64,000 bases of DNA from Gammaproteobacteria bacterium (GTDB taxonomy: Bacteria > Pseudomonadota > Gammaproteobacteria > UBA4575), in the NCBI GenBank assembly GCA_033344735.1, contig JAWPMW010000001.1, positions 1,182,171 through 1,246,170 on the forward strand, read 5' to 3'. The notes under the pieces were generated by a model. The model saw nothing but the letters and a program-made list of their open reading frames with translations, did not search any database and was not told the DNA's origin. The position numbers and the translations under genes are program-made. Of this stretch, positions 1-64,000 are shown piece by piece (positions within the stretch are counted from its first letter, which is position 1; every line of letters starts with the position of its first letter).

Positions 1-832
1 GTTTAATTTAAAACTCGCACAATATGCGAAGAAGCTAAATATTAAGGTAGTGTTTTATGTTAGCCCACAAGTATGGGCTTGGCGTACAGGTAGAATAGAG
101 AAAATAAAAAACTGCGTTGATTTAATGGCAGTATTATTTCCATTTGAACTGGACTTCTATCAAAATGCAGGCGTACCCGCATGCTTGGTTAGACATCCTT
201 TATTAGACGATATTGACAATGCTTATAAATCCACGGATATCACACCCGAGAAAATCACAGTTATCGGAATGCTCCCAGGCAGCCGCGAAAATGAAATAAA
301 AAAGCTTCTACCAGTAATGATTGAGGCTGGACACAAACTTTTAAATCAGAATCCAAACATGCGCTTCATATTGCCCGCGGCTCCTGGCACAGATATTAAT
401 GAGCTAAAAACATTCAATAAAAATAACTTACCTATCGATTATCAACAGGATTCATTCTATCAATCCCTTCAGCAGTGCCAAGCATTAATGATTGCATCCG
501 GCACAGCGACCCTACAAGCAGCATTAATGGGTAAAGCCATGGTAGTAATTTACAAAATATCGCCAATCACATACAAATTATTTGGTCACATGGTTAACGT
601 AGAACACATATGCCTAGCCAACATTATTTTAAACAGGCGCGCTTATAAAGAATTAATTCAGGATGATGCTAATGCAGATAATCTATTCGATTCACTAACC
701 GAATTGATTAATGATAATAAAACCAGCGAAAAAATGATTAATAACCGTGAAGAAATTCGTAATAATTTGAATGCAGGAATAACTTCTAATGAACTCGCAA
801 TACGAGCTCTTGCATTAACCAAACAAACTTAG
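1..832 (+). CDS. lpxB: Lipid-A-disaccharide synthase, 5'-truncated by window edge (C-terminal ~276 aa present)
   Basis: The frame is open from position 2 to the stop at 830-832. The translation (YVSPQVWAWR...LPGSRENEI...) matches the conserved LpxB C-terminal half. It converges on lpxA with overlapping stop codons. Confidence 0.8.
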   Translation, partial: FNLKLAQYAKKLNIKVVFYVSPQVWAWRTGRIEKIKNCVDLMAVLFPFELDFYQNAGVPACLVRHPLLDDIDNAYKSTDITPEKITVIGMLPGSRENEIKKLLPVMIEAGHKLLNQNPNMRFILPAAPGTDINELKTFNKNNLPIDYQQDSFYQSLQQCQALMIASGTATLQAALMGKAMVVIYKISPITYKLFGHMVNVEHICLANIILNRRAYKELIQDDANADNLFDSLTELINDNKTSEKMINNREEIRNNLNAGITSNELAIRALALTKQT

Positions 833-1644
833 CGAACCGTACCACGTTGACTATTTTCAATAAATTTCACAAACTCACGCACTTCACTATACTCTTCAGC
901 TATATCTTTAACTTTTTCAAATTGCTCTACACGAGAGTTCTTAGAAACTATTAAAGCCTTATATGCCTGATGCAGCGCATGTATCACATCTTCACTAAAT
1001 TCTCGCCGACGCAAACCTTCTTTGTTAAGACCAAATGCTTTAGCTAAATTTCCCGATGCCATCATGTAGGGTGGAAGATCTTTATTTAGTGCAGATCCCA
1101 TACCACAAAATGAATGTGCGCCAATATGACAGAACTGATGCACCAACGTAAAACCACCCAATACAGCATAATCATCAACAATCACATGACCAGCAATAGA
1201 TGCACCATTAGAAAAAATAGTTCTGTCGCCAATAACGCAGTCATGCGCAATATGCACATAAGCCATAATCCAATTATCATTACCTATAATTGTTGAACCT
1301 TGATCCGCGTGAGTACCACGATTAATAGTACAAAATTCTCGAATTGTATTATTGTTACCAATAATAAGCTGGCTATCTTCACCAGCAAATTTTTTATCTT
1401 GTGGAATTTCACCAATCGATGAGAACTGAAATATAGTATTCTCCTCACCTATTTTAGTAGGTCCTTGAATAACCACATGTGGTCCGATAGTTGTATTAGC
1501 ACCTATCTCTACTCCAGGACCAATTACAGTATAAGGTCCTACGCTGACACCTGCAGCGACTTTTGAACTGGGATCAATTATCGCTGTTGGATGTATTTCA
1601 GCTTCACTTGCGTGAGAAAGAGAATCAGAATTACTCATGTTCAT
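829..1644 (-). CDS. lpxA: UDP-N-acetylglucosamine O-acyltransferase
   Basis: 271 aa with left-handed beta-helix hexapeptide repeats (IGPHVVIQGPTKIG...). It sits immediately downstream of fabZ, the canonical lpxD-fabZ-lpxA order. Confidence 0.85.
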   Translation of the reverse strand: MNMSNSDSLSHASEAEIHPTAIIDPSSKVAAGVSVGPYTVIGPGVEIGANTTIGPHVVIQGPTKIGEENTIFQFSSIGEIPQDKKFAGEDSQLIIGNNNTIREFCTINRGTHADQGSTIIGNDNWIMAYVHIAHDCVIGDRTIFSNGASIAGHVIVDDYAVLGGFTLVHQFCHIGAHSFCGMGSALNKDLPPYMMASGNLAKAFGLNKEGLRRREFSEDVIHALHQAYKALIVSKNSRVEQFEKVKDIAEEYSEVREFVKFIENSQRGTVR

Positions 1645-2105
1645 AAATCTTTAAACATGCACTTTAGTTCTGCACTTGCAGTTAGTTCACCCTCGACATA
1701 AGCATTAGCTTCGAATACACCATAATTTCTTTTCATTCTTGTTAAACGAGATTCAAGACGTAACTGATCTCCAGGCACCACTGGACGTTTGAAACGAGCA
1801 TTATCAATCCCGACAAATAAAAACAAACTCTCATTTTCTGGTTTTAATTTAGGGTCACTCAGTACAAGAACTCCAGACACCTGAGCCAACGCTTCCAAAA
1901 TCAACACACCTGGAAATACTGGAGTACCAGGGAAGTGTCCCTGGAAAAATGCTTCATTAATAGTGATATTTTTAATTGCAGCAATTTTGTCACCATGCGT
2001 GCATTCAACAACACGATCTAGCAACAAGAATGGGTATCGATGCGGAAGAAATTTCATTATTTCTGTCACGGACATAACGGCATCCATATTATTTTCCCTT
2101 ATCAA
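1641..2105 (-). CDS. fabZ: 3-hydroxyacyl-ACP dehydratase
   Basis: 154 aa hotdog-fold protein with the FFQGHFPGTPVFPGVLILEALAQ motif. Its ATG overlaps the lpxA stop by 4 nt. Confidence 0.9.
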   Translation of the reverse strand: MIRENNMDAVMSVTEIMKFLPHRYPFLLLDRVVECTHGDKIAAIKNITINEAFFQGHFPGTPVFPGVLILEALAQVSGVLVLSDPKLKPENESLFLFVGIDNARFKRPVVPGDQLRLESRLTRMKRNYGVFEANAYVEGELTASAELKCMFKDL

Positions 2106-3132
2106 TACTTTCTAGTTTTTTAATTATACCATTGACTCGTTTAAACAATGCATCCAGATCTTTAAATCTCGTCGCATTACGCAACCAACTTTTATTATCT
2201 TCCGCAGCAGTACCTGAGGAATACAGCCCCGGCTTAGTAATCGACTTACGGATAGCAGTCATACCTGAAACTTGCACACCATCAGCAATTGTGAGATGAC
2301 CTTGAATACCAGCCGCAGCACCAATTGCACAATGTTTTCCAATGACAGTACTGCCAGCAATTCCAGTACATCCAGCAATTGCTGTATGCTCACCAATAAT
2401 AACATTGTGAGCAATTTGAATTTGATTATCCAGCTTAGCACCTTTCTTAATAACTGTATCTTTTAGAGCGCCTCTATCAATTGTTGTATTTGCTCCAATT
2501 TCTACATCATCCCCAAGAACTACTCCGCCTAACTGAGGGATTTTCTCCCACACACCGTTGTCATTAGCTAAGCCAAAACCATCACTAGCGATGACAGCAC
2601 CTGGATGAATAATGACGCGCTCACCTATAATTGCAGGTCCAACAATACTAACGCGAGCAATTAATCGTGATGACGCTCCGATGATTGATGGCGCGGTAAT
2701 AACTGTTCCTGGGCCAATATAACAATCTCTTTCAATAGTACATTTAGCGCATATAACGACATTAGGGCCAATATACACATTATCAGCGATTTCGCATTCA
2801 TCATTAATGACTGATGAAGGATGAATATTAGCAACCAGATCTTCCTCAGGATGTAATAACTTTGCCGCACGAGCAAAGCTTAAATAAGGATTTTTAGATA
2901 TTAAAGCAGTAGTTTTGCAATGCGAAACAAGTTCTTCAGGCACTATGACTGCTGTCGCCATTGTGTGTTTAAGTTTATTTTTGTATTGACTAGAAACAGC
3001 AAATGAAAGACTGCCCAGATTTGAGTCATCCAGATCGGCCACATGAGTGATTTCAGCATCACCATCTCCAACAACATCAACTCCTATTTCGCGAGCCAAC
3101 TCACGAACTCTATAAGTCATAATATTTTTCAA
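2089..3132 (-). CDS. lpxD: UDP-3-O-acylglucosamine N-acyltransferase
   Basis: 347 aa with hexapeptide-repeat LbH domain. It lies upstream of fabZ with a 17 nt overlap. Confidence 0.85.
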   Translation of the reverse strand: MKNIMTYRVRELAREIGVDVVGDGDAEITHVADLDDSNLGSLSFAVSSQYKNKLKHTMATAVIVPEELVSHCKTTALISKNPYLSFARAAKLLHPEEDLVANIHPSSVINDECEIADNVYIGPNVVICAKCTIERDCYIGPGTVITAPSIIGASSRLIARVSIVGPAIIGERVIIHPGAVIASDGFGLANDNGVWEKIPQLGGVVLGDDVEIGANTTIDRGALKDTVIKKGAKLDNQIQIAHNVIIGEHTAIAGCTGIAGSTVIGKHCAIGAAAGIQGHLTIADGVQVSGMTAIRKSITKPGLYSSGTAAEDNKSWLRNATRFKDLDALFKRVNGIIKKLESIDKGK

Positions 3133-3146
3133 ATTATTATGTGTTG

Positions 3147-3653
3147 TTACTGGCCAGAATTAAGTCTTTGTAAAATTTGATCTGTAATATCAACTTGAGG
3201 ACTCGCGTATAGAACTGCCTGAGTCAAGACAAGATCATATTTTTGCTGCTCAGAAAATTTCTTTATCACTTCGTATACTTTCTTCTGCAAGGCACTAATT
3301 TCTTCATTACGTCGAATATTAATGTCTTCACGATATTCATCTCTCAGACGATTATGATCACGTTTCTTGCTCAAAATATCTCTTTCAAGCTTAACTCGAT
3401 TTGCTTCACTCATAATGCTGCCATCATTCTTTAACTGTTCTTCCATTTTGAGAATAGCATCTCGTGATACAGCAAGTTGCTTATCTCTACTAGAGAACTC
3501 ACTCTCAAGTGCTTTACGTACAGCTTGGCCTTGCTGAGATTTTTCCATTAATTTACCAAAATTTACATAACCTATTTTTGATTCTGCATATGCAACTGAA
3601 GTAGCACCAAGAAGCATGACTAATAAAATTACAATTTTTAGTTGTATATTCAA
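3147..3653 (-). CDS. skp: Periplasmic chaperone Skp (OmpH)
   Basis: 168 aa with a signal peptide and a charged coiled-coil body. It occupies the conserved position between bamA and lpxD. Confidence 0.7.
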   Translation of the reverse strand: MNIQLKIVILLVMLLGATSVAYAESKIGYVNFGKLMEKSQQGQAVRKALESEFSSRDKQLAVSRDAILKMEEQLKNDGSIMSEANRVKLERDILSKKRDHNRLRDEYREDINIRRNEEISALQKKVYEVIKKFSEQQKYDLVLTQAVLYASPQVDITDQILQRLNSGQ

Positions 3654-3668
3654 GATATTTCTCCTGAG

Positions 3669-5954
3669 TTAAAAACTTGTGCCAAATTCAAACTGAAACG
3701 GCTCAGTTTCATCATCTTCATCATCATTAAATGGACTAGAAAAACTTAAAGTTATTCCACCAAGCCCTGTTATCAAATTCACACCCAAGCCAGCACTTCC
3801 ACGCAATTCACTAGTTTCAAAGTCATCATAATCCTCAAACACGTTTCCCATATCAGCAAATATACCTAACCTGAATCTGGAAGCATCATACAAAGCTGGA
3901 ATAGGAAAAAATATCTCTACTCCAGCTGTAGTTAAAAAATTTCCCCCAAACGCATCATCTCGAGAATCTTGTGGTCCTAATGTATTATCTCTATATCCTC
4001 TCACCGAACCGGTACCACCAGCTCTAAACTTCTCAAAAAATGGCAGATCTGTAGTGCTACCAAAACTATCGCCATAGCCTATTTCGGAGCGAGTAGAAAG
4101 GGTAAAAATTTCATTTAGTGGAAAGAGCCATATATTTTCATGACTACCTTTATAATATTCAAGATCACTTGAAGGAACTGTAAATTCAAACCTGGTTCTG
4201 TGATACAAACCTTTAGTGCCAAATATCCTACGATTTCTACTATCGTGAGTGTAGAGTCCAGACAAATTGAAAGTAATATAATCATCACCATTATCATTAA
4301 GAAACTCATTAACCTCGTCAGAAGTAGAATCATTAGTGGAAATCTCTGTGGTTCTAATTTCACCAATCACACCAACTCTATCCACCTCGGTCAATGGAAT
4401 TCCGTAATTTGCTCGAAGACTAAATTGATCTGAATCAAAATCCGAAATATCTGCCTCTTCAGCATCTGTAGAAATATAGCTAAAACCAAATCCTCTACTT
4501 ACACCATCTATCGTATAAAATGGATCGCTATAGGAAATGTCATAAACTGTATTAACACTACTCGTATTAATTTGAAAAGAGACTTGTTTACCGGTTCCAA
4601 GAAAATTATCTTGGCTCACACTAGTTGTTACAACCGCACCTTGGCTGTCTGAAATGCCTGCCCCAATTGAAAAACTTCCTGCCAAACGTTCCGTCACTTT
4701 AATATTTATATCCACGAAGTCATCTTCACCGGGTATCTGCACTGTATCAAATTCAACATTTTCAACAAATGCCAATCGCTGAATTCTACGTCTTGACGAC
4801 TCTATTCCACGCAGGGTATACCAACCTCCTTCCATTTGTCTTAGCTCACGCCGAAATACTTCATCTCGACTATACTGGTTCCCAGTGATATTCACTCTTC
4901 GCACATATACTCTTTTTCCTGGATCTATGAAAAACGTTAAGCTTACTGTCTTAGACTCCTCATCAACTTCAGGAATTGGATTAACTCGTGCGAATGCATA
5001 ACCATCCGAACCTAATCGATTTGATATGCGTTCTGATGATGCGACAACTTTGCCGCGTGAGAAAATCTCTCCGGCCTCAATAACCAGTAAATCTCTAAGC
5101 TCTTGTTCTGGAATTTCAAAATTACCAGCAAGTTTTACTTCTGAAAGCGTATATTGATCACCTTCATTTACATTAATAGTAATGAAGATATCTTTTTTAT
5201 CAGGAGTGATTGATACCTGAGTTGAATCAACCGTAAAATTTAAGTATCCAGTATTTAGATACTCAGATCGCAAAGTTTCAAGATCCGCTGACAAATTTTG
5301 TTTGGAGTATTTTTCACTGCTCGACCAAATTTTCCAGAAAGCCTTGTTGCCAGACACGAACTCCTTTTTTAATTTTTTATCTTCATATATTGTATTACCT
5401 ACTATATTGATATTTTTTATTTTAGCCGCCTTGCCCTCAGCTATTTGAATCTGCACATCCACCCTGTTCCGACTTAATTCAGTAGTGAGTGTTTTAATTT
5501 GTACGTTATATTTTCCACGAGCAAAATATTGTTGAAGCAACTCATTTTCCAAGCGCTCAAGAACAGAACGATTCAATACTCTGCCAGGCGCTATTCCTAT
5601 GTCAGTAAGACTCTCAATTAGTTGCTCATCAGGAATATCTTTATTACCAATAATATCCAGGGAAGCAATGCCGGGACGTTCTTTTATTTCTACTATGAGC
5701 ACAAAATCTTCAAGACGTATCACCACATCACTAAACAACTCTGTCTTGTAGAGTTCACGAATAATTTCTGCAGAATCTGTATCAGTAAATACATCACCTA
5801 CCTTCACCGGTATATAGGTAAACACGGTTCCAGGCTCAATCCTTTCCAAACCTTCAATAATGATATCTCTGATTTTAAAAGGCTCAGCAATGGCGCTACT
5901 AACGACTAGCAATAGAACTGACAGAGTTATTATTTTTATTATTTTTATTGTCAC
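3669..5954 (-). CDS. bamA: Outer membrane protein assembly factor BamA
   Basis: 761 aa with a signal peptide, POTRA repeats and a C-terminal beta-barrel ending in the aromatic residue F. The rseP-bamA-skp synteny supports the call. Confidence 0.85.
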   Translation of the reverse strand: MTIKIIKIITLSVLLLVVSSAIAEPFKIRDIIIEGLERIEPGTVFTYIPVKVGDVFTDTDSAEIIRELYKTELFSDVVIRLEDFVLIVEIKERPGIASLDIIGNKDIPDEQLIESLTDIGIAPGRVLNRSVLERLENELLQQYFARGKYNVQIKTLTTELSRNRVDVQIQIAEGKAAKIKNINIVGNTIYEDKKLKKEFVSGNKAFWKIWSSSEKYSKQNLSADLETLRSEYLNTGYLNFTVDSTQVSITPDKKDIFITINVNEGDQYTLSEVKLAGNFEIPEQELRDLLVIEAGEIFSRGKVVASSERISNRLGSDGYAFARVNPIPEVDEESKTVSLTFFIDPGKRVYVRRVNITGNQYSRDEVFRRELRQMEGGWYTLRGIESSRRRIQRLAFVENVEFDTVQIPGEDDFVDINIKVTERLAGSFSIGAGISDSQGAVVTTSVSQDNFLGTGKQVSFQINTSSVNTVYDISYSDPFYTIDGVSRGFGFSYISTDAEEADISDFDSDQFSLRANYGIPLTEVDRVGVIGEIRTTEISTNDSTSDEVNEFLNDNGDDYITFNLSGLYTHDSRNRRIFGTKGLYHRTRFEFTVPSSDLEYYKGSHENIWLFPLNEIFTLSTRSEIGYGDSFGSTTDLPFFEKFRAGGTGSVRGYRDNTLGPQDSRDDAFGGNFLTTAGVEIFFPIPALYDASRFRLGIFADMGNVFEDYDDFETSELRGSAGLGVNLITGLGGITLSFSSPFNDDEDDETEPFQFEFGTSF

Positions 5955-5972
5955 GTCTGTTATTCAATTTGA

Positions 5973-7337
5973 TTAGCTGAAGAGGCGCTGAAAGTCATTA
6001 TAGAATGCCAACGACATCAACCCGGCTAACATAAAAATTCCAATTTTTTGTCCAACTAACTGTGTCGCTTCAGACACAGGGCTTCCTTTTACCATTTCGA
6101 CTATGCAGTACAATAAATGACCGCCATCTAGAATTGGCACTGGCAAGAGATTGAGTATACCAATACTGATGCTAATGATCGCTAAAGTACTGAGAAATGT
6201 AGCCAAACCAAGTTGAGCTGATATACCGGCGTATTCTGCTATTGATATCGGACCACTAATATTCTTGACAGATGCTTGACCTGTTATGAGTTTACCCAGC
6301 AGTTTAACCGTCAACACACTCATATCAAGTGTTTTAGAAGCTCCTTTAGCAAGTGACTCTAAAACACCCTCTCGAATAGTAATTTGACGTTTTTCTCTCT
6401 CAGATTCATCAAACCAAGGATAGGCACCAATTCTGCCTATATTTTGACCATCTACTTCTTCTATAGCGGGTGTAAGCTGAAGACTCATCTGCTCAGACCC
6501 TCTTAGTACCTCTAATTCAATTGGTTTGCCAGCATGCTGCTTCACAATATCTACCCAATGAGCCCAATCTACTACGACGCTTCCATTAGCAAATAAAATA
6601 GCATCACCCTCTTTGAAACCCTGCTGTTTAGCTGCACTGTTTGGAGTAAATTTACCTAATATTGCATCGAGCTTTAGGCGCCAAGGTTCAATACCAATTT
6701 TCTCTAAAGGACTGCCCTCATCCAAAAGCGCCTTGGTATCTGATAAATCAAGCATCACTTCAGATATAGCCTGCTGTGTATCTTTTTTAAGAACTTTAAT
6801 TACTCCAGTTTTCAAGCCTTCGTTAATCAATTCAATGCTAGCTTCCTCCCAGGTAGATACAACCTGCTCATTAATTTGCAGAACTACATCGCCACTCTTT
6901 AAACCTGCTTGATACGCGAGACTTTCTTCCTCTACCTTACCTATTTCAGGAATAATTCCTTGCACTCCAACGATGTACATACAAGCATAAGCGAATATCG
7001 CAAATATAAAATTAAATAACGGTCCTGCAGCAGCTATGGCAAATCTAGATCCAACCGGTTGACGATTGAAAGCAAGTGCCTGCTCATTTGGTGCAACCTC
7101 GCCTTCGCGCTCATCCAACATTTTTACGTAACCTCCAAGAGGAATGGCAGCAAACACATACTCAACACCACTTTTTGGAGATACATATCTCAGTAAAGAT
7201 CGCCCAAAACCAACTGAAAAACGCAGTACCTTTACGCCTAGCAAACGTGCCACAATGAAATGTCCAAATTCATGTACTGTCACAATCACACTGACCGCAA
7301 CAATAAAAGATATAGCACTGATTATAAAATTACTCAT
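5973..7337 (-). CDS. rseP: Sigma-E protease regulator RseP (site-2 protease)
   Basis: 454 aa with an HEFGH zinc metalloprotease motif in the first TM helix, PDZ domains and an LDGG motif. It lies between dxr and bamA. Confidence 0.85.
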   Translation of the reverse strand: MSNFIISAISFIVAVSVIVTVHEFGHFIVARLLGVKVLRFSVGFGRSLLRYVSPKSGVEYVFAAIPLGGYVKMLDEREGEVAPNEQALAFNRQPVGSRFAIAAAGPLFNFIFAIFAYACMYIVGVQGIIPEIGKVEEESLAYQAGLKSGDVVLQINEQVVSTWEEASIELINEGLKTGVIKVLKKDTQQAISEVMLDLSDTKALLDEGSPLEKIGIEPWRLKLDAILGKFTPNSAAKQQGFKEGDAILFANGSVVVDWAHWVDIVKQHAGKPIELEVLRGSEQMSLQLTPAIEEVDGQNIGRIGAYPWFDESEREKRQITIREGVLESLAKGASKTLDMSVLTVKLLGKLITGQASVKNISGPISIAEYAGISAQLGLATFLSTLAIISISIGILNLLPVPILDGGHLLYCIVEMVKGSPVSEATQLVGQKIGIFMLAGLMSLAFYNDFQRLFS

Positions 7338-7347
7338 AGATTTAAGG

Positions 7348-8544
7348 TTACCGGGATAATTCTAGGATAGTTTGCGTAGCAGTTTGACGGGAACATCTAT
7401 CAATTTCTAATACCGTTTCGACGTTATCAATCGCAACTGGTTCCAATTTTTCTATGACACTCGCCACAACATTATAAATTTGCGTATATTGAATTTTACC
7501 ATCTAGGAATGATTGTACCGCCACTTCATTGGCAGCATTCATTATCGCAGGACTAGACCCTCCTATTTTCTGAACATCCATTGCTAAACGTAAACAGGGA
7601 AAACGTTGCATATCTGGCTGAAAAAACTCTAGTCCGCTATGTTTAGTCATATCCAATCCGTCTACACCTGAATCAATACGCGCAGGCCAAGCCATTGCGT
7701 GAGCAATAGGTACTCTCATATCAGGAAATCCCATATGAGCTAGTATGGAGCCATCTTGGTAAGCGACCATAGCATGCACAATAGACTGTGGATGAATTAC
7801 CACATTGACCATTGAGATATTTATCGAAAAAAGCAGACACGCTTCAATTACCTCCAACCCTTTATTCATCATGGTGGCAGAATCCACTGAAATCTTTCTA
7901 CCCATTTTCCACTTAGGATGGGCACATGCTTGTTCAGGAGACACTTGCGCCAATTCATGTAATGGCTTGTGTAGAAATGGTCCGCCTGAAGCTGTTAGGG
8001 TTACTTGCTTAACACCATCATTAACCTGTGTATTTGCAAGATTTTGCATACATTGAAATACTGCATTATGTTCACTATCTATTGGCAGCAACATCGAATT
8101 ATTTTTCTCTGCGGTAGCGATAAGTAATTCACCTGACATCACTAATGCTTCTTTATTTGCTAGCAATACTGTTTTTCCTGCTTTAGCTGCAGCTAGTGTA
8201 GACAATAATCCCGCTGCGCCCACAATAGCAGCCATTACACAATCCACTTCTGGCATTTCTGCAACAGAAATCAAACCCTCACTTCCAACAATTAGTTCTG
8301 GTATGTGATCTAGTTGTACAGACCTTTGCTTGAATTGCTTTGCTGCGTTCTCATCTGTTAACACTACATACGATGGTGAAAATTTTTGCACTTGCTGTAA
8401 TAACTCATCCACTGACCGCCTTGCTCCTAGAGCTACCACATGAAATTTGTCTGAATTTCTTTCAATTACATCAAGAGTACTAATACCAACACTACCTGTA
8501 GAACCTAATATTGCGATTCCTTTTGAAAGATTATTTTTTTGCAT
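7348..8544 (-). CDS. dxr: 1-deoxy-D-xylulose 5-phosphate reductoisomerase
   Basis: 398 aa with an N-terminal GSTGSVG NADPH-binding motif, within the conserved uppS-cdsA-dxr synteny. Confidence 0.9.
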   Translation of the reverse strand: MQKNNLSKGIAILGSTGSVGISTLDVIERNSDKFHVVALGARRSVDELLQQVQKFSPSYVVLTDENAAKQFKQRSVQLDHIPELIVGSEGLISVAEMPEVDCVMAAIVGAAGLLSTLAAAKAGKTVLLANKEALVMSGELLIATAEKNNSMLLPIDSEHNAVFQCMQNLANTQVNDGVKQVTLTASGGPFLHKPLHELAQVSPEQACAHPKWKMGRKISVDSATMMNKGLEVIEACLLFSINISMVNVVIHPQSIVHAMVAYQDGSILAHMGFPDMRVPIAHAMAWPARIDSGVDGLDMTKHSGLEFFQPDMQRFPCLRLAMDVQKIGGSSPAIMNAANEVAVQSFLDGKIQYTQIYNVVASVIEKLEPVAIDNVETVLEIDRCSRQTATQTILELSR

Positions 8545-8547
8545 TTA

Positions 8548-9357
8548 CTAATATATCCAGTACAAACCCAACATAAAGCCGGGTGATGCTGCTAACAGAC
8601 TATCAATCCTGTCCAATACTCCACCATGACCAGGAATTAAATTACCACTGTCTTTTTTACCAGCATTGCGTTTCAATAAACTTTCAAACAAGTCACCTAC
8701 CACTGAAATTAATGCCGTTAACACACATAGAATCACAAAATATAGAGCGATGCCCCAATCAAGTTGTTCTCGCCATAACCAAACACCCAACAATGAAAAC
8801 ATAAACGTTCCCATCATTGCACCCAGCACTCCTTCACGCGTCTTACCCGGGCTCAGTTGTTCAGCAAGTTTATTCCTACCAAATTTCTTACCCGCAAAAT
8901 AAGCAGCAATATCCGCAATCCATATCAATACGAATAAAAACAGCAACAACAGTGGATTTTGCTGATGCAAACTACTCATTGCCAGCCAACCAACTACAAT
9001 TACAAAATAACCACTGTAATGAAGAAAGCCGTCTAACAAATAATTGCCTATCCATGAAGATTGATAGAATGACAATAGCAGAAGTATAAACACCCAATAA
9101 ATACAACCAGCAAAGATAATTAGACGAATTTGGACTTCATCTAATATAAACCAGCATATTGCCATCAACACACAACAAACCAACACATAAATTATTCTTG
9201 GCACTATTGTTTTAGCTACCATAGATGCCCATTCCCATGCTCCTAGAGCTGCAACCAAAGCTAAGAAGCCTGCAAACCACCGAGTTGGCATATACAACAT
9301 TGACAGTATAACAATGGGCGCTAGAATTGCCGCAGTTATGACTCTTTGCTTAATCAT
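8548..9357 (-). CDS. cdsA: Phosphatidate cytidylyltransferase
   Basis: 269 aa polytopic membrane protein with a C-terminal CTP-transferase signature (GHGGVLDRIDS). It lies between uppS and dxr. Confidence 0.8.
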   Translation of the reverse strand: MIKQRVITAAILAPIVILSMLYMPTRWFAGFLALVAALGAWEWASMVAKTIVPRIIYVLVCCVLMAICWFILDEVQIRLIIFAGCIYWVFILLLLSFYQSSWIGNYLLDGFLHYSGYFVIVVGWLAMSSLHQQNPLLLLFLFVLIWIADIAAYFAGKKFGRNKLAEQLSPGKTREGVLGAMMGTFMFSLLGVWLWREQLDWGIALYFVILCVLTALISVVGDLFESLLKRNAGKKDSGNLIPGHGGVLDRIDSLLAASPGFMLGLYWIY

Positions 9358-10090
9358 TTGTACCAGTCTCTATTTGTTCTTGAGTGAGACCAAACTTTCT
9401 CTTACGAAGCCCATACTCTTCTAACGCAAGCTGAAATTGTTGCTTATCAAACTCAGGCCAAAAAACATCTGTGTAATAGAACTCGGTATAGGCCATCTGC
9501 CAGATTAGAAAATTACTTACTCTTTGCTCGCCTGCAGTACGTATAAATAAATCCGGATCTGGTATCGAACCTGTTGAAAGATGATTAGAAAATTCACTTT
9601 CAGTAATATCTTCAATTCTTATTTGTTGCTTCTGCACTTTTTGACAAATATTTTTACAAGCAGTCACAATATCCCAACGGCCACCATAATTTGCAGCAAT
9701 GTTTAACAAAAACTGCTCGTTATTAGCCGTGATTCTTTCTGACTCTTCAATCTTATCCTGTAGTTTTTGATGAAACCGGCTGCGATCTCCAATAAATTTA
9801 AGCCGTATACCATTCTCATTTAACTTATTCACTTCTTTTTCAAGCGAAGAAACAAACAAGTCCATCAAGGTCATCACTTCAGTTTTTGGGCGATTCCAAT
9901 TCTCGCTACTAAAAGCAAATAAGGTCAGCACTTTAACGCCAGCATTTGCACAGGCCTCAATAGTACTACGAACCGCTTTTACCCCCTCTCTATGGCCAGC
10001 AGTCCTTGGGAGCAAGCGTTTATTCGCCCAGCGACCATTGCCATCCATAACAATGGCTACATGATGTGGGATTTGTGAGTTTTTTGACAT
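9350..10090 (-). CDS. uppS: Undecaprenyl diphosphate synthase
   Basis: 246 aa with HVAIVMDGNGRWA and ENWNRP motifs of the cis-prenyltransferase family. Confidence 0.9.
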   Translation of the reverse strand: MSKNSQIPHHVAIVMDGNGRWANKRLLPRTAGHREGVKAVRSTIEACANAGVKVLTLFAFSSENWNRPKTEVMTLMDLFVSSLEKEVNKLNENGIRLKFIGDRSRFHQKLQDKIEESERITANNEQFLLNIAANYGGRWDIVTACKNICQKVQKQQIRIEDITESEFSNHLSTGSIPDPDLFIRTAGEQRVSNFLIWQMAYTEFYYTDVFWPEFDKQQFQLALEEYGLRKRKFGLTQEQIETGTND

Positions 10091-10140
10091 TATTATAACT
10101 GTCGCATCGTTAATAAATTAAACGCGACTGGAAGGACGAA

Positions 10141-10698
10141 TTAGATTTCCATTAATTCTTTTTCTTTTGCGGTTAACATTTCTTCTATTTCCTGAATATG
10201 CTTATCTGTTAATTTTTGCACGACTTCTAAAGCACCACGCTCATCATCTTCAGAAATTTCTTTTTCTTTTACCAACTCTTTCAGATCTGCATTAGCATCT
10301 CGACGAATATTTCTAACCGCAACACGAGCTTGCTCTGCTTCTTGTCGAACTAGTTTCACGAAGTCCTTTCTCCGCTCTTCAGTTAAGGCAGGAAGCGGAA
10401 CTCTAATAACATCTCCTGAAGTCACTGGATTCAGCCCCATATCTGAGCTCATAATGGCCTTCTCGATCACAGGCACTAATGCCTTTTCCCATGGCGATAC
10501 TGCCAAGGTGCGTGCATCCTCAACAGAGACTGTAGCAGCCTGAGCGATAGGCACTTCAGAGCCATAGTAATCAACCATCACATGGTCCAACAAACTCACG
10601 TTTGCGCGTCCCGTTCTAATTTTTGTTAATTCATTTTTTAATGACTCAATACTTTTGCCCATACGGGTATCAGCATCTTTTTTTATATCATCTATCAT
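10141..10698 (-). CDS. frr: Ribosome recycling factor
   Basis: 185 aa matching the RRF family along its full length. It shares the pyrH stop/start overlap (ATGA). Confidence 0.9.
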
Positions 10699-11423
10699 TA
10701 TTTTTCACTCACTACTGACGTGCCTACATCTTCGCCCAGCGCGATACGTTTTAGGTCACCTTGATTAAACATATTAAAGACTCTTAGCGGTATCTTATTA
10801 TCTCTGCACATTACGATAGCAGTAGCATCCATTACTTTTAGTTTATCACCCAATACTTGATCATAAGTTAATTGCTTATATAACTTTGCACTAGAATTCA
10901 TTGCTGGATCAGAATCATATACACCATCAACTTTTGTTGCCTTTAACATTAAATCTGCATTTATTTCAGTTGCTCTAAGACTTGCCGCAGAATCAGTTGT
11001 GAAGTATGGATTGCCAGTGCCTGCTGCAAATACCACAACTCGGCCTTTTTCTAAATGTCGCACTGCACGACGACGAATATAATCTTCACATACTTGATTA
11101 ATTTTAAGCGCAGACATAACTCGACAATGTAAACCTTGTCTCTCCACTGCGTCTTGGAGTGCTAAACAGTTAATTACTGTAGCCAACATGCCCATATGAT
11201 CGCCAGTCACGCGATCCATACCTCCCTGCGCAAGCCCAGCCCCTCGAAATATATTGCCACCACCAATAACAACTGCAACCTGCACATCTAAGCGGATCAA
11301 TTCAGCTATTTCTTTAGCAACACGCGTGATTACCTCTGGGTCAATGCCATAATCAAACTTACCCATGAGCGCTTCACCGCTTAGCTTCAGTAGAATCCGT
11401 TTAAACTTAGGTTCTTCAGACAT
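10698..11423 (-). CDS. pyrH: UMP kinase
   Basis: 241 aa amino-acid kinase fold ([12 protein letters not shown]...). It lies in the rpsB-tsf-pyrH-frr block. Confidence 0.9.
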
Positions 11424-11463
11424 TCACTAACCACCAATTATATTTCTTAATCTAACCGCGAAC

Positions 11464-11490
11464 AAAAACGGGGGCTAAGCCCCCGTTTTT
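11464..11490. terminator. Rho-independent terminator after tsf (bidirectional hairpin)
   Basis: A GC-rich 8 bp stem (acgggggc/gcccccgt) with a taa loop is flanked by A-run and T-run tracts. It lies 10 nt downstream of the tsf stop on the minus strand. Confidence 0.6.
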
Positions 11491-11500
11491 GTTGTTAAGC

Positions 11501-12382
11501 TTAGCCGTTCTTGACTTGAGCCATGACTTCTTCTGCGAAGTTCTCAGTCTTTTTCTCAATACCTTCGCCAACTTCATATCGATGGAATGAGATAACACTT
11601 GCTGAATTTTCTTTCAGTAATTTAGCAACTGACTTATCAGGATCTTTCACAAAAGGCTGACCCATCAATGTAATCTCACCAAGGAATTTCTTAATTTGGC
11701 CTGAAACCATTTTTTCAATGATCTCTGCAGGTTTGCCGCTGCTTTCAGCTTTAGCCATAAAGATATCTTTTTCTTTCTCTAGCACTTCCTCTGACACACC
11801 ATTTTCATCAATGCAGATCGGCTTACTTGCCGCAACATGCATCGCGATATCCTTGCACAGTTCGTCATTGCCGCCTTCCATTTCAACCATGACGCCGATA
11901 CGACTGCCATGCATATACTTTCCTAATGAGCCATTGCCTGAAGATACTTTTGTAAAGCGTCGAATTTGAATGTTTTCACCAATCTTACTAACCAAAGCAA
12001 GACGCGCTGATTCCACTGTTTCGCCACTAGCAAGTGTCGCATTCAATAATTCATCGACGTTTTCTAGATTCTGAGTCAATGCAGTAGATGCCACTTCATT
12101 ACTGAAGCTTAAAAAATTCTCATCTTTACCTACGAAATCAGTTTCACAGTTAACTTCAATAATGACACCGCTTTTAGCGTCGTCACTGATTGAAATAACC
12201 ACTGTACCTTCTGCAGCAACTCGAGAGGCTTTTTTATCAGCTTTAGCTTGCCCAGACTTACGCATTAGCTCGATAGCAGCTTCCATGTCACCGCCACTTT
12301 CAGTTAATGCCTTTTTACATTCCATCATGCCTGCGCCAGTACGCTCACGCAGTTCTTTAACCATTGAAGCAGTAATTTGCAT
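11501..12382 (-). CDS. tsf: Elongation factor Ts
   Basis: 293 aa starting MQITASMVKELRERTGAGMMECKKAL, the EF-Ts N-terminal UBA-like signature. Confidence 0.9.
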   Translation of the reverse strand: MQITASMVKELRERTGAGMMECKKALTESGGDMEAAIELMRKSGQAKADKKASRVAAEGTVVISISDDAKSGVIIEVNCETDFVGKDENFLSFSNEVASTALTQNLENVDELLNATLASGETVESARLALVSKIGENIQIRRFTKVSSGNGSLGKYMHGSRIGVMVEMEGGNDELCKDIAMHVAASKPICIDENGVSEEVLEKEKDIFMAKAESSGKPAEIIEKMVSGQIKKFLGEITLMGQPFVKDPDKSVAKLLKENSASVISFHRYEVGEGIEKKTENFAEEVMAQVKNG

Positions 12383-12412
12383 ATCTAAAACCCTATCTTG
12401 TAAATGTAACTT

Positions 12413-13300
12413 TTACTCTGCAGCATCTGCTGATTCAGAAGCATCTTTTTCCTCAGCTTTAGGCTCTTCAACTTTAGGCTTCCGTGCTGCTTTCTTTTTA
12501 ACCGCGACTTTCTTTTTAGCCACCTTCTTTTTAGGCTTAGGTGCTTCTTCAGATTCAGCTTTAGCTTTAGCCTCGTCCACTTCTACAAACTCATCTTCAT
12601 CACCAGTGAGTGTCTGTGAACTTGCTTTAGCCTCTATAATGGCTTCAGCAGTCGCCGACGCATATAATTGGATAGCACGTATTGCATCATCATTTCCAGG
12701 GATAACATAATCAACGCCTTCAAGGGGGTTGTTAGTATCAACAACAGCAACCACAGGAATGCCTAATTTCATCGCCTCTTTAATAGCAATTTCTTCGTAC
12801 CCAACATCGATCACGAATAATACATCCGGCAGCACATTCATATTTTTAATGCCACCCAAACTGCGGTGTAATTTTTCAACATCACGACGAATAGTCAGTA
12901 ATTCTTTCTTTCCAAGCCTTTCAGAGCCATTTCCCTCTAAAGTCTCTTCTTGATCCTTTAGACGCTTAATAGACTGCTTAACTGTATGGAAATTAGTCAG
13001 CATACCGCCTAACCAGCGGTGATTTACATAAGGCATACCACAACGCTCAGCTTCCGCTTTCACAGTATCGCGAGCAGAACGCTTTGTGCCTACAAAAAGC
13101 ACTTTGCCTCCATTAGCAGCCATTTTTCCTAGATAATTCAATGCATCGCCAAACATAGGTAGCGATTTTTCTAAATTGATAATATGGATCTTATTACGCT
13201 CCCCAAAGATATAGGGGGCCATTTTTGGATTCCAGTAACGGGTTTGATGCCCGAAATGCACGCCAGCTTCTAACATCTGGCGCATAGTGACGTCAGTCAT
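12413..13300 (-). CDS. rpsB: 30S ribosomal protein S2 with Lys/Ala-rich C-terminal extension
   Basis: 295 aa. The N-terminal ~235 aa match S2 ([19 protein letters not shown]...). The last ~55 aa form a low-complexity [20 protein letters not shown] tail. Confidence 0.9.
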
Positions 13301-13512
13301 GATATGTTACTCCTTAAGTAAGGGTTTTATACGTCCGCAGCCCCCATCCAGTAACCGATTGAGGATTTCTCCTGGCAATTGGCACCCCACTGAATGTGTC
13401 GAGCATGCGTGTAGATTTAAGATTTGCGCTTATCGCGCGCGCTTTATACCATAATCTGCTGGAATCAACAATTTAGAATCAAATAAAAAAGGATTTTGCT
13501 GACACATACATT

Positions 13513-14283
13513 ATGTCTATTCACATAAAAACACATGACGAAATAGAGAAGATGCGAGTTGCAGGACGATTAGCCTCTGAAGTCCTGCAAATGATTGGTG
13601 ATCATGTCAAACCCGGGGTCACTACTCAAAAATTAAACGATATTTGCCATGATTTCATTGTAAATACTCAAAAGGCTATTCCTGCTCCACTCAATTACAA
13701 AGGATTCCCACGCTCTGTATGCACATCAATTAATCACCAGGTGTGCCATGGTATTCCAGGCGATCGAGTACTCAAGGACGGCGATACTGTCAATATCGAT
13801 ATCACTGTGATTAAAGATGAATTTCACGGAGATACCAGCAAGATGTTCTATGTCGGCAAACCGACAGTTAAAGCACAGCGCTTAGTCGACCTGACCTACG
13901 AAGCCATGAGCACTGGTATAAAAATGGTCAAACCAGATGTCACACTAGGCGATATTGGTCATGCGATACAAACATTTGTAGAAAAGAATAACTGCTCAGT
14001 AGTTAGAGAATATTGTGGCCATGGTATAGGAAAAAATTTCCACGAAGATCCACAAGTCCTGCATTATGGCAAACCCAATAGTGGTGACAAATTAGTACCA
14101 GGCATGACGTTCACTATTGAGCCGATGGTCAACGCTGGTAAACGACATGTTCGCCTGCTGCCAGATCAATGGACAGTAGTCACAAAAGATCACAGCCTAT
14201 CTGCACAATGGGAGCATACAATTTTAGTTACAGATAATGGCTATGACGTATTAACGCGTCGCCCAGAAGAATCTTGGTCATAA
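13513..14283 (+). CDS. map: Methionine aminopeptidase type I
   Basis: 256 aa with the pita-bread fold metal ligands pattern (HGIPGDRVLKDGD...HGIG...). It is divergent from rpsB as in many proteobacteria. Confidence 0.9.
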   Translation: MSIHIKTHDEIEKMRVAGRLASEVLQMIGDHVKPGVTTQKLNDICHDFIVNTQKAIPAPLNYKGFPRSVCTSINHQVCHGIPGDRVLKDGDTVNIDITVIKDEFHGDTSKMFYVGKPTVKAQRLVDLTYEAMSTGIKMVKPDVTLGDIGHAIQTFVEKNNCSVVREYCGHGIGKNFHEDPQVLHYGKPNSGDKLVPGMTFTIEPMVNAGKRHVRLLPDQWTVVTKDHSLSAQWEHTILVTDNGYDVLTRRPEESWS

Positions 14284-16971
14284 ATGCCAAATTTAACTCC
14301 CCCGCCAGTATTTATTTCAAAACATGAATGGTGGCCAAGCGAAGATGAGCAATGGATTAATTTCAAATTATCTCCGCTTAAACATAAAGAGTTGGTACGA
14401 ACCATTCAAGAAGCAGTGATTGATGCATTCAACGAAGGCACTGCAATTTCAGAAATCATCATCGGCTACGCCATCACAATTGACTACCTATTATGGTACG
14501 CATGGTTTACTCACGATCTTCATAAAACCAATGCTACTTTACTAGCCGTAGGAGGTTATGGTCGCTCTGAGCTGCACTTGCACTCAGATATCGACTTAAT
14601 GTTATTACTAGACAAAAATTTTAATGACAAAGATAAAGAAAAACTCTCATCTTTTTTAACTTTCTTATGGGATAGTGGATTAGATGTAGGCCACTCTGTT
14701 AGAACTGTTAAAGAAGCTGTCACTGAAGCCAAGAAAGACATTACTATTATTAGCAGCATATTAGAAGCTAGACCCCTATGTGGAAACATCACTCTATTTA
14801 AAGAATTAAAAAAAGCCACAGCAAGTAATAAAATTTGGAACAGCAAAAAATTTTACTACGCCAAAAAAGAAGAAATGCAGGCTCGCCATAGAAAATATGG
14901 CGATACTCTTTACCAGCTAGAGCCAAATATCAAAGAAGGTCCTGGCGGCATGCGTGACATACAATTTATCGACTGGGTAACCAAACGTCATTTTGGTAAT
15001 CGCGCGCTCAGTGACTTAGTTGGGAAAGGTTTTTTACTGGAAGAAGAATACAACTCGCTGAAATTCGCGCAAGAATACCTGTGGAAAATGCGCTTCTCTC
15101 TTTACTTGATAACACGTCGCAAAGAGGAACGATTACTCTTCGATCACCAAGTAGCACTAGCCCGTGAAGCTGGTCATACCAACTCCAACTCGAACTTGGC
15201 AGTTGAACTATATATGCAGAATTATTATCGACATATCAGCGAATGCTACAAACTAATCGAATTACTACAAGAACATTTTGAAGAAACATGCATCCCCAGT
15301 ATTTCATGGAAAAAGCAAAAGAATATTGGCAATCATTTTTATTCCACTGGCGATATATTACACGCTAAAAGTAAAACACTTTTTCAAGACCGGCCAAGTG
15401 CTTTCTTAGAATTATTTCTTACCCTTCAAACTCACGAACATATAATTAAAGTTAGCAGCAACACCATCAGAGCCATACGTAAAAATCTTCATCTTATAGA
15501 CAATGATTTTCGCAATAACATCAAACATAAAAAATTATTTATCGATATTCTACGACAACCAAAACGGATAGCTAGAGAAGTATCTCGCATGCACCGCTTA
15601 GGGGTGCTCGCTGCCTACTGGCCAGCATTTGCTAGAATCGTTGGGCGTATGCAATATGACTTGTACCACGTATACACCGTCGACCATCACATCCTTACCG
15701 TACTTAAAGAGACTCGTAGACTTGGAGACAATAAACGTACTGAGGATGACATTAGCGCCATCTACCATAAGTTACCGAAGTTAGAGATTCTATATTTAGC
15801 TGCGCTTTTTCACGACATCGGCAAAGGACGCGACGGTGATCATTCATCTGAAGGATCGCAAGATGCTATCGATTTTTGTCTCGCGCATGGCTTAAGTCAA
15901 TTTGATACATCTATAGTTAGCTGGTTAGTTGAAAATCATTTAGTTATGTCTATCACCGCACAACATAAAGACTTAAGCGACCCAACTGTTGTGCAAGAAT
16001 TTGCAGAGAAAGTTGCTAACGCTACCCGACTCGACTATTTATACTTGCTTACCATCGCAGATATTAAAGGCACCAACCCTACTTTATGGAATAGTTGGCG
16101 AGCTACATTACTGGCAGATTTATACAAATTTACTTCATTTCAATTACGTGCTGAGTTACCCAGAAACCATGATGAAATTATCCATGAAATTAAGTCATCT
16201 GCACTTAGCTTATTAAAAGATAAAGGACATGACCAACAAAACTGTGAAAACTTATGGTCGCAACTCAACGAAGACTACTTTCTGCGTCACACTGATACCG
16301 AAATTGCCTGGCATTCCGATATTGCACTAAGTGCAAAGCAAGACACAGACACCCAGGTACATGTTCGTCAATTAATACGCCGAGGCTCAACTGAAATATT
16401 TATATACACACCTGATCGTCATAACCTATTTGCGAATATTACTAACAGCCTTTACAGATCGGGCTTAAGTATTTTAGATGCACGCATAATCACTTCAGAA
16501 AATGGCCAGACATTCAACACATTCTCTGTCGTAGATCATAACGAAGAACCTATTACCAACAATAATCAATTAAACAGAATAAAGGCTGACATCAACAAAT
16601 CTTTATTGCTCACCGAGCTTGCAGACAACTCTACGTCTAAGTTTGTTTCAAGCCGATTACGACACTTCCAGATGACACCAACAATTAGCATTCAAAGCGC
16701 AAAACATCTAGATTACACAAGCATGCATATCCATGCGACTGATCATCCCGGATTACTTGCCAAAGTTGCAGAAGCATTCGCTATACTTGGTATCAATGTA
16801 ATTAGCGCGCGTGTTAGCACCCTCGGTGAAAAAGTGCATGATATTTTCCACATTACCAATAAAGATGGCAAAAAAATATTAGACGTGAAAGAACAACAAA
16901 TAGTCATTGACATGGTAACTAAAAAAATCAGCAAAGTCGCTGACGAAACACCAAGCAGCATCAGCGTTTAA
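14284..16971 (+). CDS. glnD: Bifunctional uridylyltransferase/uridylyl-removing enzyme (PII regulator)
   Basis: 895 aa with an N-terminal nucleotidyltransferase domain, a central HD domain (HDIGKG) and two C-terminal ACT domains. Its start abuts the map stop. Confidence 0.85.
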   Translation: MPNLTPPPVFISKHEWWPSEDEQWINFKLSPLKHKELVRTIQEAVIDAFNEGTAISEIIIGYAITIDYLLWYAWFTHDLHKTNATLLAVGGYGRSELHLHSDIDLMLLLDKNFNDKDKEKLSSFLTFLWDSGLDVGHSVRTVKEAVTEAKKDITIISSILEARPLCGNITLFKELKKATASNKIWNSKKFYYAKKEEMQARHRKYGDTLYQLEPNIKEGPGGMRDIQFIDWVTKRHFGNRALSDLVGKGFLLEEEYNSLKFAQEYLWKMRFSLYLITRRKEERLLFDHQVALAREAGHTNSNSNLAVELYMQNYYRHISECYKLIELLQEHFEETCIPSISWKKQKNIGNHFYSTGDILHAKSKTLFQDRPSAFLELFLTLQTHEHIIKVSSNTIRAIRKNLHLIDNDFRNNIKHKKLFIDILRQPKRIAREVSRMHRLGVLAAYWPAFARIVGRMQYDLYHVYTVDHHILTVLKETRRLGDNKRTEDDISAIYHKLPKLEILYLAALFHDIGKGRDGDHSSEGSQDAIDFCLAHGLSQFDTSIVSWLVENHLVMSITAQHKDLSDPTVVQEFAEKVANATRLDYLYLLTIADIKGTNPTLWNSWRATLLADLYKFTSFQLRAELPRNHDEIIHEIKSSALSLLKDKGHDQQNCENLWSQLNEDYFLRHTDTEIAWHSDIALSAKQDTDTQVHVRQLIRRGSTEIFIYTPDRHNLFANITNSLYRSGLSILDARIITSENGQTFNTFSVVDHNEEPITNNNQLNRIKADINKSLLLTELADNSTSKFVSSRLRHFQMTPTISIQSAKHLDYTSMHIHATDHPGLLAKVAEAFAILGINVISARVSTLGEKVHDIFHITNKDGKKILDVKEQQIVIDMVTKKISKVADETPSSISV

Positions 16972-16977
16972 TATCTC

Positions 16978-18177
16978 ATGGATCCCAACCTAAACAAACT
17001 ACAACCATATCCTTTTGAAAAATTACGCGCGCTGTTTTCAAAAGGCACTCAAAATAGCGGCTTAGAAAACATCAATCTATCCATAGGAGAGCCTAAAAGC
17101 CCAACACCTGTCTTCATCAAAGAAGCCATGTCAAACAACTTGAATTACCTAGCCAATTATCCAAAAACTAAAGGCGAACTATTATTACGAACCGCCATCA
17201 CTGACTGGTTATTAAATCGATTTTCTTTGCCCAAAAATTCGATCAATCCTGAACAACATATCTTGCCTGTCAACGGCACACGCGAAGCATTGTTTGCGAT
17301 TGCACAAACAGTTATAGACCGAAGTCAAAATGCAAAAGTCCTTTTACCTAATCCGTTTTACCAAATATATGAAGGCGCTGCTTATCTAGCTGGCGCCGAA
17401 CCTGTGTATATTGATTTCACTGTCATTAATGGTGAAGTCCCTGGCATTAATCAAGTCAGCGAACAAACTTGGCAACAAACTCAACTGCTATATATATGCA
17501 CCCCATCTAATCCAACCGGTGATATTATCCCTTTAACAACTCTGCAAAAGCTACTTAATTTAGCCCATCTGCATGACTTCGTGATTTGTTCAGATGAATG
17601 TTATTCAGAAATTTATATGGACGAAAACAACCCACCCCAAGGACTTTTAAAGGCATGTGTCGCCAATGGAGATGATTGCTACAGACGTTGTTTAGCATTT
17701 TACAGTTTATCCAAACGTAGTAATTCTCCCGGCTTGCGCTCCGGTTTTGTTGTCGGTGACACTAACATCATCGCTCAATTCCTTAAATACCGCACCTACC
17801 ACGGCTGTGCCATGCCCATCAGCACCCAACTAGCCAGCGCTGCGGCTTGGGGAGATGAAACTCATGTACAAACCAATCGTGCACGCTATCAACAGAGCTT
17901 TAACTACGCCATAGAAGAGATTTCTAGAGAAATTGAGGTTAAACAACCTCATGCTGGATTTTATTTGTGGCTACCCACCCCGATAGATGATGAACAATTC
18001 GCTCTTGGGTTATACTCCCAGCAAAATGTCACGGTGCTGCCTGGCAAATATCTTGCGCGTTCAGTGAACAATCAAAATCCCGGCACCAATCGAGTCAGAA
18101 TTGCATTAGTTGCGACTCCTGAGGAGTGTAAAACTGCTGCACAAAGAATTACCACTTATATAAAAAGCATATGTTAA
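16978..18177 (+). CDS. dapC: Class I/II PLP aminotransferase, probable succinyldiaminopimelate aminotransferase
   Basis: 399 aa aminotransferase fold with the SKRSNSPGLRSG PLP-lysine region. It sits between glnD and dapD, as in the glnD-dapC-dapD arrangement of Pseudomonas-type genomes. Confidence 0.6.
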   Translation: MDPNLNKLQPYPFEKLRALFSKGTQNSGLENINLSIGEPKSPTPVFIKEAMSNNLNYLANYPKTKGELLLRTAITDWLLNRFSLPKNSINPEQHILPVNGTREALFAIAQTVIDRSQNAKVLLPNPFYQIYEGAAYLAGAEPVYIDFTVINGEVPGINQVSEQTWQQTQLLYICTPSNPTGDIIPLTTLQKLLNLAHLHDFVICSDECYSEIYMDENNPPQGLLKACVANGDDCYRRCLAFYSLSKRSNSPGLRSGFVVGDTNIIAQFLKYRTYHGCAMPISTQLASAAAWGDETHVQTNRARYQQSFNYAIEEISREIEVKQPHAGFYLWLPTPIDDEQFALGLYSQQNVTVLPGKYLARSVNNQNPGTNRVRIALVATPEECKTAAQRITTYIKSIC

Positions 18178-18188
18178 GGAAAATCTAA

Positions 18189-19013
18189 ATGAGCAATATT
18201 CAAGATGTTATCGAAGGCGCGTTCGAAGACCGCGCAAATATCTCGCCTAGCAATGTCAGCAGTGAGGTTAAAGTAGCTGTGATTGATGCTATCGGTCAAC
18301 TTGATTCTGGTAAAGCGCGTGTTGCTGAAAAAATTAATAGTGAATGGATTGTTAATGACTGGTTGAAAAAAGCCGTACTTCTATCTTTTCGCATTGAGGA
18401 AAACAGCGTCATGCCAGGCGGTGCCGCTCAATACTACGATAAAGTACCACCAAAGTTCGCCAACCAATCTGCTGAAGAATTTGAAAAAATGGGTGTGCGC
18501 ATTGTGCCAAATGCAATGGCAAGACGCGGATCATATATAGCACCCAATACGGTATTAATGCCGAGCTTTGTAAATATCGGAGCCTATGTAGATACCGGCA
18601 CTATGGTAGACACATGGGTGACCGTAGGCTCATGTGCTCAGATCGGTAAAAATGTTCACCTTTCTGGAGGTGTTGGCATTGGTGGTGTTTTAGAGCCATT
18701 ACAAGCCGCTCCAACTATCATTGAAGACAACTGCTTTATCGGCGCACGTTCCGAAGTAGTTGAAGGAGTCATCGTTGAACAAGGCGCTGTTATTTCAATG
18801 GGCGTTTACATAGGTAAGAGTACAAAGATTTATAACCGCGAAACTGGCGAAGTGACTTACGGTCGCATCCCGGCAGGTTCTGTCGTTGTATCTGGGAACT
18901 TACCCTCTAAAGACGGCAAGTACAGTTTGTACTGTGTAGTAATCGTGAAACAGGTAGACGAGAAGACTCGCAGCAAAGTTGGCATTAACGAATTGCTACG
19001 TAGCATCGACTAA
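18189..19013 (+). CDS. dapD: Tetrahydrodipicolinate N-succinyltransferase
   Basis: 274 aa with a C-terminal hexapeptide-repeat LbH domain. It is adjacent to dapC and dapE. Confidence 0.85.
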
Positions 19014-19018
19014 ATCAT

Positions 19019-19360
19019 ATGATCACCGTCTACGGTATTAAAAATTGCGATACTGTAAAAAAAGCATGTAACTGGTTTTCGAAAAACAACATCGACTATC
19101 AGTTTCATGACTTTCGCAAAGATGGATTAAGCCAAGCCAAACTTAAACAATGGGCTAGCAAAGTCGATTGGGAAATATTACTTAATCGTCGCGGCACCAC
19201 CTGGCGAAAAATCTCAGACCTGGAAAAAGAAAGCATCAACAAAACTAACGCAATTAAACTAATGGCTGAGCAACCCACACTGATCAAACGTCCAGTGATA
19301 GAACATAATAGCAATGTGCTCGTTGGATTCTCAGAAGACACTTACAAAGTAACGTTTTAA
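19019..19360 (+). CDS. ArsC-family (Spx/YffB-like) thioredoxin-fold protein
   Basis: 113 aa starting [16 protein letters not shown], with the CxxV/T active-site context of the ArsC/Spx family. The yffB-dapE adjacency is conserved in gammaproteobacteria. Confidence 0.7.
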
Positions 19361-19376
19361 TATACAATTTAATGGC

Positions 19377-20504
19377 GTGAGCAAAACACTAGAACTTAGC
19401 AAGCAACTCATACAAAAACCTTCTGTTACCCCCAAAGACGAAGGTTGTCTAGATTTGCTCGCCGAACGATTAGCTGCCAGTGGATTCACTACGGAAAATT
19501 TGCCGTTTGAAGATGTCTCCAATGCATGGATACGCAAAGGCTCTGAAGCACCTCTATTCGTATTTGCAGGTCATACTGATGTTGTACCAACTGGCCCAGA
19601 AGAACAGTGGACCTACCCGCCCTTTGCAGCAACTGTAGTAGACGGCCAATTACACGGTCGTGGATCAGCAGATATGAAAACTGGCATTGCTGCTATGGTG
19701 GTTGCTGTTGAAGAATTTATTGAAGAAAATCCCGACCATAAAGGATCAATAGCATTCTTATTAACAAGCGACGAAGAAGGCCCATCTATAAATGGCACTG
19801 TCAAGGTAGTTGAGCATTTACAAAACAATAACATTAATATTGATTACTGTTTGGTGGGCGAGCCTTCCAGCACCAATATCGTAGGCGACGTAATAAAAAA
19901 TGGGCGTCGCGGCTCATTGTGTGCACACTTAAAAATTATTGGCAAACAAGGTCATGTTGCCTATCCACATCTGGCAAACAACCCAATCCATATTATTTCT
20001 GATTTGTTAGCTGAGCTAACTAAAATTGAATGGGACAAAGGCAACGATCACTTCCCTGCCACCTCATTTCAAATTTCAAACATTCAATCTGGTACAGGTG
20101 CAGAAAATGTAATCCCGGCGACTGCAGAAGCCTCATTCAACTTGCGCTTTTCTACTGAAATAACAGAAGACGAAATTAAACAGCGCATTGAACAAATCAT
20201 CAATGGCAAAAACATTCAACACGAACTCACCTGGCGATTGTCAGGCAACCCTTTCCTAACGCCAAAAGGAAAACTCGTTGAAGCCTGTCAACATGCAATT
20301 AAAACTATTACAGGCACAGAGACTGAATTATCTACCGGCGGAGGCACTTCTGACGGACGCTTTATTGCACCCACAGGTGCAGAGGTGGTTGAGCTTGGAG
20401 TTGTCAATGCCACTATTCATCAAATTGATGAACATACTAATATCGACGAACTTAATCGGCTTAAAAATATTTACAAGGAATTGATAAAGTCACTGTATGG
20501 TTAG
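19377..20504 (+). CDS. dapE: Succinyl-diaminopimelate desuccinylase
   Basis: 375 aa M20 peptidase fold ([15 protein letters not shown], dimerisation domain). It completes the dapC/dapD/dapE cluster. Confidence 0.85.
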
Positions 20505-20519
20505 TTGGATAGTCTAACA

Positions 20520-21299
20520 TTACTCTCCCTGCTCCCACACTTGCAAAAATTCTTCTAAATGATTCTCACCAGAATCACGTAACAGTTGCTTTACTCGTTC
20601 TAGTTTTTGTTCTAACAATCCACGACTACAGCGCCCACGAATCATTTCGAATTGCAGATAGACTAGATAAGTATTAAGCACATCAGTTTCGCAGTAATTA
20701 CGAATCTCATCGATAGCGCCTTCTTGGAATTTCTCCCACACCAAACTACCATCCATTCCAAACTTGCCTGGAAAACCTAGCATGGTAGCAATTTGGTCTA
20801 ATTTAGCACCCGCTCTGGGTTGAAAATTTCCAAGCACATCCATTAAATCGGTATGCCGCCAATGGAAACGGCTAATATAATTATTGTAACGAAATGAACT
20901 GTCATCGTCGCCAGTCTCCCAGTAACGAGGTGCTTGCACACCATGCAATAATGAACGGTAATTCAATACCGGCAAATCAAAGCCGCCTCCATTCCAACTG
21001 ACTAACGTGGGTGTATGTTGCTCTATGCCTTCATAGAAGCGTTGAATAATTTCTTTCTCACCGGAATCTTTATTACCTAGCGACCAAACTTTAAGCTGAT
21101 CACGGTTTTCAAATAATACCGATATCGCCACAATTTTTTGTAAATGTAGCGGCATGAATTCTGAACCAGATTTTTGAAACTGAAGATGTTGCATGGCTTT
21201 CACCACATCTTTGTCTGAAAGATCATCAGTTAATTTATGGATTTTCCTTCCCGCTTCATAGTCTGGGACGGACTCGATATCAAATACGAGTATACTCAT
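20520..21299 (-). CDS. Predicted DEDDy 3'-5' exonuclease related to the PolB exonuclease domain
   Basis: 259 aa with an FDIES (Exo I), WNGGGFDLPVL (Exo II) and YCETDVLNTY (Exo III, YxxxD) motif pattern. Confidence 0.55.
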   Translation of the reverse strand: MSILVFDIESVPDYEAGRKIHKLTDDLSDKDVVKAMQHLQFQKSGSEFMPLHLQKIVAISVLFENRDQLKVWSLGNKDSGEKEIIQRFYEGIEQHTPTLVSWNGGGFDLPVLNYRSLLHGVQAPRYWETGDDDSSFRYNNYISRFHWRHTDLMDVLGNFQPRAGAKLDQIATMLGFPGKFGMDGSLVWEKFQEGAIDEIRNYCETDVLNTYLVYLQFEMIRGRCSRGLLEQKLERVKQLLRDSGENHLEEFLQVWEQGE

Positions 21300-21330
21300 T
21301 TTAATTTATATTCGTTTCCGTAAAAGTGAC

Positions 21331-23310
21331 ATGCTAACAGCTCAGACGCCACAACTAAACTTCAATAGTGATGGAATTCCCTGTTCCGAGTTATTTGGTG
21401 ACCCTTATTTTTCTCTCACCAACCCACTGGAAGAAAGCCAGCATGTATTTTTAAGCAGCACTAATATTGTTCAGCGCTGGAAAAATACACAATTTACAAT
21501 TGCTGAATTAGGCTTTGGCTTTGGCATAAACTTTATCACTACATTCAATGAATGGCGTGAGCATTACTCATCAGAACAACATTTACATTACATTAGTTTT
21601 GAAAGGTATCCGGTACAGCCAGCTGATCTTGCACAATGCTATAAGCAGTTAAACATTCCCTCAGCACTTACCGATTACTTATTAGAACACTACCCTCTTC
21701 CCATTAAAGGGTTTCACCGCATTGAATTCAACCAATATAAGTTAACTTTAACTCTAGTGTTTGGTGAAGCATTAGCTTGCCTTAAAGAATGTAACTTTGT
21801 TGCAGACGCTTGGTTTTTAGATGGCTTCGCACCAAGTAAAAATAAAACGCTATGGTCAAACGAAATAGCAAATCAGTTAAACAGACTCACATGTAATGGC
21901 GGAACACTTTCCACATACAGCGCTGCAAGCGAAGTTAGAAAAACATTCACTAAGGCCGGGTTTAATATCGAAAAGAAACCTGGTTATGGAAAGAAGCGAG
22001 AAATGCTGGTCGGTACGTTAATCAACAAGACTATTAGCAACAAGCACACTTTAAAAGATAAAAGCTGGTTGATTAGTCATTCAGCAATTACCAAAAATAA
22101 GCATGCGCTTGTTATTGGCGCAGGAATGACAGGTACCGCAATAAGCAGTGCATTAGCTAAACGCGGCTGGCAAGTAACCATGGTTGATAAGAACTCAACG
22201 CTAGCTAGCGAAGCATCTGGTAATGATAATGCGATTTTAATGCCGCGCTTAAGTGCTGATCATAACATTCAATCACAGCTGACACTGTTAGGTTTTCTAT
22301 ACTCTTTACATTATTTAAATAATTTAGAAAAATTTTTAAACACTTTTAGATGGCACCAATGTGGTGCTATTCAAATTCCTCGAGATGATGCTCAATGGAA
22401 AAGAATGCAATTAATCGCCTCACAAGAAAATATACCTCCAAAATTATTCCAAGCAGTCAACCAACAACAAGCAAGTGAATTAGCAAATTGCACTATTGAC
22501 CGCGATGGCTGGTATCTACCGTTAGCAGGATGGGTATCACCAATAGAGTTATGCGCAGCACTTACTGAACAATACACTGACAATATTAGCTTTCGAGCAA
22601 ATACAGAAATCTGTTCCATTGAAAAAAATGATTCACAGTGGATTGCATATAACCCAGAACAAGAAGAATGTTCTGCAGATATTGTGATCATTGCAAACGC
22701 CATGGCTGCTAATCAATTTTCTCAAACAAGCTGGTGTCAATTACATCCAAAGCGAGGACAAATTTCATTGATACCTAAAAGAGACTGCAATATTCAACCT
22801 AGTAGAATAGTCTGCGCTGATGCTTATATTACGCCGACAATCAATTCTCACTACGTCGTAGGGGCAACATTTATTACTGCAGATACTTCGACTGACATTC
22901 GACAATCCGAACATAAGGAAAACATGCTTAAGATAAGCAAGATGATCCCTAGTTATCATTTTAATGAATTACAATCTTTAGGAGGCCGTGCAGGTATTCG
23001 TGCCGTTAGTACAGATCGTTTGCCCATTGTTGGCCCAGTAGCTGATGAGGATAAATTTAACGCCATGTATCACGATGCTGCACAAGGTTCTACTCACCAC
23101 AAATATCCAACACCCCTGTATCATGAAGGCTTATACTTGGCGAGCGGATTTGGTTCACGTGGGCTAGCCTGGATTCCATTATGCACCGAGGCATTAGCCT
23201 GTTTAATCAATAATGAACCCAGCCCTCTCAGCAATGAATTACTTAATGCTATCCACCCCAACAGAATTCTGATGAAGAATCTAGTTAAACGCGTACAATC
23301 TGAATCATGA
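21331..23310 (+). CDS. mnmC: Bifunctional tRNA mnm5s2U34 biosynthesis protein (methyltransferase + FAD oxidoreductase)
   Basis: 659 aa with an N-terminal SAM-MTase domain (DAWFLDGFAP) and a C-terminal FAD-dependent oxidase domain with the GAGMTG dinucleotide motif. Confidence 0.8.
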   Translation: MLTAQTPQLNFNSDGIPCSELFGDPYFSLTNPLEESQHVFLSSTNIVQRWKNTQFTIAELGFGFGINFITTFNEWREHYSSEQHLHYISFERYPVQPADLAQCYKQLNIPSALTDYLLEHYPLPIKGFHRIEFNQYKLTLTLVFGEALACLKECNFVADAWFLDGFAPSKNKTLWSNEIANQLNRLTCNGGTLSTYSAASEVRKTFTKAGFNIEKKPGYGKKREMLVGTLINKTISNKHTLKDKSWLISHSAITKNKHALVIGAGMTGTAISSALAKRGWQVTMVDKNSTLASEASGNDNAILMPRLSADHNIQSQLTLLGFLYSLHYLNNLEKFLNTFRWHQCGAIQIPRDDAQWKRMQLIASQENIPPKLFQAVNQQQASELANCTIDRDGWYLPLAGWVSPIELCAALTEQYTDNISFRANTEICSIEKNDSQWIAYNPEQEECSADIVIIANAMAANQFSQTSWCQLHPKRGQISLIPKRDCNIQPSRIVCADAYITPTINSHYVVGATFITADTSTDIRQSEHKENMLKISKMIPSYHFNELQSLGGRAGIRAVSTDRLPIVGPVADEDKFNAMYHDAAQGSTHHKYPTPLYHEGLYLASGFGSRGLAWIPLCTEALACLINNEPSPLSNELLNAIHPNRILMKNLVKRVQSES

Positions 23311-23681
23311 AGAAAGCAATTATAATTGGTCTACTAGTTTACTTAGGCATGCACTTTGGCGACAAAGGACTTCACTTTATTTACTTTTACCTAACACATG
23401 ATTTTGCTTCTAGTAATCTGATAATGATTAAGTCTTCTTTCTTGCTCAATTTTGCCCCATTAATCGGTGGCGTAGCTGTTGGCTATTTAAGTCACAAAGG
23501 CATGCTAAATGGTTTTATTGTTGGTACTTGCGCAGGTTTAATTATTCTGGGTATTCGACAATACAACGGAATCAATCCTTTCTTTCAAGAATTTACTCCT
23601 GCAATATTATTTGATGAGGTGTTTTTAAAAGCGTGCATCTGTGCTGCAGGAGGTGCTGTTGGAGAAAAGCTAAAACGTTAG
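23307..23681 (+). CDS. Hypothetical small membrane protein
   Basis: 124 aa with 3-4 predicted hydrophobic helices. Its start overlaps the mnmC stop (ATGA). No recognisable family. Confidence 0.4.
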   Translation: MKKAIIIGLLVYLGMHFGDKGLHFIYFYLTHDFASSNLIMIKSSFLLNFAPLIGGVAVGYLSHKGMLNGFIVGTCAGLIILGIRQYNGINPFFQEFTPAILFDEVFLKACICAAGGAVGEKLKR

Positions 23682-24034
23682 TGCTGAATACTGGCTTTAT
23701 TACCGTCTTCGTCAATATTCACAAAAGTAATATTTGTTTCAAATAAGACAGTATTTGATTGCGCGCCTTCGACCGCGGAATACACTTTCACATCATAAGT
23801 CAATGACGTGTTACCCATACGTAGCTTCTCAACAGAAAATTTTAATACTGCGCCAACTTCAATGCGGTGTTTAAATTCCACATTCTCTAACGCTACGGTG
23901 ACAAACCGATTATTAGGAAAATCAACTGCTGCAGTAATGTAACCCACTTCATCAATCCATTTTAATAAATTACCGCCATATAATGTACCGTAGTGGTTTA
24001 GATGTTCGGATATTACAAATTTAAAGTGATCCAT
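23678..24034 (-). CDS. Hotdog-fold acyl-CoA thioesterase (YciA-like)
   Basis: 118 aa with the LYGGNLLKWIDEVG motif typical of the acyl-CoA thioesterase/4HBT family. Confidence 0.65.
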   Translation of the reverse strand: MDHFKFVISEHLNHYGTLYGGNLLKWIDEVGYITAAVDFPNNRFVTVALENVEFKHRIEVGAVLKFSVEKLRMGNTSLTYDVKVYSAVEGAQSNTVLFETNITFVNIDEDGNKASIQH

Positions 24035-24117
24035 TGAATTACTTTACTTTTAATAGCTCTTTAGCGGTTTATTGTAGAACTAGTCATTACTACTGAAAAG
24101 CTCTGTAAATTTTTATT

Positions 24118-25026
24118 TCATGAACTAGGTACAGGATCAAAAATCCCAGTAGAAATATAACGATCCCCACGATCACAAATAATACAAACTATCGTGGCAT
24201 TCTCAACTCTTTTAGATAATCTTAATGCAGCCAACAATGCCCCACCTGAAGAGACTCCACAAAAAATTCCTTCTTCCTTCCCAAGCTTGACTGCCATATC
24301 ATCTGCTTGTTGTCGCGATACATATTCTATTTGATCGACTTTTGATTCATCGAATATCGCTGGCTCATATTGTTTTTCCCATTTCCGAATTCCAGGAATT
24401 TGCGAACCTTCTTCAGGGTAAACACCAACAATATTAATTTCTGAATTCTGTTCTTTCAGATATTTTGACGTTCCCATGATGGTCCCTGTTGTACCCATTG
24501 AACTAACAAAATGAGTAACTTCACCATTAGTATCATTCCATATTTCAGGACCAGTGGATTTATAATGTGCCATAGAGTTGTCAGGATTTGCGAATTGATC
24601 TAGCACTATCCCCTTTCCTTCAGATTGCATTTTTAACGCTAAGTCACGCGCTCCTTCCATGCCCTCTTCGCCGGTGACGAGTACCAATTCTGCACCAAAC
24701 GCCGACATCGCTGCACGCCGTTCTATGGTCATAGTTGATGGCATGACTAAAATCATTTTATATCCCTGCACTGCCGCTGCCATAGCTAAAGCAATACCAG
24801 TATTACCGCTAGTGGCTTCAATTAATGTATCACCCGGCTTAATATCACCGCGATCTTGCGCTGCGTTAATCATATTCAAGGCAGGTCGGTCTTTTACCGA
24901 TCCCGCAGGATTGTTACCTTCAAGCTTCAATAATATTGTATTACTCGTATTAGGATTCAAATACTGCAATTTTACTAAAGGCGTGTTGCCCACAAAATCT
25001 GCAAGTGTTTTATAGTTCATTTCCAA
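24118..25026 (-). CDS. cysM: Cysteine synthase B (O-acetylserine sulfhydrylase)
   Basis: 302 aa with near-colinear similarity to E. coli CysM. Matching motifs are GNTPLVKLQ, KLEGNNPAGSVKDR (PLP lysine), SGNTGIALA, GTTGTI and GIFCGVSSGGA. Confidence 0.85.
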   Translation of the reverse strand: MEMNYKTLADFVGNTPLVKLQYLNPNTSNTILLKLEGNNPAGSVKDRPALNMINAAQDRGDIKPGDTLIEATSGNTGIALAMAAAVQGYKMILVMPSTMTIERRAAMSAFGAELVLVTGEEGMEGARDLALKMQSEGKGIVLDQFANPDNSMAHYKSTGPEIWNDTNGEVTHFVSSMGTTGTIMGTSKYLKEQNSEINIVGVYPEEGSQIPGIRKWEKQYEPAIFDESKVDQIEYVSRQQADDMAVKLGKEEGIFCGVSSGGALLAALRLSKRVENATIVCIICDRGDRYISTGIFDPVPSS

Positions 25027-25410
25027 TTATTCTTTAGCAAAAATTAGCACATGAGCAACAGCGTACGCCCTCTCATCTGCAATGGTCAATAATGAGTGTT
25101 TATTATGCATACTCAACCGCAAACAACAATCGTCCGTGAATTTTAGTAGTGGCTTACCTAAATCGTCATGTTCAACATACATATCTGTAAAACTTAACTG
25201 TTTTCCTATACCCGTTCCCAGTGCTTTTGCTGCAGCCTCTTTGACGGCAAATCGCTTCGCAACAAAGGCCTCTAAATTAGATACATTAGCTAATTCTTCT
25301 AATTCTTTTTGGTGCATTATTTTTTCTATAAATTTGTCGCCGCGTCTCTCAATAATATCTTTTATTCGCTGCACTTCGACTATATCAATTCCCGCACCTA
25401 GCAAAATCAT
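25027..25410 (-). CDS. acpS: Holo-[acyl-carrier-protein] synthase
   Basis: 127 aa starting MILLGAGIDIVEVQRI, and the pdxJ-acpS adjacency is conserved. Confidence 0.85.
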   Translation of the reverse strand: MILLGAGIDIVEVQRIKDIIERRGDKFIEKIMHQKELEELANVSNLEAFVAKRFAVKEAAAKALGTGIGKQLSFTDMYVEHDDLGKPLLKFTDDCCLRLSMHNKHSLLTIADERAYAVAHVLIFAKE

Positions 25411-26141
25411 TACGATTCACCGTCCATTGCATGACGCATGTTATGAATTGCACTTTCCAAACCTACAAATAACGAATCCGAAACAATTGCGTGTCCAATA
25501 TTTAGCTCATTCATTTTATCAATATCAGCAATCGGCTTAACGTTTCCTACATGTAAGCCATGTCCCGCATTCACTGTCAAACCAAGTTCAGCAGCATGCC
25601 TTACTGCATCTTTGATACGCTCAAATTCATGCTGCTGCTGTTGACCATGCTTATCCGCGTAATGTCCTGTATGTATCTCTATAATTGTTGCGCCTATCTC
25701 TGCCGCCACATCAATAATCAACGCATTAGGCTCAACAAACAAAGACACAAGAATATTTTCTTCTTTTAATGCTGCAATCAAATCAGTCAATCTATCTCTA
25801 TGTGCAGATACATCTAGCCCGCCTTCAGTGGTTAACTCTTCTCTTTTCTCTGGGACGATGCAGCAATATTCAGGCTTCACTTGAAGCGCAATTTTTTGCA
25901 TCTCACTTGTGGCGGCCATTTCAAAATTCATACTTGTTGTAATGACTTCACGTGCAGAATATATATCTTTATCTTGAATGTGGCGGCGATCTTCACGCAA
26001 ATGCAATGTGATGCCGTCAGCACCACAAGATTCCGAAATCTTTATTGCTTGCATAAGATCTGGATAAGGAGTATTTCTCGCTTGTCGCAAGGTTGCGACA
26101 TGATCCAAATTAACTCCAAGTTTCACTCTACTTTGAACCAA
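25410..26141 (-). CDS. pdxJ: Pyridoxine 5'-phosphate synthase
   Basis: 243 aa TIM-barrel with an N-terminal LGVNLDHVATLRQAR signature. Confidence 0.9.
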   Translation of the reverse strand: MVQSRVKLGVNLDHVATLRQARNTPYPDLMQAIKISESCGADGITLHLREDRRHIQDKDIYSAREVITTSMNFEMAATSEMQKIALQVKPEYCCIVPEKREELTTEGGLDVSAHRDRLTDLIAALKEENILVSLFVEPNALIIDVAAEIGATIIEIHTGHYADKHGQQQQHEFERIKDAVRHAAELGLTVNAGHGLHVGNVKPIADIDKMNELNIGHAIVSDSLFVGLESAIHNMRHAMDGES

Positions 26142-26882
26142 TTAATTTACCTTTAATAGTCGCCTAGTCATTAGCGGCTTCCCTTGAAGAAAATGTCTAA
26201 TTATGCCGCGAAGAAAAATTTTAGCCTCAGGCAAACTTTCAGCAGTTAAATTATTCTCTTCTATATCAGTCAATAATTTACCTGTTACCACATTCCATTG
26301 AGCTTGCTTCAGCGTTGTTTGCGTTGGTCCCAGATCTGGATCATAACGATACAATAGTTGCTTCTGTATTTCTTCATCATTGTTGTAATCATATCTAAGC
26401 TGTAATGGATGACCCATGATCGCCATCAAACGAATCTCAAAATTTCGTAGAATATACTCATCTTCAGGATTATTTATCATGCAATCTAGTGAGTATTCAT
26501 ATAAATCAAAAAGTTCTGGTGCTGGACTTAGTTTTGGAATTAACTTTAGGATTAACTCATGCAGATAGAAGCATTGCACCTGTGCGCGGAAATTACTTGT
26601 ATAACGAGAATGCTCATGCTCAATCTTTGTTAGCGAAACTAAGTCGCCACGACCTGACCACGAAAGATACATTTTTGTAAAAGGTTGTAAATTATTATTG
26701 CCTTTCTTCCTCGCGCCTCTGGACACCATATGCACAATGCCATGCTGTTCAGTAAGCGCATATATAATCATGCTCGTCTCGCGATACGGGCGACTATGCA
26801 AAACATATGATGGTTCTAGTTCTACGCGCATTAGCTCAATTACGACTCGTATTCCCCGACAATTTGCGGATTGTCTTGCCAA
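26142..26882 (-). CDS. recO: DNA repair protein RecO
   Basis: 246 aa with an N-terminal OB-fold (AYVLHSRPYRETS). It lies in the era-recO-pdxJ order. Confidence 0.8.
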   Translation of the reverse strand: MARQSANCRGIRVVIELMRVELEPSYVLHSRPYRETSMIIYALTEQHGIVHMVSRGARKKGNNNLQPFTKMYLSWSGRGDLVSLTKIEHEHSRYTSNFRAQVQCFYLHELILKLIPKLSPAPELFDLYEYSLDCMINNPEDEYILRNFEIRLMAIMGHPLQLRYDYNNDEEIQKQLLYRYDPDLGPTQTTLKQAQWNVVTGKLLTDIEENNLTAESLPEAKIFLRGIIRHFLQGKPLMTRRLLKVN

Positions 26883-27721
26883 TCCTTTTTCAATTTAACC
26901 CACAATTCCAAGTGTACTTTTGAATCAATTTGCTTTTGAATCTCGCTGCGTGCTCGAGACCCGATTTTTTTTAGCATCTCTCCTTTACGACCTATGAGTA
27001 TTGCTTTTTGACCATCTTTCTCTATCCAAATAACCGCAGATATATTCACGTACTCATTTTGGTTTTCATATTTTTCAATCTCAATATGGGTTGCATAAGG
27101 TAATTCTTTTTCCAAATACATAAACGCTGCTTCTCTTATCGTTTCCGAAACAATAAACTTTTGATCGCGGTCAGTTAAGTATTCCTCAGGGTAATAAAAT
27201 TCAGATTCCGGCAAATATCGCTTACCAGTTTCTACCAAATCATTAATATTATCTTGTTTTATTGCAGAAATCGGGATCATCTCTGCAAATGAGAATTTAA
27301 GCGATAGATTCTGCAATATTACCAACAAATCATCACGACGCTCTAATTTATCAATCTTATTTACTACCAAAATCACAGGACAGTCGATTTTCTCAAGCGA
27401 CCTTTTTATATGATCTTCTTCTTGTGTCCACTGCCCTCGATCTATTAACCAGAATATCAAATGCACATCATGTAATACATTTAGAGCATTTTTATTTAAC
27501 ACTCGATTCAGCAAACGCCTACCGCCAAGATGAATCCCAGGTGTATCGAGAAAAATAAACTGCGAATCTGAGTCTGTTCTTACCCCCACAATACGATGTC
27601 GTGTCGTTTGCGGTCTATAACTCATAGAAGATATTTTCTGCCCAACCAAACAATTAAATAATGTCGACTTCCCTGAATTTGGACGCCCTATAATTGCCAC
27701 ATATCCACAGCGTGCATCCAT
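26840..27721 (-). CDS. era: GTPase Era
   Basis: 293 aa with G1 GRPNSGKST, DTPG and NKID motifs and a C-terminal KH domain. Its 3' end overlaps the recO start by 43 nt. Confidence 0.9.
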   Translation of the reverse strand: MDARCGYVAIIGRPNSGKSTLFNCLVGQKISSMSYRPQTTRHRIVGVRTDSDSQFIFLDTPGIHLGGRRLLNRVLNKNALNVLHDVHLIFWLIDRGQWTQEEDHIKRSLEKIDCPVILVVNKIDKLERRDDLLVILQNLSLKFSFAEMIPISAIKQDNINDLVETGKRYLPESEFYYPEEYLTDRDQKFIVSETIREAAFMYLEKELPYATHIEIEKYENQNEYVNISAVIWIEKDGQKAILIGRKGEMLKKIGSRARSEIQKQIDSKVHLELWVKLKKDWQDNPQIVGEYES

Positions 27722-27727
27722 ATTATT

Positions 27728-28390
27728 TTATTTCTTTAGCAAAGACTGAAGCAATTTACTAGCCGCTAACTGTTCAGCCTTTTTTTTACTCTTCTCTTCA
27801 CCCTCAGAACTTACATTTAACTCTTTAATAAAACACTTAACACTAAATCGCTTATTATTTCCTTCGCCCCATTCATTGAGCAACATATAACTTGGCACAT
27901 CAATTTGCCTTGATTGCAGATATTCTTGTAAACGTGTCTTTGGATCTTTGAGTTCATCAATATCAGGAAGTTCTTCTAAAGATTTTTCATACAATGACTT
28001 TATAAATTCTGAAGTAAAGTTAAACCCCTTGAGCAAATATACCGCTCCTATTATTGCCTCTAAACAATCCGCTAAAATAGAAGCTCGAAAATGGCCACCG
28101 CTCTTTTTCTCACCTGCACCCAACCTTAATACTTCACTTAATTTTGCCTCTTTCGCTAATGCAGCGAGGGCTCGCTTACATACTAAGTGAGCACGTAGAC
28201 GACTAAGATCACCTTCATCACAGTTAGGGAACTTTTTAAATAGGATGTTGGCGATCACCAATCCTAAAACCGCATCACCCAGAAACTCTAAGCGCTCATT
28301 ATTATCTTTGCTCGCACTACGATGGGTAAGCGCAGAATTAAACAACTTAGATGTTGTTATCTCTTTAGGTAATTGCTGAAAACACTCCAC
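27728..28390 (-). CDS. rnc: Ribonuclease III
   Basis: 220 aa with the RNase III signature ERLEFLGDAVL and a C-terminal dsRBD. Confidence 0.9.
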   Translation of the reverse strand: MECFQQLPKEITTSKLFNSALTHRSASKDNNERLEFLGDAVLGLVIANILFKKFPNCDEGDLSRLRAHLVCKRALAALAKEAKLSEVLRLGAGEKKSGGHFRASILADCLEAIIGAVYLLKGFNFTSEFIKSLYEKSLEELPDIDELKDPKTRLQEYLQSRQIDVPSYMLLNEWGEGNNKRFSVKCFIKELNVSSEGEEKSKKKAEQLAASKLLQSLLKK

Positions 28391-28407
28391 TACAGGAATA
28401 AAATTAA

Positions 28408-28869
28408 TTACTTTTGTAAGGGGTCAATACTACGAATATAGTCAAAGCTAATTAGAAAATCGATATTAGCAATCATAGGAATTCGTTTTTCGTAATTCAC
28501 TCCAACTTCTGTACTTTTCTTTGCTGTTTTAAAATAAAAAGGATCTTTTTTAGATTTATCACAGCCATCACGACTTGGTGTAAGACCATCGATATCCACA
28601 TAGTTGATATTAAGTCTCCTTCTCATCAAATCCATATATTGAGCCTTACTAATTTGCCGAGTTTGCATTTCATCAGCTAGCCCATCTACAGCGGATTTTA
28701 TTGAGAAATACTCCATATACACTGGAGTAATTTTTAGCCCAATAAATATTGCATAACCAAATAACCCAATAATCACTATCAATACGATAGTCGACATGCC
28801 ATTTTGTTTGTTAGTCAATTTCACAACAGTCACCTCACTTAATTTTCTTTCCAATGCGTCTGAAGTCAA
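28408..28869 (-). CDS. Small membrane-anchored protein (DUF4845-like) between lepB and rnc
   Basis: 153 aa with one N-terminal TM helix. Its 5' end overlaps lepB by 35 nt, so the true start may be the internal Met (MSTIVLIV..., ~28797). Confidence 0.4.
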   Translation of the reverse strand: MTSDALERKLSEVTVVKLTNKQNGMSTIVLIVIIGLFGYAIFIGLKITPVYMEYFSIKSAVDGLADEMQTRQISKAQYMDLMRRRLNINYVDIDGLTPSRDGCDKSKKDPFYFKTAKKSTEVGVNYEKRIPMIANIDFLISFDYIRSIDPLQK

Positions 28870-29668
28870 ATTGACCTTCAGAAATATCCCAGTTCATCCA
28901 TATCATGAACGCCTTACCCACTAAATTTTGTTCAGGCACCATACCCCACACACGACTATCATTACTATTATCTCGATTATCACCCATTACAAAATAATGG
29001 CCATCTGGAATCGTCCAAGCGCTGTCTATTGATAGCCTTCTTTCATTAATTAACACATCATGCTTGATAGTATTTAGATTTTCCTGTTTTTTCTCAGATC
29101 CAGACATCACACTGTCTCGACCTTTTCCAATATATATTCCCAGATCGACTTGCTTCATAGCCTCACCATTGACATAAACTGTTTTGTCTCGATACTCCAA
29201 CCGGTCACCTGGCAAACCAATTACTCTTTTAATGTAGTCTAGAGAAGGGTTTTTTGGATACCTGAATACAATAACTTCGCCTCTTTGTGGTAAATTATTT
29301 GCCAATACTTTATTGTGAAGAACGGGTAAGCGTAATCCGTAAGTAAATTTATTTACTAATATAAAATCCCCATGAAGCAGAGTTGGCATCATTGAACCAG
29401 AAGGAATTCGGAATGGTTCAGCTATAAATGACCGTAGAATTAGAACTATTAGAAGTACTGGAAAAAAAGAGCGGGAGTAATCAATATACCAAGGCTCTTT
29501 GTATTCACGTTTAACATTAGAACTAACGCCTTCTACGAACTTTGCATCGTAAGTCTCGTTCAAAATGCGCTTGCGACGCTTTTCTGCAAACACCAACTTA
29601 TCTAACAACACTACTAATCCAGTGATCAACGTGCCAATCACTAATATCAGCTCTAAATTAACATTCAT
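28835..29668 (-). CDS. lepB: Signal peptidase I
   Basis: S26 family motifs GSMMPTL (Ser nucleophile), YIKRVIGLPGD (Lys general base) and GDNRDNSNDSR. The track ORF extends to 29731, but the LepB-like N-terminus begins at MNVNLELILVIG (~29668). Confidence 0.8.
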   Translation of the reverse strand: MNVNLELILVIGTLITGLVVLLDKLVFAEKRRKRILNETYDAKFVEGVSSNVKREYKEPWYIDYSRSFFPVLLIVLILRSFIAEPFRIPSGSMMPTLLHGDFILVNKFTYGLRLPVLHNKVLANNLPQRGEVIVFRYPKNPSLDYIKRVIGLPGDRLEYRDKTVYVNGEAMKQVDLGIYIGKGRDSVMSGSEKKQENLNTIKHDVLINERRLSIDSAWTIPDGHYFVMGDNRDNSNDSRVWGMVPEQNLVGKAFMIWMNWDISEGQFDFRRIGKKIK

Positions 29669-29808
29669 AGTATGAAAAACAGTTAAAGGATTAAAATAAT
29701 TTTGAATACTACTAGGATACAGCGGCATCACACATACCGAAACCTCTATACGGCAATCTTTTAGCGCCCACTGTCTAGAGAATAATCTTGTAAAGAGTGA
29801 TTTGCCTA

Positions 29809-29885
29809 TGGTCGGGGTGAAAGGATTTGAACCTTCGACCCCCGCAACCCCATTGCGGTGCGCTACCAGGCTGCGCTACACCCCG
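29809..29885 (-). tRNA. tRNA-Pro (anticodon GGG)
   Basis: Manual fold gives CGGGGTG acceptor / GCGC D-stem / CCGCA-ATGGGGT-TGCGG anticodon arm / GAAGG-TTCAAAT-CCTTT T-arm, discriminator A and an encoded CCA. Confidence 0.85.
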
Positions 29886-29921
29886 AATTTCATATATAGT
29901 TTATACAAAAAACTAGCGCAG

Positions 29922-30281
29922 CTAGCGAGTAAGAAACTGCAGAAGGTCTTCTAATTCAGCGCGAGTTTGTTGGATTACTTGCAGAGAGTCTGAACTTGGT
30001 TCTTCAGCTTCATCAGGCACGGCTAATTTCTGTCTTGCTCCACCAATTGTATAGCCTTGCTCGTAAAGCAAACTACGAATTTGACGAATCAGGATTACAT
30101 CGTGACGTTGATAATATCGGCGGTTACCGCGTCTTTTAACAGGCTTAAGTGTTGGGAATTCTTGCTCCCAGTAACGTAAAACATGTGGTTTTACATCACA
30201 TAGCTCACTCACCTCACCAATTGTAAAATAACGCTTGGTGGGGATTGCAGGCAATTCGCTATTATTGCTGGCTTCCAGCAT
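29922..30281 (-). CDS. MerR-family transcriptional regulator
   Basis: 119 aa with an N-terminal helix-turn-helix ([25 protein letters not shown]). The ihfA-MerR-tRNA-Pro arrangement is conserved in Pseudomonas-like genomes. Confidence 0.7.
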
Positions 30282-30561
30282 ATTCTTCTACCCTTGATTT
30301 TAGTTTTTGCCCAGGACGGAATGTCACCACTCGCCGAGCCGTTATGGGTATTTCCTCTCCAGTCTTCGGATTTCGACCAGGACGCTGGCTTTTATCTCGA
30401 AGTATAAAATTTCCGAAACCGGATAATTTAACTTCTTCGCCTTCCTCCAGCGCTAATCGAACTTCTTCAAAGAACACTTCTACCAATTCCTTGGCTTCTC
30501 TTTTATTAAGGCCGAGTTCCTCAAATAAATTCTCAGCCATATTTGCTTTAGTTAATGCCAT
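30262..30561 (-). CDS. ihfA: Integration host factor alpha subunit
   Basis: 99 aa starting MALTKA..., with the signature DNA-binding arm [27 protein letters not shown]. It lies downstream of pheT. Confidence 0.9.
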
Positions 30562-30565
30562 AGTC

Positions 30566-32959
30566 TTAGGTGTTTCTCAACTCCGCGTTAAATTTGCCTG
30601 CCAGAAGAGAAATGATGTCTGTCATGGTTTGTTCTATTTTTTGTTCTGTAAGAGTGCTAGAAAAGTCCTGTAAAATCAAGCCTAAAGACACGCTTTTTGC
30701 TCCAGAAGGCACACCTTCCCCCTGATATACTGAAAAAATAACTATATCTTGCAACTCACTTATTTGTAAGGCGTAGATTTCATCCAATAAATGCTGTGCA
30801 GCGGTCTCTGCAGCTACTGTAAACGACAGATCACGCCTTACCTGAGGAAATTTAGACCAGGCCTGAAATGTCTCTATAGGTGCATATAACAGTCTCTCAT
30901 TCATATTCATCTCAAAAACCACTACTTCTCGCTTTGCCAACCCCAAAGGCTTCAGTACATTTGGATGTAAACTACCAATGACTCCTATTGGTTGATTATC
31001 AACCAATATTTGCGCTGTTTTGCCTGAATGTAGACCTTTTTGACAATGAGCTTTATAACTTACCTTCTCTAATAAACCCATTTTTTCAAATAATTGTTCT
31101 AGATCTCCTTTTACATCATAGAAATCAATCGACCTTGTCGCTACTCCCCATTGTCTAGGATTCGTCTCGCCAACCGCCACACCAGCAATTACTTCAGTTT
31201 GTTCTAGCCGATTTTCTGAAACTAAATATTTTCGCCCAACTTCAAATAACTTTGTTGTTGTCTGTTGGCGCTTTAAATTATAACTTGCCGCCTCACATAA
31301 CCCTGGCCACACACTAGTACGCATATTAGATAAACCAGTTGAAATAGGGTTAGCTAATTGTTTGGGTTTTCCATCAAAGAATAACAAACAATGTTTTTGC
31401 TCAGTGAAACTGAACGTAACTGCCTCGTTATAGCCCAGCGCAGAAAAGTTTTCCTGTATAGAAAAAATCGCATCAGATTTTTTCTTACTAGCAGAAAAGG
31501 TCAAATTTGAGGACAGTGTTTGAGTTGGAAACTGATCGTATCCTTTAAGCCGAGCAATCTCTTCAATTAGATCAACATCAAACTCTATATCGAAACGATA
31601 ACTTGGAGCTGTTACTAATACCTGGGAATCATCTTTCGAAGTCACAGTAAAGTGTAAAGCTTGCAAAATACTTGTAACTTCATGAGCATCTATATCGATC
31701 CCTAATATTTTAGCGACCTTAGGAATTGATAAACAGATTTCTTTGCGCACCGGGAGATGTTGCTGGCTAAAGATTTCATTCACTGGACCAGCTATGATCG
31801 CTGTTCCGGCATGTGTTTTAATAAGCTCGCTCGCTCGCTCAATGGCGCGTAAGGCTAATTCCGGATCGACACCTCGCTCAAAACGATGCGAAGACTCAGT
31901 ATGCAATCCAAAGTCACGCGCTTTCCCGGCAATAGCAATAGGATCAAAGTACGCACACTCTAAAAATATATTGTTAGTTTCTAACCCTACAGCAGAATCA
32001 CTTCCACCCATAACTCCTGCTAACGCTAAAGCACGCTTTGTGTCTGCAATAACAAGGTTATCTTTCTTCAGCGCAATCTCTTTTCCATCAAGCAATACCA
32101 GCTTTTCACCGTTACTTGCCCTACGCACAATAATTTTTTCGCTAAGCTTATCTAGATCAAATGCATGCATTGGCTGACCCAGCTCAAGCATTACGTAGTT
32201 ACCAATATCGACTATTATATTTATACAACGTATACCGCCGCGACGTAAGCGTTCTTTCATCCAAATCGGTGTGTTCGCTGATGCGTTCACATTTCGAAGC
32301 AGACGCCCGCAATATCGTGGACATATTTCTGGGTTTTCCACATCTACTGGAAATTGATCATTGCTATCCTGTCTAACGCTTGAAATTTTAGTCGCATTTA
32401 TTGGCAATTGATAAAGTGCCGATGTCTCTCTTGCAATTCCTTCAATACTTAAACAGTCCGAGCGATTAGGCGTTAGATCAATATCAAATACAACATCATT
32501 TAGATCTAGAGCATCAGTTAACGAAGAACCTTCTGTTAACTCATCACCTAACTCTAGAATACCATCACTTTCTTCGTCTAAACCAAGCTCAGATGAAGCG
32601 CATAACATTCCCAATGATTCGATACCGCGCAATTTTGCTGCTTTAATTTTCACTCCACCTGGCAACATCGAACCTACTGTTGCTAACGCAACAGTTAATC
32701 CAGCACGTGCATTTTTAGCTCCGCATACGATTTGTCGCTTCTCCCCACCACCAACATTCACTTGACATACTTGTAATTTATCAGCATCTGGGTGAGGTGC
32801 TGTAGATTCAATTTTTGCTACAATTACACCTTGTAAACTTGGTGCGGCAGCTTCAAGGCCATCCAGCTCTAAACCGGCCATGGTCAACTGATGCCCAAGC
32901 TGCTCGCTTGATACATCCGGGCTCACCCATTGTCGCAACCAATTTTCGCTGAATTTCAC
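30566..32959 (-). CDS. pheT: Phenylalanine--tRNA ligase beta subunit
   Basis: 797 aa with an N-terminal tRNA-binding domain plus B3/4, B5 and FDX-ACB domains. The pheS-pheT order supports it. Confidence 0.9.
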
Positions 32960-32990
32960 GTTAACACTCTCGTCTTCATCAAATTATTAT

Positions 32991-34001
<1,011 letters not shown>

Positions 34002-34045
34002 CTATAAAAATCAAGCGTTATAACGCGTTTAGATTACCCCAAATA

Positions 34046-34074
34046 AAAAGGGAAAGGTGAACCTTTCCCTTTTA
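34046..34074 (-). terminator. Hairpin (terminator/attenuator) between rplT and pheS
   Basis: A 9 bp stem agggaaagg/cctttccct with loop tgaa is followed on the minus strand by a T-rich run. It lies 26 nt downstream of the rplT stop. Confidence 0.5.
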
Positions 34075-34099
34075 CAACTAAAAGCCAATCTAGCAAAAC

Positions 34100-34453
34100 T
34101 TATAACTGAGCTTTGGCTTTCTCGGCTAACTGTCCAAATGCAGCAATATCATTCACTGCTAAGTCAGCTAATACTTTTCTATCGACTTCAATAGATGCTT
34201 TCTGCAAACCATTAATTAAGCGGCTATATGAAATATCGAACTGACGGGCTGCAGCATTGATTCTCACAATCCACAAAGATCGGAATTGTCTTTTTCTCTG
34301 ACGACGGTCTCGATAAGCATATTGACCTGCTTTTGTGACAGCTTGCTTTGCTACACGATAAACGTTTTTGCGCGCACCATAATATCCTTTAGCTTTAGCT
34401 AAAACTTTCTTGTGCCGTGCACGTGCGGTTACTCCGCGTTTTACCCTAGACAT
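34100..34453 (-). CDS. rplT: 50S ribosomal protein L20
   Basis: 117 aa starting [16 protein letters not shown]. Confidence 0.9.
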
Positions 34454-34474
34454 TTCTTGTTTCCTTTAAGTATA

Positions 34475-34672
34475 TTAAGAGTACGGCAGCATTCTGCGTA
34501 TCATCGGCGTATCTACTTCTGTTACAACATCGATAGAACGCAAATGACGTTTCCGCTTGGTGCTTTTCTTAGTCAAAATATGACGTAAATGTGATGGCTT
34601 GCATCTAAATTTGCCAGTCGCAGTTTTCTTAAAGCGTTTCGCTGCGCCTCTGTTTGTTTTTAATTTAGGCAT
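34475..34672 (-). CDS. rpmI: 50S ribosomal protein L35
   Basis: 65 aa starting [17 protein letters not shown]. Confidence 0.9.
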
Positions 34673-34701
34673 TTCCTAAAATCCTGTAAATAATTTGTAA
34701 A

Positions 34702-35202
34702 CTACTTTGCTTTCTTAGAAGGCGTTAACACCATAATCAGCTGTCTGCCTTCCATTTTGGGACGTTGTTCTACGTCACCGTATTCGCTCAAATCTGCTTC
34801 AATTCTATCTAACAATTGAGCGCCTAATTCTTTGTGCTGCATTTCTCTGCCGCGGTAACGAATAGTGATTTTAGTTTTATCACCATCCTGCAAAAATTCT
34901 ATCAGCTTACGCAACTTTACCTGATAATCACCTTCTTCAGTTCCCGGTCGAAATTTAATTTCTTTTACCTGAATCTGTTTTTGTTTCTTTTTCGCTTGAT
35001 GCGCTTTCTTATTCTGCTCAAATTTATACTTGCCGTAGTCCATCACGCGACACACAGGTGGCTGTGCATTTGGTGATATTTCAACAAGATCGAGCTCCGC
35101 ATCGCTCGCAATTCGTAACGCTTCTTCAGTAGCAACTACGCCGACATTTTCACCTTCGGCATCTATCAATCTAACTTGTGCATCTAAAATGTCTTCGTTC
35201 AT
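34702..35202 (-). CDS. infC: Translation initiation factor IF-3 (annotated from first ATG; probable non-ATG start a few codons upstream)
   Basis: The translation matches IF-3 from its N-domain onward ([14 protein letters not shown]...[21 protein letters not shown]). In-frame upstream codons ATC-AGT-AGT-AGT-AAA-GAC-GTT-CGA precede the ATG, with a stop just before them, consistent with the unusual IF-3 start codon known in other bacteria. Confidence 0.85.
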
Positions 35203-35245
35203 TCGAACGTCTTTACTACTACTGATATGCTGCTCCTAAGAACTT

Positions 35246-37159
35246 TTAAGTATGTATGCCCTTTGCTGTCTGATCAGAAAACAATGCCACTAGGTCCTCA
35301 ATCTTCATTGAGCCTAGATCTTCACCTTGACGCGTACGGACGGCCACAGACTGCGATTCCACCTCTCGATCTCCCACGACCAACAGGAACGGAACGCGTT
35401 GAATTGTGTGCTCGCGAATCTTATAGCCTATTTTTTCATTTCTCAAGTCAAGATTGACCCGAAAGCCTTCATTTATCAGCATTTTTTGTACATTTTGCAC
35501 ATAATCAGCCTGAGCGTCAGTAATATTCAGCACCATCGCCTGAACTGGAGCCATCCAAAACGGCATATTTCCCGCATGGTGCTCAATTAATATACCAATA
35601 AATCTCTCCAAAGATCCAAGGATCGCTCGGTGAATCATAACAGGAGTTTTCTTAGATCCGTCCTCGCTGATATAGCTTGCATCTAGACGAGTCGGCATCG
35701 AAAAATCCAGCTGAATCGTTCCACACTGCCAGCGACGCGCCAAGCTATCTCTTAAAGTGAACTCAATCTTAGGCCCATAGAAAGCACCTTCGCCAGGCTG
35801 TAAGCGGTATTCTAGACCTTTGCTTTCTAGTGAATCTTTTAAGCTCTCTTCCGCTTGGTCCCATAAAGACTCTTCGCCGACACGTTGTTCCGGCCGAGTA
35901 GACAATGCCAATTCGATATCCTCAAAACCAAAGACTTTATATACATCGAATGTCAGATTAATTAGCTTGGCAACTTCTTCTTGTAATTGGCCCTCAGTGC
36001 AAAAGATATGTGCATCATCTTGTACAAAGCGACGTGCGCGCATCAAGCCATGCAATGTACCAGAGGGTTCATTTCGATGCACTAAGCCAAACTCTGCAAT
36101 TTTATAAGGCAAGTCACGATAGCTCTTTAGACCTTGATTGAATATTTGAACATGGCCAGGACAGTTCATAGGTTTCACTGCAAATTCTCGATTTTCTGAT
36201 TTAGTGGAAAAAATCATATCGCCAAATTTATCCCAGTGGCCTGACTTCTCCCACAAACTGCGATCCAATACTTGAGGAGTATTCACCTCGTTATAACCAT
36301 GATCAGCAACTATCTTTCGAATATACGTCTCTACCGTTCGATATAATTCCCAACCACGCGCATGCCAAAATACCATACCTGGCGCCTCTTCTTGGAAATG
36401 GAATAAATCCATTTGTTTGCCTAAGCGGCGATGATCACGTTTTTCAGCTTCCTCTATGCGTTGAATATATTGCTTAAGTTGCTTCTTATCTGGCCACGCG
36501 GTGCCATAAATACGCTGCAGCATTTGATTGTTTGAATCGCCGCGCCAATATGCACCAGCTAATTTAGTTAATTTAAACGCTCGTAGGTGACGTGTATTAG
36601 GCACATGAGGACCTCGACACATGTCTGTGTATTCTTGATGATGATATAGCGCAATAATTTCACCGTCTGGAATTTCACTTGCGATTTCTACTTTGTATGG
36701 CTCATTGCGTGAAGTGAATGCATCCACTGCTTCTTGTTTCGAAACTACTTTGCGGATCACATCATAATCTTCGCTTATTAACTCTTTGATGCGCTTTTCA
36801 ATGGCTTCTAAATCCTCAGGCGTGAAACTCCGTTCGTATTCAATATCGTAATAAAACCCGTCTTCAATCACTGGGCCAATCGCCATTTTTGCTGTAGGGA
36901 AAAGTTGCTTTACTGCATGACCAATCAAATGGGCAAAAGAGTGACGGATAATTTCCAAGCCCTCTTGGTCTTTGCTTGTGATAATTGATAAATCTGCATC
37001 TTCGCTGATTTCTACACAGGCATCGACTAGTTGACCGTTCACTCTTCCCGCAATAGTGGCTTTAGCCAACCCGGGGCCAATCGACTTTGCTACTTCCGCA
37101 ACAGTGACTGCTTGATCGAATGATTTAGTATTGCCGTCTGGCAGAGTGATTTGAGGCAT
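35246..37159 (-). CDS. thrS: Threonine--tRNA ligase
   Basis: 637 aa with N-terminal TGS and editing domains, a class II core and an anticodon-binding domain. It heads the thrS-infC-rpmI-rplT-pheST block. Confidence 0.9.
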
Positions 37160-37254
37160 TTATTTCTCCAGTGGTGGCCAATACGAGAGACCACTTGATT
37201 ACATTTTTTAGTTAAAACTACGAAATTATCTATAACAACTTATACAATTATGTT

Positions 37255-37331
37255 TGGTAGGCGCGATTGGATTCGAACCAACGACCCCCACCATGTCAAG
37301 GTGGTGCTCTAACCAACTGAGCTACGCGCCT
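37255..37331 (-). tRNA. tRNA-Val (anticodon GAC)
   Basis: Manual fold gives AGGCGCG acceptor, GCTC D-stem, CCACC-TTGACAT-GGTGG anticodon arm, GTTGG-TTCGAAT-CCAAT T-arm, discriminator A and an encoded CCA. Confidence 0.85.
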
Positions 37332-37425
37332 GCAACTAACGCTTATGTTTAGCGCTCCAACAGGACTGCGAAAGGTAGCACAGACAAACTTCGATTTGTA
37401 GCTGGACTTAAATCAAACACAAATA

Positions 37426-39453
37426 CTAGCCTGCCTCGACATTTGGCTTACCCAAAGCAAAATTCTTTAGGCCCTGGATTTCATCTCTGACTCTAGCGGC
37501 ATCCTCAAATTCTAAGTTGCGCGCAAAATCATACATTTTCTGTTCTAGTTGCTGAATTTGCTTAAGTGCTAGCTCTGGCGTTAATACTTGGTAATCACTA
37601 TCAACTTCTGCAATCTCATGCATTTGTTTATAACGCTGCTGATCGTAACGTGACTGTGCTCCTTCCATTATGTTACCGATCGATTTCTCAACACTGCGTG
37701 GAGTAATATTGTGTTTTTTATTGTATTCTTGCTGTTTAGTTCTTCGTCGATCAGTTTCTTCTATGGCACGCTTCATTGAACCAGTAATCTTATCTGCATA
37801 TAAAATTGCTTTACCATTTAGATTTCTTGCGGCTCTACCAATTGTTTGAATTAAGGAGCGATCTGATCTCAAAAAGCCCTCCTTATCAGCATCAAAAATT
37901 GCCACTAACGAAACTTCAGGAATATCTAATCCTTCTCGCAACAAGTTAATACCCACTAAAACATCAAATACGCCTTTTCGTAAGTCTTGGATAATCTCCA
38001 CCCTTTCCACAGTATCAATATCGGAATGCAGGTACCTAACACGCGCACCATTTTCTTCCAGATACTCCGTCAGGTCCTCTGACATGCGTTTAGTTAGCGT
38101 AGTAATTAATACTCGTTCACCTTTTGCAGCACGTTGATTAATTTCTGATAAAGCATCATCTACTTGAGACGCCACGGGGCGTATTTCAATAACTGGATCA
38201 ATCAATCCTGTGGGACGAACTACTTGTTCTACAACTTGAGAAGATTTTTCCGTTTCATAATCACCAGGAGTAGCAGATATATATATTACTTGAGGAGATA
38301 AATTTTCGAATTCCTCAAACTTTAATGGACGATTATCCAATGCTGAGGGTAAACGAAACCCATATTCAACCAGAGTACTCTTGCGCGAACGATCACCCTT
38401 ATACATTCCACCAAACTGAGGAACAGACACATGACTTTCATCCATGACCATCAATGCATTATCCGGAAGGTAGTCCAACAAACAAGGAGGGGGTTCGCCA
38501 GGCCCACGTCCACTTAAATAGCGAGAGTAGTTTTCAATGCCGTTGCAATAACCAAGCTCTTGTAACATCTCTAAGTCATATTGAGTTCGCTGCTCTAGTC
38601 GTTGCGCTTCAACTAGTTTTTCAATATCCCTCAACCCAGTTAGACGGCCCTTAAGTTCTTCTTTGATTGAACCAATTGCCTCAAGTATCACACCTCTTGG
38701 AGTCACATAATGTGATTTAGGATATACTGTCAATCGAGGCACTCTCCTCAACACTTCTCCGGTGAGAGGATCAAAATAACTCAACTGCTCAATTTCATCG
38801 TCGAATAATTCTATCCGTATTGCTTCTCGCTCAGATTCTGCTGGATGCACATCAATTACTTCTCCACGCACGCGGAATGTGCCACGTTTTAGTTCTATAT
38901 CATTGCGCTTATATTGCAACTCAGCTAAACGTCTGAGTAATGTTCGTTGATCTGTAATATCACCACGATCGAGATGCAACACCATATTCAAATATGAGCG
39001 CGGATCACCAAGACCGTAAATCGCAGACACTGTGCCTACGATAATAGTGTCATTTCGCTCAAATAATGCTTTAGTCGCTGATAGACGCATTTGCTCAATA
39101 TGGTCATTAACTGAAGCATCCTTCTCTATGAAGGTATCGCTTGAAGGCACATAAGCTTCAGGTTGGTAATAATCATAGTAAGAAACGAAGTATTCGACAG
39201 AGTTACGTGGAAAAAACGATTTCATTTCTCCATATAGCTGTGCAGCTAAGGTTTTATTTGGAGCCAATACGATTGTGGGACGTTGCACATGTTCTATGAC
39301 CTTAGCAATAGTAAATGTTTTGCCTGAACCTGTTACCCCCAACAGAGTTTGGTGTGCTAGCCCGTCATTTAAACCTTCAGTTAACTCAGCAATCGCAGTC
39401 GGTTGATCACCTGACGGCTCAAATGATGATTCTATTCGAAATTCTTTAGTCAT
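37426..39453 (-). CDS. uvrB: Excinuclease ABC subunit B
   Basis: 675 aa with a Walker A GVTGSGKT motif, helicase motifs and a C-terminal UvrC-interacting coiled coil. Confidence 0.9.
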
Positions 39454-39535
39454 TCGCTTTATCGAGACTAGTAAAATACAGTATGATCACGATCGGAAAT
39501 TATATTGAAAGTATTTATAAGGAAATTATACGCAA

Positions 39536-40720
39536 TTGGACATTAAATTAGCTTCCCGCGTGAGAAGGATCAAACCCTCGCCAACTCTAGCTGTCACTGC
39601 AAAAGCCAATCAACTCCGACTTGAAGGAGTGGATGTTATTAATTTAGCTGCAGGCGAGCCAGACTTTGACACTCCAGAGCATATTAAACAAGCCGCAATA
39701 GATGCTATTAAGGCAGGAAAAACCAAATACACTCCAGTGGGTGGAACAAATTCTCTTAAAGCAGCTGTTATCGACAAATTTGAACGTGATAATGGACTAA
39801 CTTATAGCCCAAATGAAATTTTAATTTCTAATGGTGGCAAACAAAGTTTTTACAACCTGTGTCAGGCCGTTATTGAACAAGGTGACGAAGTCATTATTCC
39901 TGCACCATACTGGGTCTCTTATCCTGACATGGTGTTATTGGCTGATGGCATTCCTGCCTTCATCATAGCTGATCACACTCAATCATTTAAGATCACTGCA
40001 AAACAACTGACTAGCAAAATTTCCACTAAAACTAAAATGCTAGTATTAAACAGTCCGTCCAATCCAACTGGGACTTGCTACACCGCAAGTGAACTTGAGA
40101 GCCTAGCTGAAGTATTGCTCAAGCATCCTCAAATCTTAATCGCCACTGATGATATGTATGAGCACATTTTATTTAACAATGAGAAATTCAGTAATATTTT
40201 GTCGGTGTGCCCAGAATTAAAGTCCAGGACAATAGTACTTAATGGTGTATCGAAAGCTTACTCGATGACAGGTTGGCGTATTGGCTATGCTGCCGGCTGT
40301 GTTGATATCATTGAATCCATGAAAAATATTCAGTCACAAAGCACCTCAAACCCATGCTCAATTTCTCAGGCTGCCGCTGAAGCTGCTTTATCATCAGACC
40401 AGGAATGTGTAAACAAAATGAATGCCGCATTTGAGGAGCGACATAATTTTGTGATTGAAGAATTAAATAAAGTAAATGGTATTAGCTGCACTCCATCTCA
40501 GGGTACTTTTTACTGTTTTGCCAATGTTGATGATGCTATAAGGCGAATTTCTGGAGTAGAAAACGACGTGGACTTTGCTACACATTTATTAACTAAGTGC
40601 GGCATTGCAGTTGTCCCTGGAACAGCCTTTGGTTTGCCAGGCTACATGCGCATTTCGTTTGCAAATTCAAAAGAAAAATTAGCCGATGCTATGCAGCGGC
40701 TTAAAGAGGTTTTAGGTTGA
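39536..40720 (+). CDS. Aspartate/aromatic aminotransferase (class I PLP fold)
   Basis: 394 aa with an SKAYSMTGWRIGY PLP-lysine region, divergently arranged from uvrB. Confidence 0.75.
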   Translation: MDIKLASRVRRIKPSPTLAVTAKANQLRLEGVDVINLAAGEPDFDTPEHIKQAAIDAIKAGKTKYTPVGGTNSLKAAVIDKFERDNGLTYSPNEILISNGGKQSFYNLCQAVIEQGDEVIIPAPYWVSYPDMVLLADGIPAFIIADHTQSFKITAKQLTSKISTKTKMLVLNSPSNPTGTCYTASELESLAEVLLKHPQILIATDDMYEHILFNNEKFSNILSVCPELKSRTIVLNGVSKAYSMTGWRIGYAAGCVDIIESMKNIQSQSTSNPCSISQAAAEAALSSDQECVNKMNAAFEERHNFVIEELNKVNGISCTPSQGTFYCFANVDDAIRRISGVENDVDFATHLLTKCGIAVVPGTAFGLPGYMRISFANSKEKLADAMQRLKEVLG

Positions 40721-40761
40721 AAGTAGCACGCAATATTAAATGCGCGCTGCAAAAGAAATCT

Positions 40762-41139
40762 TTATTCTACGGTGTTGGCATTAGAATAATTTGCGCCAGC
40801 ATTCATCTTTGAATACTCTTGCTCAACAAACTGCTTAAATTGCTGTGCTTTAAGCGTGTCAGACAGACTAAGCATTTGCATCAAGCCGTCCTTTGAAACA
40901 ATCATCATATCAATCCATGGATTTTTTGGGTTCTCTGGAGTATCAACACGAAATTTTTCTTTCTGGGTATCAGATAACTCTCTAGTAGCTACAGTGACGT
41001 TAGGTTTACCTGTACGACTATTAATAGCAAGACATACACAACGGCAGACATCTGCAGCAACAAACCACATGTCTCCAGTTTCTTGTTCGACCAGCCTAAT
41101 TTGGTGGCCCTCATATTCCATTATTGCAACACTACTCAC
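40762..41139 (-). CDS. Bro-N domain protein (phage antirepressor-like N-terminal domain only)
   Basis: 125 aa; the N-terminal ~75 aa (FEGHQIRLVEQETGDMWFVAADVCRCV...) follow the Bro-N consensus. It ends 343 bp before tRNA-Asn. The call rests on motif recognition only. Confidence 0.5.
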   Translation of the reverse strand: MSSVAIMEYEGHQIRLVEQETGDMWFVAADVCRCVCLAINSRTGKPNVTVATRELSDTQKEKFRVDTPENPKNPWIDMMIVSKDGLMQMLSLSDTLKAQQFKQFVEQEYSKMNAGANYSNANTVE

Positions 41140-41482
41140 CCAAAATTCTCCTTAATCCCTAAGACTCCATGACGTTCCTTCGGCTACTGTATTGAGTTCA
41201 ACAGCACTCAAAAAACCACCTCGGCTAACTGGTAGAAACCGTCTGATGATCTGTGTAAGAGCCATATACTAAGCCCATTACATGGATAGGAATTGTAGTA
41301 CTACGAATCAATGCGAAAAGTGAATTACCTAACGTATTAACTCTCGTGTGCTAGTAGTAGTTCACATTTCTATATAATTCACTAGGAGATGAGATAAGCG
41401 TGGTGGAAATTACGATAGTCGATAGAAAATTCCGAGAGTTGACCGAACCTTAAGAGACCAGTAACATCTCGGCCTTCCTGAT

Positions 41483-41557
41483 CCTCGGTAGCTCAGTTGG
41501 TAGAGCGGGTGACTGTTAATCACTAGGTCGGCGGTTCGAGCCCGTCCCGAGGAGCCA
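41483..41557 (+). tRNA. tRNA-Asn (anticodon GTT)
   Basis: Manual fold gives TCCTCGG acceptor, GCTC D-stem, GGTGA-CTGTTAA-TCACT anticodon arm (one G-U pair), GGCGG-TTCGAGC-CCGTC T-arm, discriminator G and an encoded CCA. Confidence 0.85.
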
Positions 41558-41700
41558 AGTTACTTTCGCAACTTTTAGAGAAATCTAACAATCGACTTAA
41601 TTCCAGAAAATTCAACAAATTCTGATCTGCACTTCAAGTATTTGAATGTGATGCGGTGATTGTTGAGATCAGTTAATAAGTTTTTTGTTCTAACAAAAAA

Positions 41701-42573
41701 TTAGCTTTTTAGACTCTGTAAATAATCAGTAAAATCACTTCCAATTTCAGCATGTTTCATTCCATACTCAACGGTTGCTTGTAGATAGCCTAGCTTACTT
41801 CCACAGTCATATCGACGACCTTCAAATTCATACGCATAGACTGAACGCTGCTTAATTTGATTGGCAATGGCATCGGTTAATTGAAGTTCGCCACCTGCCC
41901 CTGTATCAGTATTTTCGAGAATTTCAAATATTGATCCATCGAGAATATAACGGCCGACTACAGCTATATTCGAAGGTGCTTGTTCTGGTTTCGGTTTCTC
42001 AACGATGCCAGAGATTCTCCACAAATTATCATTCACCTGATCACCAGAAATAACACCATAGCTCCCTACTGTTTCTTGAGGGACTTTTTGCACGCCAATG
42101 ACACCACTATTCTCGCGCTCGTAGATCTCGACCATCTGTTTTAAACAACCTTTAGAAGAGCTATCAATTAAATCATCTGCCAGAATTACCGCGAATGGCT
42201 CGTTACCCACAACAGGTTTACCGCACAGTACGGCATGCCCCAATCCCAATGCTTCAGCTTGCCTTATATATATACATGAAATGCCGGCAGGAAGGATATT
42301 ACGGACAACATCTAACATAACAGTTTTACCTTTCGTCTCTAGTTCAGCTTCAAGCTCATAGGCTTTATCGAAGTGATCAGGAATTGAGCGCTTACTTCTC
42401 CCTGTAATAAACACCAATTCTTCAATACCTGCTTCAACAGCTTCCTCTGCAGCGTATTGAATTAAAGGTTTATCAACAATCGGTAGCATTTCCTTAGGAT
42501 TCGCTTTAGTAGCAGGTAGAAATCGGGTTCCCATACCAGCAACTGGGAATATGGCTTTGCGAATCTTTTTCAT
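41701..42573 (-). CDS. galU: UTP--glucose-1-phosphate uridylyltransferase
   Basis: Starts [31 protein letters not shown], the GalU nucleotidyltransferase signature. The track ORF extends 25 codons further upstream without homology. Confidence 0.85.
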
Positions 42574-42686
42574 AAATTCATCTCTAAAGTAAATTTTATT
42601 AAATGATGATACCCAATTGATATGACGATATAAACAAAAAGGACCCACAGAATAGTGAGTCCTTTTTTAGCGCATGACTAATAAAG

Positions 42687-42950
42687 CTACTCTAACAAAA
42701 TGATACCTTGATTCTTATCTAGAGTAGCTGTACCGATACCTTTAACATCAAGAAGTTGATCCTGAGTTTGGAAACCACCGATTTTCTCTCGGTATCGGAC
42801 TATCGCTTGGGCTTTTTTCAGGCCCACTCCTTTCAAATTTTCAGCTAACTGTTGGGCTGTGGCTTGATTAATATTAATAGGTGATGCTGCTAATGGACCA
42901 GCAACAAATAAAGCTACAACTAATGCAGCTATCAAATATAATTTTCGCAT
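42687..42950 (-). CDS. comEA: ComEA-like periplasmic helix-hairpin-helix DNA-binding protein
   Basis: 87 aa with a signal peptide followed by tandem HhH (ININQATAQQLAENLKGVGLKKAQAIV...DVKGIG). Confidence 0.7.
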   Translation of the reverse strand: MRKLYLIAALVVALFVAGPLAASPININQATAQQLAENLKGVGLKKAQAIVRYREKIGGFQTQDQLLDVKGIGTATLDKNQGIILLE

Positions 42951-43054
42951 GAAGTGTCTCCAATTGACTTAATTATTAGAAATTCAACGCTAAGTAAATG
43001 AGCGTAGATCTAGTTTAATTAAGCAATCGAAGCAACGTAAACGAACAACGTGCA

Positions 43055-43759
43055 TTACGTACTAATAAACGCTTTTTGAAATACTTCTAATGCAGCGCAA
43101 GGATCCTGAGCTTGTGTAATCGGTCTGCCAACTACAATGTGTGTAACTCCTGCTATACGAGCATCTAAAGGGCTAACAATCCTCTTTTGATCATCGTTAT
43201 TATCACTAGGCAAACGAATACCGGGTGTCACAATCATAAAATCTTGATTGCTTTGCTCGCGAATAATAGCTGCCTCCTGAGCCGAGCAAACAACACCATC
43301 TAACTTTGCTTGTTCTGCCATTGCTGCCCAATTCGTGACAACCTGATCGACATTTCCTCTCACACCGATAGCAGATAACGCATCCTGGTTCATAGAAGTG
43401 AGAACAGTAACAGCAATTAATTTAGGTCGATCTGATGGGCCAAACTTTCCAATCGCATCACGTGCAGCCAACATCATTTCACTCCCACCAGATGCATGCA
43501 CATTTATCATCCATACACCCAACTTACTAGCTACACAACAAGCTTGAGCAACAGTATTAGGAATATCGTGAAATTTAAGATCAAGGAATATCCTGAATCC
43601 CTTAGTTACTAATTTCTCAACAAATTGGGGGCCACCAGACAAAAATAGTTCAAAGCCGACTTTTAAGGCACACGAATCTGGTTGGATTTTATCAACAAAC
43701 TGTAATGCCAATTCTGGACTAGGGTAGTCCAGCGCAACAATCACCAGGCGATTAGTCAT
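43055..43759 (-). CDS. pyrF: Orotidine 5'-phosphate decarboxylase
   Basis: 234 aa with VALDYPS...LKVG and DLKFHDIPNT motifs. Confidence 0.85.
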   Translation of the reverse strand: MTNRLVIVALDYPSPELALQFVDKIQPDSCALKVGFELFLSGGPQFVEKLVTKGFRIFLDLKFHDIPNTVAQACCVASKLGVWMINVHASGGSEMMLAARDAIGKFGPSDRPKLIAVTVLTSMNQDALSAIGVRGNVDQVVTNWAAMAEQAKLDGVVCSAQEAAIIREQSNQDFMIVTPGIRLPSDNNDDQKRIVSPLDARIAGVTHIVVGRPITQAQDPCAALEVFQKAFIST

Positions 43760-43849
43760 TATTGAATATCGTCAAGGATTAGATGTTTCTAGAAAATTAA
43801 GCGAATTAAAAGTTAGCAATCAGCATTAGATAAAAGACAATATCTTAAA

Positions 43850-44164
43850 CTAACTATTATCTTCTTTGTCCAGGTCTTTATTAACTCGCTCTCTTAATTC
43901 TTTGCCTGGCTTGAAATGCGGCACATACTTACCAGGAAGGGAAACGGTCTCTCCTGTTTTAGGATTTCGACCCACACGTGGCGGTCGAAAATGTAATGAA
44001 AAACTACCAAAGCCTCTGATTTCAATACGCTCTCCAGAGGAAAGCGCATCGCTCATTTGCTCTATGACACTTTTGACAGAAAGCTCTATATCTTTATGCT
44101 GCAAATGATTCTGCTTTTGCGCAATCTTTTCTATCAACTCAGATTTAGTTATTACATTCCCCAC
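43850..44164 (-). CDS. ihfB: Integration host factor beta subunit
   Basis: 104 aa with [11 protein letters not shown]... and the arm motif [27 protein letters not shown]. It lies downstream of rpsA. Confidence 0.9.
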
Positions 44165-44193
44165 CGAACTGACCCTTTAGTAATGAATTATAA

Positions 44194-45864
44194 TTAGTCG
44201 CCCATCTGTTCCTTCAGAATATCTCCCAAAGAAGTAGAGCCACCACCAGTATTACTACTACTGTAATCTGACAAAACATCTGCTTCTTCTTGCTCTTCCT
44301 TAGCTTTTATTGAGAGAGTTAATGCGCGTGTTTTACGATCGACACCAATAAATTTAGCTTCGATTGCTTCACCTTCTTTTAACACAGTTCGCAAATCTTC
44401 AATTTTATCGCGAGCAAACTCAGTTGCTCGTAACACACCATCGATTCCTTCAGCTAATTCTACAGTCGCTGCTTTCGCATCAACTTCTTTAACGACACCG
44501 TTAACAATAGTACCTTTAGCATGCTCGGCTAGATAAGCTGATAGAGGATCCTTATCAAGCTGCTTAATGCCTAATGAAATACGCTCACGCTCTGCATCGA
44601 CTGCAAGTACAATGGCTTCAATTTCCTCACCTTTCTTGAAATTGCGAATCGCATCTTCGCCAGTATCACTCCAAGAGATGTCAGATAAATGTACCAAACC
44701 GTCAATTCCACCATCAAGACCAATGAAAATTCCAAAGTCAGTAATTGACTTGATCTGGCCACTAACTTTACTTCCTTTGTCATGAGTTGCTGCGAACTCA
44801 TCCCAAGGATTTGATTGGCATTGTTTGATACCTAAAGATATTCGACGGCGCTCTTCGTCTATATCCAACACCATCACTTCTTTCTCGTCACCAAGTGCAA
44901 CGATCTTAGCTGGATTAACATTTTTGCTAGTCCAGTCCATTTCAGACACGTGGACCAATCCTTCCACGCCATCTTCAATTTCAATAAAGCAACCGTAATC
45001 AGCAATGTTTGTAACTTTACCAAAGGTTCTAGAACCCTCTGGGAAACGGCGCATTAAGTCAGCCCATGGATCAGAACCAAGCTGCTTCAAACCAAGTGAC
45101 ACGCGTGTCTTGTCTTTATCAAACTTCAACACTTTCACTTCAATCTCGTCGCCTATGGCCACAACTTCAGAAGGATGCTTAACGCGTTTCCATGCCATAT
45201 CAGTGATATGTAGCAAGCCATCAACACCGCCAAGATCTAAGAACGCACCGTAATCAGTTAAGTTCTTAACAATACCCTTAACCACGCTGCCATCTTGCAA
45301 GCTCTCTAATAATGTTTCACGTTCTGCGCTGTATTCTGTTTCTACGACAGCACGACGTGATACCACGACATTGTTTCTACGCTGATCAAGCTTAATAACT
45401 TTGAACTCTAACTCTTTACCTTCTAAATAAGCCGTGTCACGAACAGGTCTGACATCAACTAATGAACCTGGAAGGAATGCACGAATATCAGGTAATTCAA
45501 CAGTGAACCCGCCTTTAACTTTTCCAGTAATAATTCCAGAAATAGTTTCACCAGACTCACTAATTCGCTCTAGCTCGCTCCATGCTTTAGCACGGCGTGC
45601 TTTTTCACGTGATAGACGAGTTTCACCATAACCGTCTTCAACAGCATCGAGTGCAACTTCAACCACATCACCAACGGCAACATTGGTTTCACCACGCTCA
45701 TTTTTGAATTGGTCAATAGGAATTACGCCTTCGGACTTAAGCCCAGCGCTGACCACAACGACATCGTTTCGAATATCAATAACAGTTCCATCAACAATGG
45801 AACCAGGTTTCATGTTTAGATTAGAGAAACTCTCTTCTAATAATTCAGCAAAACTCTCGCTCAT
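44194..45864 (-). CDS. rpsA: 30S ribosomal protein S1
   Basis: 556 aa with six S1 domains, in the cmk-rpsA-ihfB synteny. Confidence 0.9.
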
Positions 45865-45920
45865 AAAATTTAAACTTCAATATATATAATACTTGTTAGT
45901 TAATATAAAACTGACTCTAC

Positions 45921-46613
45921 TTATTCCATAAACAATCGTTCTCGAACGATTGCAGCCGAGCTACTCACTACGGTTTCAATAGACATCTGTGTAGAATCAA
46001 TCACCATTGCATCCTTGGCCGCAACCAAAGGAGCCGCACTACGCGTACGGTCGCGCTCATCTCGCGCACGAATGCTGTCGAAAAGGTGGTCAAAATTAGC
46101 ACTAATTCCTTGGTCAATCAACTGTTTATATCGTCTTTGGGCTCTTTCTTCGCAGCTCGCATCAAGAAATATCTTAACTTCTGCCTGTGGGAACACCACG
46201 GTACCCAAATCTCGCCCATCGCCAACTAATCCCGGCGCACGCTGAAATCTTCGTTGTAGTGCCAAAAGCTCAATTCTAACGTCACTAATCTCTGCTACCT
46301 GTGAAGCATAACTAGAGCATTCTTCTGATCTCAAGCTGGCATCAATATTTTCGCCGTCAATATGGGCGGCAAAACGTTTTTCTTGGGGAAACTCCAAACT
46401 TAGCTGACTAGCCAGTTTAATTAGCTCAGATACATTATCTAATGGAATATTTTCTTTCAGCGCTTTCACCGACAATGCTCGATACACAGCTCCGCTGTCT
46501 AAATAATTGAACTCAAACATATCAGCTAGCTTTTTTGCCAGTGTCCCTTTGCCAACACCTGCTGGGCCATCAATAGTCACTACTGGAATTTGTTTAGAAT
46601 TATTAGACGACAT
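45921..46613 (-). CDS. cmk: Cytidylate kinase
   Basis: 230 aa with a P-loop IDGPAGVGKGT. Confidence 0.9.
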   Translation of the reverse strand: MSSNNSKQIPVVTIDGPAGVGKGTLAKKLADMFEFNYLDSGAVYRALSVKALKENIPLDNVSELIKLASQLSLEFPQEKRFAAHIDGENIDASLRSEECSSYASQVAEISDVRIELLALQRRFQRAPGLVGDGRDLGTVVFPQAEVKIFLDASCEERAQRRYKQLIDQGISANFDHLFDSIRARDERDRTRSAAPLVAAKDAMVIDSTQMSIETVVSSSAAIVRERLFME

Positions 46614-47901
46614 TAACTCTCAAACCAACTAAATTGGCTAGCTCAACAAAACCTGGAAAAGAGGTCGCAACATTCTGGCAATCAGTAATTTCAATATTTG
46701 AGTTCGCCCTCAATGATGCCACTGCAAACGCCATGGCTACGCGATGATCATGGCCACTTTCGATCATACCGCCTGAGAATTCTCCACCGGTAATAGTCAA
46801 CCCATCAGCGAATTCTTCTACTTTTATATTAAGTTCTTTTAGACCATTAGCAACCTGACTGATCCTATCGCTTTCTTTTACACGCAATTCCTCTGCATTT
46901 GTGACACGTGTGACACCATCCGCACAGGCAGCGGCGATACATATAATAGGAAATTCATCAATTGCTGAAGGCACTAGATGAGTAGGCACATCAATACCTT
47001 TAAGTTGACTTGTCTGCACAGTAATTGATGCAGTGGGCTCTCCGCCCATCATAGCTTGATCATGTATTTCGATATTGGCATTCATTTGTTGCAAGATATC
47101 CAGCACGCCTGTGCGTGTTGGATTCATGCCGACATTGTGGATAGTAATATCGCCTTTATTAGCAATACATGCAGCGACTATAAAAAATGCTGCTGAAGAA
47201 ATATCTGCCGGCACGTGTATATCTGTGGCTTGCAACTGTTTCCCACCATCGACTGACACATACCCAGCCTCGACTTCTAAAGGATAACTAAATGATTCCA
47301 GCATGCGTTCAGTATGATCGCGGGTAATTTTAGATTCTCTCACTGTGGTTTTGCCTTGCGCATATAATCCAGCCAATAAAATTGCTGACTTTACTTGCGC
47401 ACTAGCCACAGGAAGCTCATAACTAATCGCCTCTAGATGATCAACTGGCTTGATCAGCACTGGCGGCGTACCATCTTCGTTGGTTGTGACATTGGCACCC
47501 ATTTGGTTGAGTGGATCACACACTCTACGCATAGGTCGCTTCATCAATGAGCTATCGCCAACCAATTCAGTTTCAAATGATTGTCCTGCAAGCAACCCCG
47601 ATAACAACCGCATCGAAGTACCCGAGTTACCCATATCCAGTGTTTTATTTGGTAGAGATAGACCATTTCTTCCCACACCGTGTATGGACAGCTTCCCCTG
47701 CCCTTTGCATTCAATCTGAACACCCATGTTCTTGAATACGTTCATAGTTGCCAAACAGTCTTCTCCCTCTAAAAAACCTGTTACTTGAGAAGTCCCTTCA
47801 GCAATGGAAGCAAGCATGATAGATCGATGTGAAATAGACTTATCTCCAGGAACAGTTATTTCACCCTGAGCATTTTTGCGTGGTTCTACAATATATTTCA
47901 A
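46603..47901 (-). CDS. aroA: 3-phosphoshikimate 1-carboxyvinyltransferase (EPSP synthase)
   Basis: 432 aa EPSP synthase fold (LPGDKSISHR, NSGTSMRLL). It overlaps the cmk start by 11 nt. Confidence 0.9.
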   Translation of the reverse strand: MKYIVEPRKNAQGEITVPGDKSISHRSIMLASIAEGTSQVTGFLEGEDCLATMNVFKNMGVQIECKGQGKLSIHGVGRNGLSLPNKTLDMGNSGTSMRLLSGLLAGQSFETELVGDSSLMKRPMRRVCDPLNQMGANVTTNEDGTPPVLIKPVDHLEAISYELPVASAQVKSAILLAGLYAQGKTTVRESKITRDHTERMLESFSYPLEVEAGYVSVDGGKQLQATDIHVPADISSAAFFIVAACIANKGDITIHNVGMNPTRTGVLDILQQMNANIEIHDQAMMGGEPTASITVQTSQLKGIDVPTHLVPSAIDEFPIICIAAACADGVTRVTNAEELRVKESDRISQVANGLKELNIKVEEFADGLTITGGEFSGGMIESGHDHRVAMAFAVASLRANSNIEITDCQNVATSFPGFVELANLVGLRVNVV

Positions 47902-47941
47902 AACAGTATGTATTTAAAAATTTAGATTTAATATATTAGCG

Positions 47942-48805
47942 CTAGAAATTGGTATATTTGTCTCTGGCCTTCTTAGCATCTAAAAACAATTTTTCCAAAA
48001 CTTTGCCATCACTTGATTGCAAACCATTTTTAAGTTGCTTCAAACTTCGATCAAAAAGTGATAACGCATTTAATAACTCTTCTCGATTAGCTAAACAGAT
48101 ATCTCGCCATACAACTGGATCACTCGAAGCAATGCGTGAGAAATCTGCAAAGCCCCCTGCCGCGTAACGAAAGATTTCTTCAGTATGCGATTGTGTAGAC
48201 AAGCAATGTACTAATGAGAATGCTAATGCATGCGGCAAATGACTGGTCGCTGCCAATATCTGATCATGATCTTGTGCATTCAATTGCTCCACATTAGCAC
48301 CAACTTGTTGCCACATATCAGTCACAAGTTTCAGACTATCTTCACCAGTCTGCTGTGTAGGTGTTAAAATAACTTTCCTATTAGCAAACAAATTATCAAT
48401 AGCTGAATTAACGCCGCTTTGCTCTCTACCTGCAATTGGGTGTCCTGGAACAAAACAACTAAATGATTGCTCTGCGAAAACCCGATTAAAGTCTTCAATA
48501 ACGCTTTGCTTTGTACTACTAACATCTGTAATCGCTTTGCACTGACTTACCCATGATGTTAACTGCTCAAATACTTTGCCAATTTTCAGGACTGGCACTG
48601 CAATAACGACAACATCTGGAATAACAGGACATTCATCAATACTAGTGTAACCGCTATCGATAACATTTAGCCTTTTGGCCTCATCAATCACATGCTGATG
48701 TGCATCAATGCCAATAATTGATTCACACCAGTTTTGCTTTCGAAGTCCATACGCTAATGAGCCACCGATTAAACCAACCCCAATAACACATACTGTTTTT
48801 ACCAT
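47942..48805 (-). CDS. tyrA: Prephenate/arogenate dehydrogenase
   Basis: Rossmann GxGxxG (VCVIGVGLIGGS) at the N-terminus. The start is placed at the internal Met to avoid a 29 nt overlap with pheA; the track ORF runs to 48844. Confidence 0.75.
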   Translation of the reverse strand: MVKTVCVIGVGLIGGSLAYGLRKQNWCESIIGIDAHQHVIDEAKRLNVIDSGYTSIDECPVIPDVVVIAVPVLKIGKVFEQLTSWVSQCKAITDVSSTKQSVIEDFNRVFAEQSFSCFVPGHPIAGREQSGVNSAIDNLFANRKVILTPTQQTGEDSLKLVTDMWQQVGANVEQLNAQDHDQILAATSHLPHALAFSLVHCLSTQSHTEEIFRYAAGGFADFSRIASSDPVVWRDICLANREELLNALSLFDRSLKQLKNGLQSSDGKVLEKLFLDAKKARDKYTNF

Positions 48806-48815
48806 CGGATTAACT

Positions 48816-49898
48816 TTATAAGACAGCTTTAGGGTATGATCCAAGGATATTGATCATATCGGATACATCACTCAACTCTTGCAATGCAAGTTTAAGAGAC
48901 TGGTCCTCAACATGTCCTTCTAAATCCAAGAAAAAAATATATTCCCAGTTAGCGCTGTGTGATGGTCGTGATTCTATACGTGTCATACTCACATCATGCT
49001 TTGCAAATGGTTCTAACAAGCTATGTAACGCACCTGGCTTATTTGGCGCACTCACCAACAAACTAGTTTTATCAACACCGGATGGTGCAACTGAGTTTGA
49101 GCCAATAATTAAAAAACGAGTAGTATTATCAGGCATATCTTCAATATTACTTGCCAACACGTTTAAGTTATATTTTTCTGCCGCAGAACGACTCGCAATT
49201 GCAGCCGAATTCGCTTGTTGCTGCGCTATCAATGCTGCTTGAGCATTACTACCAACAGCTTCTCTTGGTATTGCGCTTAAGTTTGCATCTAACCATTTAC
49301 GGCACTGTGCAAGTGATTGCTGGTGTGAGTTAATGACAGAAATCTTGCTAATGTCAGTTTCACGCGACAATAAGTAATGATGAATGCGTAATTCAACTTC
49401 GCCAACAATCTTTAATGATGAGCGAGTAAAATTATCAAGCGTGTGTGTAATGACACCTTCTGTAGAATTTTCAATAGGCACAACACCGTAATTTGCTTCA
49501 CCAGATTCCACCTCTCGAAATACCTCGCTAATTGAATTAATTGCAGTGGTTTTCACGGAATGCCCAAAGTGTTTCAGTGCAGCCTCTTCTGTGAAGGTAG
49601 CTGCCGGACCCAGAAATGCAATATTCAGCTGCCTCTCGACCGCCAAACATGCAGACATGATCTGACGGAATAAGCGAGCCATTTCTTCATCAGCGAGTGG
49701 GCCAGGATTCTGTTGTGCAACTTTACGTAATATATTTGCTTCTCTTTCTGGACGATAAAATTGACAATCATCTTCTCCATTAGCTTTCTTGCATGCACCT
49801 ACCTCAGAAGCACAATTAGCACGCTCAGAAATCAGCGTCAGTAATTGTTGATCGATCTGATCAATCTCGGTCCGAAGGTCTTTTAAGCTTTTTTTCAT
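48816..49898 (-). CDS. pheA: Bifunctional chorismate mutase / prephenate dehydratase
   Basis: 360 aa with an N-terminal CM2 domain, a PDT domain and a C-terminal ACT domain (GALHSLLEPF). Confidence 0.85.
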   Translation of the reverse strand: MKKSLKDLRTEIDQIDQQLLTLISERANCASEVGACKKANGEDDCQFYRPEREANILRKVAQQNPGPLADEEMARLFRQIMSACLAVERQLNIAFLGPAATFTEEAALKHFGHSVKTTAINSISEVFREVESGEANYGVVPIENSTEGVITHTLDNFTRSSLKIVGEVELRIHHYLLSRETDISKISVINSHQQSLAQCRKWLDANLSAIPREAVGSNAQAALIAQQQANSAAIASRSAAEKYNLNVLASNIEDMPDNTTRFLIIGSNSVAPSGVDKTSLLVSAPNKPGALHSLLEPFAKHDVSMTRIESRPSHSANWEYIFFLDLEGHVEDQSLKLALQELSDVSDMINILGSYPKAVL

Positions 49899-50191
49899 GC
49901 TTTATCTAATTTTTTAATAAATATTTGCCAACCAGTTTCATCAACTTATGAAATCCAGCCCATTATTGAAATCCAAGAACATGATAGAGTAGAACCAGAA
50001 AACCTTATAGCCTCTATCTCTATGAATAATGTTTTATTACCAAGCAGTATTCAGGGCTTAGTGTATATAATTTTGGTTATTTTATATACTCAGCTCGACA
50101 AATCAGTTTGATAATTACGCACATTGAAATACGCTAATACTATCATGCTAGCGAACCCTCAAACCACTGACGAATTTTCATAATATCAATA

Positions 50192-50866
50192 ATGAAACGT
50201 TTAAAATCTCTAACACAGCAGCTTGGTTATTCATCAACTGCAAGTTATTTGATCTCTACAATGTTAGAAAAATTATTTGGGATCGAAATGCATCATTATC
50301 GATTTTATTCTCAGCCGGTTTATAAAACGCCAAGGGTTCCCACACACAAGCTTAATCGCTACAAATTTAGCTGGCTGAATAAACCAGAAAAAATTCTTGA
50401 TGAATTACAGCGCCCAAAACAAGTGATAGAAAATCGCTTTCAACAAGGCTCTGTCTGCCTGGTTGCAGAACAAAATGGCAAACTTCAAGGGTGCTTATGG
50501 TTAATAAAATCCAAGTACATAGAAGATCAAGTGCGAGCAACATATCATTTCCCTGAAAACGCCGTCTGGGATTACGATGTCTATGTCACACCCAAGAAAC
50601 GCTTTACCATTTTATTTGCCGCACTCTGGGATACCGCAGACACCTGGATGAAAGAACATAATTATGCAAGCAGCCTTAGCAGAATATCCGTAGAAAACGC
50701 TCCATCTATTCGCTCACACGAAACAGCTGGCGCAAAGCAAATTGGATGGATAATTGCAATAGTCATCAAGCATTGGCAAATTACTCTCTCGGACAAATCA
50801 CCAAAACTACATTTCTCCTCAAAAAACAACACTAACGGCCCAGATCTATATTTCACCAAGATTTGA
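50192..50866 (+). CDS. Hypothetical protein, possible GNAT-fold acyltransferase
   Basis: 224 aa, first gene after the core block. There is weak GNAT-like secondary-structure periodicity and no canonical Q/RxxGxG/A motif was found by eye. Family assignment is tentative. Confidence 0.35.
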   Translation: MKRLKSLTQQLGYSSTASYLISTMLEKLFGIEMHHYRFYSQPVYKTPRVPTHKLNRYKFSWLNKPEKILDELQRPKQVIENRFQQGSVCLVAEQNGKLQGCLWLIKSKYIEDQVRATYHFPENAVWDYDVYVTPKKRFTILFAALWDTADTWMKEHNYASSLSRISVENAPSIRSHETAGAKQIGWIIAIVIKHWQITLSDKSPKLHFSSKNNTNGPDLYFTKI

Positions 50867-50940
50867 ACTCTTACACATAAATATCAATCTGCTTTCGCTA
50901 TAGTATCTCGCGTTGAAGACACAACTTTAACTCTTGAATT

Positions 50941-51016
50941 AGGCGCGTAGCTCAGTGGCAGAGCACTGCTATTACTTGGCAGATGCCGGAGGTTCAATTC
51001 CTACCCGCGCCTACCA
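50941..51016 (+). tRNA. tRNA-like gene, probable tRNA-Val (anticodon UAC) with irregular T-arm
   Basis: The 5' 16 nt (AGGCGCGTAGCTCAGT) and the 3' CGCGCCTACCA are identical to the tRNA-Val(GAC) gene in this window. The anticodon arm CTGCT-ATTACTT-GGCAG reads TAC. Manual folding leaves one extra base between T-stem and acceptor stem, a G-A mismatch in the T-stem, and U rather than a purine at position 37. Confidence 0.5.
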
Positions 51017-51050
51017 CTTCCTTTTATACCTAGACGTTTCAAATAGTTTT

Positions 51051-52154
51051 TTATTTGATTCTCTTGTGTAAGCTTTCAACGACACGCTGAGCAGTTGCTC
51101 CGTCCCACAACTCTGGGCACTGACCTTGTTTCCAATCACCGGCCAAAACATTACTAACAGATACTGCGAGTACATCAGGCTTAATCAGCTGATTTGTCCC
51201 GTGAGTAATAGTAATTGGTCGTTCAGTATTCTCTCGCAAGGTAAGACATGGAATACCCAAATACGTCGTTTCTTCTTGAATGCCACCAGAATCAGTAATC
51301 ACAAGTTTTGACTGCGTGACTAGATTCATAAATTGAATATACCCCTGAGGCTCAATCACCAATATATTCGCCGCCTGTTCAAGTCTACTCATCATTCCAA
51401 AGTCTATTAACTTTTGGCGTGTTCTAGGGTGCACTGGGAATACTAATTGGCAATCTTCAGAAACCGCTAACAATTGATTAACAATCTCAGAAAGCGTTTG
51501 TTCGTTATCCACATTCGATGGGCGATGCATAGTTACCACAGCAAATTGATTCGCCATAAGGCCATGACTCTCAGCTGTATTATCATTTTCAATCTCCACA
51601 CGCATCATCTCGAATGAATCGATCATAATATTGCCGACGAGATCTACTTTATTATCATCAACACCTTCATGTTTAAGATTTTCATTTCCATCAATCGATG
51701 GCGTCCAAAGTAAATCTACGATTCTATCTGTAAGTACTCGATTTACTTCCTCTGGCATACGCATATCACCACTACGTAAACCCGCCTCTAAATGTGCAAC
51801 TGGTATCCATAATTTTGCGCCTACAAGCGCACATGCAATGGTGGGATTGACGTCACCCACGACAATGATCCAATCAGGACGATTCTCTATCACTATCTTT
51901 TCATACGCCATCATGACTTTGCCAGTTTGTTCAGCATGTGAACCACTACCCACCTCGAGATGAAAGTCTGGTTTTGGCATTTTCAAATCATCAAAAAATG
52001 CATCTGACATATTGGCATCGTAATGTTGCCCAGTATGTATCAAACTCGGTTTACACCAATCCGTCGCCGCCAACGCATGATACAAAGGCGCAATTTTCAT
52101 AAAATTTGGTCTAGCAGCAGCAATAAGATGGACATTAATCATTTCATTCAACAA
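51051..52154 (-). CDS. wecB: UDP-N-acetylglucosamine 2-epimerase (non-hydrolysing)
   Basis: 367 aa with near-colinear WecB/MnaA similarity (HLIAAARPNFMKIAPL, HTGQHYD, HLEAGLRSGD, PEEVNR). Confidence 0.85.
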   Translation of the reverse strand: MLNEMINVHLIAAARPNFMKIAPLYHALAATDWCKPSLIHTGQHYDANMSDAFFDDLKMPKPDFHLEVGSGSHAEQTGKVMMAYEKIVIENRPDWIIVVGDVNPTIACALVGAKLWIPVAHLEAGLRSGDMRMPEEVNRVLTDRIVDLLWTPSIDGNENLKHEGVDDNKVDLVGNIMIDSFEMMRVEIENDNTAESHGLMANQFAVVTMHRPSNVDNEQTLSEIVNQLLAVSEDCQLVFPVHPRTRQKLIDFGMMSRLEQAANILVIEPQGYIQFMNLVTQSKLVITDSGGIQEETTYLGIPCLTLRENTERPITITHGTNQLIKPDVLAVSVSNVLAGDWKQGQCPELWDGATAQRVVESLHKRIK

Positions 52155-52464
52155 GGGTAGCTAATATGGGAAGGGCTTCGAATTTGTGTCAAGTAGCTGA
52201 CGATACAATTTAACAAATAATATACGACAAATCCTATCCAGTTCTTTAATTGAAGTATCTTCAATACACTTCACATCATGATAGATACACATGACTTATA
52301 ATATTCTAAATAAATACTGCAGCCGAGTTGTGCCGTTTATCGCAATTTTAGGACAAGTAAAGTTTAATCGACTCAAATGACTAATTAATTACACTAATCG
52401 GCGCTACAAGTTTATCTCAAGCCCGCTAAAATTAGCCCCTAAATTAATTTCGAAAATCTTTTCT

Positions 52465-54057
52465 ATGAATTTCCTACTACATTCAGCGCTTTTCAATCAG
52501 GCAATACACCGCCCTGATTCTATCGCCATAGAATACAAACAAGAAAAGATTAGCTACAGGGAGCTAAGCATGCTTGCTTCAGACTTTGCTGGAGGTTACT
52601 CCAATTTGGACTTACCAAAAGGCAGCAGAGTTGGAATTTTTTTAGCTAAACAAGTAGAAACAATTTCTGCCATCTTTGGCACTTTATTAGCGGGCGGCAG
52701 CATCGTCCCTGTCAACCCCATACTAAAAGCCAATCAAATTGAACACATTCTTTGTGATTGTGACGTCAGCATACTTGTCACAACTAAATCTCGTCTTAGA
52801 CAGATTGAAGGTGTAATAGACAATTGTCCAGCACTAAAAACAATAGTCCTAGTTGATCATGATGACTTAATTGATTCCCGCTCTTACCACAAACCTATTT
52901 CGAGCTGGCAAAATTTCTGCCAACAATACAATTCTGAAAAAGCACCAACCATTATTGAATCAGACCTTGCTGCAATTTTTTACACATCGGGTAGCACTGG
53001 AAAACCCAAAGGCGTGGTACTAACACATCACAATATGCATGTTGGCGCACAAAGTGTCGCGCAATATCAGAACAACAATAAACAAGATAGAATTCTAGCA
53101 GTCTTACCTTTTAGCTTTGACTATGGATTTAGTCAAATCACAACGGCCATAGTATCTGGAGCGACGGTTATATTATTAGATTACCTACTACCGAAAGATG
53201 TGATTAAAACTCTTGAGCGTACTAAAGCCACAGGATTAGCCGGCGTGCCTCCTTTATGGATGCAAATCACAAAGCTAGATTGGCCAAACAGCATTAAAGA
53301 TCATTTACGTTACATCACCAACTCTGGCGGAGCAATGCCACAAAGTACTTTATCCATTTTGCAAGAAAAACTGCCAAATACTGACATATATTTAATGTAT
53401 GGCTTAACCGAAGCATTTCGCTCAACATATTTACCGCCTGATCAAGTCAATACTCGCCCTACTTCTATGGGAAAAGCGATACCCAATGCAGAAATATTTG
53501 TTATTAACTCTGAAGGCGAAGAATGCAAGGCTGGCGAAGAAGGTGAATTAGTTCACCGCGGCCCATTAGTTGCACAGGGTTATTGGAATGACCCAGAAAA
53601 AACTTCTGAGCGTTACAAGCCGCTACCATCATCTCTATGTGATGGGCGCACAGTAACAGAACTTGCAGTATGGTCCGGAGATTCTGTTAAGAAAGATGAA
53701 GAAGGTTATCTATATTTTGTTAGCCGTACAGATGAAATGATTAAAACATCTGGCTACCGAGTGAGCCCTACAGAGATTGAAGAGACTCTTTTACTCCTCG
53801 ATAATGTCAGTGAAGCTGTCGCAATGGGTATACCTCACTCAGAACTAGGACAAGCTATTGTAGTCGTAGCCACTAGCAATTCAAAAAGCACAGATTTGGT
53901 AAAAGAAATTACTTCTTCACTCAAAAAACAATTACCACCCTACATGCTGCCACAGAAAATATTCATCCGTGACGAGTTACCTCGCAATGCCAATGGTAAA
54001 TTTGATCGCAAACAGATGTATATCGAATGTGAAAACACGTTTAGCAAATCACAATGA
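52465..54057 (+). CDS. AMP-forming acyl-CoA/acyl-ACP ligase (adenylate-forming enzyme)
   Basis: 530 aa with adenylation core motifs YTSGSTGKPKGV, YGLTEA, GEL...RGP...GY, SGD...DEEGY...R.DE.IKTSGYRVSPTEIE and PRNANGKFDRK. Confidence 0.8.
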   Translation: MNFLLHSALFNQAIHRPDSIAIEYKQEKISYRELSMLASDFAGGYSNLDLPKGSRVGIFLAKQVETISAIFGTLLAGGSIVPVNPILKANQIEHILCDCDVSILVTTKSRLRQIEGVIDNCPALKTIVLVDHDDLIDSRSYHKPISSWQNFCQQYNSEKAPTIIESDLAAIFYTSGSTGKPKGVVLTHHNMHVGAQSVAQYQNNNKQDRILAVLPFSFDYGFSQITTAIVSGATVILLDYLLPKDVIKTLERTKATGLAGVPPLWMQITKLDWPNSIKDHLRYITNSGGAMPQSTLSILQEKLPNTDIYLMYGLTEAFRSTYLPPDQVNTRPTSMGKAIPNAEIFVINSEGEECKAGEEGELVHRGPLVAQGYWNDPEKTSERYKPLPSSLCDGRTVTELAVWSGDSVKKDEEGYLYFVSRTDEMIKTSGYRVSPTEIEETLLLLDNVSEAVAMGIPHSELGQAIVVVATSNSKSTDLVKEITSSLKKQLPPYMLPQKIFIRDELPRNANGKFDRKQMYIECENTFSKSQ

Positions 54058-55289
54058 TTAAAAAAACATTAGAACATCATTCTCCTCTAAACTTCTACAC
54101 TGTAGAAGATCATTGCTTAGTGATAGGAAATCAGAAATTCACTAATATATTGTCACAACATAAAGATGTCCCTGCTTACATCTATGACAGTTCAGTAATC
54201 AAACAGAAAATAGACTCCCTTCGAAAAGTTCTACCTGAATCCATGCATATTCATTATGCAATCAAAGCTAATCCAATGCCTGATGTTGTTAACTATGTAC
54301 AAGGTTTGGTAGAAGGATTGGATGTTGCCTCCGGCTTAGAATTAAAAGTCGCATTAGCTAGCGGCATGGACCCTAAAGAAATTAGCTTTGCCGGCCCCGG
54401 TAAAAGCATTGAAGAATTAACGCTCGCAATTAATAGCGGCATTACAATCAATTTAGAATCAGAAACCGAACTAGATCGCGCTACCATAATTGGCGAGCAA
54501 TTAGGCATAACACCACGCGTTGCTCTTCGCATTAATCCTGATTTTGAACTAAAAACATCAGGCATGAAAATGTCTGGAGGGCCTAAGCAGTTTGGTGTCG
54601 ACGCTGAAATCGCCACGGATATTATTAAAAAAATTCTCGACTATAAATTAGAATTCATAGGGCTTCATATCTTCAGCGGTTCACAAAATTTAAAATATGA
54701 AGCATTAATTGAAGCACAGACAAAGACATTTGCATTAGCCTCAAATCTAGCAGAACAGTCTGGCACAGAATTTTCCAAACTAAACATTGGTGGAGGTTTT
54801 GGTATTCCATATTTCCCAGGTGAAAAGCCACTACCTTTAGAACCAATTGGTGAGAACCTGCATTCTTTACTCGAACAATACGCAAGCCAATTTGGTAACA
54901 CATCAATAATCACAGAGCTGGGACGTTTTATAGTAGGAGAATCAGGCGTATACATATCCAAAGTTATAGATAAGAAAGTTTCACGTGGAAGTACTTTCTT
55001 AATTATCAATGGTGGCTTACATCACCATTTAGCAGCCAGTGGTAATTTTGGGCAAGTTATCCGCAAAAATTATCCTGTGACTGTTGCAAATAAAATTGGC
55101 TTAGAGACAGAAAAGGCTAGCGCTGTTGGCCCACTATGCACACCACTCGATGTCCTAGCACAGGATATGGAATTACCCAAAGCTGAAATAGGTGATTATG
55201 TGGCAGTATTTATCTCAGGCGCATACGGATATACATCCAGCCCGTTAAATTTCTTAAGTCATCCTCATCCGATTGAGATTTTTATTTAG
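54054..55289 (+). CDS. PLP-dependent decarboxylase, Orn/DAP/Arg decarboxylase (fold III) family
   Basis: 411 aa with HYAIKANP (PLP lysine), NIGGGFGIPY, ELGRFIVGESG and GPLCTPLD motifs. Its start overlaps the ligase stop (ATGA). Confidence 0.8.
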   Translation: MIKKTLEHHSPLNFYTVEDHCLVIGNQKFTNILSQHKDVPAYIYDSSVIKQKIDSLRKVLPESMHIHYAIKANPMPDVVNYVQGLVEGLDVASGLELKVALASGMDPKEISFAGPGKSIEELTLAINSGITINLESETELDRATIIGEQLGITPRVALRINPDFELKTSGMKMSGGPKQFGVDAEIATDIIKKILDYKLEFIGLHIFSGSQNLKYEALIEAQTKTFALASNLAEQSGTEFSKLNIGGGFGIPYFPGEKPLPLEPIGENLHSLLEQYASQFGNTSIITELGRFIVGESGVYISKVIDKKVSRGSTFLIINGGLHHHLAASGNFGQVIRKNYPVTVANKIGLETEKASAVGPLCTPLDVLAQDMELPKAEIGDYVAVFISGAYGYTSSPLNFLSHPHPIEIFI

Positions 55290-56164
55290 GAATTTACGAA
55301 ATTTAAAGTAATCTGCTCAACTTCAGATCTTAATTTCCGAGAAGAAAATGTGTGGTCTGCCTCATCTATATAGTGGATAACTGTTTTTGATCTATTAAAT
55401 TCATCAAGCAGCCAATCATTTTCATCTAGCATTTGCTTAAATTCATCAGCAACTAAATCTTTACCACTAAGAATCAAGCAAATAGACCCATTAAAATTTG
55501 ACATTCCTCTAAACACTGCTTCTGCAATATTTTCTTCTCTATCGGCAATAGGTATTACCTGATGCGCATCAAATTTTGATTTGTTGGACCTGCTACTTAA
55601 GATCTTAAAAACTATATTACCCAAAGAAAATATCGCTTTTGATATCTTACTTGGCGACAATAATAATTGCTTCCATACTTCGATGCTAAACAAGCGCTCG
55701 CGATAGTAACTATGCAGAATGGCTTTAGAGTGACTCGTCTCACTCCTAACCCATGGATTCAATAATACAACACCTTTAATGCGATCATCAGTGTAGGCAG
55801 TAAATGAAATTGCAGCGGCGGCATCACACAACCCCCATAGATAAACTTCATCTAAATTACACTCATGATTAAAAACAAAATCTATTGCCACTTTGACATC
55901 ATCATCAATTTCATAGAACTGTTTAGAGATTCCCTGACTATAGCCCATGCCAGTATAATCAAACCTGAGCGCTAAAATTCCTTGTGCAGCTAAGCATCTT
56001 GCCAAAAGTGCAAATTGTCGATGACTGCCAACTCTATACTGAGGACCACCCACAACAATAATAACTGCAGCCTTTGCTTCTACTTCAGGAACCGATAAGA
56101 TGCCATATAGATCGCGCCCATTCATCGAAAAGCTTACTGGTTTTTCGAAATAACTCTGACTCAT
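55286..56164 (-). CDS. Alpha/beta-hydrolase-fold protein 1 (dienelactone-hydrolase-like)
   Basis: 292 aa with an IIVVGGPQY...FDYTGMGYSQG region and the candidate nucleophile elbow LWGLCDAAA. Its stop overlaps the decarboxylase stop convergently by 3 nt. Confidence 0.65.
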   Translation of the reverse strand: MSQSYFEKPVSFSMNGRDLYGILSVPEVEAKAAVIIVVGGPQYRVGSHRQFALLARCLAAQGILALRFDYTGMGYSQGISKQFYEIDDDVKVAIDFVFNHECNLDEVYLWGLCDAAAAISFTAYTDDRIKGVVLLNPWVRSETSHSKAILHSYYRERLFSIEVWKQLLLSPSKISKAIFSLGNIVFKILSSRSNKSKFDAHQVIPIADREENIAEAVFRGMSNFNGSICLILSGKDLVADEFKQMLDENDWLLDEFNRSKTVIHYIDEADHTFSSRKLRSEVEQITLNFVNS

Positions 56165-57003
56165 TACGCAAACACCCGCTTAGTTTCGCGCAACAATATC
56201 GGCGATATCGTGACTTCTTGTTGCATCCAAAATTTAACATCATTTACTGCATGCAAAGACAATTTTGCTAATAAATGCTCGTCGAGTTTAGACTTTGACA
56301 AACATATTGGTAACTGTGTTTTAGTGCCGTTTATAGATTTGCCAGTCGTCATCCAGTGCAGATCAGTTAAGGAAAGCACAGCTTGTATATAATCGTTAAT
56401 GTTTTTTGATTTGATTGTATTGAGCAACTCCGATGAAATATGATAACCACCTACCTCTAAAAAGCCAGATCCCTCTATTTCTTCCAAGACCTCTTTAGTA
56501 GTAATTTTTTTCAAATCTCCGGCCATTGCGGCTGCAATTTTCATGCGAATTAATTGTCGAACTAATGCTTCCCCGTTATCAACGGGATCCCACAAAACAC
56601 ATTTATTGATTTGAATATCTGATTGCTCAATCAAATTAAGAGAAATTAACGCACTATCACGCAAGCACACTAAGCTAATTTTTGAAGCAAATTTTTCAGA
56701 TAATTTATAAATATCAAGTAGATTATTTTTCCAAGCATCATAATTAAACTCCCCCCATTCTCCTGAACTGTCGCCAGTGCCTGCAAAATCAAAGCATATT
56801 GAATGGATGCCTGCATCTGCTAATAAACGCGCGCATAGTACATACATTCTTTTTGAACGATTCATTTCCTCGGCAAAGGGAGGCACAAATATGACAACCT
56901 GGGCGTCCCGCACAGCTGCACTTTGCTCGAATGGAGCATAGTGCGCTAAGAATATTTGGGAATTTTGACTTGAAGGAAGGAATTGGAAATCAGTTGTGTG
57001 CAA
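56164..57003 (-). CDS. Alpha/beta-hydrolase-fold protein 2
   Basis: 279 aa paralogous in architecture to the upstream gene (VIFVPPF...FDFAGTGDSSG...LVCLRDSAL). It shares 1 nt with the start/stop of the adjacent gene. Confidence 0.6.
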   Translation of the reverse strand: MHTTDFQFLPSSQNSQIFLAHYAPFEQSAAVRDAQVVIFVPPFAEEMNRSKRMYVLCARLLADAGIHSICFDFAGTGDSSGEWGEFNYDAWKNNLLDIYKLSEKFASKISLVCLRDSALISLNLIEQSDIQINKCVLWDPVDNGEALVRQLIRMKIAAAMAGDLKKITTKEVLEEIEGSGFLEVGGYHISSELLNTIKSKNINDYIQAVLSLTDLHWMTTGKSINGTKTQLPICLSKSKLDEHLLAKLSLHAVNDVKFWMQQEVTISPILLRETKRVFA

Positions 57004-57005
57004 CC

Positions 57006-57257
57006 TTAGTTTTCCATTTTTGCGACTATTTGATTTCGCAGTGTTCCTACTGTTTCGAACACTTCAGCATCTAATTCATCATCATCAAAGACAATGCCGA
57101 AGCGATCTTCTATTGAGGTAATAATGCCAACTATTGCCATGGAATCTAACTCAGGAATGGCTCCAAGTAATGGCGCCTCTTCACTCATTTGATGTATCTG
57201 AGCGGCACCATCTAGCGATTCTGCCAACACATCTAGCACTTGTTCTAGTTCAACCAT
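57006..57257 (-). CDS. Acyl carrier protein
   Basis: 83 aa acidic four-helix protein with a phosphopantetheine-attachment motif (LGAIPELDSMAIVGI). It lies 2 nt upstream of hydrolase 2. Confidence 0.7.
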   Translation of the reverse strand: MVELEQVLDVLAESLDGAAQIHQMSEEAPLLGAIPELDSMAIVGIITSIEDRFGIVFDDDELDAEVFETVGTLRNQIVAKMEN

Positions 57258-57282
57258 ATTTAAATCTAACCAAATTACAGAA

Positions 57283-57969
57283 TTAATTTGCTATGTTTTG
57301 AGAAACAGTCTTATCCCAAACACCTTTTCTAATCAATTTATTTTTCAATCCAGGCAAAGGATACCCTAGCTCATAAGCTCTATGCCCATGCTTAACCGCC
57401 ATACTTAAATGATTAGTATCCACATAATATAATCCAAAATTATAATGAGCCTCAGCTGAATCTGGATTTATCTCGAGCGCCTTTTGGTATTGCATTTTCG
57501 CCTTACCAAGACTTCCCTTACGATGAAGATAAGTTGCGTATATTAAACGCACAATACCATCATTTGGTTTGAAAACTATAGCACGATTAAAGAAACATTC
57601 TACAGAAATTGAATCACCCATTTTTTCAATTGCATTTTCAACCTGAAACTCATACTTAGATATTGAAGTTAACGCTCTATGATGATTTGGGAACACTCTT
57701 AACACATACTCCAAGTCACCATAAACACTACTAGTCTTACCTTTAACCAAAGACTCAACATCAGTATCAAAGTGGTGATACTCAACTAAATAGCCATGTT
57801 CCTTATAAACATTATAGTCAGTATAATCAAATGGCCCATGGTGGTTATCTAGACTTCCACATGCTCCTCCACCCAAACCTTGCTCCTCATTTGCAACCGC
57901 AGATTGCAAATAAAATAGTGCAACCAATAACACTAAGATAGTAGAAGTGTACTTATATTTCATTGCCAA
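57283..57969 (-). CDS. Secreted His-rich protein with C-terminal TPR repeats
   Basis: 228 aa with a signal peptide (…LQSAVA|NEE). Histidine-rich middle region (HHGPFDY, EYHHFD, FPNHHRA). TPR-like helices at AKMQYQKALEINPDSAEAHYNFGLYY. No family recognised. Confidence 0.5.
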   Translation of the reverse strand: MAMKYKYTSTILVLLVALFYLQSAVANEEQGLGGGACGSLDNHHGPFDYTDYNVYKEHGYLVEYHHFDTDVESLVKGKTSSVYGDLEYVLRVFPNHHRALTSISKYEFQVENAIEKMGDSISVECFFNRAIVFKPNDGIVRLIYATYLHRKGSLGKAKMQYQKALEINPDSAEAHYNFGLYYVDTNHLSMAVKHGHRAYELGYPLPGLKNKLIRKGVWDKTVSQNIAN

Positions 57970-58303
57970 GCCTCTTTTAAACTGTTGTTTCGCAATTATA
58001 AAGCTTTAAGCCACTCCGTTCATCGACCTAGGCCCTAGCTTAAGCATTTATAGCGTGAATTCCATCAAATTATCAGCAAAAATGACGCTATTACACAGCC
58101 AATCAATTCACTGATTATTTATATTTAATATTCACTGGCAATCTAACAAACATGGCCCCATACAATCTAATAATGTGTCACACTTCAGACAAATTCCACT
58201 AACAGAACTCAAGCTTTCAGGGACCGCCTCTTTCTCTCTAATCATCATATATTAGAATAGACTCAGCAATTTATCGTTCAACTTAATCGCATAAAATTAC
58301 TAG

Positions 58304-60136
58304 ATGAAACAATTTATCTTTACTGGATGGACTGTCAACAATGCTGATCAGGACTCTAAATTATTAGGCCATCTTGACAATTCTGAAAACAAAATTTCTC
58401 AGTCAAAAATAGATCAGTGGAATCACTCAGCTGCCTGGACATCCCCTAGCGAGCTAGTAATCCACCACAAATTTGATGACATTACCCTCAGCTTATGTGG
58501 CAGACCTACGATTAGCATTAACGATGATGGATCATTTCAAACCATAAAAACTGAACATCAACTAAATGGGCTGGTACAAGAATACAAGAAACATGGATAT
58601 CATTTTCTCAGAAAACTAAATGGTAGTTTCTCATTAATTTTATTCGATGCACGCAAACATATAACTATATTAGCTGTCGATCGCATGGGCATAGAGCAAA
58701 TGCATTATGCGACTATTTCTGGTGGTTTATTTTTTAGTAGCTCTCTAAAATCTTTAAGCAATTTACCAAGCATTCCTAAAAATATTTTTCCGCAATCTGT
58801 TTACAATTATTTTTACTTTCACTGTATTCCAAGTCCCAATACTATTTTCCAGGATTTATACAAGTTAAAGCCTGCCGAGGTATTGATCTTTAAAAATGGA
58901 TCAAGCTCTAAAGATACATACTGGACACCGGAATTTAATGAAAAACTCTCAACATCTGTAGACACTCTCCAATCTGATGTAAGAGAATCATTAGACTCAA
59001 CAATGCGAGAATTATCTGCAGATCCTAAGACAGGAGCATTCTTAAGCGGTGGTACAGATAGTTCTACACTCTCTGGGTTATTAAAAAAACATCACCCTAC
59101 AGACGCACCTGCTTTCTCTATTGGCTTTGAAGAACAAGGTTATGACGAAATGGGATTCGCTGATATAGCGGTCAATAAATTTCAAAACAAGCATTATAAG
59201 TATTATGTCAATTTTGACGATGTCCTAAAGCTATTCAACGAAATACCTAAAATATACGAAGAGCCTTTTGGAAACTCATCAGTCGTTCCAACATTTGCTG
59301 CTGCACAATTAGCAAAGAAAAATGGTGTTGACCATATGATTGGTGGCGATGGTGGTGATGAAATTTTTGGCGGTAACGATCGCTATGCCACACAAAAATT
59401 ATTTAACATTTATAGCTCTGTACCAAAATGGGTGCGCGAAATCATTCTTGAACCAAGCTTTTGCAATTCAGTCGCAGGCTCATTACCCATCGCTAAGAAA
59501 GCAAAGAGCTATATTGAACAAGCAAAAATTTCTATGCCTAAACGTATGCAAACATACAATATATTGCATATGCAGCAACCCAGTTCGATATTCGACAGCC
59601 ATTATCTTGGAGAAATTAATAGCAATTACCCCATAGATTTATTAAGTGAAACTTACAACGAAATACAGGATGCTTCACTATTAAATAAAATGTTGTACTT
59701 AGACTGGAAATTTACCCTGGCTGATAATGACTTGCGTAAAGTAAATACCATGTGTCGTGCAGCTGGCGTCGAAGTTTCATATCCGTTTTTAGATAATCGA
59801 GTTGTGGAAAGCTCGACAAAAGTGCCTTCCAAACTTAAGATCAAAGGAATGAGATTACGCGCATTCTACAAAGACACTTACAGTTCCTTACTACCTCCAG
59901 AAATAATCACTAAATCCAAGCACGGGTTTGGCTTGCCATTTGGAGTATGGCTGAAGAAAGATAGCCGCTTACAAAATGAAGTCTATGGCGCACTAACAAA
60001 TCTAAAAACAAGATCTATGTTTCAAGATAAATTCATTGATGATTTAATTGAAAAGCACCGCTCTGAACACGCGGCTTATTATGGAACATTTGTCTGGGTC
60101 TTAGCAGTGCTAGAGCGCTGGTTAGACGCTCAATAA
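58304..60136 (+). CDS. Asparagine synthetase-family amide synthetase lacking the N-terminal catalytic Cys
   Basis: 610 aa with the PP-loop SGGTDSS and an AsnB synthetase domain. A degenerate glutaminase-like N-domain is present, but the protein starts MKQF (no Cys2), and an in-frame TAG lies immediately 5' of the ATG. Confidence 0.8.
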   Translation: MKQFIFTGWTVNNADQDSKLLGHLDNSENKISQSKIDQWNHSAAWTSPSELVIHHKFDDITLSLCGRPTISINDDGSFQTIKTEHQLNGLVQEYKKHGYHFLRKLNGSFSLILFDARKHITILAVDRMGIEQMHYATISGGLFFSSSLKSLSNLPSIPKNIFPQSVYNYFYFHCIPSPNTIFQDLYKLKPAEVLIFKNGSSSKDTYWTPEFNEKLSTSVDTLQSDVRESLDSTMRELSADPKTGAFLSGGTDSSTLSGLLKKHHPTDAPAFSIGFEEQGYDEMGFADIAVNKFQNKHYKYYVNFDDVLKLFNEIPKIYEEPFGNSSVVPTFAAAQLAKKNGVDHMIGGDGGDEIFGGNDRYATQKLFNIYSSVPKWVREIILEPSFCNSVAGSLPIAKKAKSYIEQAKISMPKRMQTYNILHMQQPSSIFDSHYLGEINSNYPIDLLSETYNEIQDASLLNKMLYLDWKFTLADNDLRKVNTMCRAAGVEVSYPFLDNRVVESSTKVPSKLKIKGMRLRAFYKDTYSSLLPPEIITKSKHGFGLPFGVWLKKDSRLQNEVYGALTNLKTRSMFQDKFIDDLIEKHRSEHAAYYGTFVWVLAVLERWLDAQ

Positions 60137-60217
60137 TTCTTACACTCTTCTATTTTAAACGCCATAATTAGCTTTAAGTAAACTTTAGCTACAATGGCAA
60201 TACTCGAATTAAAGCAA

Positions 60218-61528
60218 CTATTTAGTTATCGCCATATTCATAGCAGGCAACATTTTACCGCCTGAATTTACAGGCAACTCAGTTTCTTGCATTCGCCGCT
60301 TGTGGAGCAACGTCGACATGGCTATACCGATACCTATCAGTGCGTACAGCAAATCAAACTTTGCCATCTCCAAGAACAACCCGGCAACCATATAACCAAC
60401 GATACTTACTTGAATCATCGCGGCCAAATCTCGCATCCAAATCATATCCTCATATTTAGGCGCAGTTTTTATGATATATCCCATAGTGCGATATAAAACT
60501 ATCAGTAACATTGTGAAGATAATAAGCCCCACCCATCCATGCTCACCCAATGACTCAAAATAAATACTATGCGGGCCAGCCCATTGCACTTCAGGTCTCT
60601 CAGAGTACTTATTAAATAACTCCTCTGTAAAAGTACTATAGCCACCGCCAAATATAGGATAATCATTAGCAAGATTGATTGAAAACTCCCAAGCATTAAT
60701 TCTCATCATTGCTGATTCATCTTCTTGATAGTTTTTAATCGTATCCATTCGATCATGCCAACTCTGTGGCATAAATACAAAGAGCAATGGTGCAAGAATA
60801 ATAACAACTGCTGCCACTTTAAACTTTGCTTTGCTTTTCATAACTAAGAAACCAGTCATTGCTATCAATGCTAGGAACCCACCTCTTGATTGGGTACCCA
60901 AAATCGCAAACGCAGTCAATATCATCAGCATCAGCGACGAATGCCTAAATAGTTTCTTTTCTGCCTGCGTATGTAGATACCACATCAATGGAAGCACCAT
61001 TACTAGTGCAAGACTAAGTGCATTGTTATCAGCGATAAAAGATTCTGAAGGACCCCAAACACGGAAAGCCCCAGCATTCACAAGGGTGAATATACCTCCC
61101 TTGAGACCAAAATAACCTAAAGAAAGTGCAATTGTTGCAACCAAGGCATTAACTTTATTTTTATCACTTACCATAAATATCATTAACGCAACCATAGTAA
61201 TAATCTTTAAAAAGTTAACCCATTGCGCCATAGCCTCTTCTGGATAAATTGCCATGCTTGTAGTAATGGAAACCCATCCGGCATATAAAATCAGCATCCA
61301 CAGTAGCCCGGAACCTTTAGGCATGATTTTATCTTTATAATATAGAAAGGCAATTATCGTAATTAGGCCAATCATTTTTGAAAATGGGAAATCATACGCA
61401 AACCCAAAACAAAGTCTGTGAGGATTCATAAAACCCAACCAACTCCATACTAAAATGCCCACATAAGGTCTGAACAAAATGAATGGAATGAAACCAAAAA
61501 CGATTAAAGTTAGCAGTATATCTCGCAT
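60218..61528 (-). CDS. Wzy/O-antigen-ligase-like polytopic membrane protein
   Basis: 436 aa with ~10-12 hydrophobic helices and a larger periplasmic loop, the architecture of the O-antigen ligase/polymerase (Wzy_C) family. Confidence 0.6.
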   Translation of the reverse strand: MRDILLTLIVFGFIPFILFRPYVGILVWSWLGFMNPHRLCFGFAYDFPFSKMIGLITIIAFLYYKDKIMPKGSGLLWMLILYAGWVSITTSMAIYPEEAMAQWVNFLKIITMVALMIFMVSDKNKVNALVATIALSLGYFGLKGGIFTLVNAGAFRVWGPSESFIADNNALSLALVMVLPLMWYLHTQAEKKLFRHSSLMLMILTAFAILGTQSRGGFLALIAMTGFLVMKSKAKFKVAAVVIILAPLLFVFMPQSWHDRMDTIKNYQEDESAMMRINAWEFSINLANDYPIFGGGYSTFTEELFNKYSERPEVQWAGPHSIYFESLGEHGWVGLIIFTMLLIVLYRTMGYIIKTAPKYEDMIWMRDLAAMIQVSIVGYMVAGLFLEMAKFDLLYALIGIGIAMSTLLHKRRMQETELPVNSGGKMLPAMNMAITK

Positions 61529-61553
61529 TGTATTCTCAACTTTTCATACTTAA

Positions 61554-62522
61554 TTAATTAGCGTACTGCACATAGCCGCGCGCCAAAGAAACACCAAATT
61601 TAAATTTGCTCGTATGGTCAATGCTAATTCTAGGTAGATCAAACATACCCATACTCTTATCTATAACACCATTATTTGTCGTTAATGCCGCATTAAAACC
61701 GGCCTCCTCAACAAACTGCATGTGTCGTTCATCATAATCCTTATCGGCTTGCCCATTAGGGTAAGCAAAAAACTTTAACTTCTTATTTAATATATTTTCT
61801 AAGTACAACTTACCTTCAACAATTTCCTGTCGCACTTCATCTTCGTCCGCACAAGTCATAATAGGATGATTAACAGTATGTCCACCAATCTCCATGCCGG
61901 CATTTGATAGTGCTTTTACTTCATCTTCTGTCATCATTAAACGCTCAGATAATTCAACTTCAGCAAGCTGCCTTAATCGATCAACTAATTCTATGCGTCG
62001 ACTAACACTGTTATATTTAATATAACCAAGCAATTTTTCTATTAGCTGTAATTTCTTCAATTCAGTATTTATTGAAACCTTACCCAAGGAAAACTCATGC
62101 AAATCCAGCTCTCTAAATGAGGTATATTTAATTGTCTGTCTAACAACATCATTCCACATCACACCATCACCCAAGTATCCAGTAGCAATAAAAAACGTAG
62201 CGTGTAAATTTAATGCTGACAAAATTGGTAAGGCAACATCATAATTATCACGATAACCATCATCAAATGTCACGCATACAGAGCCAGCTGGTAATGTTCC
62301 TTGTCGCATTTGTTCCAAACCAGACTCTAAACTGACAACATTAAAGTACTCCGCCAAAGTTTCCATTTGCCGAGTAAACTGAACTGAATCAACCTCATCT
62401 ATTACAGGATCATAGTCTGCAAGCACACGGTGATAGGTAAGCACCAGCAATTTATTATTTGCTCGATGACCTGATAATGCTCCCACTGTCTGCTGGAAAA
62501 TTGGCCTTAATACTCTGTTCAC
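61554..62522 (-). CDS. NodB-type polysaccharide deacetylase
   Basis: 322 aa with NodB motif 1 TFDDGYRDNYD and a His motif GGHTVNHP. Confidence 0.8.
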   Translation of the reverse strand: MNRVLRPIFQQTVGALSGHRANNKLLVLTYHRVLADYDPVIDEVDSVQFTRQMETLAEYFNVVSLESGLEQMRQGTLPAGSVCVTFDDGYRDNYDVALPILSALNLHATFFIATGYLGDGVMWNDVVRQTIKYTSFRELDLHEFSLGKVSINTELKKLQLIEKLLGYIKYNSVSRRIELVDRLRQLAEVELSERLMMTEDEVKALSNAGMEIGGHTVNHPIMTCADEDEVRQEIVEGKLYLENILNKKLKFFAYPNGQADKDYDERHMQFVEEAGFNAALTTNNGVIDKSMGMFDLPRISIDHTSKFKFGVSLARGYVQYAN

Positions 62523-62602
62523 TGCTTAACTTTACCTCAATCTAAACTGAGCAATTACCAAACTCGTCTCAGATTTGCTATCTCAAAAATTAGTGGACGA
62601 GT

Positions 62603-63829
62603 TCACACTTTTACAAAAGTTGCATGTCTATCTTGCGCTTTCTTATATAAATCCACATAACCAAAAACACTCTTCTTCCAATTACGCTCAGCTTTCACAT
62701 ACTTTCGTGCCCAGCCAGAAAATAAGGCTTTCAATGGCTTATTAGCTACTGTTGACTGTAAAGCATCTGATAAGGCCTCAACCGATCCCGCATCAAATAA
62801 AACCGAATGAAGCCGCTCTGGCAACAGCTCTACATGACCTCCCACATTTGACGCAATAAATACCTTGCCCATTGCCATAGCCTCTAGAGGTTTTAATGGC
62901 GTAACAATATCCGTAAGTCGTGCTGGTTTACGTGGATAAACCAGCACATCAATTAAGTCATAATAAGCTTCTACCTCAGAATGTGGCACGCGACCGGTGA
63001 ATATAATTTTGTCTTGCATGCCCAACTCACTTACTAAGTCACGCAGTTTTTCATCCTCAGGTCCACCACCAACGAGTAAACCCTTAACATTTAAATCACT
63101 ATCGCGCATTGCATGTAGCGCTTTTACAAATAGCTCCAAACCCTCATATGCGTAAAAGGAACCAATAAACCCTGCAACATAACTATTCCCTAGCTTATAT
63201 TTTTCACGCAAATTTTCTTGAATAGTAGACTCACCTTCAAACTCCTCTGCATTAACCGCATTAGGAATCACCTGTATAGGCGTCTGACCAATACTTCTAC
63301 TGGTAATATCATTTTTTAATCCATTACAGATAGTCGTTATCCCATGCACTCTTTTAAACACAAACGTTTCTAATGCACGTGTTAAACGATAACGAAAACT
63401 ACCCTCAGTTGTAGTGCCATGTTCAACTGCAGCATCTTCCCAAGATGCACGCATTTCATATACAACAGGAATAGAAAATTTCTTGGCCGCATTTATTGCC
63501 GCAATGCCATTCAGACATGGAGAATGCGCATGAATAATATCTGGCTTCTCACGTTCAATTACATCAGTCACACGTTTTTGCAAACTGCTAATCACATACA
63601 ACTGATTAATAATTGGAATTCTTGACAGCAATTTATTCTTATCTTCTGTTCTGTAAAATTTCAGATTGTCATGCACCTCCTCATCTCCCTGAGGATTTAT
63701 ATGTTTAATACCAGTAACATGCGTGGTTTCCCAGCCTAGCTTGGCTTGTTCATTAAGAATAGAACAAGTACGAAACGTGTACCCGCTATGCAGAGGTATA
63801 GAATGATCTAATACATGTAATATTTTCAT
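62603..63829 (-). CDS. GT4-family glycosyltransferase (GT-B fold)
   Basis: 408 aa with a C-terminal EAMAMGKVFIASNVGGHVELL nucleotide-sugar binding region typical of GT4/RfaG-like enzymes. Confidence 0.8.
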   Translation of the reverse strand: MKILHVLDHSIPLHSGYTFRTCSILNEQAKLGWETTHVTGIKHINPQGDEEVHDNLKFYRTEDKNKLLSRIPIINQLYVISSLQKRVTDVIEREKPDIIHAHSPCLNGIAAINAAKKFSIPVVYEMRASWEDAAVEHGTTTEGSFRYRLTRALETFVFKRVHGITTICNGLKNDITSRSIGQTPIQVIPNAVNAEEFEGESTIQENLREKYKLGNSYVAGFIGSFYAYEGLELFVKALHAMRDSDLNVKGLLVGGGPEDEKLRDLVSELGMQDKIIFTGRVPHSEVEAYYDLIDVLVYPRKPARLTDIVTPLKPLEAMAMGKVFIASNVGGHVELLPERLHSVLFDAGSVEALSDALQSTVANKPLKALFSGWARKYVKAERNWKKSVFGYVDLYKKAQDRHATFVKV

Positions 63830-63841
63830 AATCGCTTTAAT

Positions 63842-64000
63842 CTAAATATGATTTTCTTGAATGCGTGTATTAGCAACATCAATATCAGCTATCTGCTGAT
63901 CAAGTAAATTGGCATCCATTTTTTCCATTGCAATGTCCCAACCATGGTGAGACAACATACGTGATCTTCCTGCCTGAGAAAGCCTTATTCTCTCTTCAGC
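63842..64000 (-). CDS. 3' end (C-terminal ~52 aa) of another polysaccharide-locus gene, possibly a glycosyltransferase; truncated by window edge
   Basis: Minus-strand frame is open from the window edge to the stop at 63842-63844 (…HGWDIAMEKMDANLLDQQIADIDVANTRIQENHI*). Confidence 0.35.
   Translation of the reverse strand, partial: AEERIRLSQAGRSRMLSHHGWDIAMEKMDANLLDQQIADIDVANTRIQENHI

Follow-up and report, generated by a model that had tools for sequence, protein, structure and literature searches.

A probable XrtA/PEP-CTERM-type exopolysaccharide locus between serC and pheA, without an exosortase gene in its cluster

A run of surface-polysaccharide genes occupies the end of the gammaproteobacterial DNA analysed here (64,000 nucleotides, called the window), which raises the question of what kind of locus they form and whether it is an accessory element. 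In a sequence-only reading the segment 51051-64000 had been taken for an accessory cluster behind 50 kb of housekeeping genes. The description of the upstream part holds, as the 20 genes sampled from 1-50 kb were all housekeeping genes (BamA, RseP, GlnD, MnmC, PheT, ThrS, UvrB, aspartate aminotransferase, GalU, PyrF, CysM, AcpS, PdxJ, RecO, Era, RNase III, LepB and DapE) or had no family match (2 of the 20). Profile matches also confirmed every gene class it had named between 51051 and 64000, where 12 intact surface-polysaccharide genes were found. With a probability of about 0.8, we regard this segment as the pheA-proximal half of a ~26-kb, 21-gene exopolysaccharide (EPS) locus of the XrtA/PEP-CTERM type that was inserted, became fixed and lost its exosortase-PrsT pair. 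The genes for sugar supply, transfer and polymer handling in the window are:

51051..52154, minus strand: WecB, a non-hydrolysing UDP-GlcNAc 2-epimerase yielding UDP-ManNAc (TIGR00236, 301.5 bits; cut-off 210)
58304..60136, plus strand: AsnB-like (asparagine-synthase-like) amide synthetase (PF00733, 235 bits)
60218..61528, minus strand: Wzy_C/O-antigen-ligase-like membrane protein (TIGR03097, 455 bits; cut-off 188)
61554..62522, minus strand: NodB-fold polysaccharide deacetylase (PF01522, 87 bits)
62603..63829, minus strand: GT4 glycosyltransferase stp3 (TIGR04063, 545.7 bits; cut-off 442)
63842..64000, minus strand: stp1-type GT4, C-terminal 52 codons, cut by the window edge (81% identity to the end of the L086 gene)

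TIGR03097 is named 'putative O-glycosylation ligase, exosortase A system-associated'. The protein matching it, with further matches to PF04932 and DUF5935 and eight predicted membrane segments, is a candidate polymerase or ligase. The NodB-type deacetylase differs from the XrtA deacetylase TIGR03006 and its IcaB- and PgaB-like matches stay below cut-off; a homologue is present in 32 of the 37 stp3-anchored loci with full 10-kb flanks on both sides. The AsnB-like protein has only a partial GATase domain (TIGR03108, 292 bits against 817, the alignment beginning at profile position 95) and lacks the N-terminal catalytic cysteine, since it starts with MKQFIFTGW and not MCG. L001-L007 share this Cys-less form with nine further stp3-anchored loci, and a canonical MCG-type paralogue is present besides it in several of them. 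The stp1 fragment matched TIGR03087 weakly, and its full-length orthologue in L003 reached 440 bits against 317.

Between WecB and the AsnB-like gene lies a cassette built around a carrier protein:

52465..54057, plus strand: AMP-forming stand-alone adenylating ligase (TIGR03098, 718.5 bits; cut-off 592)
54054..55289, plus strand: PLP-dependent decarboxylase, BtrK type (TIGR03099, 555 bits; cut-off 478)
55286..56164, minus strand: alpha/beta hydrolase 1, exosortase A system-associated (TIGR03100, 256.5 bits; cut-off 168)
56164..57003, minus strand: alpha/beta hydrolase 2, exosortase A system-associated type (TIGR03101, 167 bits, below 202.75)
57006..57257, minus strand: small acyl/peptidyl carrier protein, ACP (PF00550, 21.0 bits; cut-off 20.8)
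57283..57969, minus strand: small TPR protein (TPR_11 and TPR_17 matches)

Although TIGR03098 bears the name 'acyl-CoA ligase, exosortase A system-associated', the best PDB matches of the ligase were NRPS adenylation domains, 3wvn (a stand-alone enzyme of 541 aa that was deposited under the name 'non-ribosomal peptide synthetase'), beta-aminoacyl-ACP synthetases and DltA, and its predicted role is to charge the ACP with an amino acid. The ligase and decarboxylase genes share 4 nt at their stop and start. The top PDB match of the decarboxylase was BtrK (7ru7, L-glutamyl-[BtrI ACP] decarboxylase) with 257 bits over residues 31-410, compared to 180 bits for the best diaminopimelate decarboxylase. 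In this respect ligase, ACP and decarboxylase resemble BtrK-type chemistry, in which the amino acid is bound to a carrier. The ACP showed weak AsbD, DltC and ACP matches, has its phosphopantetheine-site serine in the motif LDSM and is the best-conserved gene of the locus (87-99% identity across the clade). Hydrolase 1, with weak PDB matches to S33/alpha-beta hydrolases, is a candidate acyl-transfer or release enzyme; hydrolase 2 also had weak PDB matches and is 46-73% identical in relatives. The gene heading the TPR-ACP-hydrolase 2-hydrolase 1 unit encodes a protein with the hydrophobic N-terminus MAMKYKYTSTILVLLVALFYLQSAVA, which reads like a signal peptide.

The window stops at 64000, and the remaining locus was read from relatives, the closest being L086 with 86.6% DNA identity; the amino acid identity of stp3 is 96% to L086 and 78-91% to L001-L007. 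The cluster had been expected to run on past the edge, as the cut stp1 gene and the relatives' continuation bear out. In the closest relatives (stp3 78-96%) the genes past this point are those for the glycosyltransferase stp1, for a FemAB-like protein and for the deacetylase of the XrtA type, followed by those for an outer-membrane protein, a tyrosine kinase, a chain-length determinant and a Wza-like exporter. At the far end, EpsB_2 (the priming transferase) is joined by a dehydrogenase of the TviB type and an epimerase, and then comes serC-gyrA. L002, L003, L004 and L007 agree in their gene order all the way from EpsB_2 to the ligase. The left end in L081, L084 and L086 reads gyrA, serC, epimerase, dehydrogenase, EpsB_2, with the identities of serC and the TviB-type enzyme confirmed. 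As the cluster ends at serC-gyrA in relatives, it splits the string gyrA-serC-pheA.

Five window proteins scored above NCBIfam curated cut-offs for exosortase-A-associated families (TIGR03098, 03099, 03100, 03097 and 04063), and seven more families did so in the L003 continuation (TIGR03013, 03027, 03007, 03016, 03006, 03019 and 03087), which supports the earlier impression of an XrtA/PEP-CTERM-associated EPS locus. This kind of locus includes the Zoogloea zooglan cluster. Hydrolase 2, the AsnB-like protein and the tyrosine kinase (TIGR03018 in the L003 continuation) fall below their family cut-offs and were counted against this assignment. The alternative already raised in the sequence-only reading is an LPS O-antigen or capsule locus that has only the cassette in common with XrtA loci. 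Such a locus would fit the lack of an exosortase, the O-antigen-ligase-like (PF04932) membrane protein and a dehydrogenase of the Vi-capsule TviB type; moreover, the O-antigen cluster of Pseudomonas aeruginosa sits in the rpsA-ihfB neighbourhood. We consider it very improbable, since twelve XrtA/PEP-CTERM-associated families exceed their cut-offs locus-wide, among them those of priming transferase, exporter and chain-length determinant, and since L085 and L168, two sister-lineage loci that occupy the same site in the chromosome, contain XrtA-EpsI.

Two items between pheA and WecB had been overlooked before:

50192..50866, plus strand: weak GNAT-like ORF at the variable pheA/locus junction
50941..51016, plus strand: tRNA-Val(TAC), the boundary of the locus on its pheA side

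Acetyltransferase matches of the ORF were all sub-threshold (PF00583, 20.1 bits against 20.7; NCBIfam matches weak) and a metagenome scan returned zero relatives. L093 has a counterpart with 49% identity, L090 has none and L088 carries an Acetyltransf_6 protein instead; the ORF probably does not belong to the core of the locus. The tRNA was called by ARAGORN and scored 39.8 bits with Rfam RF00005; WecB lies 35 nt from its 3' end.

A tRNA-Val gene also adjoins WecB in L088, L090 (both anticodon TAC) and L093 (CAC), and no tRNA was found in the serC-pheA interval of 16 outgroup loci. A tRNA exactly at the boundary, its 3' end pointing toward the locus, would suit a recently acquired, strain-variable island, as the term accessory had implied. 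Distant relatives also lack the locus and have gyrA-serC-pheA intact, and the content between tRNA-Val and pheA varies. L090 has an extra insert, and L088 has a large deletion that removed most of the locus and left a C-terminal fragment of the TPR protein at its joint. Nevertheless, GC3 was 0.321 both inside and outside the locus (Mann-Whitney p = 0.63), so the composition is not foreign. No version of the locus contains an integrase or transposase, and the tRNA 3' end is not repeated at the far boundary. All three relatives with PheA identity of at least 72% and upstream sequence (L088, L090 and L093) have the locus at the serC-pheA site. In the pheA-anchored scan, WecB (78-82% identity, same position), ligase and decarboxylase lie upstream of pheA in these three (PheA 72-78%), whereas gyrA-serC-pheA or gyrA-pheA are directly joined in all ~50 loci with PheA of at most 64%. 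Position and order are kept across this clade of uncultured Gammaproteobacteria, down to 72% identity in PheA and 71% in EpsB_2. Divergence is similar to that of housekeeping genes, with 72-78% identity to L093 for ligase, decarboxylase and WecB compared to 65-72% for pheA, tyrA and aroA. Judged by the refutation rule that the sequence-only reading had set, the accessory label did not survive these comparisons, and a recent island is very unlikely; relative to distant Gammaproteobacteria the locus is an old, fixed, clade-specific insertion.

That the missing parts would lie beyond 64000 turned out to be only partly correct. The export components do, since every close relative has the Wza-like exporter there, together with the chain-length determinant and the tyrosine kinase. 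Neither XrtA, EpsI, a PrsT-like protein, a two-component pair nor a PEP-CTERM protein was found in the ~26-kb locus of any clade relative, and the locus has no Wzx flippase either, which leaves a Wzy-dependent scheme incomplete as encoded. The one unusual feature of the locus is that none of the close relatives examined has the exosortase gene in the cluster. XrtA-EpsI occurs in 33 of 80 stp3-anchored loci (verified in L077 and L009), in none of L001-L007 and not in the window. In the sister-lineage loci L085 and L168, which share the gyrA-serC flank, XrtA-EpsI and a large TPR protein (PrsT-like in L168, 224 bits against a cut-off of 312) directly follow EpsB_2, before the exporter gene. A loss of XrtA is favoured over a gain by parsimony, considering the two sister loci, four further contig-length matches and the fact that such loci generally have XrtA.

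The exosortase system might instead be split, with XrtA/EpsI, PEP-CTERM substrates and PrsK/PrsR/PrsT encoded elsewhere on the chromosome and the locus working like a Zoogloea-type system. We give this somewhat less than an even chance. It would fit the retained, intact XrtA-specific accessory families (TIGR03016 outer-membrane protein, FemAB-like TIGR03019, TIGR03097-03100). There are also XrtA loci elsewhere, such as Nitrosomonas L037, L064, L069 and L074, in which XrtA is not encoded within 10 kb of stp3. Furthermore, EpsH was present in every genome marked PEP-CTERM-positive and in none marked negative (Haft 2006, PMC1569441). However, the fixed place of XrtA and its adjacent TPR gene after EpsB_2 in L085 and L168 corresponds to a clean gap with no remnant in the window clade, and neither the 64-kb window nor L001-L007 showed a PEP-CTERM tail. 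A tblastn search of the window clade with L085 XrtA gave zero matches even at E = 10. In the protein database, members of this XrtA subfamily were on sister-lineage contigs only, which equal sister EpsB_2 contigs in length, despite 26 EpsB_2 clusters of the window clade, some on megabase contigs; the limited reach of these searches, which did not return L085's own XrtA, makes this weak evidence.

For the EPS locus favoured here, WecB, the TviB-type UDP-GlcNAc 6-dehydrogenase and the epimerase would provide the donors of N-acetyl-hexosamine and N-acetyl-hexosaminuronic acid. EpsB_2 would prime undecaprenyl phosphate, the GT4 enzymes stp1 and stp3 would extend the repeat unit and the Wzy_C-like protein would polymerise or ligate it, with export via the chain-length determinant, tyrosine kinase, Wza-like exporter and TIGR03016 outer-membrane protein. 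Two deacetylases, the FemAB-like protein and the Cys-less AsnB-like amide synthetase may modify the polymer. The ligase may charge the ACP with an acidic amino acid, and on this carrier the BtrK-like decarboxylase would convert it to an omega-amino acyl group, e.g. GABA or beta-alanyl, which either alpha/beta hydrolase could then move or release to the polymer or another acceptor. Ligase, decarboxylase and ACP are intact in L088, where the EPS machinery is deleted, and the role of the cassette may thus not be tied to the polymer. The locus would have entered between serC and pheA in the clade ancestor and been fixed since, and the exosortase-PrsT pair would have left it later, either relocated or lost outright. 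If the system is split, sorted PEP-CTERM proteins would anchor or organise the polysaccharide.

Judged by its enzyme families, the segment from position 51051 to the end of the window is a locus of the XrtA/PEP-CTERM-associated exopolysaccharide (EPS) kind, a system that was defined bioinformatically by Haft et al. 2006 (PMC1569441). We combined an ORF map of 46-64 kb with profile searches (NCBIfam cut-offs, Pfam) and recovered every gene class that the sequence-only reading had named. The genes are given below with profile scores in bits against the cut-off of the family.

51051-52154, minus strand: WecB (TIGR00236, 301 against 210)
52465-54057, plus strand: AMP-forming ligase (TIGR03098, 718 against 592)
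54054-55289, plus strand: PLP decarboxylase (TIGR03099, 555 against 478), 4-nt overlap with the ligase stop
55286-56164, minus strand: hydrolase 1 (TIGR03100, 256 against 168)
56164-57003, minus strand: hydrolase 2 (TIGR03101, 167 against 203, below the cut-off)
57006-57257, minus strand: carrier protein (ACP) of 83 aa with an LDSM serine
57283-57969, minus strand: TPR protein of 228 aa with a hydrophobic, signal-peptide-like N-terminus
58304-60136, plus strand: AsnB-like protein, starting MKQFIFTGW and devoid of the Cys nucleophile of the glutaminase domain
60218-61528, minus strand: Wzy_C/O-ligase-like protein (TIGR03097, 455 against 188; PF04932)
61554-62522, minus strand: NodB-fold deacetylase, adjoining stp3
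62603-63829, minus strand: GT4 glycosyltransferase stp3 (TIGR04063, 546 against 442)
63842-64000, minus strand: cut gene, C-terminus of a stp1-type GT4 glycosyltransferase

The exosortase-A-associated markers TIGR03098, TIGR03099, TIGR03100, TIGR03097 and TIGR04063 exceeded their curated cut-offs, and the XrtA/PEP-CTERM-type assignment thus holds at the gene-family level. The description of the preceding 50 kb as housekeeping was likewise sound, as 18 of 20 sampled genes were standard housekeeping genes (BamA, RseP, GlnD, MnmC, PheT, ThrS, UvrB, aspartate aminotransferase, GalU, PyrF, CysM, AcpS, PdxJ, RecO, Era, RNase III, LepB and DapE). The two genes without a family match (20520-21299, minus strand, 259 aa, and 28408-28869, minus strand, 153 aa) found no NCBIfam match at E = 1e-10. 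GalU, a UTP-glucose-1-phosphate uridylyltransferase (41701-42648, minus strand), lies in the housekeeping block near tRNA-Asn (41482-41557) and about 9 kb off the locus, with pyrF, rpsA, cmk, aroA, tyrA and pheA in between; it may supply UDP-glucose. Scans for promoters (46, with 47.3 expected) and terminators (9, with 9.2 expected) stayed at background, and tRNA was the sole match in the Rfam search.

That the cluster runs on past the window edge was seen in the syntenic loci of relatives. A scan of species-representative genomes with stp3 led to a clade of uncultured Gammaproteobacteria (loci L001-L007) with 78-91% identical proteins; closer still is the metagenome contig L086, with a 96% identical stp3 protein and 86.6% DNA identity over the last 1.5 kb of the window. 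L001-L007 and L086 have kept the order of the window from ligase to stp3. Beyond the position of 64000 the relatives continue as follows.

Next (L003): stp1 (TIGR03087) and a FemAB-like protein (TIGR03019), both above cut-off
Then (L003): XrtA-type deacetylase (TIGR03006) and outer-membrane protein (TIGR03016), both above cut-off
Then (L003): tyrosine kinase (TIGR03018, 189 against 231, below cut-off) and chain-length determinant (TIGR03007, above cut-off)
Then (L003): Wza-like exporter (TIGR03027) and priming transferase EpsB_2 (TIGR03013), both above cut-off
Further out (L081, L084, L086): TviB-type UDP-GlcNAc 6-dehydrogenase (673 bits against 592) and NAD-dependent epimerase
Outer flank after the epimerase: serC, gyrA, mtnA, amidohydrolase, methyltransferase and HAD hydrolase

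The same gene order as in L003 was found in L002, L004, L007, L081, L084 and L086. Since the continuation in the relatives reaches serC, the full locus comprises about 26 kb and about 21 genes. Export components, which the window lacks, do lie beyond 64000 in the relatives, namely the exporter, the chain-length determinant and the kinase.

The segment had been regarded as an accessory locus. So as not to pick only carriers of the locus, we used the core gene pheA as the anchor of a metagenome scan and mapped the neighbouring genes by tblastn. WecB, ligase and decarboxylase were found upstream of pheA in all three relatives with a PheA identity of at least 72% and available upstream sequence (L088, L090, L093); in about 50 of about 50 loci with a PheA identity of at most 64% the order was gyrA-serC-pheA or directly gyrA-pheA, and the locus was absent. 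Anchoring on EpsB_2 revealed the junction of serC with epimerase, dehydrogenase and EpsB_2 in L081, L084 and L086. The much more remote loci L085 and L168 of a sister lineage, with an EpsB_2 of only 51-54% identity, have this serC junction too. GC3 did not differ between 10 locus genes and 49 upstream genes (0.321 in either set; Mann-Whitney p = 0.63), and the overall GC of 0.386 in the locus versus 0.403 upstream is inside the range of single core genes. Identities to L093 were 72-78% for ligase, decarboxylase and WecB and 65-72% for pheA, tyrA and aroA.

A tRNA-Val(TAC) gene, which had been overlooked, is located between pheA and WecB (50941-51016, plus strand), 35 nt from the WecB stop. tRNA-Val also adjoins WecB in each of the three clade relatives that reach the junction (L088 7011-7086, L090 9196-9271, L093 8868-8943), with the anticodon CAC instead of TAC in L093, and 16 outgroup loci had no tRNA in the serC-pheA interval. 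For a mobile island integrated at a tRNA, the tRNA at the boundary is present, whereas integrase, direct repeat, deviant composition and variable presence were not observed: no version of the locus contained an integrase (the region of L081, L084 and L086 included), the far boundary had no att-like copy of the 3' end of tRNA-Val beyond chance matches of 9-11 nt, and loss among the relatives was limited to a deletion in L088. Because of the conserved site, the core-like GC3 and divergence, and the lack of an integrase and of a far-end repeat, the locus is best read as an old insertion in the gyrA-serC-pheA string that was then inherited with the chromosome, and not as a strain-variable island.

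The gene between tRNA-Val and pheA varies among the relatives. In the window it is a weak GNAT-like ORF (50192-50866, plus strand), also overlooked before, which had only sub-threshold family matches and for which the metagenome scan gave no relatives. L093 carries a 49% identical copy, L090 has none, and L088 encodes a 309-aa Acetyltransf_6 protein instead. Craig et al. are said to have linked N-acyl amino acid synthases to exosortase loci in 2011; the GNAT-like ORF was considered as an enzyme of this type and dropped, as it showed no significant similarity to any named family.

Two relatives have modified versions of the locus. In L090, hydrolase 1 and the decarboxylase are pushed apart by an insert of about 3.5 kb (1354-4918). 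It encodes a 430-aa GT4, an Acetyltransf_6 protein, an ORF of 109 aa and two successive ORFs (180 and 234 aa) which resemble the halves of a single split gene. Of this GT4, 97 aa are left in L088, a decayed version of the locus (1-8400, JGI contig Ga0181580_10002392). Here EpsB_2 breaks off after codon 219 (the part left is 74% identical to protein P0001) and is directly followed by the C-terminal portion of the TPR gene, which puts the deletion at about 17-20 kb. Besides, hydrolases 1 and 2 are gone and WecB is broken into two ORFs; ACP (93% identical), decarboxylase (80%) and ligase (74%) are all intact.

The genes that give this kind of locus its name were searched for separately. Two ORFs of another locus (L037), first taken for XrtA and EpsI, had no family matches, and XrtA was then located by screening multi-pass membrane ORFs. 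XrtA-EpsI fusion proteins were verified in L077 (Zoogloea) and L009. A phmmer search with verified XrtA proteins detected homologues in 33 of 80 stp3-anchored loci and none in the window or in L001-L007. The XrtA of L085, the nearest one available, found nothing as tblastn query even at E = 10 in the window, L001-L007 and the L081-L086 loci of the window clade. In L085 and L168, XrtA-EpsI (510-515 aa) directly follows EpsB_2 and precedes a TPR protein of 577-672 aa and the exporter gene. The TPR protein of L168 is PrsT-like (TIGR02917, 224 bits against a cut-off of 312). In the window clade only an intergenic gap of about 300 nt separates EpsB_2 and the exporter. An exosortase just past 64000, one of the two options raised before, is thus at odds with the close relatives, which have none in their locus and show this short gap where the sister loci carry XrtA-EpsI. 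Moreover, neither a PrsK/PrsR pair nor PrsT was found in the window or the full locus of relatives (Pfam lists, L081, L084, L086); the 228-aa TPR protein of the window reached 18.7 bits with the PrsT model. No ORF of the window or L001-L007 was found to end in a PEP-CTERM tail; such 'PEP' strings as occurred were chance matches in non-coding frames.

An XrtA of the clade was also sought in large protein collections by a single-sequence search, a subfamily profile, an exhaustive search of cluster representatives and cluster look-ups, and all four returned sister-lineage proteins only. The word-indexed search returned neither the XrtA of L085 itself (11465-13012) nor a close copy of it, its best match being 43% identical, and negatives from that database are therefore weak. 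The XrtA subfamily of L085 is small, with scores falling from more than 700 bits to about 300 or less for the next proteins; P0128, the best match outside the subfamily, lies in a separate XrtA locus with different neighbour genes (L167). No subfamily member lay on a contig of the window clade, of which the same collection holds 26 EpsB_2 clusters, some on contigs of 0.3-2.4 Mb. In L085, the TIGR03016-like outer-membrane protein is present as two ORFs (18442-19826, 272 and 195 aa), which could reflect a frameshift or an assembly error; it is intact in L168 (472 aa).

Taken together, the sequence comparisons suggest that the vertically inherited XrtA is gone from the clade. An XrtA of another type may sit elsewhere in the genome. 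Further-reaching is the reading that the whole clade has lost exosortase, PrsT-like protein and PEP-CTERM substrates while nearly all other exosortase-A-associated genes, including the TIGR03016 outer-membrane protein, the FemAB-like protein and the cassette of ligase, ACP, decarboxylase and hydrolases, were kept under purifying selection; we give this clade-wide loss roughly one chance in three. The locus itself is a member of an already known kind, and the probable loss of the exosortase-PrsT pair from it is its mild twist.

The closest described systems are the zooglan EPS clusters of Zoogloea resiniphila and Aquincola tertiaricarbonis. These XrtA/PEP-CTERM clusters are required for floc formation, with genetic support for epsB2, prsT, prsK and the PEP-CTERM proteins; floc formation needs the PEP-CTERM proteins and in A. 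tertiaricarbonis also prsT and prsK (PMC9850573; epsSMASH preprint). The zooglan and window-clade loci have in common EpsB2 (TIGR03013), stp1, stp3, AsnB-type enzymes, a FemAB-like protein, an O-ligase-like protein, the XrtA deacetylase and, beside stp3, a NodB-type deacetylase. Between the Zoogloea loci L054 and L077 and the window clade, stp3, stp1, FemAB, deacetylase, NodB, O-ligase and tyrosine kinase are 36-58% identical. In contrast to the Zoogloea-type loci, which have an XrtA-EpsI fusion a few kb from stp3, the window-clade locus has none, and the PEP-CTERM proteins, prsT and prsK of the zooglan system are missing as well. Furthermore, the window clade kept only the Cys-less AsnB paralogue and has the cassette directly beside the transferases. 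The sister loci L085 and L168, also from uncultured Gammaproteobacteria, share the site and left end with the window clade (methyltransferase, amidohydrolase, mtnA, gyrA, serC, epimerase, dehydrogenase, EpsB_2) as well as the order of exporter, chain-length determinant, kinase, outer-membrane protein and Wzy_C-like gene, but differ from it by XrtA-EpsI and the TPR protein after EpsB_2. The methanolan eps cluster of Methylobacillus sp. 12S, from which the names EpsH and EpsB derive, is another large Wzy-type EPS cluster. Its genes encode the founding exosortase together with a Wza-like exporter, a polyprenyl-phosphate sugar transferase and a chain-length determinant with kinase (PMC1569441). 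However, it represents a distinct NCBIfam type (EpsE, EpsF and EpsG models), and the proteins of the relatives scored far below those cut-offs and above the XrtA-type ones.

Going by family membership, the polymer would be built on an assembly line of the Wzy type. N-acetyl-hexosamines and their uronic acids would come from WecB, the TviB-type dehydrogenase and the epimerase, EpsB_2 would prime the lipid carrier, and stp1 and stp3 would lengthen the repeat unit, which the Wzy_C-like protein may polymerise or ligate. Export is predicted to involve the chain-length determinant, the kinase, the Wza-like protein and the TIGR03016 outer-membrane protein, with two deacetylases and the FemAB-like protein as putative modifiers. 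A Wzx flippase was not encoded in the locus according to the membrane-ORF screen of L002, L003, L004 and L007, where the ORFs of at least 150 aa with at least six predicted membrane segments were the Wzy_C-like protein and, in L002 and L003, also EpsB_2. A MOP flippase is present in another XrtA locus (L008); the window clade may have its flippase gene at a different site in the genome.

For the families TIGR03098-03101 we found no experimental work in the literature searched. The closest solved relative of the decarboxylase was BtrK, with 257 bits over residues 31-410 compared to 180 bits for the best diaminopimelate decarboxylase. The ligase resembled NRPS adenylation domains, 3wvn, which we take to be VinN, beta-aminoacyl-ACP synthetases and DltA (PDB matches). 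Ligase and decarboxylase are translationally coupled via the 4-nt overlap, and the ACP carries the DSM serine. As for BtrK/VinO-type systems, the decarboxylase is nearer to BtrK than to free-substrate enzymes and lies next to a carrier and its loading enzyme. The cassette shares this logic of adenylating enzyme, carrier and fold-type-III PLP decarboxylase with the butirosin (BtrI/BtrJ/BtrK) and macrolactam (VinN/VinL/VinO) pathways, in which the amino acid is decarboxylated in situ on the carrier protein; BtrK acts on glutamate held by BtrI. BtrJ is an ATP-grasp enzyme and not an adenylate-forming ligase. Whereas the Btr and Vin pathways build antibiotic side chains or polyketide starters, the cassette described here sits in a polysaccharide locus and has two alpha/beta hydrolases and no PKS, NRPS or BtrH-type transferase.

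Since the decarboxylase is nearest to BtrK and the ligase is adenylation-domain-like, we propose by analogy that the ligase would load an acidic amino acid on the ACP, that the decarboxylase would turn it, still bound to the carrier, into an omega-amino acyl group, and that a hydrolase-fold enzyme would hand this group on. In conservation the ACP is well ahead of every other gene of the locus, with 87-99% identity among relatives compared to 46-73% for the adjacent hydrolases. The Cys-less form of AsnB was also found in L001-L007 and in nine other stp3-anchored loci and forms a distinct subfamily; several of these nine loci additionally encode a canonical MCG-type amidotransferase, which is absent in the window clade. 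As the AsnB-like enzyme lacks the N-terminal Cys needed for glutamine use, we speculate that it joins a uronic acid with an amine other than glutamine-derived ammonia. A possible outcome is a polymer decorated with the carrier-derived omega-amino acyl group via this amide synthetase. Against a role of the cassette tied to EPS, ligase, decarboxylase and ACP stayed intact in L088 when the genes for EPS assembly were lost.

Systems of the XrtA/PEP-CTERM type are common among bacteria from the environment and from wastewater, and have been linked to the formation of flocs and biofilms. Our analysis describes a well-delimited cluster of the XrtA type, apparently inserted in the conserved gyrA-serC-pheA string and vertically inherited. 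Its lineage no longer has exosortase and PrsT-like genes at their ancestral place, whereas all else is kept. For the cassette it provides a testable hypothesis, namely BtrK-like decarboxylation of a carrier-held amino acid. If XrtA sits elsewhere in the genome, the result amounts to routine annotation only. If the lineage is truly without any exosortase, polysaccharide synthesis would be separated from protein sorting. A true clade-wide loss would mean that the associated families act for the polysaccharide and not in the sorting of proteins, and the clade would offer a natural exosortase-minus background to dissect the contribution of XrtA.

Follow-up and report, generated by a model that had tools for sequence, protein, structure and literature searches.

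An exosortase A-associated gene cassette as a possible carrier-protein pathway for an omega-amino acyl group

Amino acids that are first loaded onto a carrier protein and then decarboxylated have precedents in VinN/VinL/VinO (PMC11284099) as well as in BtrJ/I/K, CtaD/E/F and FlvN/L/O (PMC11350588). The modules for vicenistatin (VinN/VinL/VinO) and fluvirucin (FlvN/FlvL/FlvO) provide beta-amino-acid starter units by an established load-then-decarboxylate logic and combine an ANL-type stand-alone adenylation enzyme with a stand-alone carrier and a PLP decarboxylase of the Orn/DAP family. In formation of the butirosin side chain (BtrI/BtrJ/BtrK/BtrH), BtrJ is an ATP-grasp enzyme and not an ANL ligase, BtrK decarboxylates glutamate while it is attached to the carrier protein, and the carrier-bound amino acyl group is finally N-linked to an amino sugar. 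In teichoic acid D-alanylation, a system without a decarboxylase, the adenylation enzyme DltA and the small dedicated carrier DltC serve to bring an amine-bearing acyl group onto a cell-surface polymer. The Wbp/Vim linking-sugar pathway of type IX secretion yields a sugar modified with an amino acid, to whose free amine sorted proteins are joined by their C-terminus; use of such a sugar in the PEP-CTERM system has been raised as a speculation by Veith et al. (2020; PMC7468200). This pathway employs the CE4 deacetylase VimE, the FemAB/GNAT-like transferase VimA, which matches TIGR03019, and the AsnB-type amidotransferase WbpS; its amino acid is Ser or Gly, and neither ligase, carrier and decarboxylase nor a hydrolase pair belong to it.

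The cassette considered here lies in a 64,000-nucleotide stretch of DNA from a gammaproteobacterium (the window) and is a known "exosortase A-associated" gene set whose chemistry is uncharacterised. As a gene set it has already been recognized, with NCBI giving hydrolase 1 this name; new is the chemistry that we propose from its sequences. Its genes and their neighbors are as follows.

50192..50866, plus strand: divergent GNAT-like protein, possible accessory N-acyltransferase (weak PF00583 match)
51051..52154, minus strand: UDP-GlcNAc 2-epimerase (wecB), divergent from the ligase gene (TIGR00236, 301.5 bits, cut-off 210)
52465..54057, plus strand: ligase (ligase_PEP_1), stand-alone adenylation enzyme (TIGR03098)
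54054..55289, plus strand: PLP decarboxylase (dCO2ase_PEP1; TIGR03099)
55286..56164, minus strand: hydrolase 1, alpha/beta fold with Cys-Asp-His triad (TIGR03100)
56164..57003, minus strand: hydrolase 2, alpha/beta fold without nucleophile or His (TIGR03101 below cut-off; invariant residues)
57006..57257, minus strand: dedicated carrier protein of 83 residues (PF00550)
57283..57969, minus strand: TPR protein with signal-peptide-like N-terminus (TPR Pfam matches)
58304..60136, plus strand: AsnB-like amide synthetase of an unmodelled subfamily (PF00733)
60218..61528, minus strand: exosortase A-associated putative O-glycosylation ligase, Wzy_C type (TIGR03097, 455 bits, cut-off 188)
61554..62522, minus strand: CE4-type polysaccharide deacetylase (partial IcaB, PgaB and PdaB model matches)
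62603..63829, minus strand: XrtA/PEP-CTERM system glycosyltransferase stp3 (TIGR04063, 545.7 bits, cut-off 442)

The six reading frames that a preliminary description of the locus had named as a tightly packed group were all confirmed at their coordinates by an ORF check of the window sequence, and their family assignments hold in HMM searches with NCBIfam and Pfam. That description left out a seventh gene, encoding a TPR protein with a conserved N-terminal motif (CG.L...YGPFDYR ... FPNHHRAL) and heading a TPR-carrier-hydrolase 2-hydrolase 1 run, and transcription proceeds in opposed modules. The reported ATGA coupling, in which the decarboxylase start overlaps the ligase stop codon, is seen in the sequence, and a one-base overlap (TAATG) joins the hydrolase 2 stop to the hydrolase 1 start. 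The ligase-decarboxylase pair on the plus strand is convergent with the TPR-carrier-hydrolase 2-hydrolase 1 run on the minus strand, their stop codons overlapping, and the TPR and AsnB-like genes are transcribed away from each other. The block of cassette genes is not a single operon.

With regard to the exosortase A families TIGR03098-TIGR03101, three of the proteins are members by curated NCBIfam score, namely the ligase (TIGR03098, 718.5 bits over its full length, cut-off 592.35), the decarboxylase (TIGR03099, 555.2 bits, cut-off 478.45) and hydrolase 1 (TIGR03100, 256.5 bits, cut-off 168.45), and chance is excluded because E-values reach 1e-216. On the other hand, these are hypothetical-equivalog models with no chemistry assigned, and hydrolase 2 remains below the cut-off of its own model (TIGR03101, 167 bits vs. 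202.75). Weaker matches to lysA, fadD and asparagine synthase models could be taken to mean that ordinary housekeeping enzymes (LysA, FadD, esterases, AcpP and AsnB) are chance neighbors at this site, a reading to which we attach next to no credence: such matches stay below curated cut-offs whereas the exosortase-associated models lie above theirs for three proteins, and gene order is kept across alpha-, beta- and gammaproteobacteria and one Acidobacteriaceae genome. The housekeeping reading is effectively already refuted.

The cassette is positioned at the left edge of what its neighbors mark as an XrtA/PEP-CTERM exopolysaccharide locus, next to genes for an XrtA-specific glycosyltransferase, an O-ligase-like protein and a CE4 deacetylase. 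The connection to such loci made in the preliminary description is borne out by the TIGR03097 (455 bits) and TIGR04063 (546 bits) neighbors, which are the only XrtA-specific ones within the window, the window ending inside the locus. CE4 deacetylase, FemAB/GNAT-like and AsnB-like proteins in and around the cassette recall the Wbp/Vim pathway; the CE4 deacetylase is of the same family type as VimE, and its equivalent in loci L082 and L083 carries PF01522. WbpA, WbpB, WbpE and WbpD were not found within the window. In a 94%-identical relative, a FemAB-like gene, a candidate TIGR03019 member, is located just beyond the window end; the FemAB-like gene of L082 starts just past the point corresponding to that end, and TIGR03019 membership is backed by score in the relative L081 only (424.8 bits).

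Conservation was evaluated over 41 loci with full flanks. The ligase gene is situated directly upstream of the decarboxylase gene in 40 of these, and carrier, hydrolase 2 and hydrolase 1 genes always adjoin one another in loci where hydrolase 1 does not fall at a contig edge. A carrier gene occurs within 10 kb of the decarboxylase gene in only 21 of the 41 loci and the complete carrier-hydrolase 2-hydrolase 1 block in 15, while the AsnB-like gene, often directly 3' of the decarboxylase gene, lies within 10 kb of it in 21; the TPR gene is present in 12. The expectation that the six genes are conserved together is therefore correct for two modules, with all six combined in part of the loci only. 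In other loci, the carrier/hydrolase block repeatedly has genes for DegT-like aminotransferases and FemAB-like proteins next to it, and in several GNAT-like homologues adjoin carrier or ligase genes; the profile of the GNAT-like protein matches aminoglycoside 6'-N-acetyltransferase at an E-value of only 0.0065. Furthermore, prsK and prsR are found directly upstream of the ligase gene in about 15 loci, and the exosortase-associated acyltransferase TIGR03694 recurs in 11. Both observations would suit a cassette whose product, perhaps an N-acyl amine or a released omega-amino acid, does not decorate a polymer but is a small diffusible or regulatory compound serving as input to the PrsK/PrsR two-component system. 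We consider this quite improbable, as adjacency to a regulator is equally expected for any regulated operon, and the window and close relatives are without nearby prsK/prsR and instead feature glycosyltransferase, O-ligase-like and deacetylase genes.

The ligase, which also matches PF00501 and PF13193, contains the intact adenylation motifs described before (YTSGSTGKPKG, YGLTE and NGKFDR) and is similar along its entire length to non-ribosomal adenylation domains. The top solved match for its pocket region (residues 190-345) is VinN, followed by CmiS6, IdnL1 and HitB; all four are beta-amino-acid loaders and align to the ligase pocket ungapped, whereas alignment to LgrA's alpha-amino-acid domains requires a gap of 1-2 residues after TEA. 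The VinN residues D230, F231, S299, K330 and R331 have assigned roles, with Asp, aromatic residue, Ser and Arg binding 3-methylaspartate via the side-chain carboxyl (PMC11253843). In the ligase, D218 is equivalent to D230, Y219 to F231, the Ser of TNS to S299 and R319 to R331, but K330 is replaced by Phe. SFDyG and LMYGLTEAFRST are conserved in 68 ligase homologues, as are the D, Y and R equivalents, the S299-equivalent position being variable. From these features we infer that the ligase is an amino-acid adenylating enzyme and not a fatty-acid ligase, predicted to attach an acidic amino acid to the carrier through the side-chain carboxyl; going by four pocket residues, L-aspartate is the best guess for the substrate, glutamate or a substituted aspartate being possible.

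According to the preliminary description, a carboxylic acid, which we take to mean a plain or fatty acid, is loaded onto the carrier, a separate free amine is formed from an amino acid, and hydrolases and AsnB-like protein join these to a uronic acid or another sugar. Long-chain fatty-acid-CoA ligase models do match the ligase at 303 bits, and lipopolysaccharides are known in which uronic acids carry amide-linked amines. However, the fatty-acid models remain far below their cut-offs, the amino-group-binding Asp is invariant in a VinN-type pocket, which argues against the loading of a plain carboxylic acid, and the constant coupling of ligase and decarboxylase suits consecutive steps on one substrate. 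Taken together with the decarboxylase data below, this makes the scheme unlikely in our view.

The best solved match of the decarboxylase is BtrK (257 bits vs. 180 bits for the best diaminopimelate decarboxylase), a ranking that may arise only because VinO and FlvO lack solved structures, for which reason it does not distinguish Asp from Glu. As its closest solved relative, BtrK has GG[LM]HHH..AS and CTP.D in common with the decarboxylase, the corresponding two segments of the diaminopimelate enzyme being GMNDLIRPSIY and CETGD. An assignment as LysA was rejected: TIGR01048 scores 248.4 bits (cut-off 297.9), and the LysA motifs GxNDxxRPxxY and CE[ST]GD are both replaced, by GGLHHHLAASGNF and CTPLD, respectively. 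The case named earlier as one that would speak against a dedicated pathway, i.e., that this is the organism's lysA, does not apply at 248 bits against 298. With motifs unlike those of diaminopimelate decarboxylase in the two segments compared and a carrier-dependent enzyme as closest solved relative, the decarboxylase is predicted to act on a carrier-bound amino acid and not, as had been suggested, to convert an unbound amino acid into a free amine.

A dedicated acyl carrier protein with a DSM phosphopantetheine site had likewise been proposed, and the protein indeed matches PF00550 (21 bits) and displays a PELDSM motif whose Ser39 is invariant in 18 orthologues. Its best solved match is 2LKI (119 bits); VinL, HitD, aminoacyl carrier proteins and DltC match too. 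Judged by sequence, the BtrK-like decarboxylase, the VinN-type pocket and the stand-alone carrier would place the cassette with the carrier-dependent modules of the Btr, Vin, Flv and Cta type. Unlike the Vin system, it occurs without polyketide synthase, acyltransferase VinK and peptidase VinJ, no counterpart of the second adenylation enzyme VinM was identified between 50 and 64 kb, its context is a proteobacterial exopolysaccharide locus and not an actinomycete antibiotic cluster as for Vin and Flv, and delivery would involve a Cys-hydrolase/Arg-hydrolase pair, which also sets it apart from both. Homologues of the BtrH transferase, the BtrO/V hydroxylase and BtrG were not identified at the cassette. 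With the DltA/DltC system the cassette shares the combination of adenylation enzyme and small dedicated carrier, and DltA and DltC models weakly match its proteins; in contrast to that system it contains a decarboxylase, and no DltB or DltD homologues were identified at the cassette.

The presence of two alpha/beta-fold proteins holds as described. Hydrolase 1, which adjoins hydrolase 2, has an invariant Cys-Asp-His triad with Cys113 as the nucleophile and is predicted to be a thioester-dependent acyl transferase. It was rejected as a serine alpha/beta hydrolase (S33 / Hydrolase_4), the Ser-Asp-His triad being absent. The Cys triad would also fit a thioesterase or an oligomerase. Hydrolase 2 is annotated by NCBI as a "hypothetical protein" with a short start, but the gene sits between those for carrier and hydrolase 1 as in other loci, and retrieved homologues are named "hydrolase 2, exosortase A system-associated". 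All invariant family columns are present, with R115, R153, Y187, W259 and D72 each occurring in 150 of 150 family representatives; R115 occupies the position of the esterase Ser in the alignment, and a C-terminal His is lacking. The structure model reaches a pLDDT of 89.5 and a pTM of 0.90. Natural hydrolase 2-hydrolase 1 fusions occur among the representatives (36 of 150), all 36 retaining the Cys, and hydrolase 2 is probably a partner subunit of hydrolase 1.

PHA synthases use a Cys-Asp-His triad on an alpha/beta fold, and the pair could conceivably be an oligomerase, comparable to PhaC or closthioamide CtaG, that joins carrier-bound omega-amino acyl units to a short oligo-amide, either ahead of the transfer of single units or in its place. 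The conserved two-subunit or fused architecture would agree with this, and carrier-bound beta-alanine feeds the closthioamide pathway (PMC11350588). Sequence and fold matches of the hydrolases, however, are small S33 esterases and not PhaC, and we rate oligomerization as very unlikely.

The AsnB-like protein matches PF00733 at 235 bits and has no N-terminal Cys, because it starts with MKQFIFTGW and its ORF is not extendable upstream; in this respect the preliminary description was accurate. The family N-terminus reads MSG[LI]CGW, and some members carry T, G, Y or S in place of the Cys. The subfamily to which the protein belongs is not represented by a model; its glutaminase domain is degenerate, and the glutaminase Cys is not kept throughout. 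Assignment as the canonical XrtA amidotransferase was rejected (TIGR03108, 291.8 bits vs. a cut-off of 816.9; no N-terminal Cys); the match begins near model position 95 and orthologues score alike. Unlike the WbpS type, the protein is not a TIGR03108 member. Since the synthetase domain is intact and the glutaminase Cys missing, an external amine could be used, which favors the scheme of acid plus free amine discussed above, though the role given there to the AsnB-like protein is a putative one based on synteny.

Considering these features, we see about an even chance that the cassette constitutes a carrier-protein pathway making and delivering an omega-amino acyl group. The ligase would bind an acidic amino acid, Asp218 holding the amino group and Arg319 the alpha-carboxylate, adenylate its side-chain carboxyl and thioesterify it to Ser39 of the carrier. 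The BtrK/VinO-type decarboxylase would then remove the free alpha-carboxyl on the carrier, giving beta-alanyl-S-carrier or 4-aminobutyryl-S-carrier. Hydrolase 1 may bind the acyl group as a thioester at Cys113 before handing it to the acceptor, with hydrolase 2, which has Arg at the nucleophile position and no His, serving as a non-hydrolytic partner that binds donor or acceptor. At the weakest step of the proposal, the acceptor would probably be a sugar amine or hydroxyl on a cytoplasmic lipid- or nucleotide-linked repeat unit, the amino sugar of butirosin being of a matching type, and the polymer would end up with a free primary amine. The AsnB-like protein might form an amide without glutamine. 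A second ANL or an ATP-grasp gene for amine protection, as performed by VinM or by BtrJ in its second reaction, was not found between 50 and 64 kb of the window, and an amine-protecting role of the AsnB-like or the GNAT-like protein is speculation. Beta-alanyl or aminobutyryl groups as substituents of an XrtA-type polysaccharide were not encountered in a literature search. Overall, the earlier interpretation stands in its family calls and the XrtA link, its chemistry being supported only in part.

The amine suggests a further, rather doubtful step by analogy: the cassette might install the acceptor nucleophile for exosortase A, with XrtA tethering cleaved PEP-CTERM proteins to the polymer amine. 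Sortase uses amines of Lipid II. The acceptor of rhombosortase is glycerophosphoethanolamine, and type IX secretion systems use 2-N-seryl or 2-N-glycyl sugars (PMC7468200). If this were true, the hydrolase 2/hydrolase 1 pair, the FemAB-like TIGR03019 protein or both could draw on the carrier-bound amino acyl group as donor, an unhindered primary amine (beta-alanyl or 4-aminobutyryl) on a lipid-linked repeat-unit sugar would resolve the XrtA acyl-enzyme, and PEP-CTERM proteins would be covalently attached to the exopolysaccharide.

All open reading frames named in the preliminary description were found in the window, and the ATGA overlap of the ligase and decarboxylase genes was borne out in the sequence. 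Its account of six genes was incomplete, as it missed a seventh gene encoding a TPR protein. Absent from it as well was the layout of the locus, in which the ligase and decarboxylase genes (plus strand) are convergent with a TPR-carrier-hydrolase 2-hydrolase 1 run (minus strand), with tight junctions, while the AsnB-like and TPR genes are divergently oriented. At 55286-55289, the stop codons of the decarboxylase gene (TAG, plus strand) and the hydrolase 1 gene (TAA, minus strand) overlap, so that there is no space for a terminator between the two operons. Family membership was decided by the curated cut-offs of the exosortase A-associated NCBIfam models TIGR03098, TIGR03099, TIGR03100 and TIGR03101.

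Genes of the cassette and the adjoining GNAT-like reading frame
50192-50866, plus strand: GNAT-like open reading frame, weak acetyltransferase match
52465-54057, plus strand: ligase, TIGR03098 (718.5 bits, cut-off 592)
54054-55289, plus strand: decarboxylase, TIGR03099 (555 bits, cut-off 478)
55286-56164, minus strand: hydrolase 1, TIGR03100 (256.5 bits, cut-off 168)
56164-57003, minus strand: hydrolase 2, TIGR03101 (167 bits, under the cut-off of 203)
57006-57257, minus strand: carrier protein, 83 residues, weak PF00550 match
57283-57969, minus strand: TPR protein with signal-peptide-like N-terminus, heading the carrier/hydrolase run
58304-60136, plus strand: AsnB-like protein, XrtA (exosortase A) amidotransferase model TIGR03108 (292 bits, cut-off 817)

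The proposed match to exosortase-associated profiles thus held for the ligase, the decarboxylase and hydrolase 1, but not for hydrolase 2 and the AsnB-like protein, which score below cut-off. An NCBI protein designated 'hydrolase 1, exosortase A system-associated', from a gammaproteobacterial metagenome-assembled genome, matches hydrolase 1 with 100% identity, and the cassette, taken as a set of families, was known before and carries NCBI names. In public annotation, hydrolase 2 ('hypothetical protein R8G33_06290', 240 residues) lacks 39 codons at its 5' end; alignments with homologues 272-283 residues long begin at the TTG codon at 57003, and the later start would lose conserved N-terminal strands. 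A search with the sigma-54 promoter consensus gave 42 matches vs. 37.6 expected, i.e., no enrichment.

To the left, the cassette is bordered by housekeeping genes (pheST, infC, thrS, uvrB, pyrF, rpsA, cmk, aroA, tyrA, pheA), and to the right by genes for an exosortase-associated O-ligase-like protein (TIGR03097), a CE4-type deacetylase and an stp3 glycosyltransferase (TIGR04063). The cassette thus lies at the left edge of an XrtA/PEP-CTERM locus, which extends past the end of the window. Gene order is unchanged in relatives with 94% and 78% decarboxylase identity, the former carrying one more glycosyltransferase gene and then a FemAB-like gene beyond the same order. The GNAT-like protein, with an acetyltransferase match of E 0.0065, is encoded in several other loci too, beside the carrier or ligase gene, and has the invariant residues Y36, Q41, R82, C89, W103, E111, R115, D127, S163, R164 and H176; this divergent protein could be a further component. 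In the TPR protein, the N-terminal part lies outside the repeats and is strongly conserved (CG.L...YGPFDYR ... VE.AHFT ... FPNHHRAL; C37, H66, F67, P94 and N95 invariant in 11 orthologues); it is covered by no known family. Isolated among the housekeeping genes, an open reading frame for a 125-residue BRO-N-domain protein (40762-41139, minus strand) is flanked by aminotransferase and nucleotidyl transferase genes. Such domains typically occur in proteins of phages and mobile elements.

Co-conservation was assessed in 80 genome loci from gamma-, beta- and alphaproteobacteria and one Acidobacteriaceae genome, anchored on decarboxylase homologues with 51-60% identity and scanned with local profiles; counts rest on the 41 loci with complete 10 kb flanks. 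All-against-all clustering of locus reading frames was polluted by shadow reading frames in high-GC genomes and served only for choosing representatives. The ligase gene lies directly upstream of the decarboxylase gene in 40 of the 41 loci. A carrier gene is present in 21, hydrolase 1 in 17, hydrolase 2 in 16 and the TPR gene in 12 of them. Away from contig edges, hydrolase 1 is always preceded by hydrolase 2 and the carrier gene, and three loci anchored on hydrolase 1 confirmed this contiguous block, there with FemAB-like (Acetyltransf_6) and DegT-like aminotransferase genes beside it. The wider XrtA neighborhood also holds prsK/prsR, a priming glycosyltransferase, a flippase and TIGR03694. 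The presumed unit consequently consists of two tightly conserved modules, ligase-decarboxylase and carrier-hydrolase 2-hydrolase 1, within looser surroundings. The AsnB-like gene is present in 21 of the 41 loci, often right after the decarboxylase gene, and the carrier gene together with both hydrolase genes in 15. The families occur in floc-forming, nitrifying and marine proteobacteria, with more than 8000 decarboxylase homologues scored and 1885 representative clusters for hydrolase 2 (E up to 1e-30).

Two individual loci deserve separate mention. In L081 (7500-13600), a relative with 88% decarboxylase identity, wecB, both hydrolase genes, the greater part of the TPR gene and the stretch from the AsnB-like to the glycosyltransferase gene are lost, with remnants remaining; the genes for ligase, decarboxylase, carrier (96% identical) and the FemAB-like TIGR03019 protein are still intact. 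It was rejected as a minimal unit because DNA alignment revealed several deletions with gene remnants, and is treated as a decaying locus. The metagenomic locus L085 encodes an 817-residue heparinase-like lyase (10871-13324, plus strand; HepB model, 117 bits) between hydrolase 1 and decarboxylase, which hints at a polymer-degrading activity inside the same locus.

The preliminary description had the ligase load an acid onto the carrier while the decarboxylase produced a separate free amine. This mechanism is probably wrong, since the best solved relative of the decarboxylase is the carrier-dependent BtrK of butirosin biosynthesis, an L-glutamyl-[BtrI carrier protein] decarboxylase (257 bits vs. 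180 bits for the best diaminopimelate decarboxylase), and the score with the LysA model is under cut-off. The decarboxylase shares with BtrK the motifs GG(L/M)HHH..AS and CTP.D, in place of which the Aquifex diaminopimelate enzyme has GMNDLIRPSIY and CETGD, segments that carry the residues binding the distal end of diaminopimelate. BtrK, SbnH, MccE and FigC share a clade with diaminopimelate and D-ornithine decarboxylases, and the amino acids on which these four enzymes act are joined to a larger moiety (PMC7857480). In the vicenistatin module, VinN places 3-methylaspartate on VinL, and its decarboxylation by VinO requires that the thioester has formed first (PMC11284099); BtrJ/I/K, CtaD/E/F and FlvN/L/O follow the same logic, yielding 4-aminobutyryl- or beta-alanyl-carrier (PMC11350588). 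The ligase/carrier/decarboxylase trio of the window fits this pattern, and the invariable ligase-decarboxylase coupling is as expected for consecutive steps on one substrate. Decarboxylation would then take place on the carrier-bound amino acid instead of providing a free amine beside a separate acid. We infer all steps of this mechanism from sequence; the outcome originally proposed, an amine-bearing acyl decoration on a polymer, is common to both schemes. An orthologue of the carrier has been solved (PDB 2LKI; 119 bits, E 5e-34) and was deposited as 'putative uncharacterized protein', so that structural data for the carrier exist without a functional assignment.

Over its full length, the ligase resembles non-ribosomal adenylation domains (LgrA, 263 bits, then VinN, 183 bits). 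VinN, CmiS6 and IdnL1 lead the solved matches to the pocket region (residues 190-345), with HitB lower in the list; all four are stand-alone loaders of beta-amino acids onto carrier proteins. The alignment with VinN is gap-free (D218=D230, Y219=F231, Ser of TNS=S299, R319=R331), whereas the alpha-amino-acid domains of LgrA require a gap of 1-2 residues after TEA, in keeping with the beta13-beta14 loop of VinN, which is described as shortened. In VinN, the amino group is bound by D230 and the substrate is pressed toward the loop by F231 and S299; the loop itself contributes K330 and R331 as key residues for 3-methylaspartate (PMC11253843). Together with the SFDyG and LMYGLTEAFRST motifs, kept in 68 ligase homologues, this alignment suggests that the ligase binds an amine-bearing substrate in the manner of VinN; our best guess is L-aspartate, activated at the beta-carboxyl group.

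In hydrolase 1, Cys113 aligns with the esterase serine and is invariant along with Asp236 and His271 in 38 diverse sequences. Hydrolase 2 has Arg115 at the serine position and lacks the C-terminal His. As R115, R153, Y187, W259 and D72 each occur in 150/150 representatives (pairwise identity at most 50%), the site is a conserved one of another kind and not a sign of decay. In 36 of the 150 representatives, hydrolase 2 and hydrolase 1 are naturally fused into one protein of about 570-670 residues, with gene order kept and Cys present in 36/36, which supports a physical complex of the two proteins. An apparent fusion in locus L061 was set aside as probably due to a frameshift, the assembly being nanopore-based and the hydrolase 2 C-terminus being replaced by out-of-frame-looking sequence. 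Fold searches with both hydrolase models returned generic esterases and did not discriminate function. A Cys-nucleophile alpha/beta hydrolase with a partner carrying an invariant Arg at the nucleophile position constitutes an unusual conserved pair.

The AsnB-like protein indeed lacks an N-terminal Cys, as had been noted. Orthologues encoded beside the decarboxylase gene belong to a subfamily that has no model of its own; they score about 280-300 bits with TIGR03108 and leave the first ~100 model positions unmatched, the window protein matching from near position 95. Many start with MSG[LI]CGW; in place of the Cys, the window protein has Thr, and others have Gly, Tyr or Ser. An intact PP-loop synthetase domain is present, and the protein probably catalyses glutamine-independent amide formation.

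In type IX secretion, an amide bond links the cargo to a uronic sugar of the 2-N-seryl or 2-N-glycyl type, which is made with VimE (CE4 deacetylase), VimA (a transferase matching TIGR03019) and WbpS (AsnB-type), and a similar amino-acid-modified sugar has been speculated to exist in PEP-CTERM systems (Veith et al., PMC7468200). The same protein types are present in the window locus and its relatives, and the donor provided by the cassette would be an amino acyl group that is bound to the carrier and bears a free primary amine; both points motivate the idea that it builds the exosortase acceptor, which we consider rather unlikely, as it is drawn entirely from context and analogy.

Literature searches by family number and by 'exosortase A system-associated' yielded essentially nothing on the cassette: Haft 2006 does not mention its genes, a Burkholderia paper contributes only a listed TIGR03100 match, and no beta-alanine substituents on exopolysaccharides were found. 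As far as these searches show, the mechanistic reading has not been described, nor has the Cys/Arg pair of hydrolases with its naturally occurring fusions. The cassette families are widespread, and their models are without assigned chemistry. Reading them as a carrier-dependent aminoacyl decarboxylation module offers a concrete chemistry that is testable by mass spectrometry. Should the product prove to be a polymer-borne amine handle, the partner to which PEP-CTERM proteins are attached would become directly testable, and, if the reading is true, a mechanism known from antibiotic pathways would extend to cell-surface polymers.

Follow-up and report, generated by a model that had tools for sequence, protein, structure and literature searches.

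Background

Among environmental and wastewater bacteria, exosortase (PEP-CTERM/XrtA) systems are common, and flocs and biofilms do not form without them. Floc-forming bacteria have been described as having "two asparagine synthetase genes" (PMC9012009), and PEP-CTERM loci have been explicitly compared with the T9SS linking-sugar pathway (PMC7468200). TIGR03108 (XrtA/PEP-CTERM system amidotransferase, eps_aminotran_1) is the best-scoring curated family for the AsnB-like protein analyzed here, with which it shares its length class, a "long" synthetase domain with an insertion after GDGGDE, and its type of locus. Members of TIGR03108 keep an MCGI start and the HRGPD, HRRLSIID, NGE and D-T-E motifs, whereas the family to which our query belongs is without them. 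The genes of this AsnB-like family are not mentioned in Haft 2006, and no paper characterizing it was found in the open-access literature.

An AsnB-like gene in an XrtA-type exopolysaccharide locus

The gene lies in a stretch of 64,000 nucleotides (the window), with the following neighbors:

52465..54057, plus strand: TIGR03098 "acyl-CoA ligase, exosortase A-associated"; NRPS adenylation-domain-like, FSFDYG motif
54054..55289, plus strand: TIGR03099 PLP-dependent decarboxylase, diaminopimelate-decarboxylase-like, exosortase A-associated
55286..56164, minus strand: TIGR03100 hydrolase 1 (alpha/beta), exosortase A-associated
56164..57003, minus strand: hydrolase 2-like alpha/beta hydrolase; TIGR03101 score 167 bits, below the cutoff of 202.75
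57006..57257, minus strand: carrier protein, PP-binding, with a DSM serine motif
57283..57969, minus strand: TPR protein, divergent from the AsnB-like gene
60218..61528, minus strand: TIGR03097 O-antigen-ligase-like protein, exosortase A-associated, convergent with the AsnB-like gene

A TIGR04063 glycosyltransferase is also encoded in the window and, with the TIGR03097, TIGR03098, TIGR03099 and TIGR03100 neighbors, marks an exopolysaccharide locus of the XrtA type around the query. The window ends inside this locus, and xrtA was not found within the window. Gene order is unchanged in relatives of 70–82% identity. The decarboxylase stands where the initial annotation had placed it, 3.0 kb upstream of the AsnB-like gene. 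Since the ligase is NRPS A-domain-like and has an Asp235-type FD motif, the cassette is predicted to handle an amino acid.

The AsnB-like gene and its parts are as follows:

58301..58303, plus strand: TAG in frame, abutting the ATG, which excludes an upstream MCG start
58304..60136, plus strand: AsnB-superfamily paralogue without a glutaminase site; complete ORF, 610 aa
58304..58543, plus strand: residues 1-80, rapidly evolving vestige of the glutaminase half-site (K2 for Cys1, C65-G66-R67 for N74-G75-E76)
58544..58918, plus strand: residues 81-205, conserved Ntn-type N-domain core; Q86 for Asp98
58919..60133, plus strand: residues 206-610, synthetase (ATP pyrophosphatase) domain
59045..59065, plus strand: PP-loop S248-G-G-T-D252-S-S254, aligned to AsnB SGGLDSS
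59348..59362, plus strand: D349-G-G-D352-E353, aligned to AsnB E348-G-S-D351-E352 (catalytic acid, Mg/ATP site)
59918..59920, plus strand: K539, aligned to AsnB Lys449

The encoded protein begins MKQFIFTGW. As the initial annotation held, the TAG at 58301-58303 is in the same frame, directly 5' of the ATG, and no MC start can be recovered. Translation of all three frames of the 334-bp intergenic region upstream yielded no GATase-like MCG exon; the sole "MC" (MCHTSDKFH*, 10 codons) is unrelated, and a hidden MCG start was rejected since nothing homologous is encoded there. Because 25 homologues of 64–94% identity begin at the same position, with the pattern M-x4-5-[T/S/A/I]-G-W, the start is correct and a frameshift unnecessary. 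No Shine-Dalgarno-like sequence is evident ahead of the ATG. Scans of positions 57900-60350 gave sigma-70-like promoter counts not above those of shuffled sequences and found no terminator, and a search by eye for a sigma-54 motif in the intergenic region was negative.

Loss of the glutaminase site and retention of the synthetase site

The N-domains of the AsnB-like family align with those of canonical paralogues from end to end (hhalign, probability 99.8%), which places K2 opposite the catalytic Cys1, the residue that the initial annotation had reported missing. The same alignment, in E. coli AsnB numbering, reveals that the RRLSI strand with Arg49 is deleted in the family and that in the query Asn74-Gly75-Glu76 is replaced by Cys65-Gly66-Arg67, and Asp98 by Gln86. 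Of the Arg, Asn and Gly oxyanion residues, Gly75 alone is kept; its equivalent, G66, is the sole conserved residue of the glutaminase site (77/77 family members), and the other glutamine-binding and oxyanion columns vary across the family. The true counterpart of Gly75 sits in L-C65-G66-R67-P. The residual "NG motif" described in the initial annotation was mis-assigned: L-N106-G107-S-F aligns with L-Q-G-M-F of AsnB and not with the oxyanion Asn74-Gly75. The proposal that glutamine is not used is, in turn, strongly supported, as Cys1, the Arg49 strand, Asn74, Glu76 and Asp98 are replaced or deleted family-wide. What persists of the N-domain is its core, residues 81-205, with the motifs L-N-G107-S-F and D126-R-M-G129 and a YFH-x-IPSP linker motif; the GATase_7 Pfam match is confined to residues 89-152.

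The synthetase domain and its SGGTDSS PP-loop are intact, as had been claimed. Pfam PF00733 (Asn_synthase) covers residues 226-607 (E 2.9e-69), and FLSGGTDSS occupies residues 246-254, with S248, G249, G250, D252, S253 and S254 invariant in 77 family members. Equally invariant in the 77 sequences, which span ~40% identity, are D349, D352 and E353; K539, inside a K-H-G-F-G-L-P-F-G motif, is invariant in the family as well. An AlphaFold (AF2) model of the query (pLDDT 93.1, pTM 0.92) has the full two-domain AsnB fold, and its best Foldseek matches are TsnB9, AsnB, human ASNS, beta-lactam synthetase and carbapenam synthetase. With the synthetase machinery intact, carboxylate adenylation is therefore the expected chemistry.

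A distinct family of Cys-less paralogues

The query belongs to a distinct Cys-less AsnB paralogue family present in at least 583 species-level genomes and is not an isolated, degenerate copy. Its nearest genome relative, a gammaproteobacterial MAG, shows 73% identity. Not one of the top 120 homologues has an MC start, and the Cys-less state is conserved; residue 2 is T, S, N, K, A, P, I or D, never C, with Thr or Ser in 35/67 collinear members. The residue before the G-W pair is T or S in most members of the query's clade, where A and I also occur; over the family as a whole, F, I, L, A and Y are found there too. A Cys directly before G-W (position 5, M-x-G-x-C-G-W) is found in 29/101 database members and 36/55 genome members; this position-5 Cys, present in ~30–65% of the family, is conserved in beta-proteobacteria. 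Among distant family members, identity is 0.19 over residues 1-80 versus 0.47–0.61 in C-domain segments and is highest in the C-terminal segment; the canonical paralogues have identities of 0.66 and 0.67 in the two N-domain halves. Judging from these values, constraint on residues 1-80 is relaxed in the AsnB-like family.

Against TIGR03108, the query scores 291.8 bits (cutoff 816.9) and aligns over profile positions 95-626 only, and other family members score 280–377 bits, aligned only from approximately position 95. Two co-located canonical paralogues tested with the same profile reached 1080–1089 bits over positions 1-627. Membership of the query in TIGR03108 was rejected, score and profile coverage both falling short. 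Canonical TIGR03108 paralogues (MCGI…HRGPD…NGE) lie within 10 kb of the AsnB-like gene in 12 related loci, and 12/12 keep all six glutaminase positions; in syntenic relatives, no canonical gene was found within 10 kb downstream. The query also remains below the TIGR01536 cutoff (236.2 versus 267.1 bits). Some family members exceed it and carry the name "glutamine-hydrolyzing" and, because Cys-less proteins pass under this label, the glutaminase-dead family exposes a systematic mis-annotation.

Linkage to the exosortase A-associated cassette

In comparisons that covered 10-kb flanks, the AsnB-like gene is recurrently linked to an XrtA-associated cassette composed of the NRPS-like ligase, the PLP decarboxylase, the carrier protein and two hydrolases. 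Ligase, decarboxylase and AsnB-like gene are contiguous and co-directional in ~20 loci, from Nitrosospira, Massilia, Pseudoduganella, Duganella and others, and in many β-proteobacteria the AsnB-like gene is directly 3' of the decarboxylase. The operon of hydrolases and carrier protein is divergent from the AsnB-like gene in ~12 loci, and all six genes are co-directional in two Porticoccaceae-type loci (L035 and L081). Adjacency to the cassette holds in ~60% of the long loci anchored on the family and is not universal. The linkage was found again with the decarboxylase as anchor, the AsnB-like gene being within 10 kb in ~11/30 long loci (~37%). Elsewhere, the AsnB-like gene neighbors a DltB-like MBOAT, PrsR, CysNC or an acyl-CoA dehydrogenase-like gene. 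The connection to the decarboxylase that the initial annotation had drawn thus receives real support from synteny, as a frequent, not a universal, association; its interpretation as a whole is partly supported, in the absence of glutamine use and in this connection, and the NG assignment is not.

Proposed function and alternatives

From these observations we infer the catalytic activity of the AsnB-like protein, its substrates and its nucleophile. The protein is probably an ATP-dependent, carboxylate-adenylating amide synthetase that does not use glutamine and acts in the XrtA exopolysaccharide pathway. In this reading, the Ntn glutaminase site is dismantled and the ATP-pyrophosphatase site still works within a preserved two-domain fold; a substrate carboxylate would be activated as an acyl-adenylate and then captured by a nitrogen nucleophile with a source other than glutamine hydrolyzed by the protein itself. 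Because of the physical linkage between the gene and the conserved cassette, the amide bond would be formed in the pathway of that cassette, and the family would be an accessory component of XrtA/PEP-CTERM exopolysaccharide loci. Most likely, a carboxylate of a sugar, or of the amino-acid-derived intermediate of the cassette, would be joined to an amine that the cassette produces or carries; a plain carboxamide formed from free NH3 appears less likely. A more speculative and, in our estimate, doubtful extension is that the cassette and the AsnB-like enzyme build an amine-terminated side group, attached to the exopolysaccharide or to a carrier, in which an amino-acid-derived diamine is amide-linked to a sugar carboxylate and the free amine serves as the PEP-CTERM acceptor of XrtA. 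Such a group would resemble the linking sugar, modified with an amino acid, of type IX secretion cargo and, if real, would be the long-sought attachment point of exosortase XrtA for PEP-CTERM proteins.

Among the alternatives, an ammonia-dependent amidotransferase would convert an adenylated carboxylate (e.g., of a uronic acid or an amino-acid side chain) to a primary carboxamide, using either free NH3 or NH3 supplied by another protein with glutaminase activity. AsnB Cys1 mutants retain NH3-dependent activity, and simple ammonia use is therefore a live alternative, albeit one that we consider rather unlikely. The loss of the glutaminase site beside an intact synthetase site fits it, as does the fact that the nearest curated family, TIGR03108, is an amidotransferase; in the T9SS linking-sugar pathway to which PEP-CTERM loci have been likened, an AsnB homologue is proposed to form a glucuronamide (PMC7468200). 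The canonical paralogues within 10 kb in 12 loci, two of which were scored and exceed the TIGR03108 cutoff, are a possible source of NH3, but next to a working glutamine-dependent enzyme a second one for plain amidation would be redundant. To our knowledge, moreover, the naturally Cys-less AsnB homologues that have been characterized (beta-lactam synthetase, carbapenam synthetase and the lasso cyclases) all use a substrate amine and not NH3, which argues against ammonia here, and an organic amine is favored by the close operon association with an amino-acid ligase and with a decarboxylase that generates an amine.

It is very improbable that glutamine is used via another N-terminal nucleophile, either a processed Thr/Ser (T7 in the query's clade, Thr2/Ser2 elsewhere) or the position-5 Cys after propeptide removal, in the way that loss of a short propeptide exposes the N-terminal Cys of B. 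subtilis PurF. The frequencies of Thr/Ser at residue 2 and of Cys before G-W given above, and the prevalence of T/S before G-W in the query's clade, speak for such a nucleophile. Both candidate positions, however, vary freely, with A and I even in that clade; the position-5 Cys falls opposite canonical Val5 rather than Cys1 (hhalign); and Arg49, Asn74, Glu76 and Asp98 are missing whatever the candidate residue. The propeptide model for the M-x-G-x-C-G-W members was rejected, the profile alignment being collinear from Met1 and the other glutaminase residues missing, and so was Thr/Ser as an Ntn nucleophile, the candidate positions varying to A, I, K, N and P. The decay of one active site could also point to a non-catalytic pseudo-enzyme that serves the exopolysaccharide machinery purely as a scaffold or regulator, but few parts of the protein are as well conserved as the synthetase site (77 sequences show no variation at the PP-loop, D349, D352, E353 or K539), and this explanation, too, is very unlikely. 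The lack of an evident Shine-Dalgarno-like sequence is the one feature in line with an artefact, a frameshift or wrong start hiding a normal MCG N-terminus, an explanation already refuted: the TAG abuts the ATG, the upstream frames hold no MCG-type exon, independent assemblies encode the same N-terminus, and the loss reaches four further internal positions.

A glutamine-independent amide synthetase would set apart two chemically different steps in these pathways, glutamine-dependent amidation and glutamine-independent amide ligation, and would offer a concrete, assayable way into the chemistry of the cassette. One of the "two asparagine synthetase genes" of floc-forming bacteria (PMC9012009) is probably of the glutaminase-dead type.

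Comparison with known systems

E. coli AsnB (PDB 1CT9) and human ASNS have the same two-domain fold as the query (Foldseek TM 0.56–0.70). The PP-loop, E348/D351/E352 and K449 of AsnB have equivalents in the query, whereas its Cys1, Arg49, Asn74, Glu76 and Asp98 do not, and a C-domain region of ~80–100 residues in the query (roughly 382-460) is without a counterpart in AsnB. Among solved structures, the TsnB9 hydroxyamidotransferase (PDB 7YLZ) is the best match both in sequence (E 2.8e-21) and in structure (TM 0.69/0.73) and is likewise of the "long AsnB" subclass, with the sequence alignment limited to query residues 80-280. TsnB9 keeps a working N-terminal nucleophile, and its donor is glutamate-derived.

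With the Cys-less AsnB amide synthetases, the query shares the two-domain fold, the missing nucleophile and the retained adenylation site. Beta-lactam synthetase (1JGT) and carbapenam synthetase (1Q15), which naturally lack Cys1 and have a vestigial N-domain, are clear structural matches, and they catalyze acyl-adenylation followed by amide formation with a substrate amine. Identity to the query in the structural alignments is 12–14%, with no family match at the sequence level, and these enzymes are encoded in antibiotic clusters whereas the query is in a polysaccharide locus. The lasso-peptide isopeptide-forming cyclases are likewise Cys-less AsnB homologues, in which an adenylated carboxylate is captured by a substrate amine; the query matches their HMM NF033535 weakly (114.4 bits, cutoff 525), scores 55.2 bits on NF033561 (cutoff 300), and has no lasso precursor or protease genes near it. 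Finally, the uronamide-forming AsnB homologues of the WbpS / PGN_1234 type occur in O-antigen and T9SS linking-sugar loci, accompanied by a FemAB-like protein and by a deacetylase. Where PEP-CTERM loci have been compared with this pathway (PMC7468200), the counterparts that were named match TIGR03108, the glutamine-dependent type, whereas the query family is its Cys-less paralogue.

Locus and start codon of the AsnB-like gene

Housekeeping genes are followed, at about 50 kb, by an XrtA/PEP-CTERM-type exopolysaccharide locus that fills the rest of the window. Its order is GNAT-like ORF, WecB, TIGR03098 ligase, TIGR03099 PLP decarboxylase, hydrolase 1 (TIGR03100), hydrolase 2-like protein, carrier protein, TPR protein, AsnB-like gene, TIGR03097 O-ligase-like protein, polysaccharide deacetylase and TIGR04063 glycosyltransferase. 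Relatives of 70–82% identity share this order and further on encode a second glycosyltransferase, a FemAB-like protein, a DUF3473 deacetylase, and chain-length and tyrosine-kinase proteins. The features treated individually are:

50192-50866, + strand, GNAT-like ORF, 224 residues
52465-54057, + strand, TIGR03098 ligase ('acyl-CoA ligase')
56164-57003, - strand, hydrolase 2-like protein (TIGR03101, 167 bits, below the cutoff of 202.75)
58301-58303, in-frame TAG abutting the ATG of the AsnB-like ORF
58304-60136, + strand, AsnB-like ORF, 610 residues, N-terminus MKQFIFTGW

The initial annotation read this last ORF as starting MKQFIFTGW directly behind an in-frame TAG, with no recoverable MC start, and translation agrees. 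All three frames are closed in the 334 bp that separate the gene from the divergent TPR gene, none of them encodes anything resembling a GATase N-terminus, and no frameshift that would restore an MCG start was found there. Since proteins of 64–94% identity from independent assemblies share the start as well, an assembly or start-codon artefact is rejected. The intergenic region (57970–58303), between the TPR–carrier protein–hydrolase operon and the AsnB-like gene, is AT-rich and divergent, and neither a convincing promoter (sigma-70 or sigma-54) nor a convincing Shine-Dalgarno sequence could be recognised within it. RpoN/PrsR regulation has been reported for PEP-CTERM loci.

A decayed glutaminase site beside an intact synthetase site

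Pfam assigns Asn_synthase to residues 226–607 (E 2.9e-69) and matches only the distal third of the GATase domain (residues 89–152). A single-sequence profile comparison pairs the query with E. coli AsnB from residue 81 onwards only (AsnB residue 94), and NCBIfam TIGR03108 aligns no earlier than profile position 95. Using hhalign with a profile built from canonical paralogues of related loci (TIGR03108-type, MCGI start), the N-domain was aligned end to end (query 1–211, canonical 1–228, probability 99.8%). M1 is paired with M1 and K2 faces the catalytic cysteine, the RRLSI strand bearing Arg49 is deleted, C65-G66-R67 occupies the place of Asn74-Gly75-Glu76, and Q86 that of Asp98; an independent MAFFT alignment gave the same mapping. 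Alignment with the canonical homologues thus confirms the suspected loss of Cys1 and adds that of Arg49, Asn74, Glu76 and Asp98, with Gly75 kept. The residual "NG motif" noted initially is not the oxyanion hole: N106-G107 corresponds to L-Q-G-M-F of AsnB. Gly75 is the sole conserved glutaminase position (77/77 family members), the others being variable, whereas all six residues are kept in 12 of 12 canonical paralogues. Among distant family members, identity is 0.19 over residues 1–80, 0.38 over 81–205 and 0.47–0.61 in C-domain segments, while the two N-domain halves of the canonical paralogues are equally conserved (0.66 and 0.67). Judged from these sequences, the fast-evolving residues 1–80 bear the marks of an active site that decayed while the fold was retained.

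Conservation within the protein is highest in the synthetase site, and the motif initially recorded as intact is so in all 77 aligned family members. The PP-loop reads FLSGGTDSS (residues 246–254); S248, G249, G250, D252, S253 and S254 are invariant, as are D349, D352 and E353 (aligned with AsnB E348, D351 and E352) and K539 (AsnB K449). From the 77-sequence alignment, AlphaFold2 gave a model of high confidence along its whole length (mean pLDDT 93.1, pTM 0.92), with a beta-alpha-beta N-domain whose first strand comprises residues 6–11. With this model as query, Foldseek recovered the full-length AsnB architecture from the PDB (TsnB9, TM 0.69/0.73; also E. coli AsnB, human ASNS, beta-lactam synthetase and carbapenam synthetase), and the N-domain alone matched the Ntn domains of PurF and GlmS.

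A widespread family, misnamed in part

The best 120 homologues measure about 600–630 residues, except one truncated entry of 342, and a survey of them for the Cys-less state found no MC start (0/120). Of the 101 full-length members, 67 have an N-terminus that runs collinear with canonical M-C-G-I-x-G-I, as M-[T/S/N/K/A]-G-[I/L]-x-G-W, residue 2 never being Cys; the query's clade has two extra N-terminal residues. Many beta-proteobacterial members (e.g. L019, L021, L036–L039, L055; L-numbers are loci of the family scan) start M-S-G-L-C-G-W, with a well-conserved Cys5 that aligns with canonical Val5 in the first beta-strand, adjoining the former active site. A species-level scan (one genome per species) with the family-specific peptides GFGLPFGxW and [DE]EPFGNSS[AV] confirmed at least 583 loci, in Nitrosospira, Nitrosomonas, Nitrotoga, Thioalkalivibrio, Ectothiorhodospira, Massilia, Pseudoduganella, Duganella, Noviherbaspirillum, Methylomonas, Porticoccaceae, Steroidobacteraceae and others. 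The query belongs to a large, uncharacterised family of glutaminase-dead AsnB paralogues specific to exosortase-type polysaccharide loci.

In 12 of these at least 583 loci a second AsnB gene lies within 10 kb, with an MCGI(T/V/A)GI start followed by HRGPD, HRRLSIID and NGE. Two of the 12 match the full TIGR03108 profile at 1080.6 and 1089.3 bits (cutoff 816.9), while family members score 280–377. Because the scores differ and both genes occur together, the two are, by sequence, distinct paralogues co-existing in the same loci. Some family members are publicly named 'asparagine synthase (glutamine-hydrolyzing)' because they just pass the TIGR01536 cutoff (one database protein, P0053, at 269.1 against 267.1), yet they lack Cys1, Arg49, Asn74 and Asp98; on their sequences, this naming is a systematic mis-annotation, which the present finding corrects.

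Linkage to the XrtA-associated cassette

Three arrangements recur around the family gene in loci with 10-kb flanks: ligase–decarboxylase–AsnB-like, contiguous and co-directional (e.g. L012, L019, L021, L023, L036–L039, L047, L048, L063–L065, L069, L082); a hydrolase 1–hydrolase 2–carrier protein operon divergent from it (e.g. L013–L016, L024, L025, L027, L040, L045, L072, L079); and all six genes co-directional (L035, L081). In a reciprocal scan anchored on the decarboxylase, the ligase–decarboxylase pair was nearly invariant. Of 30 long contigs, about 11 had the AsnB-like gene directly next or no more than 10 kb away, which makes the link strong and recurrent, not obligatory. Neighbours of family genes without the cassette include a DltB-like MBOAT (Nitrotoga), the PEP-CTERM regulator PrsR with CysNC, and an acyl-CoA-dehydrogenase-like gene. 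In Nitrotoga (L018, 11940–13496) and a related genome (L043, 11902–13458) a 518-aa ORF directly follows the family gene, that of L018 being the DltB-like MBOAT (TIGR04091, 177 bits). By analogy with D-alanylation, such a neighbour hints that a carrier-protein-borne group may be passed across the membrane.

In the window, the ligase stop and decarboxylase start overlap by 4 bases (54054–54057) and the two hydrolase coding regions by 1 base (56164), which suggests translational coupling inside the two operons; the convergent 3' ends of decarboxylase and hydrolase 1 also overlap by 4 bases (55286–55289). The hydrolase 2 homologue is the most divergent cassette protein between loci (23–33% identity). 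The GNAT-like ORF scores below threshold on PF00583 (20.1 bits, cutoff 20.7) and had no NCBIfam match. Because many unrelated loci (L008, L014, L072, L099, L115, L126, L135, L147, L149) have a homologue of it adjoining the cassette of ligase and carrier protein, it may be an unrecognised cassette member, and a relation to the N-acyl amino acid synthases that are reportedly linked to PEP-CTERM loci is conceivable.

Predicted chemistry and relation to known systems

The TIGR03098 ligase most resembles NRPS adenylation domains (LgrA, 263.8 bits); the Asp of its FSFDYG motif is the Asp235 equivalent, and in such domains this residue binds the alpha-amino group. The protein is thus probably an amino acid:carrier-protein ligase, and the cassette most likely charges the carrier protein with an amino acid. 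The ligase's specificity code, read by eye, is D-Y-S-L-I-N-M-R-S-K, in which Arg at position 330 may point to an acidic or dicarboxylic amino acid.

With the glutaminase site dismantled and the adenylation site intact, the initial proposal of a synthetase that probably does not use glutamine holds. AsnB-superfamily enzymes activate a carboxylate with ATP, and a nitrogen nucleophile attacks the acyl-adenylate; the family enzyme should do likewise, forming an acyl-adenylate that should then be attacked by such a nucleophile. That nucleophile might be NH3. We know of no naturally Cys-less member of the superfamily that uses NH3, however; in beta-lactam synthetase, carbapenam synthetase and the lasso cyclases it is a substrate amine, and the operon ties of the family gene, to an amino-acid ligase and a decarboxylase, speak for an amine derived from an amino acid. 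On these precedents and this linkage, amide ligation with an organic amine is favoured, with slightly better than even confidence, and NH3-dependent amidation appears rather unlikely. The enzymology of the family is so far predictable in outline only, and the family makes a workable starting point for study of the XrtA cassette's chemistry.

The conserved cluster for floc formation in Zoogloea and Aquincola has been described as containing 'two asparagine synthetase genes' (PMC9012009), and two further papers cite asnB and asnH as genes that floc formation requires or involves in Zoogloea and Pseudoduganella (PMC7662799; PMC13453990). Veith et al. set the T9SS linking-sugar pathway beside PEP-CTERM loci (FemAB-like protein, deacetylase, TIGR03108 AsnB) and speculated that the exosortase acceptor is an amino-acid-modified sugar (PMC7468200). 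In none of these four papers is the Cys-less paralogue told apart. The family is a predicted further variant of the known kind of Cys-less amide synthetases of AsnB fold.
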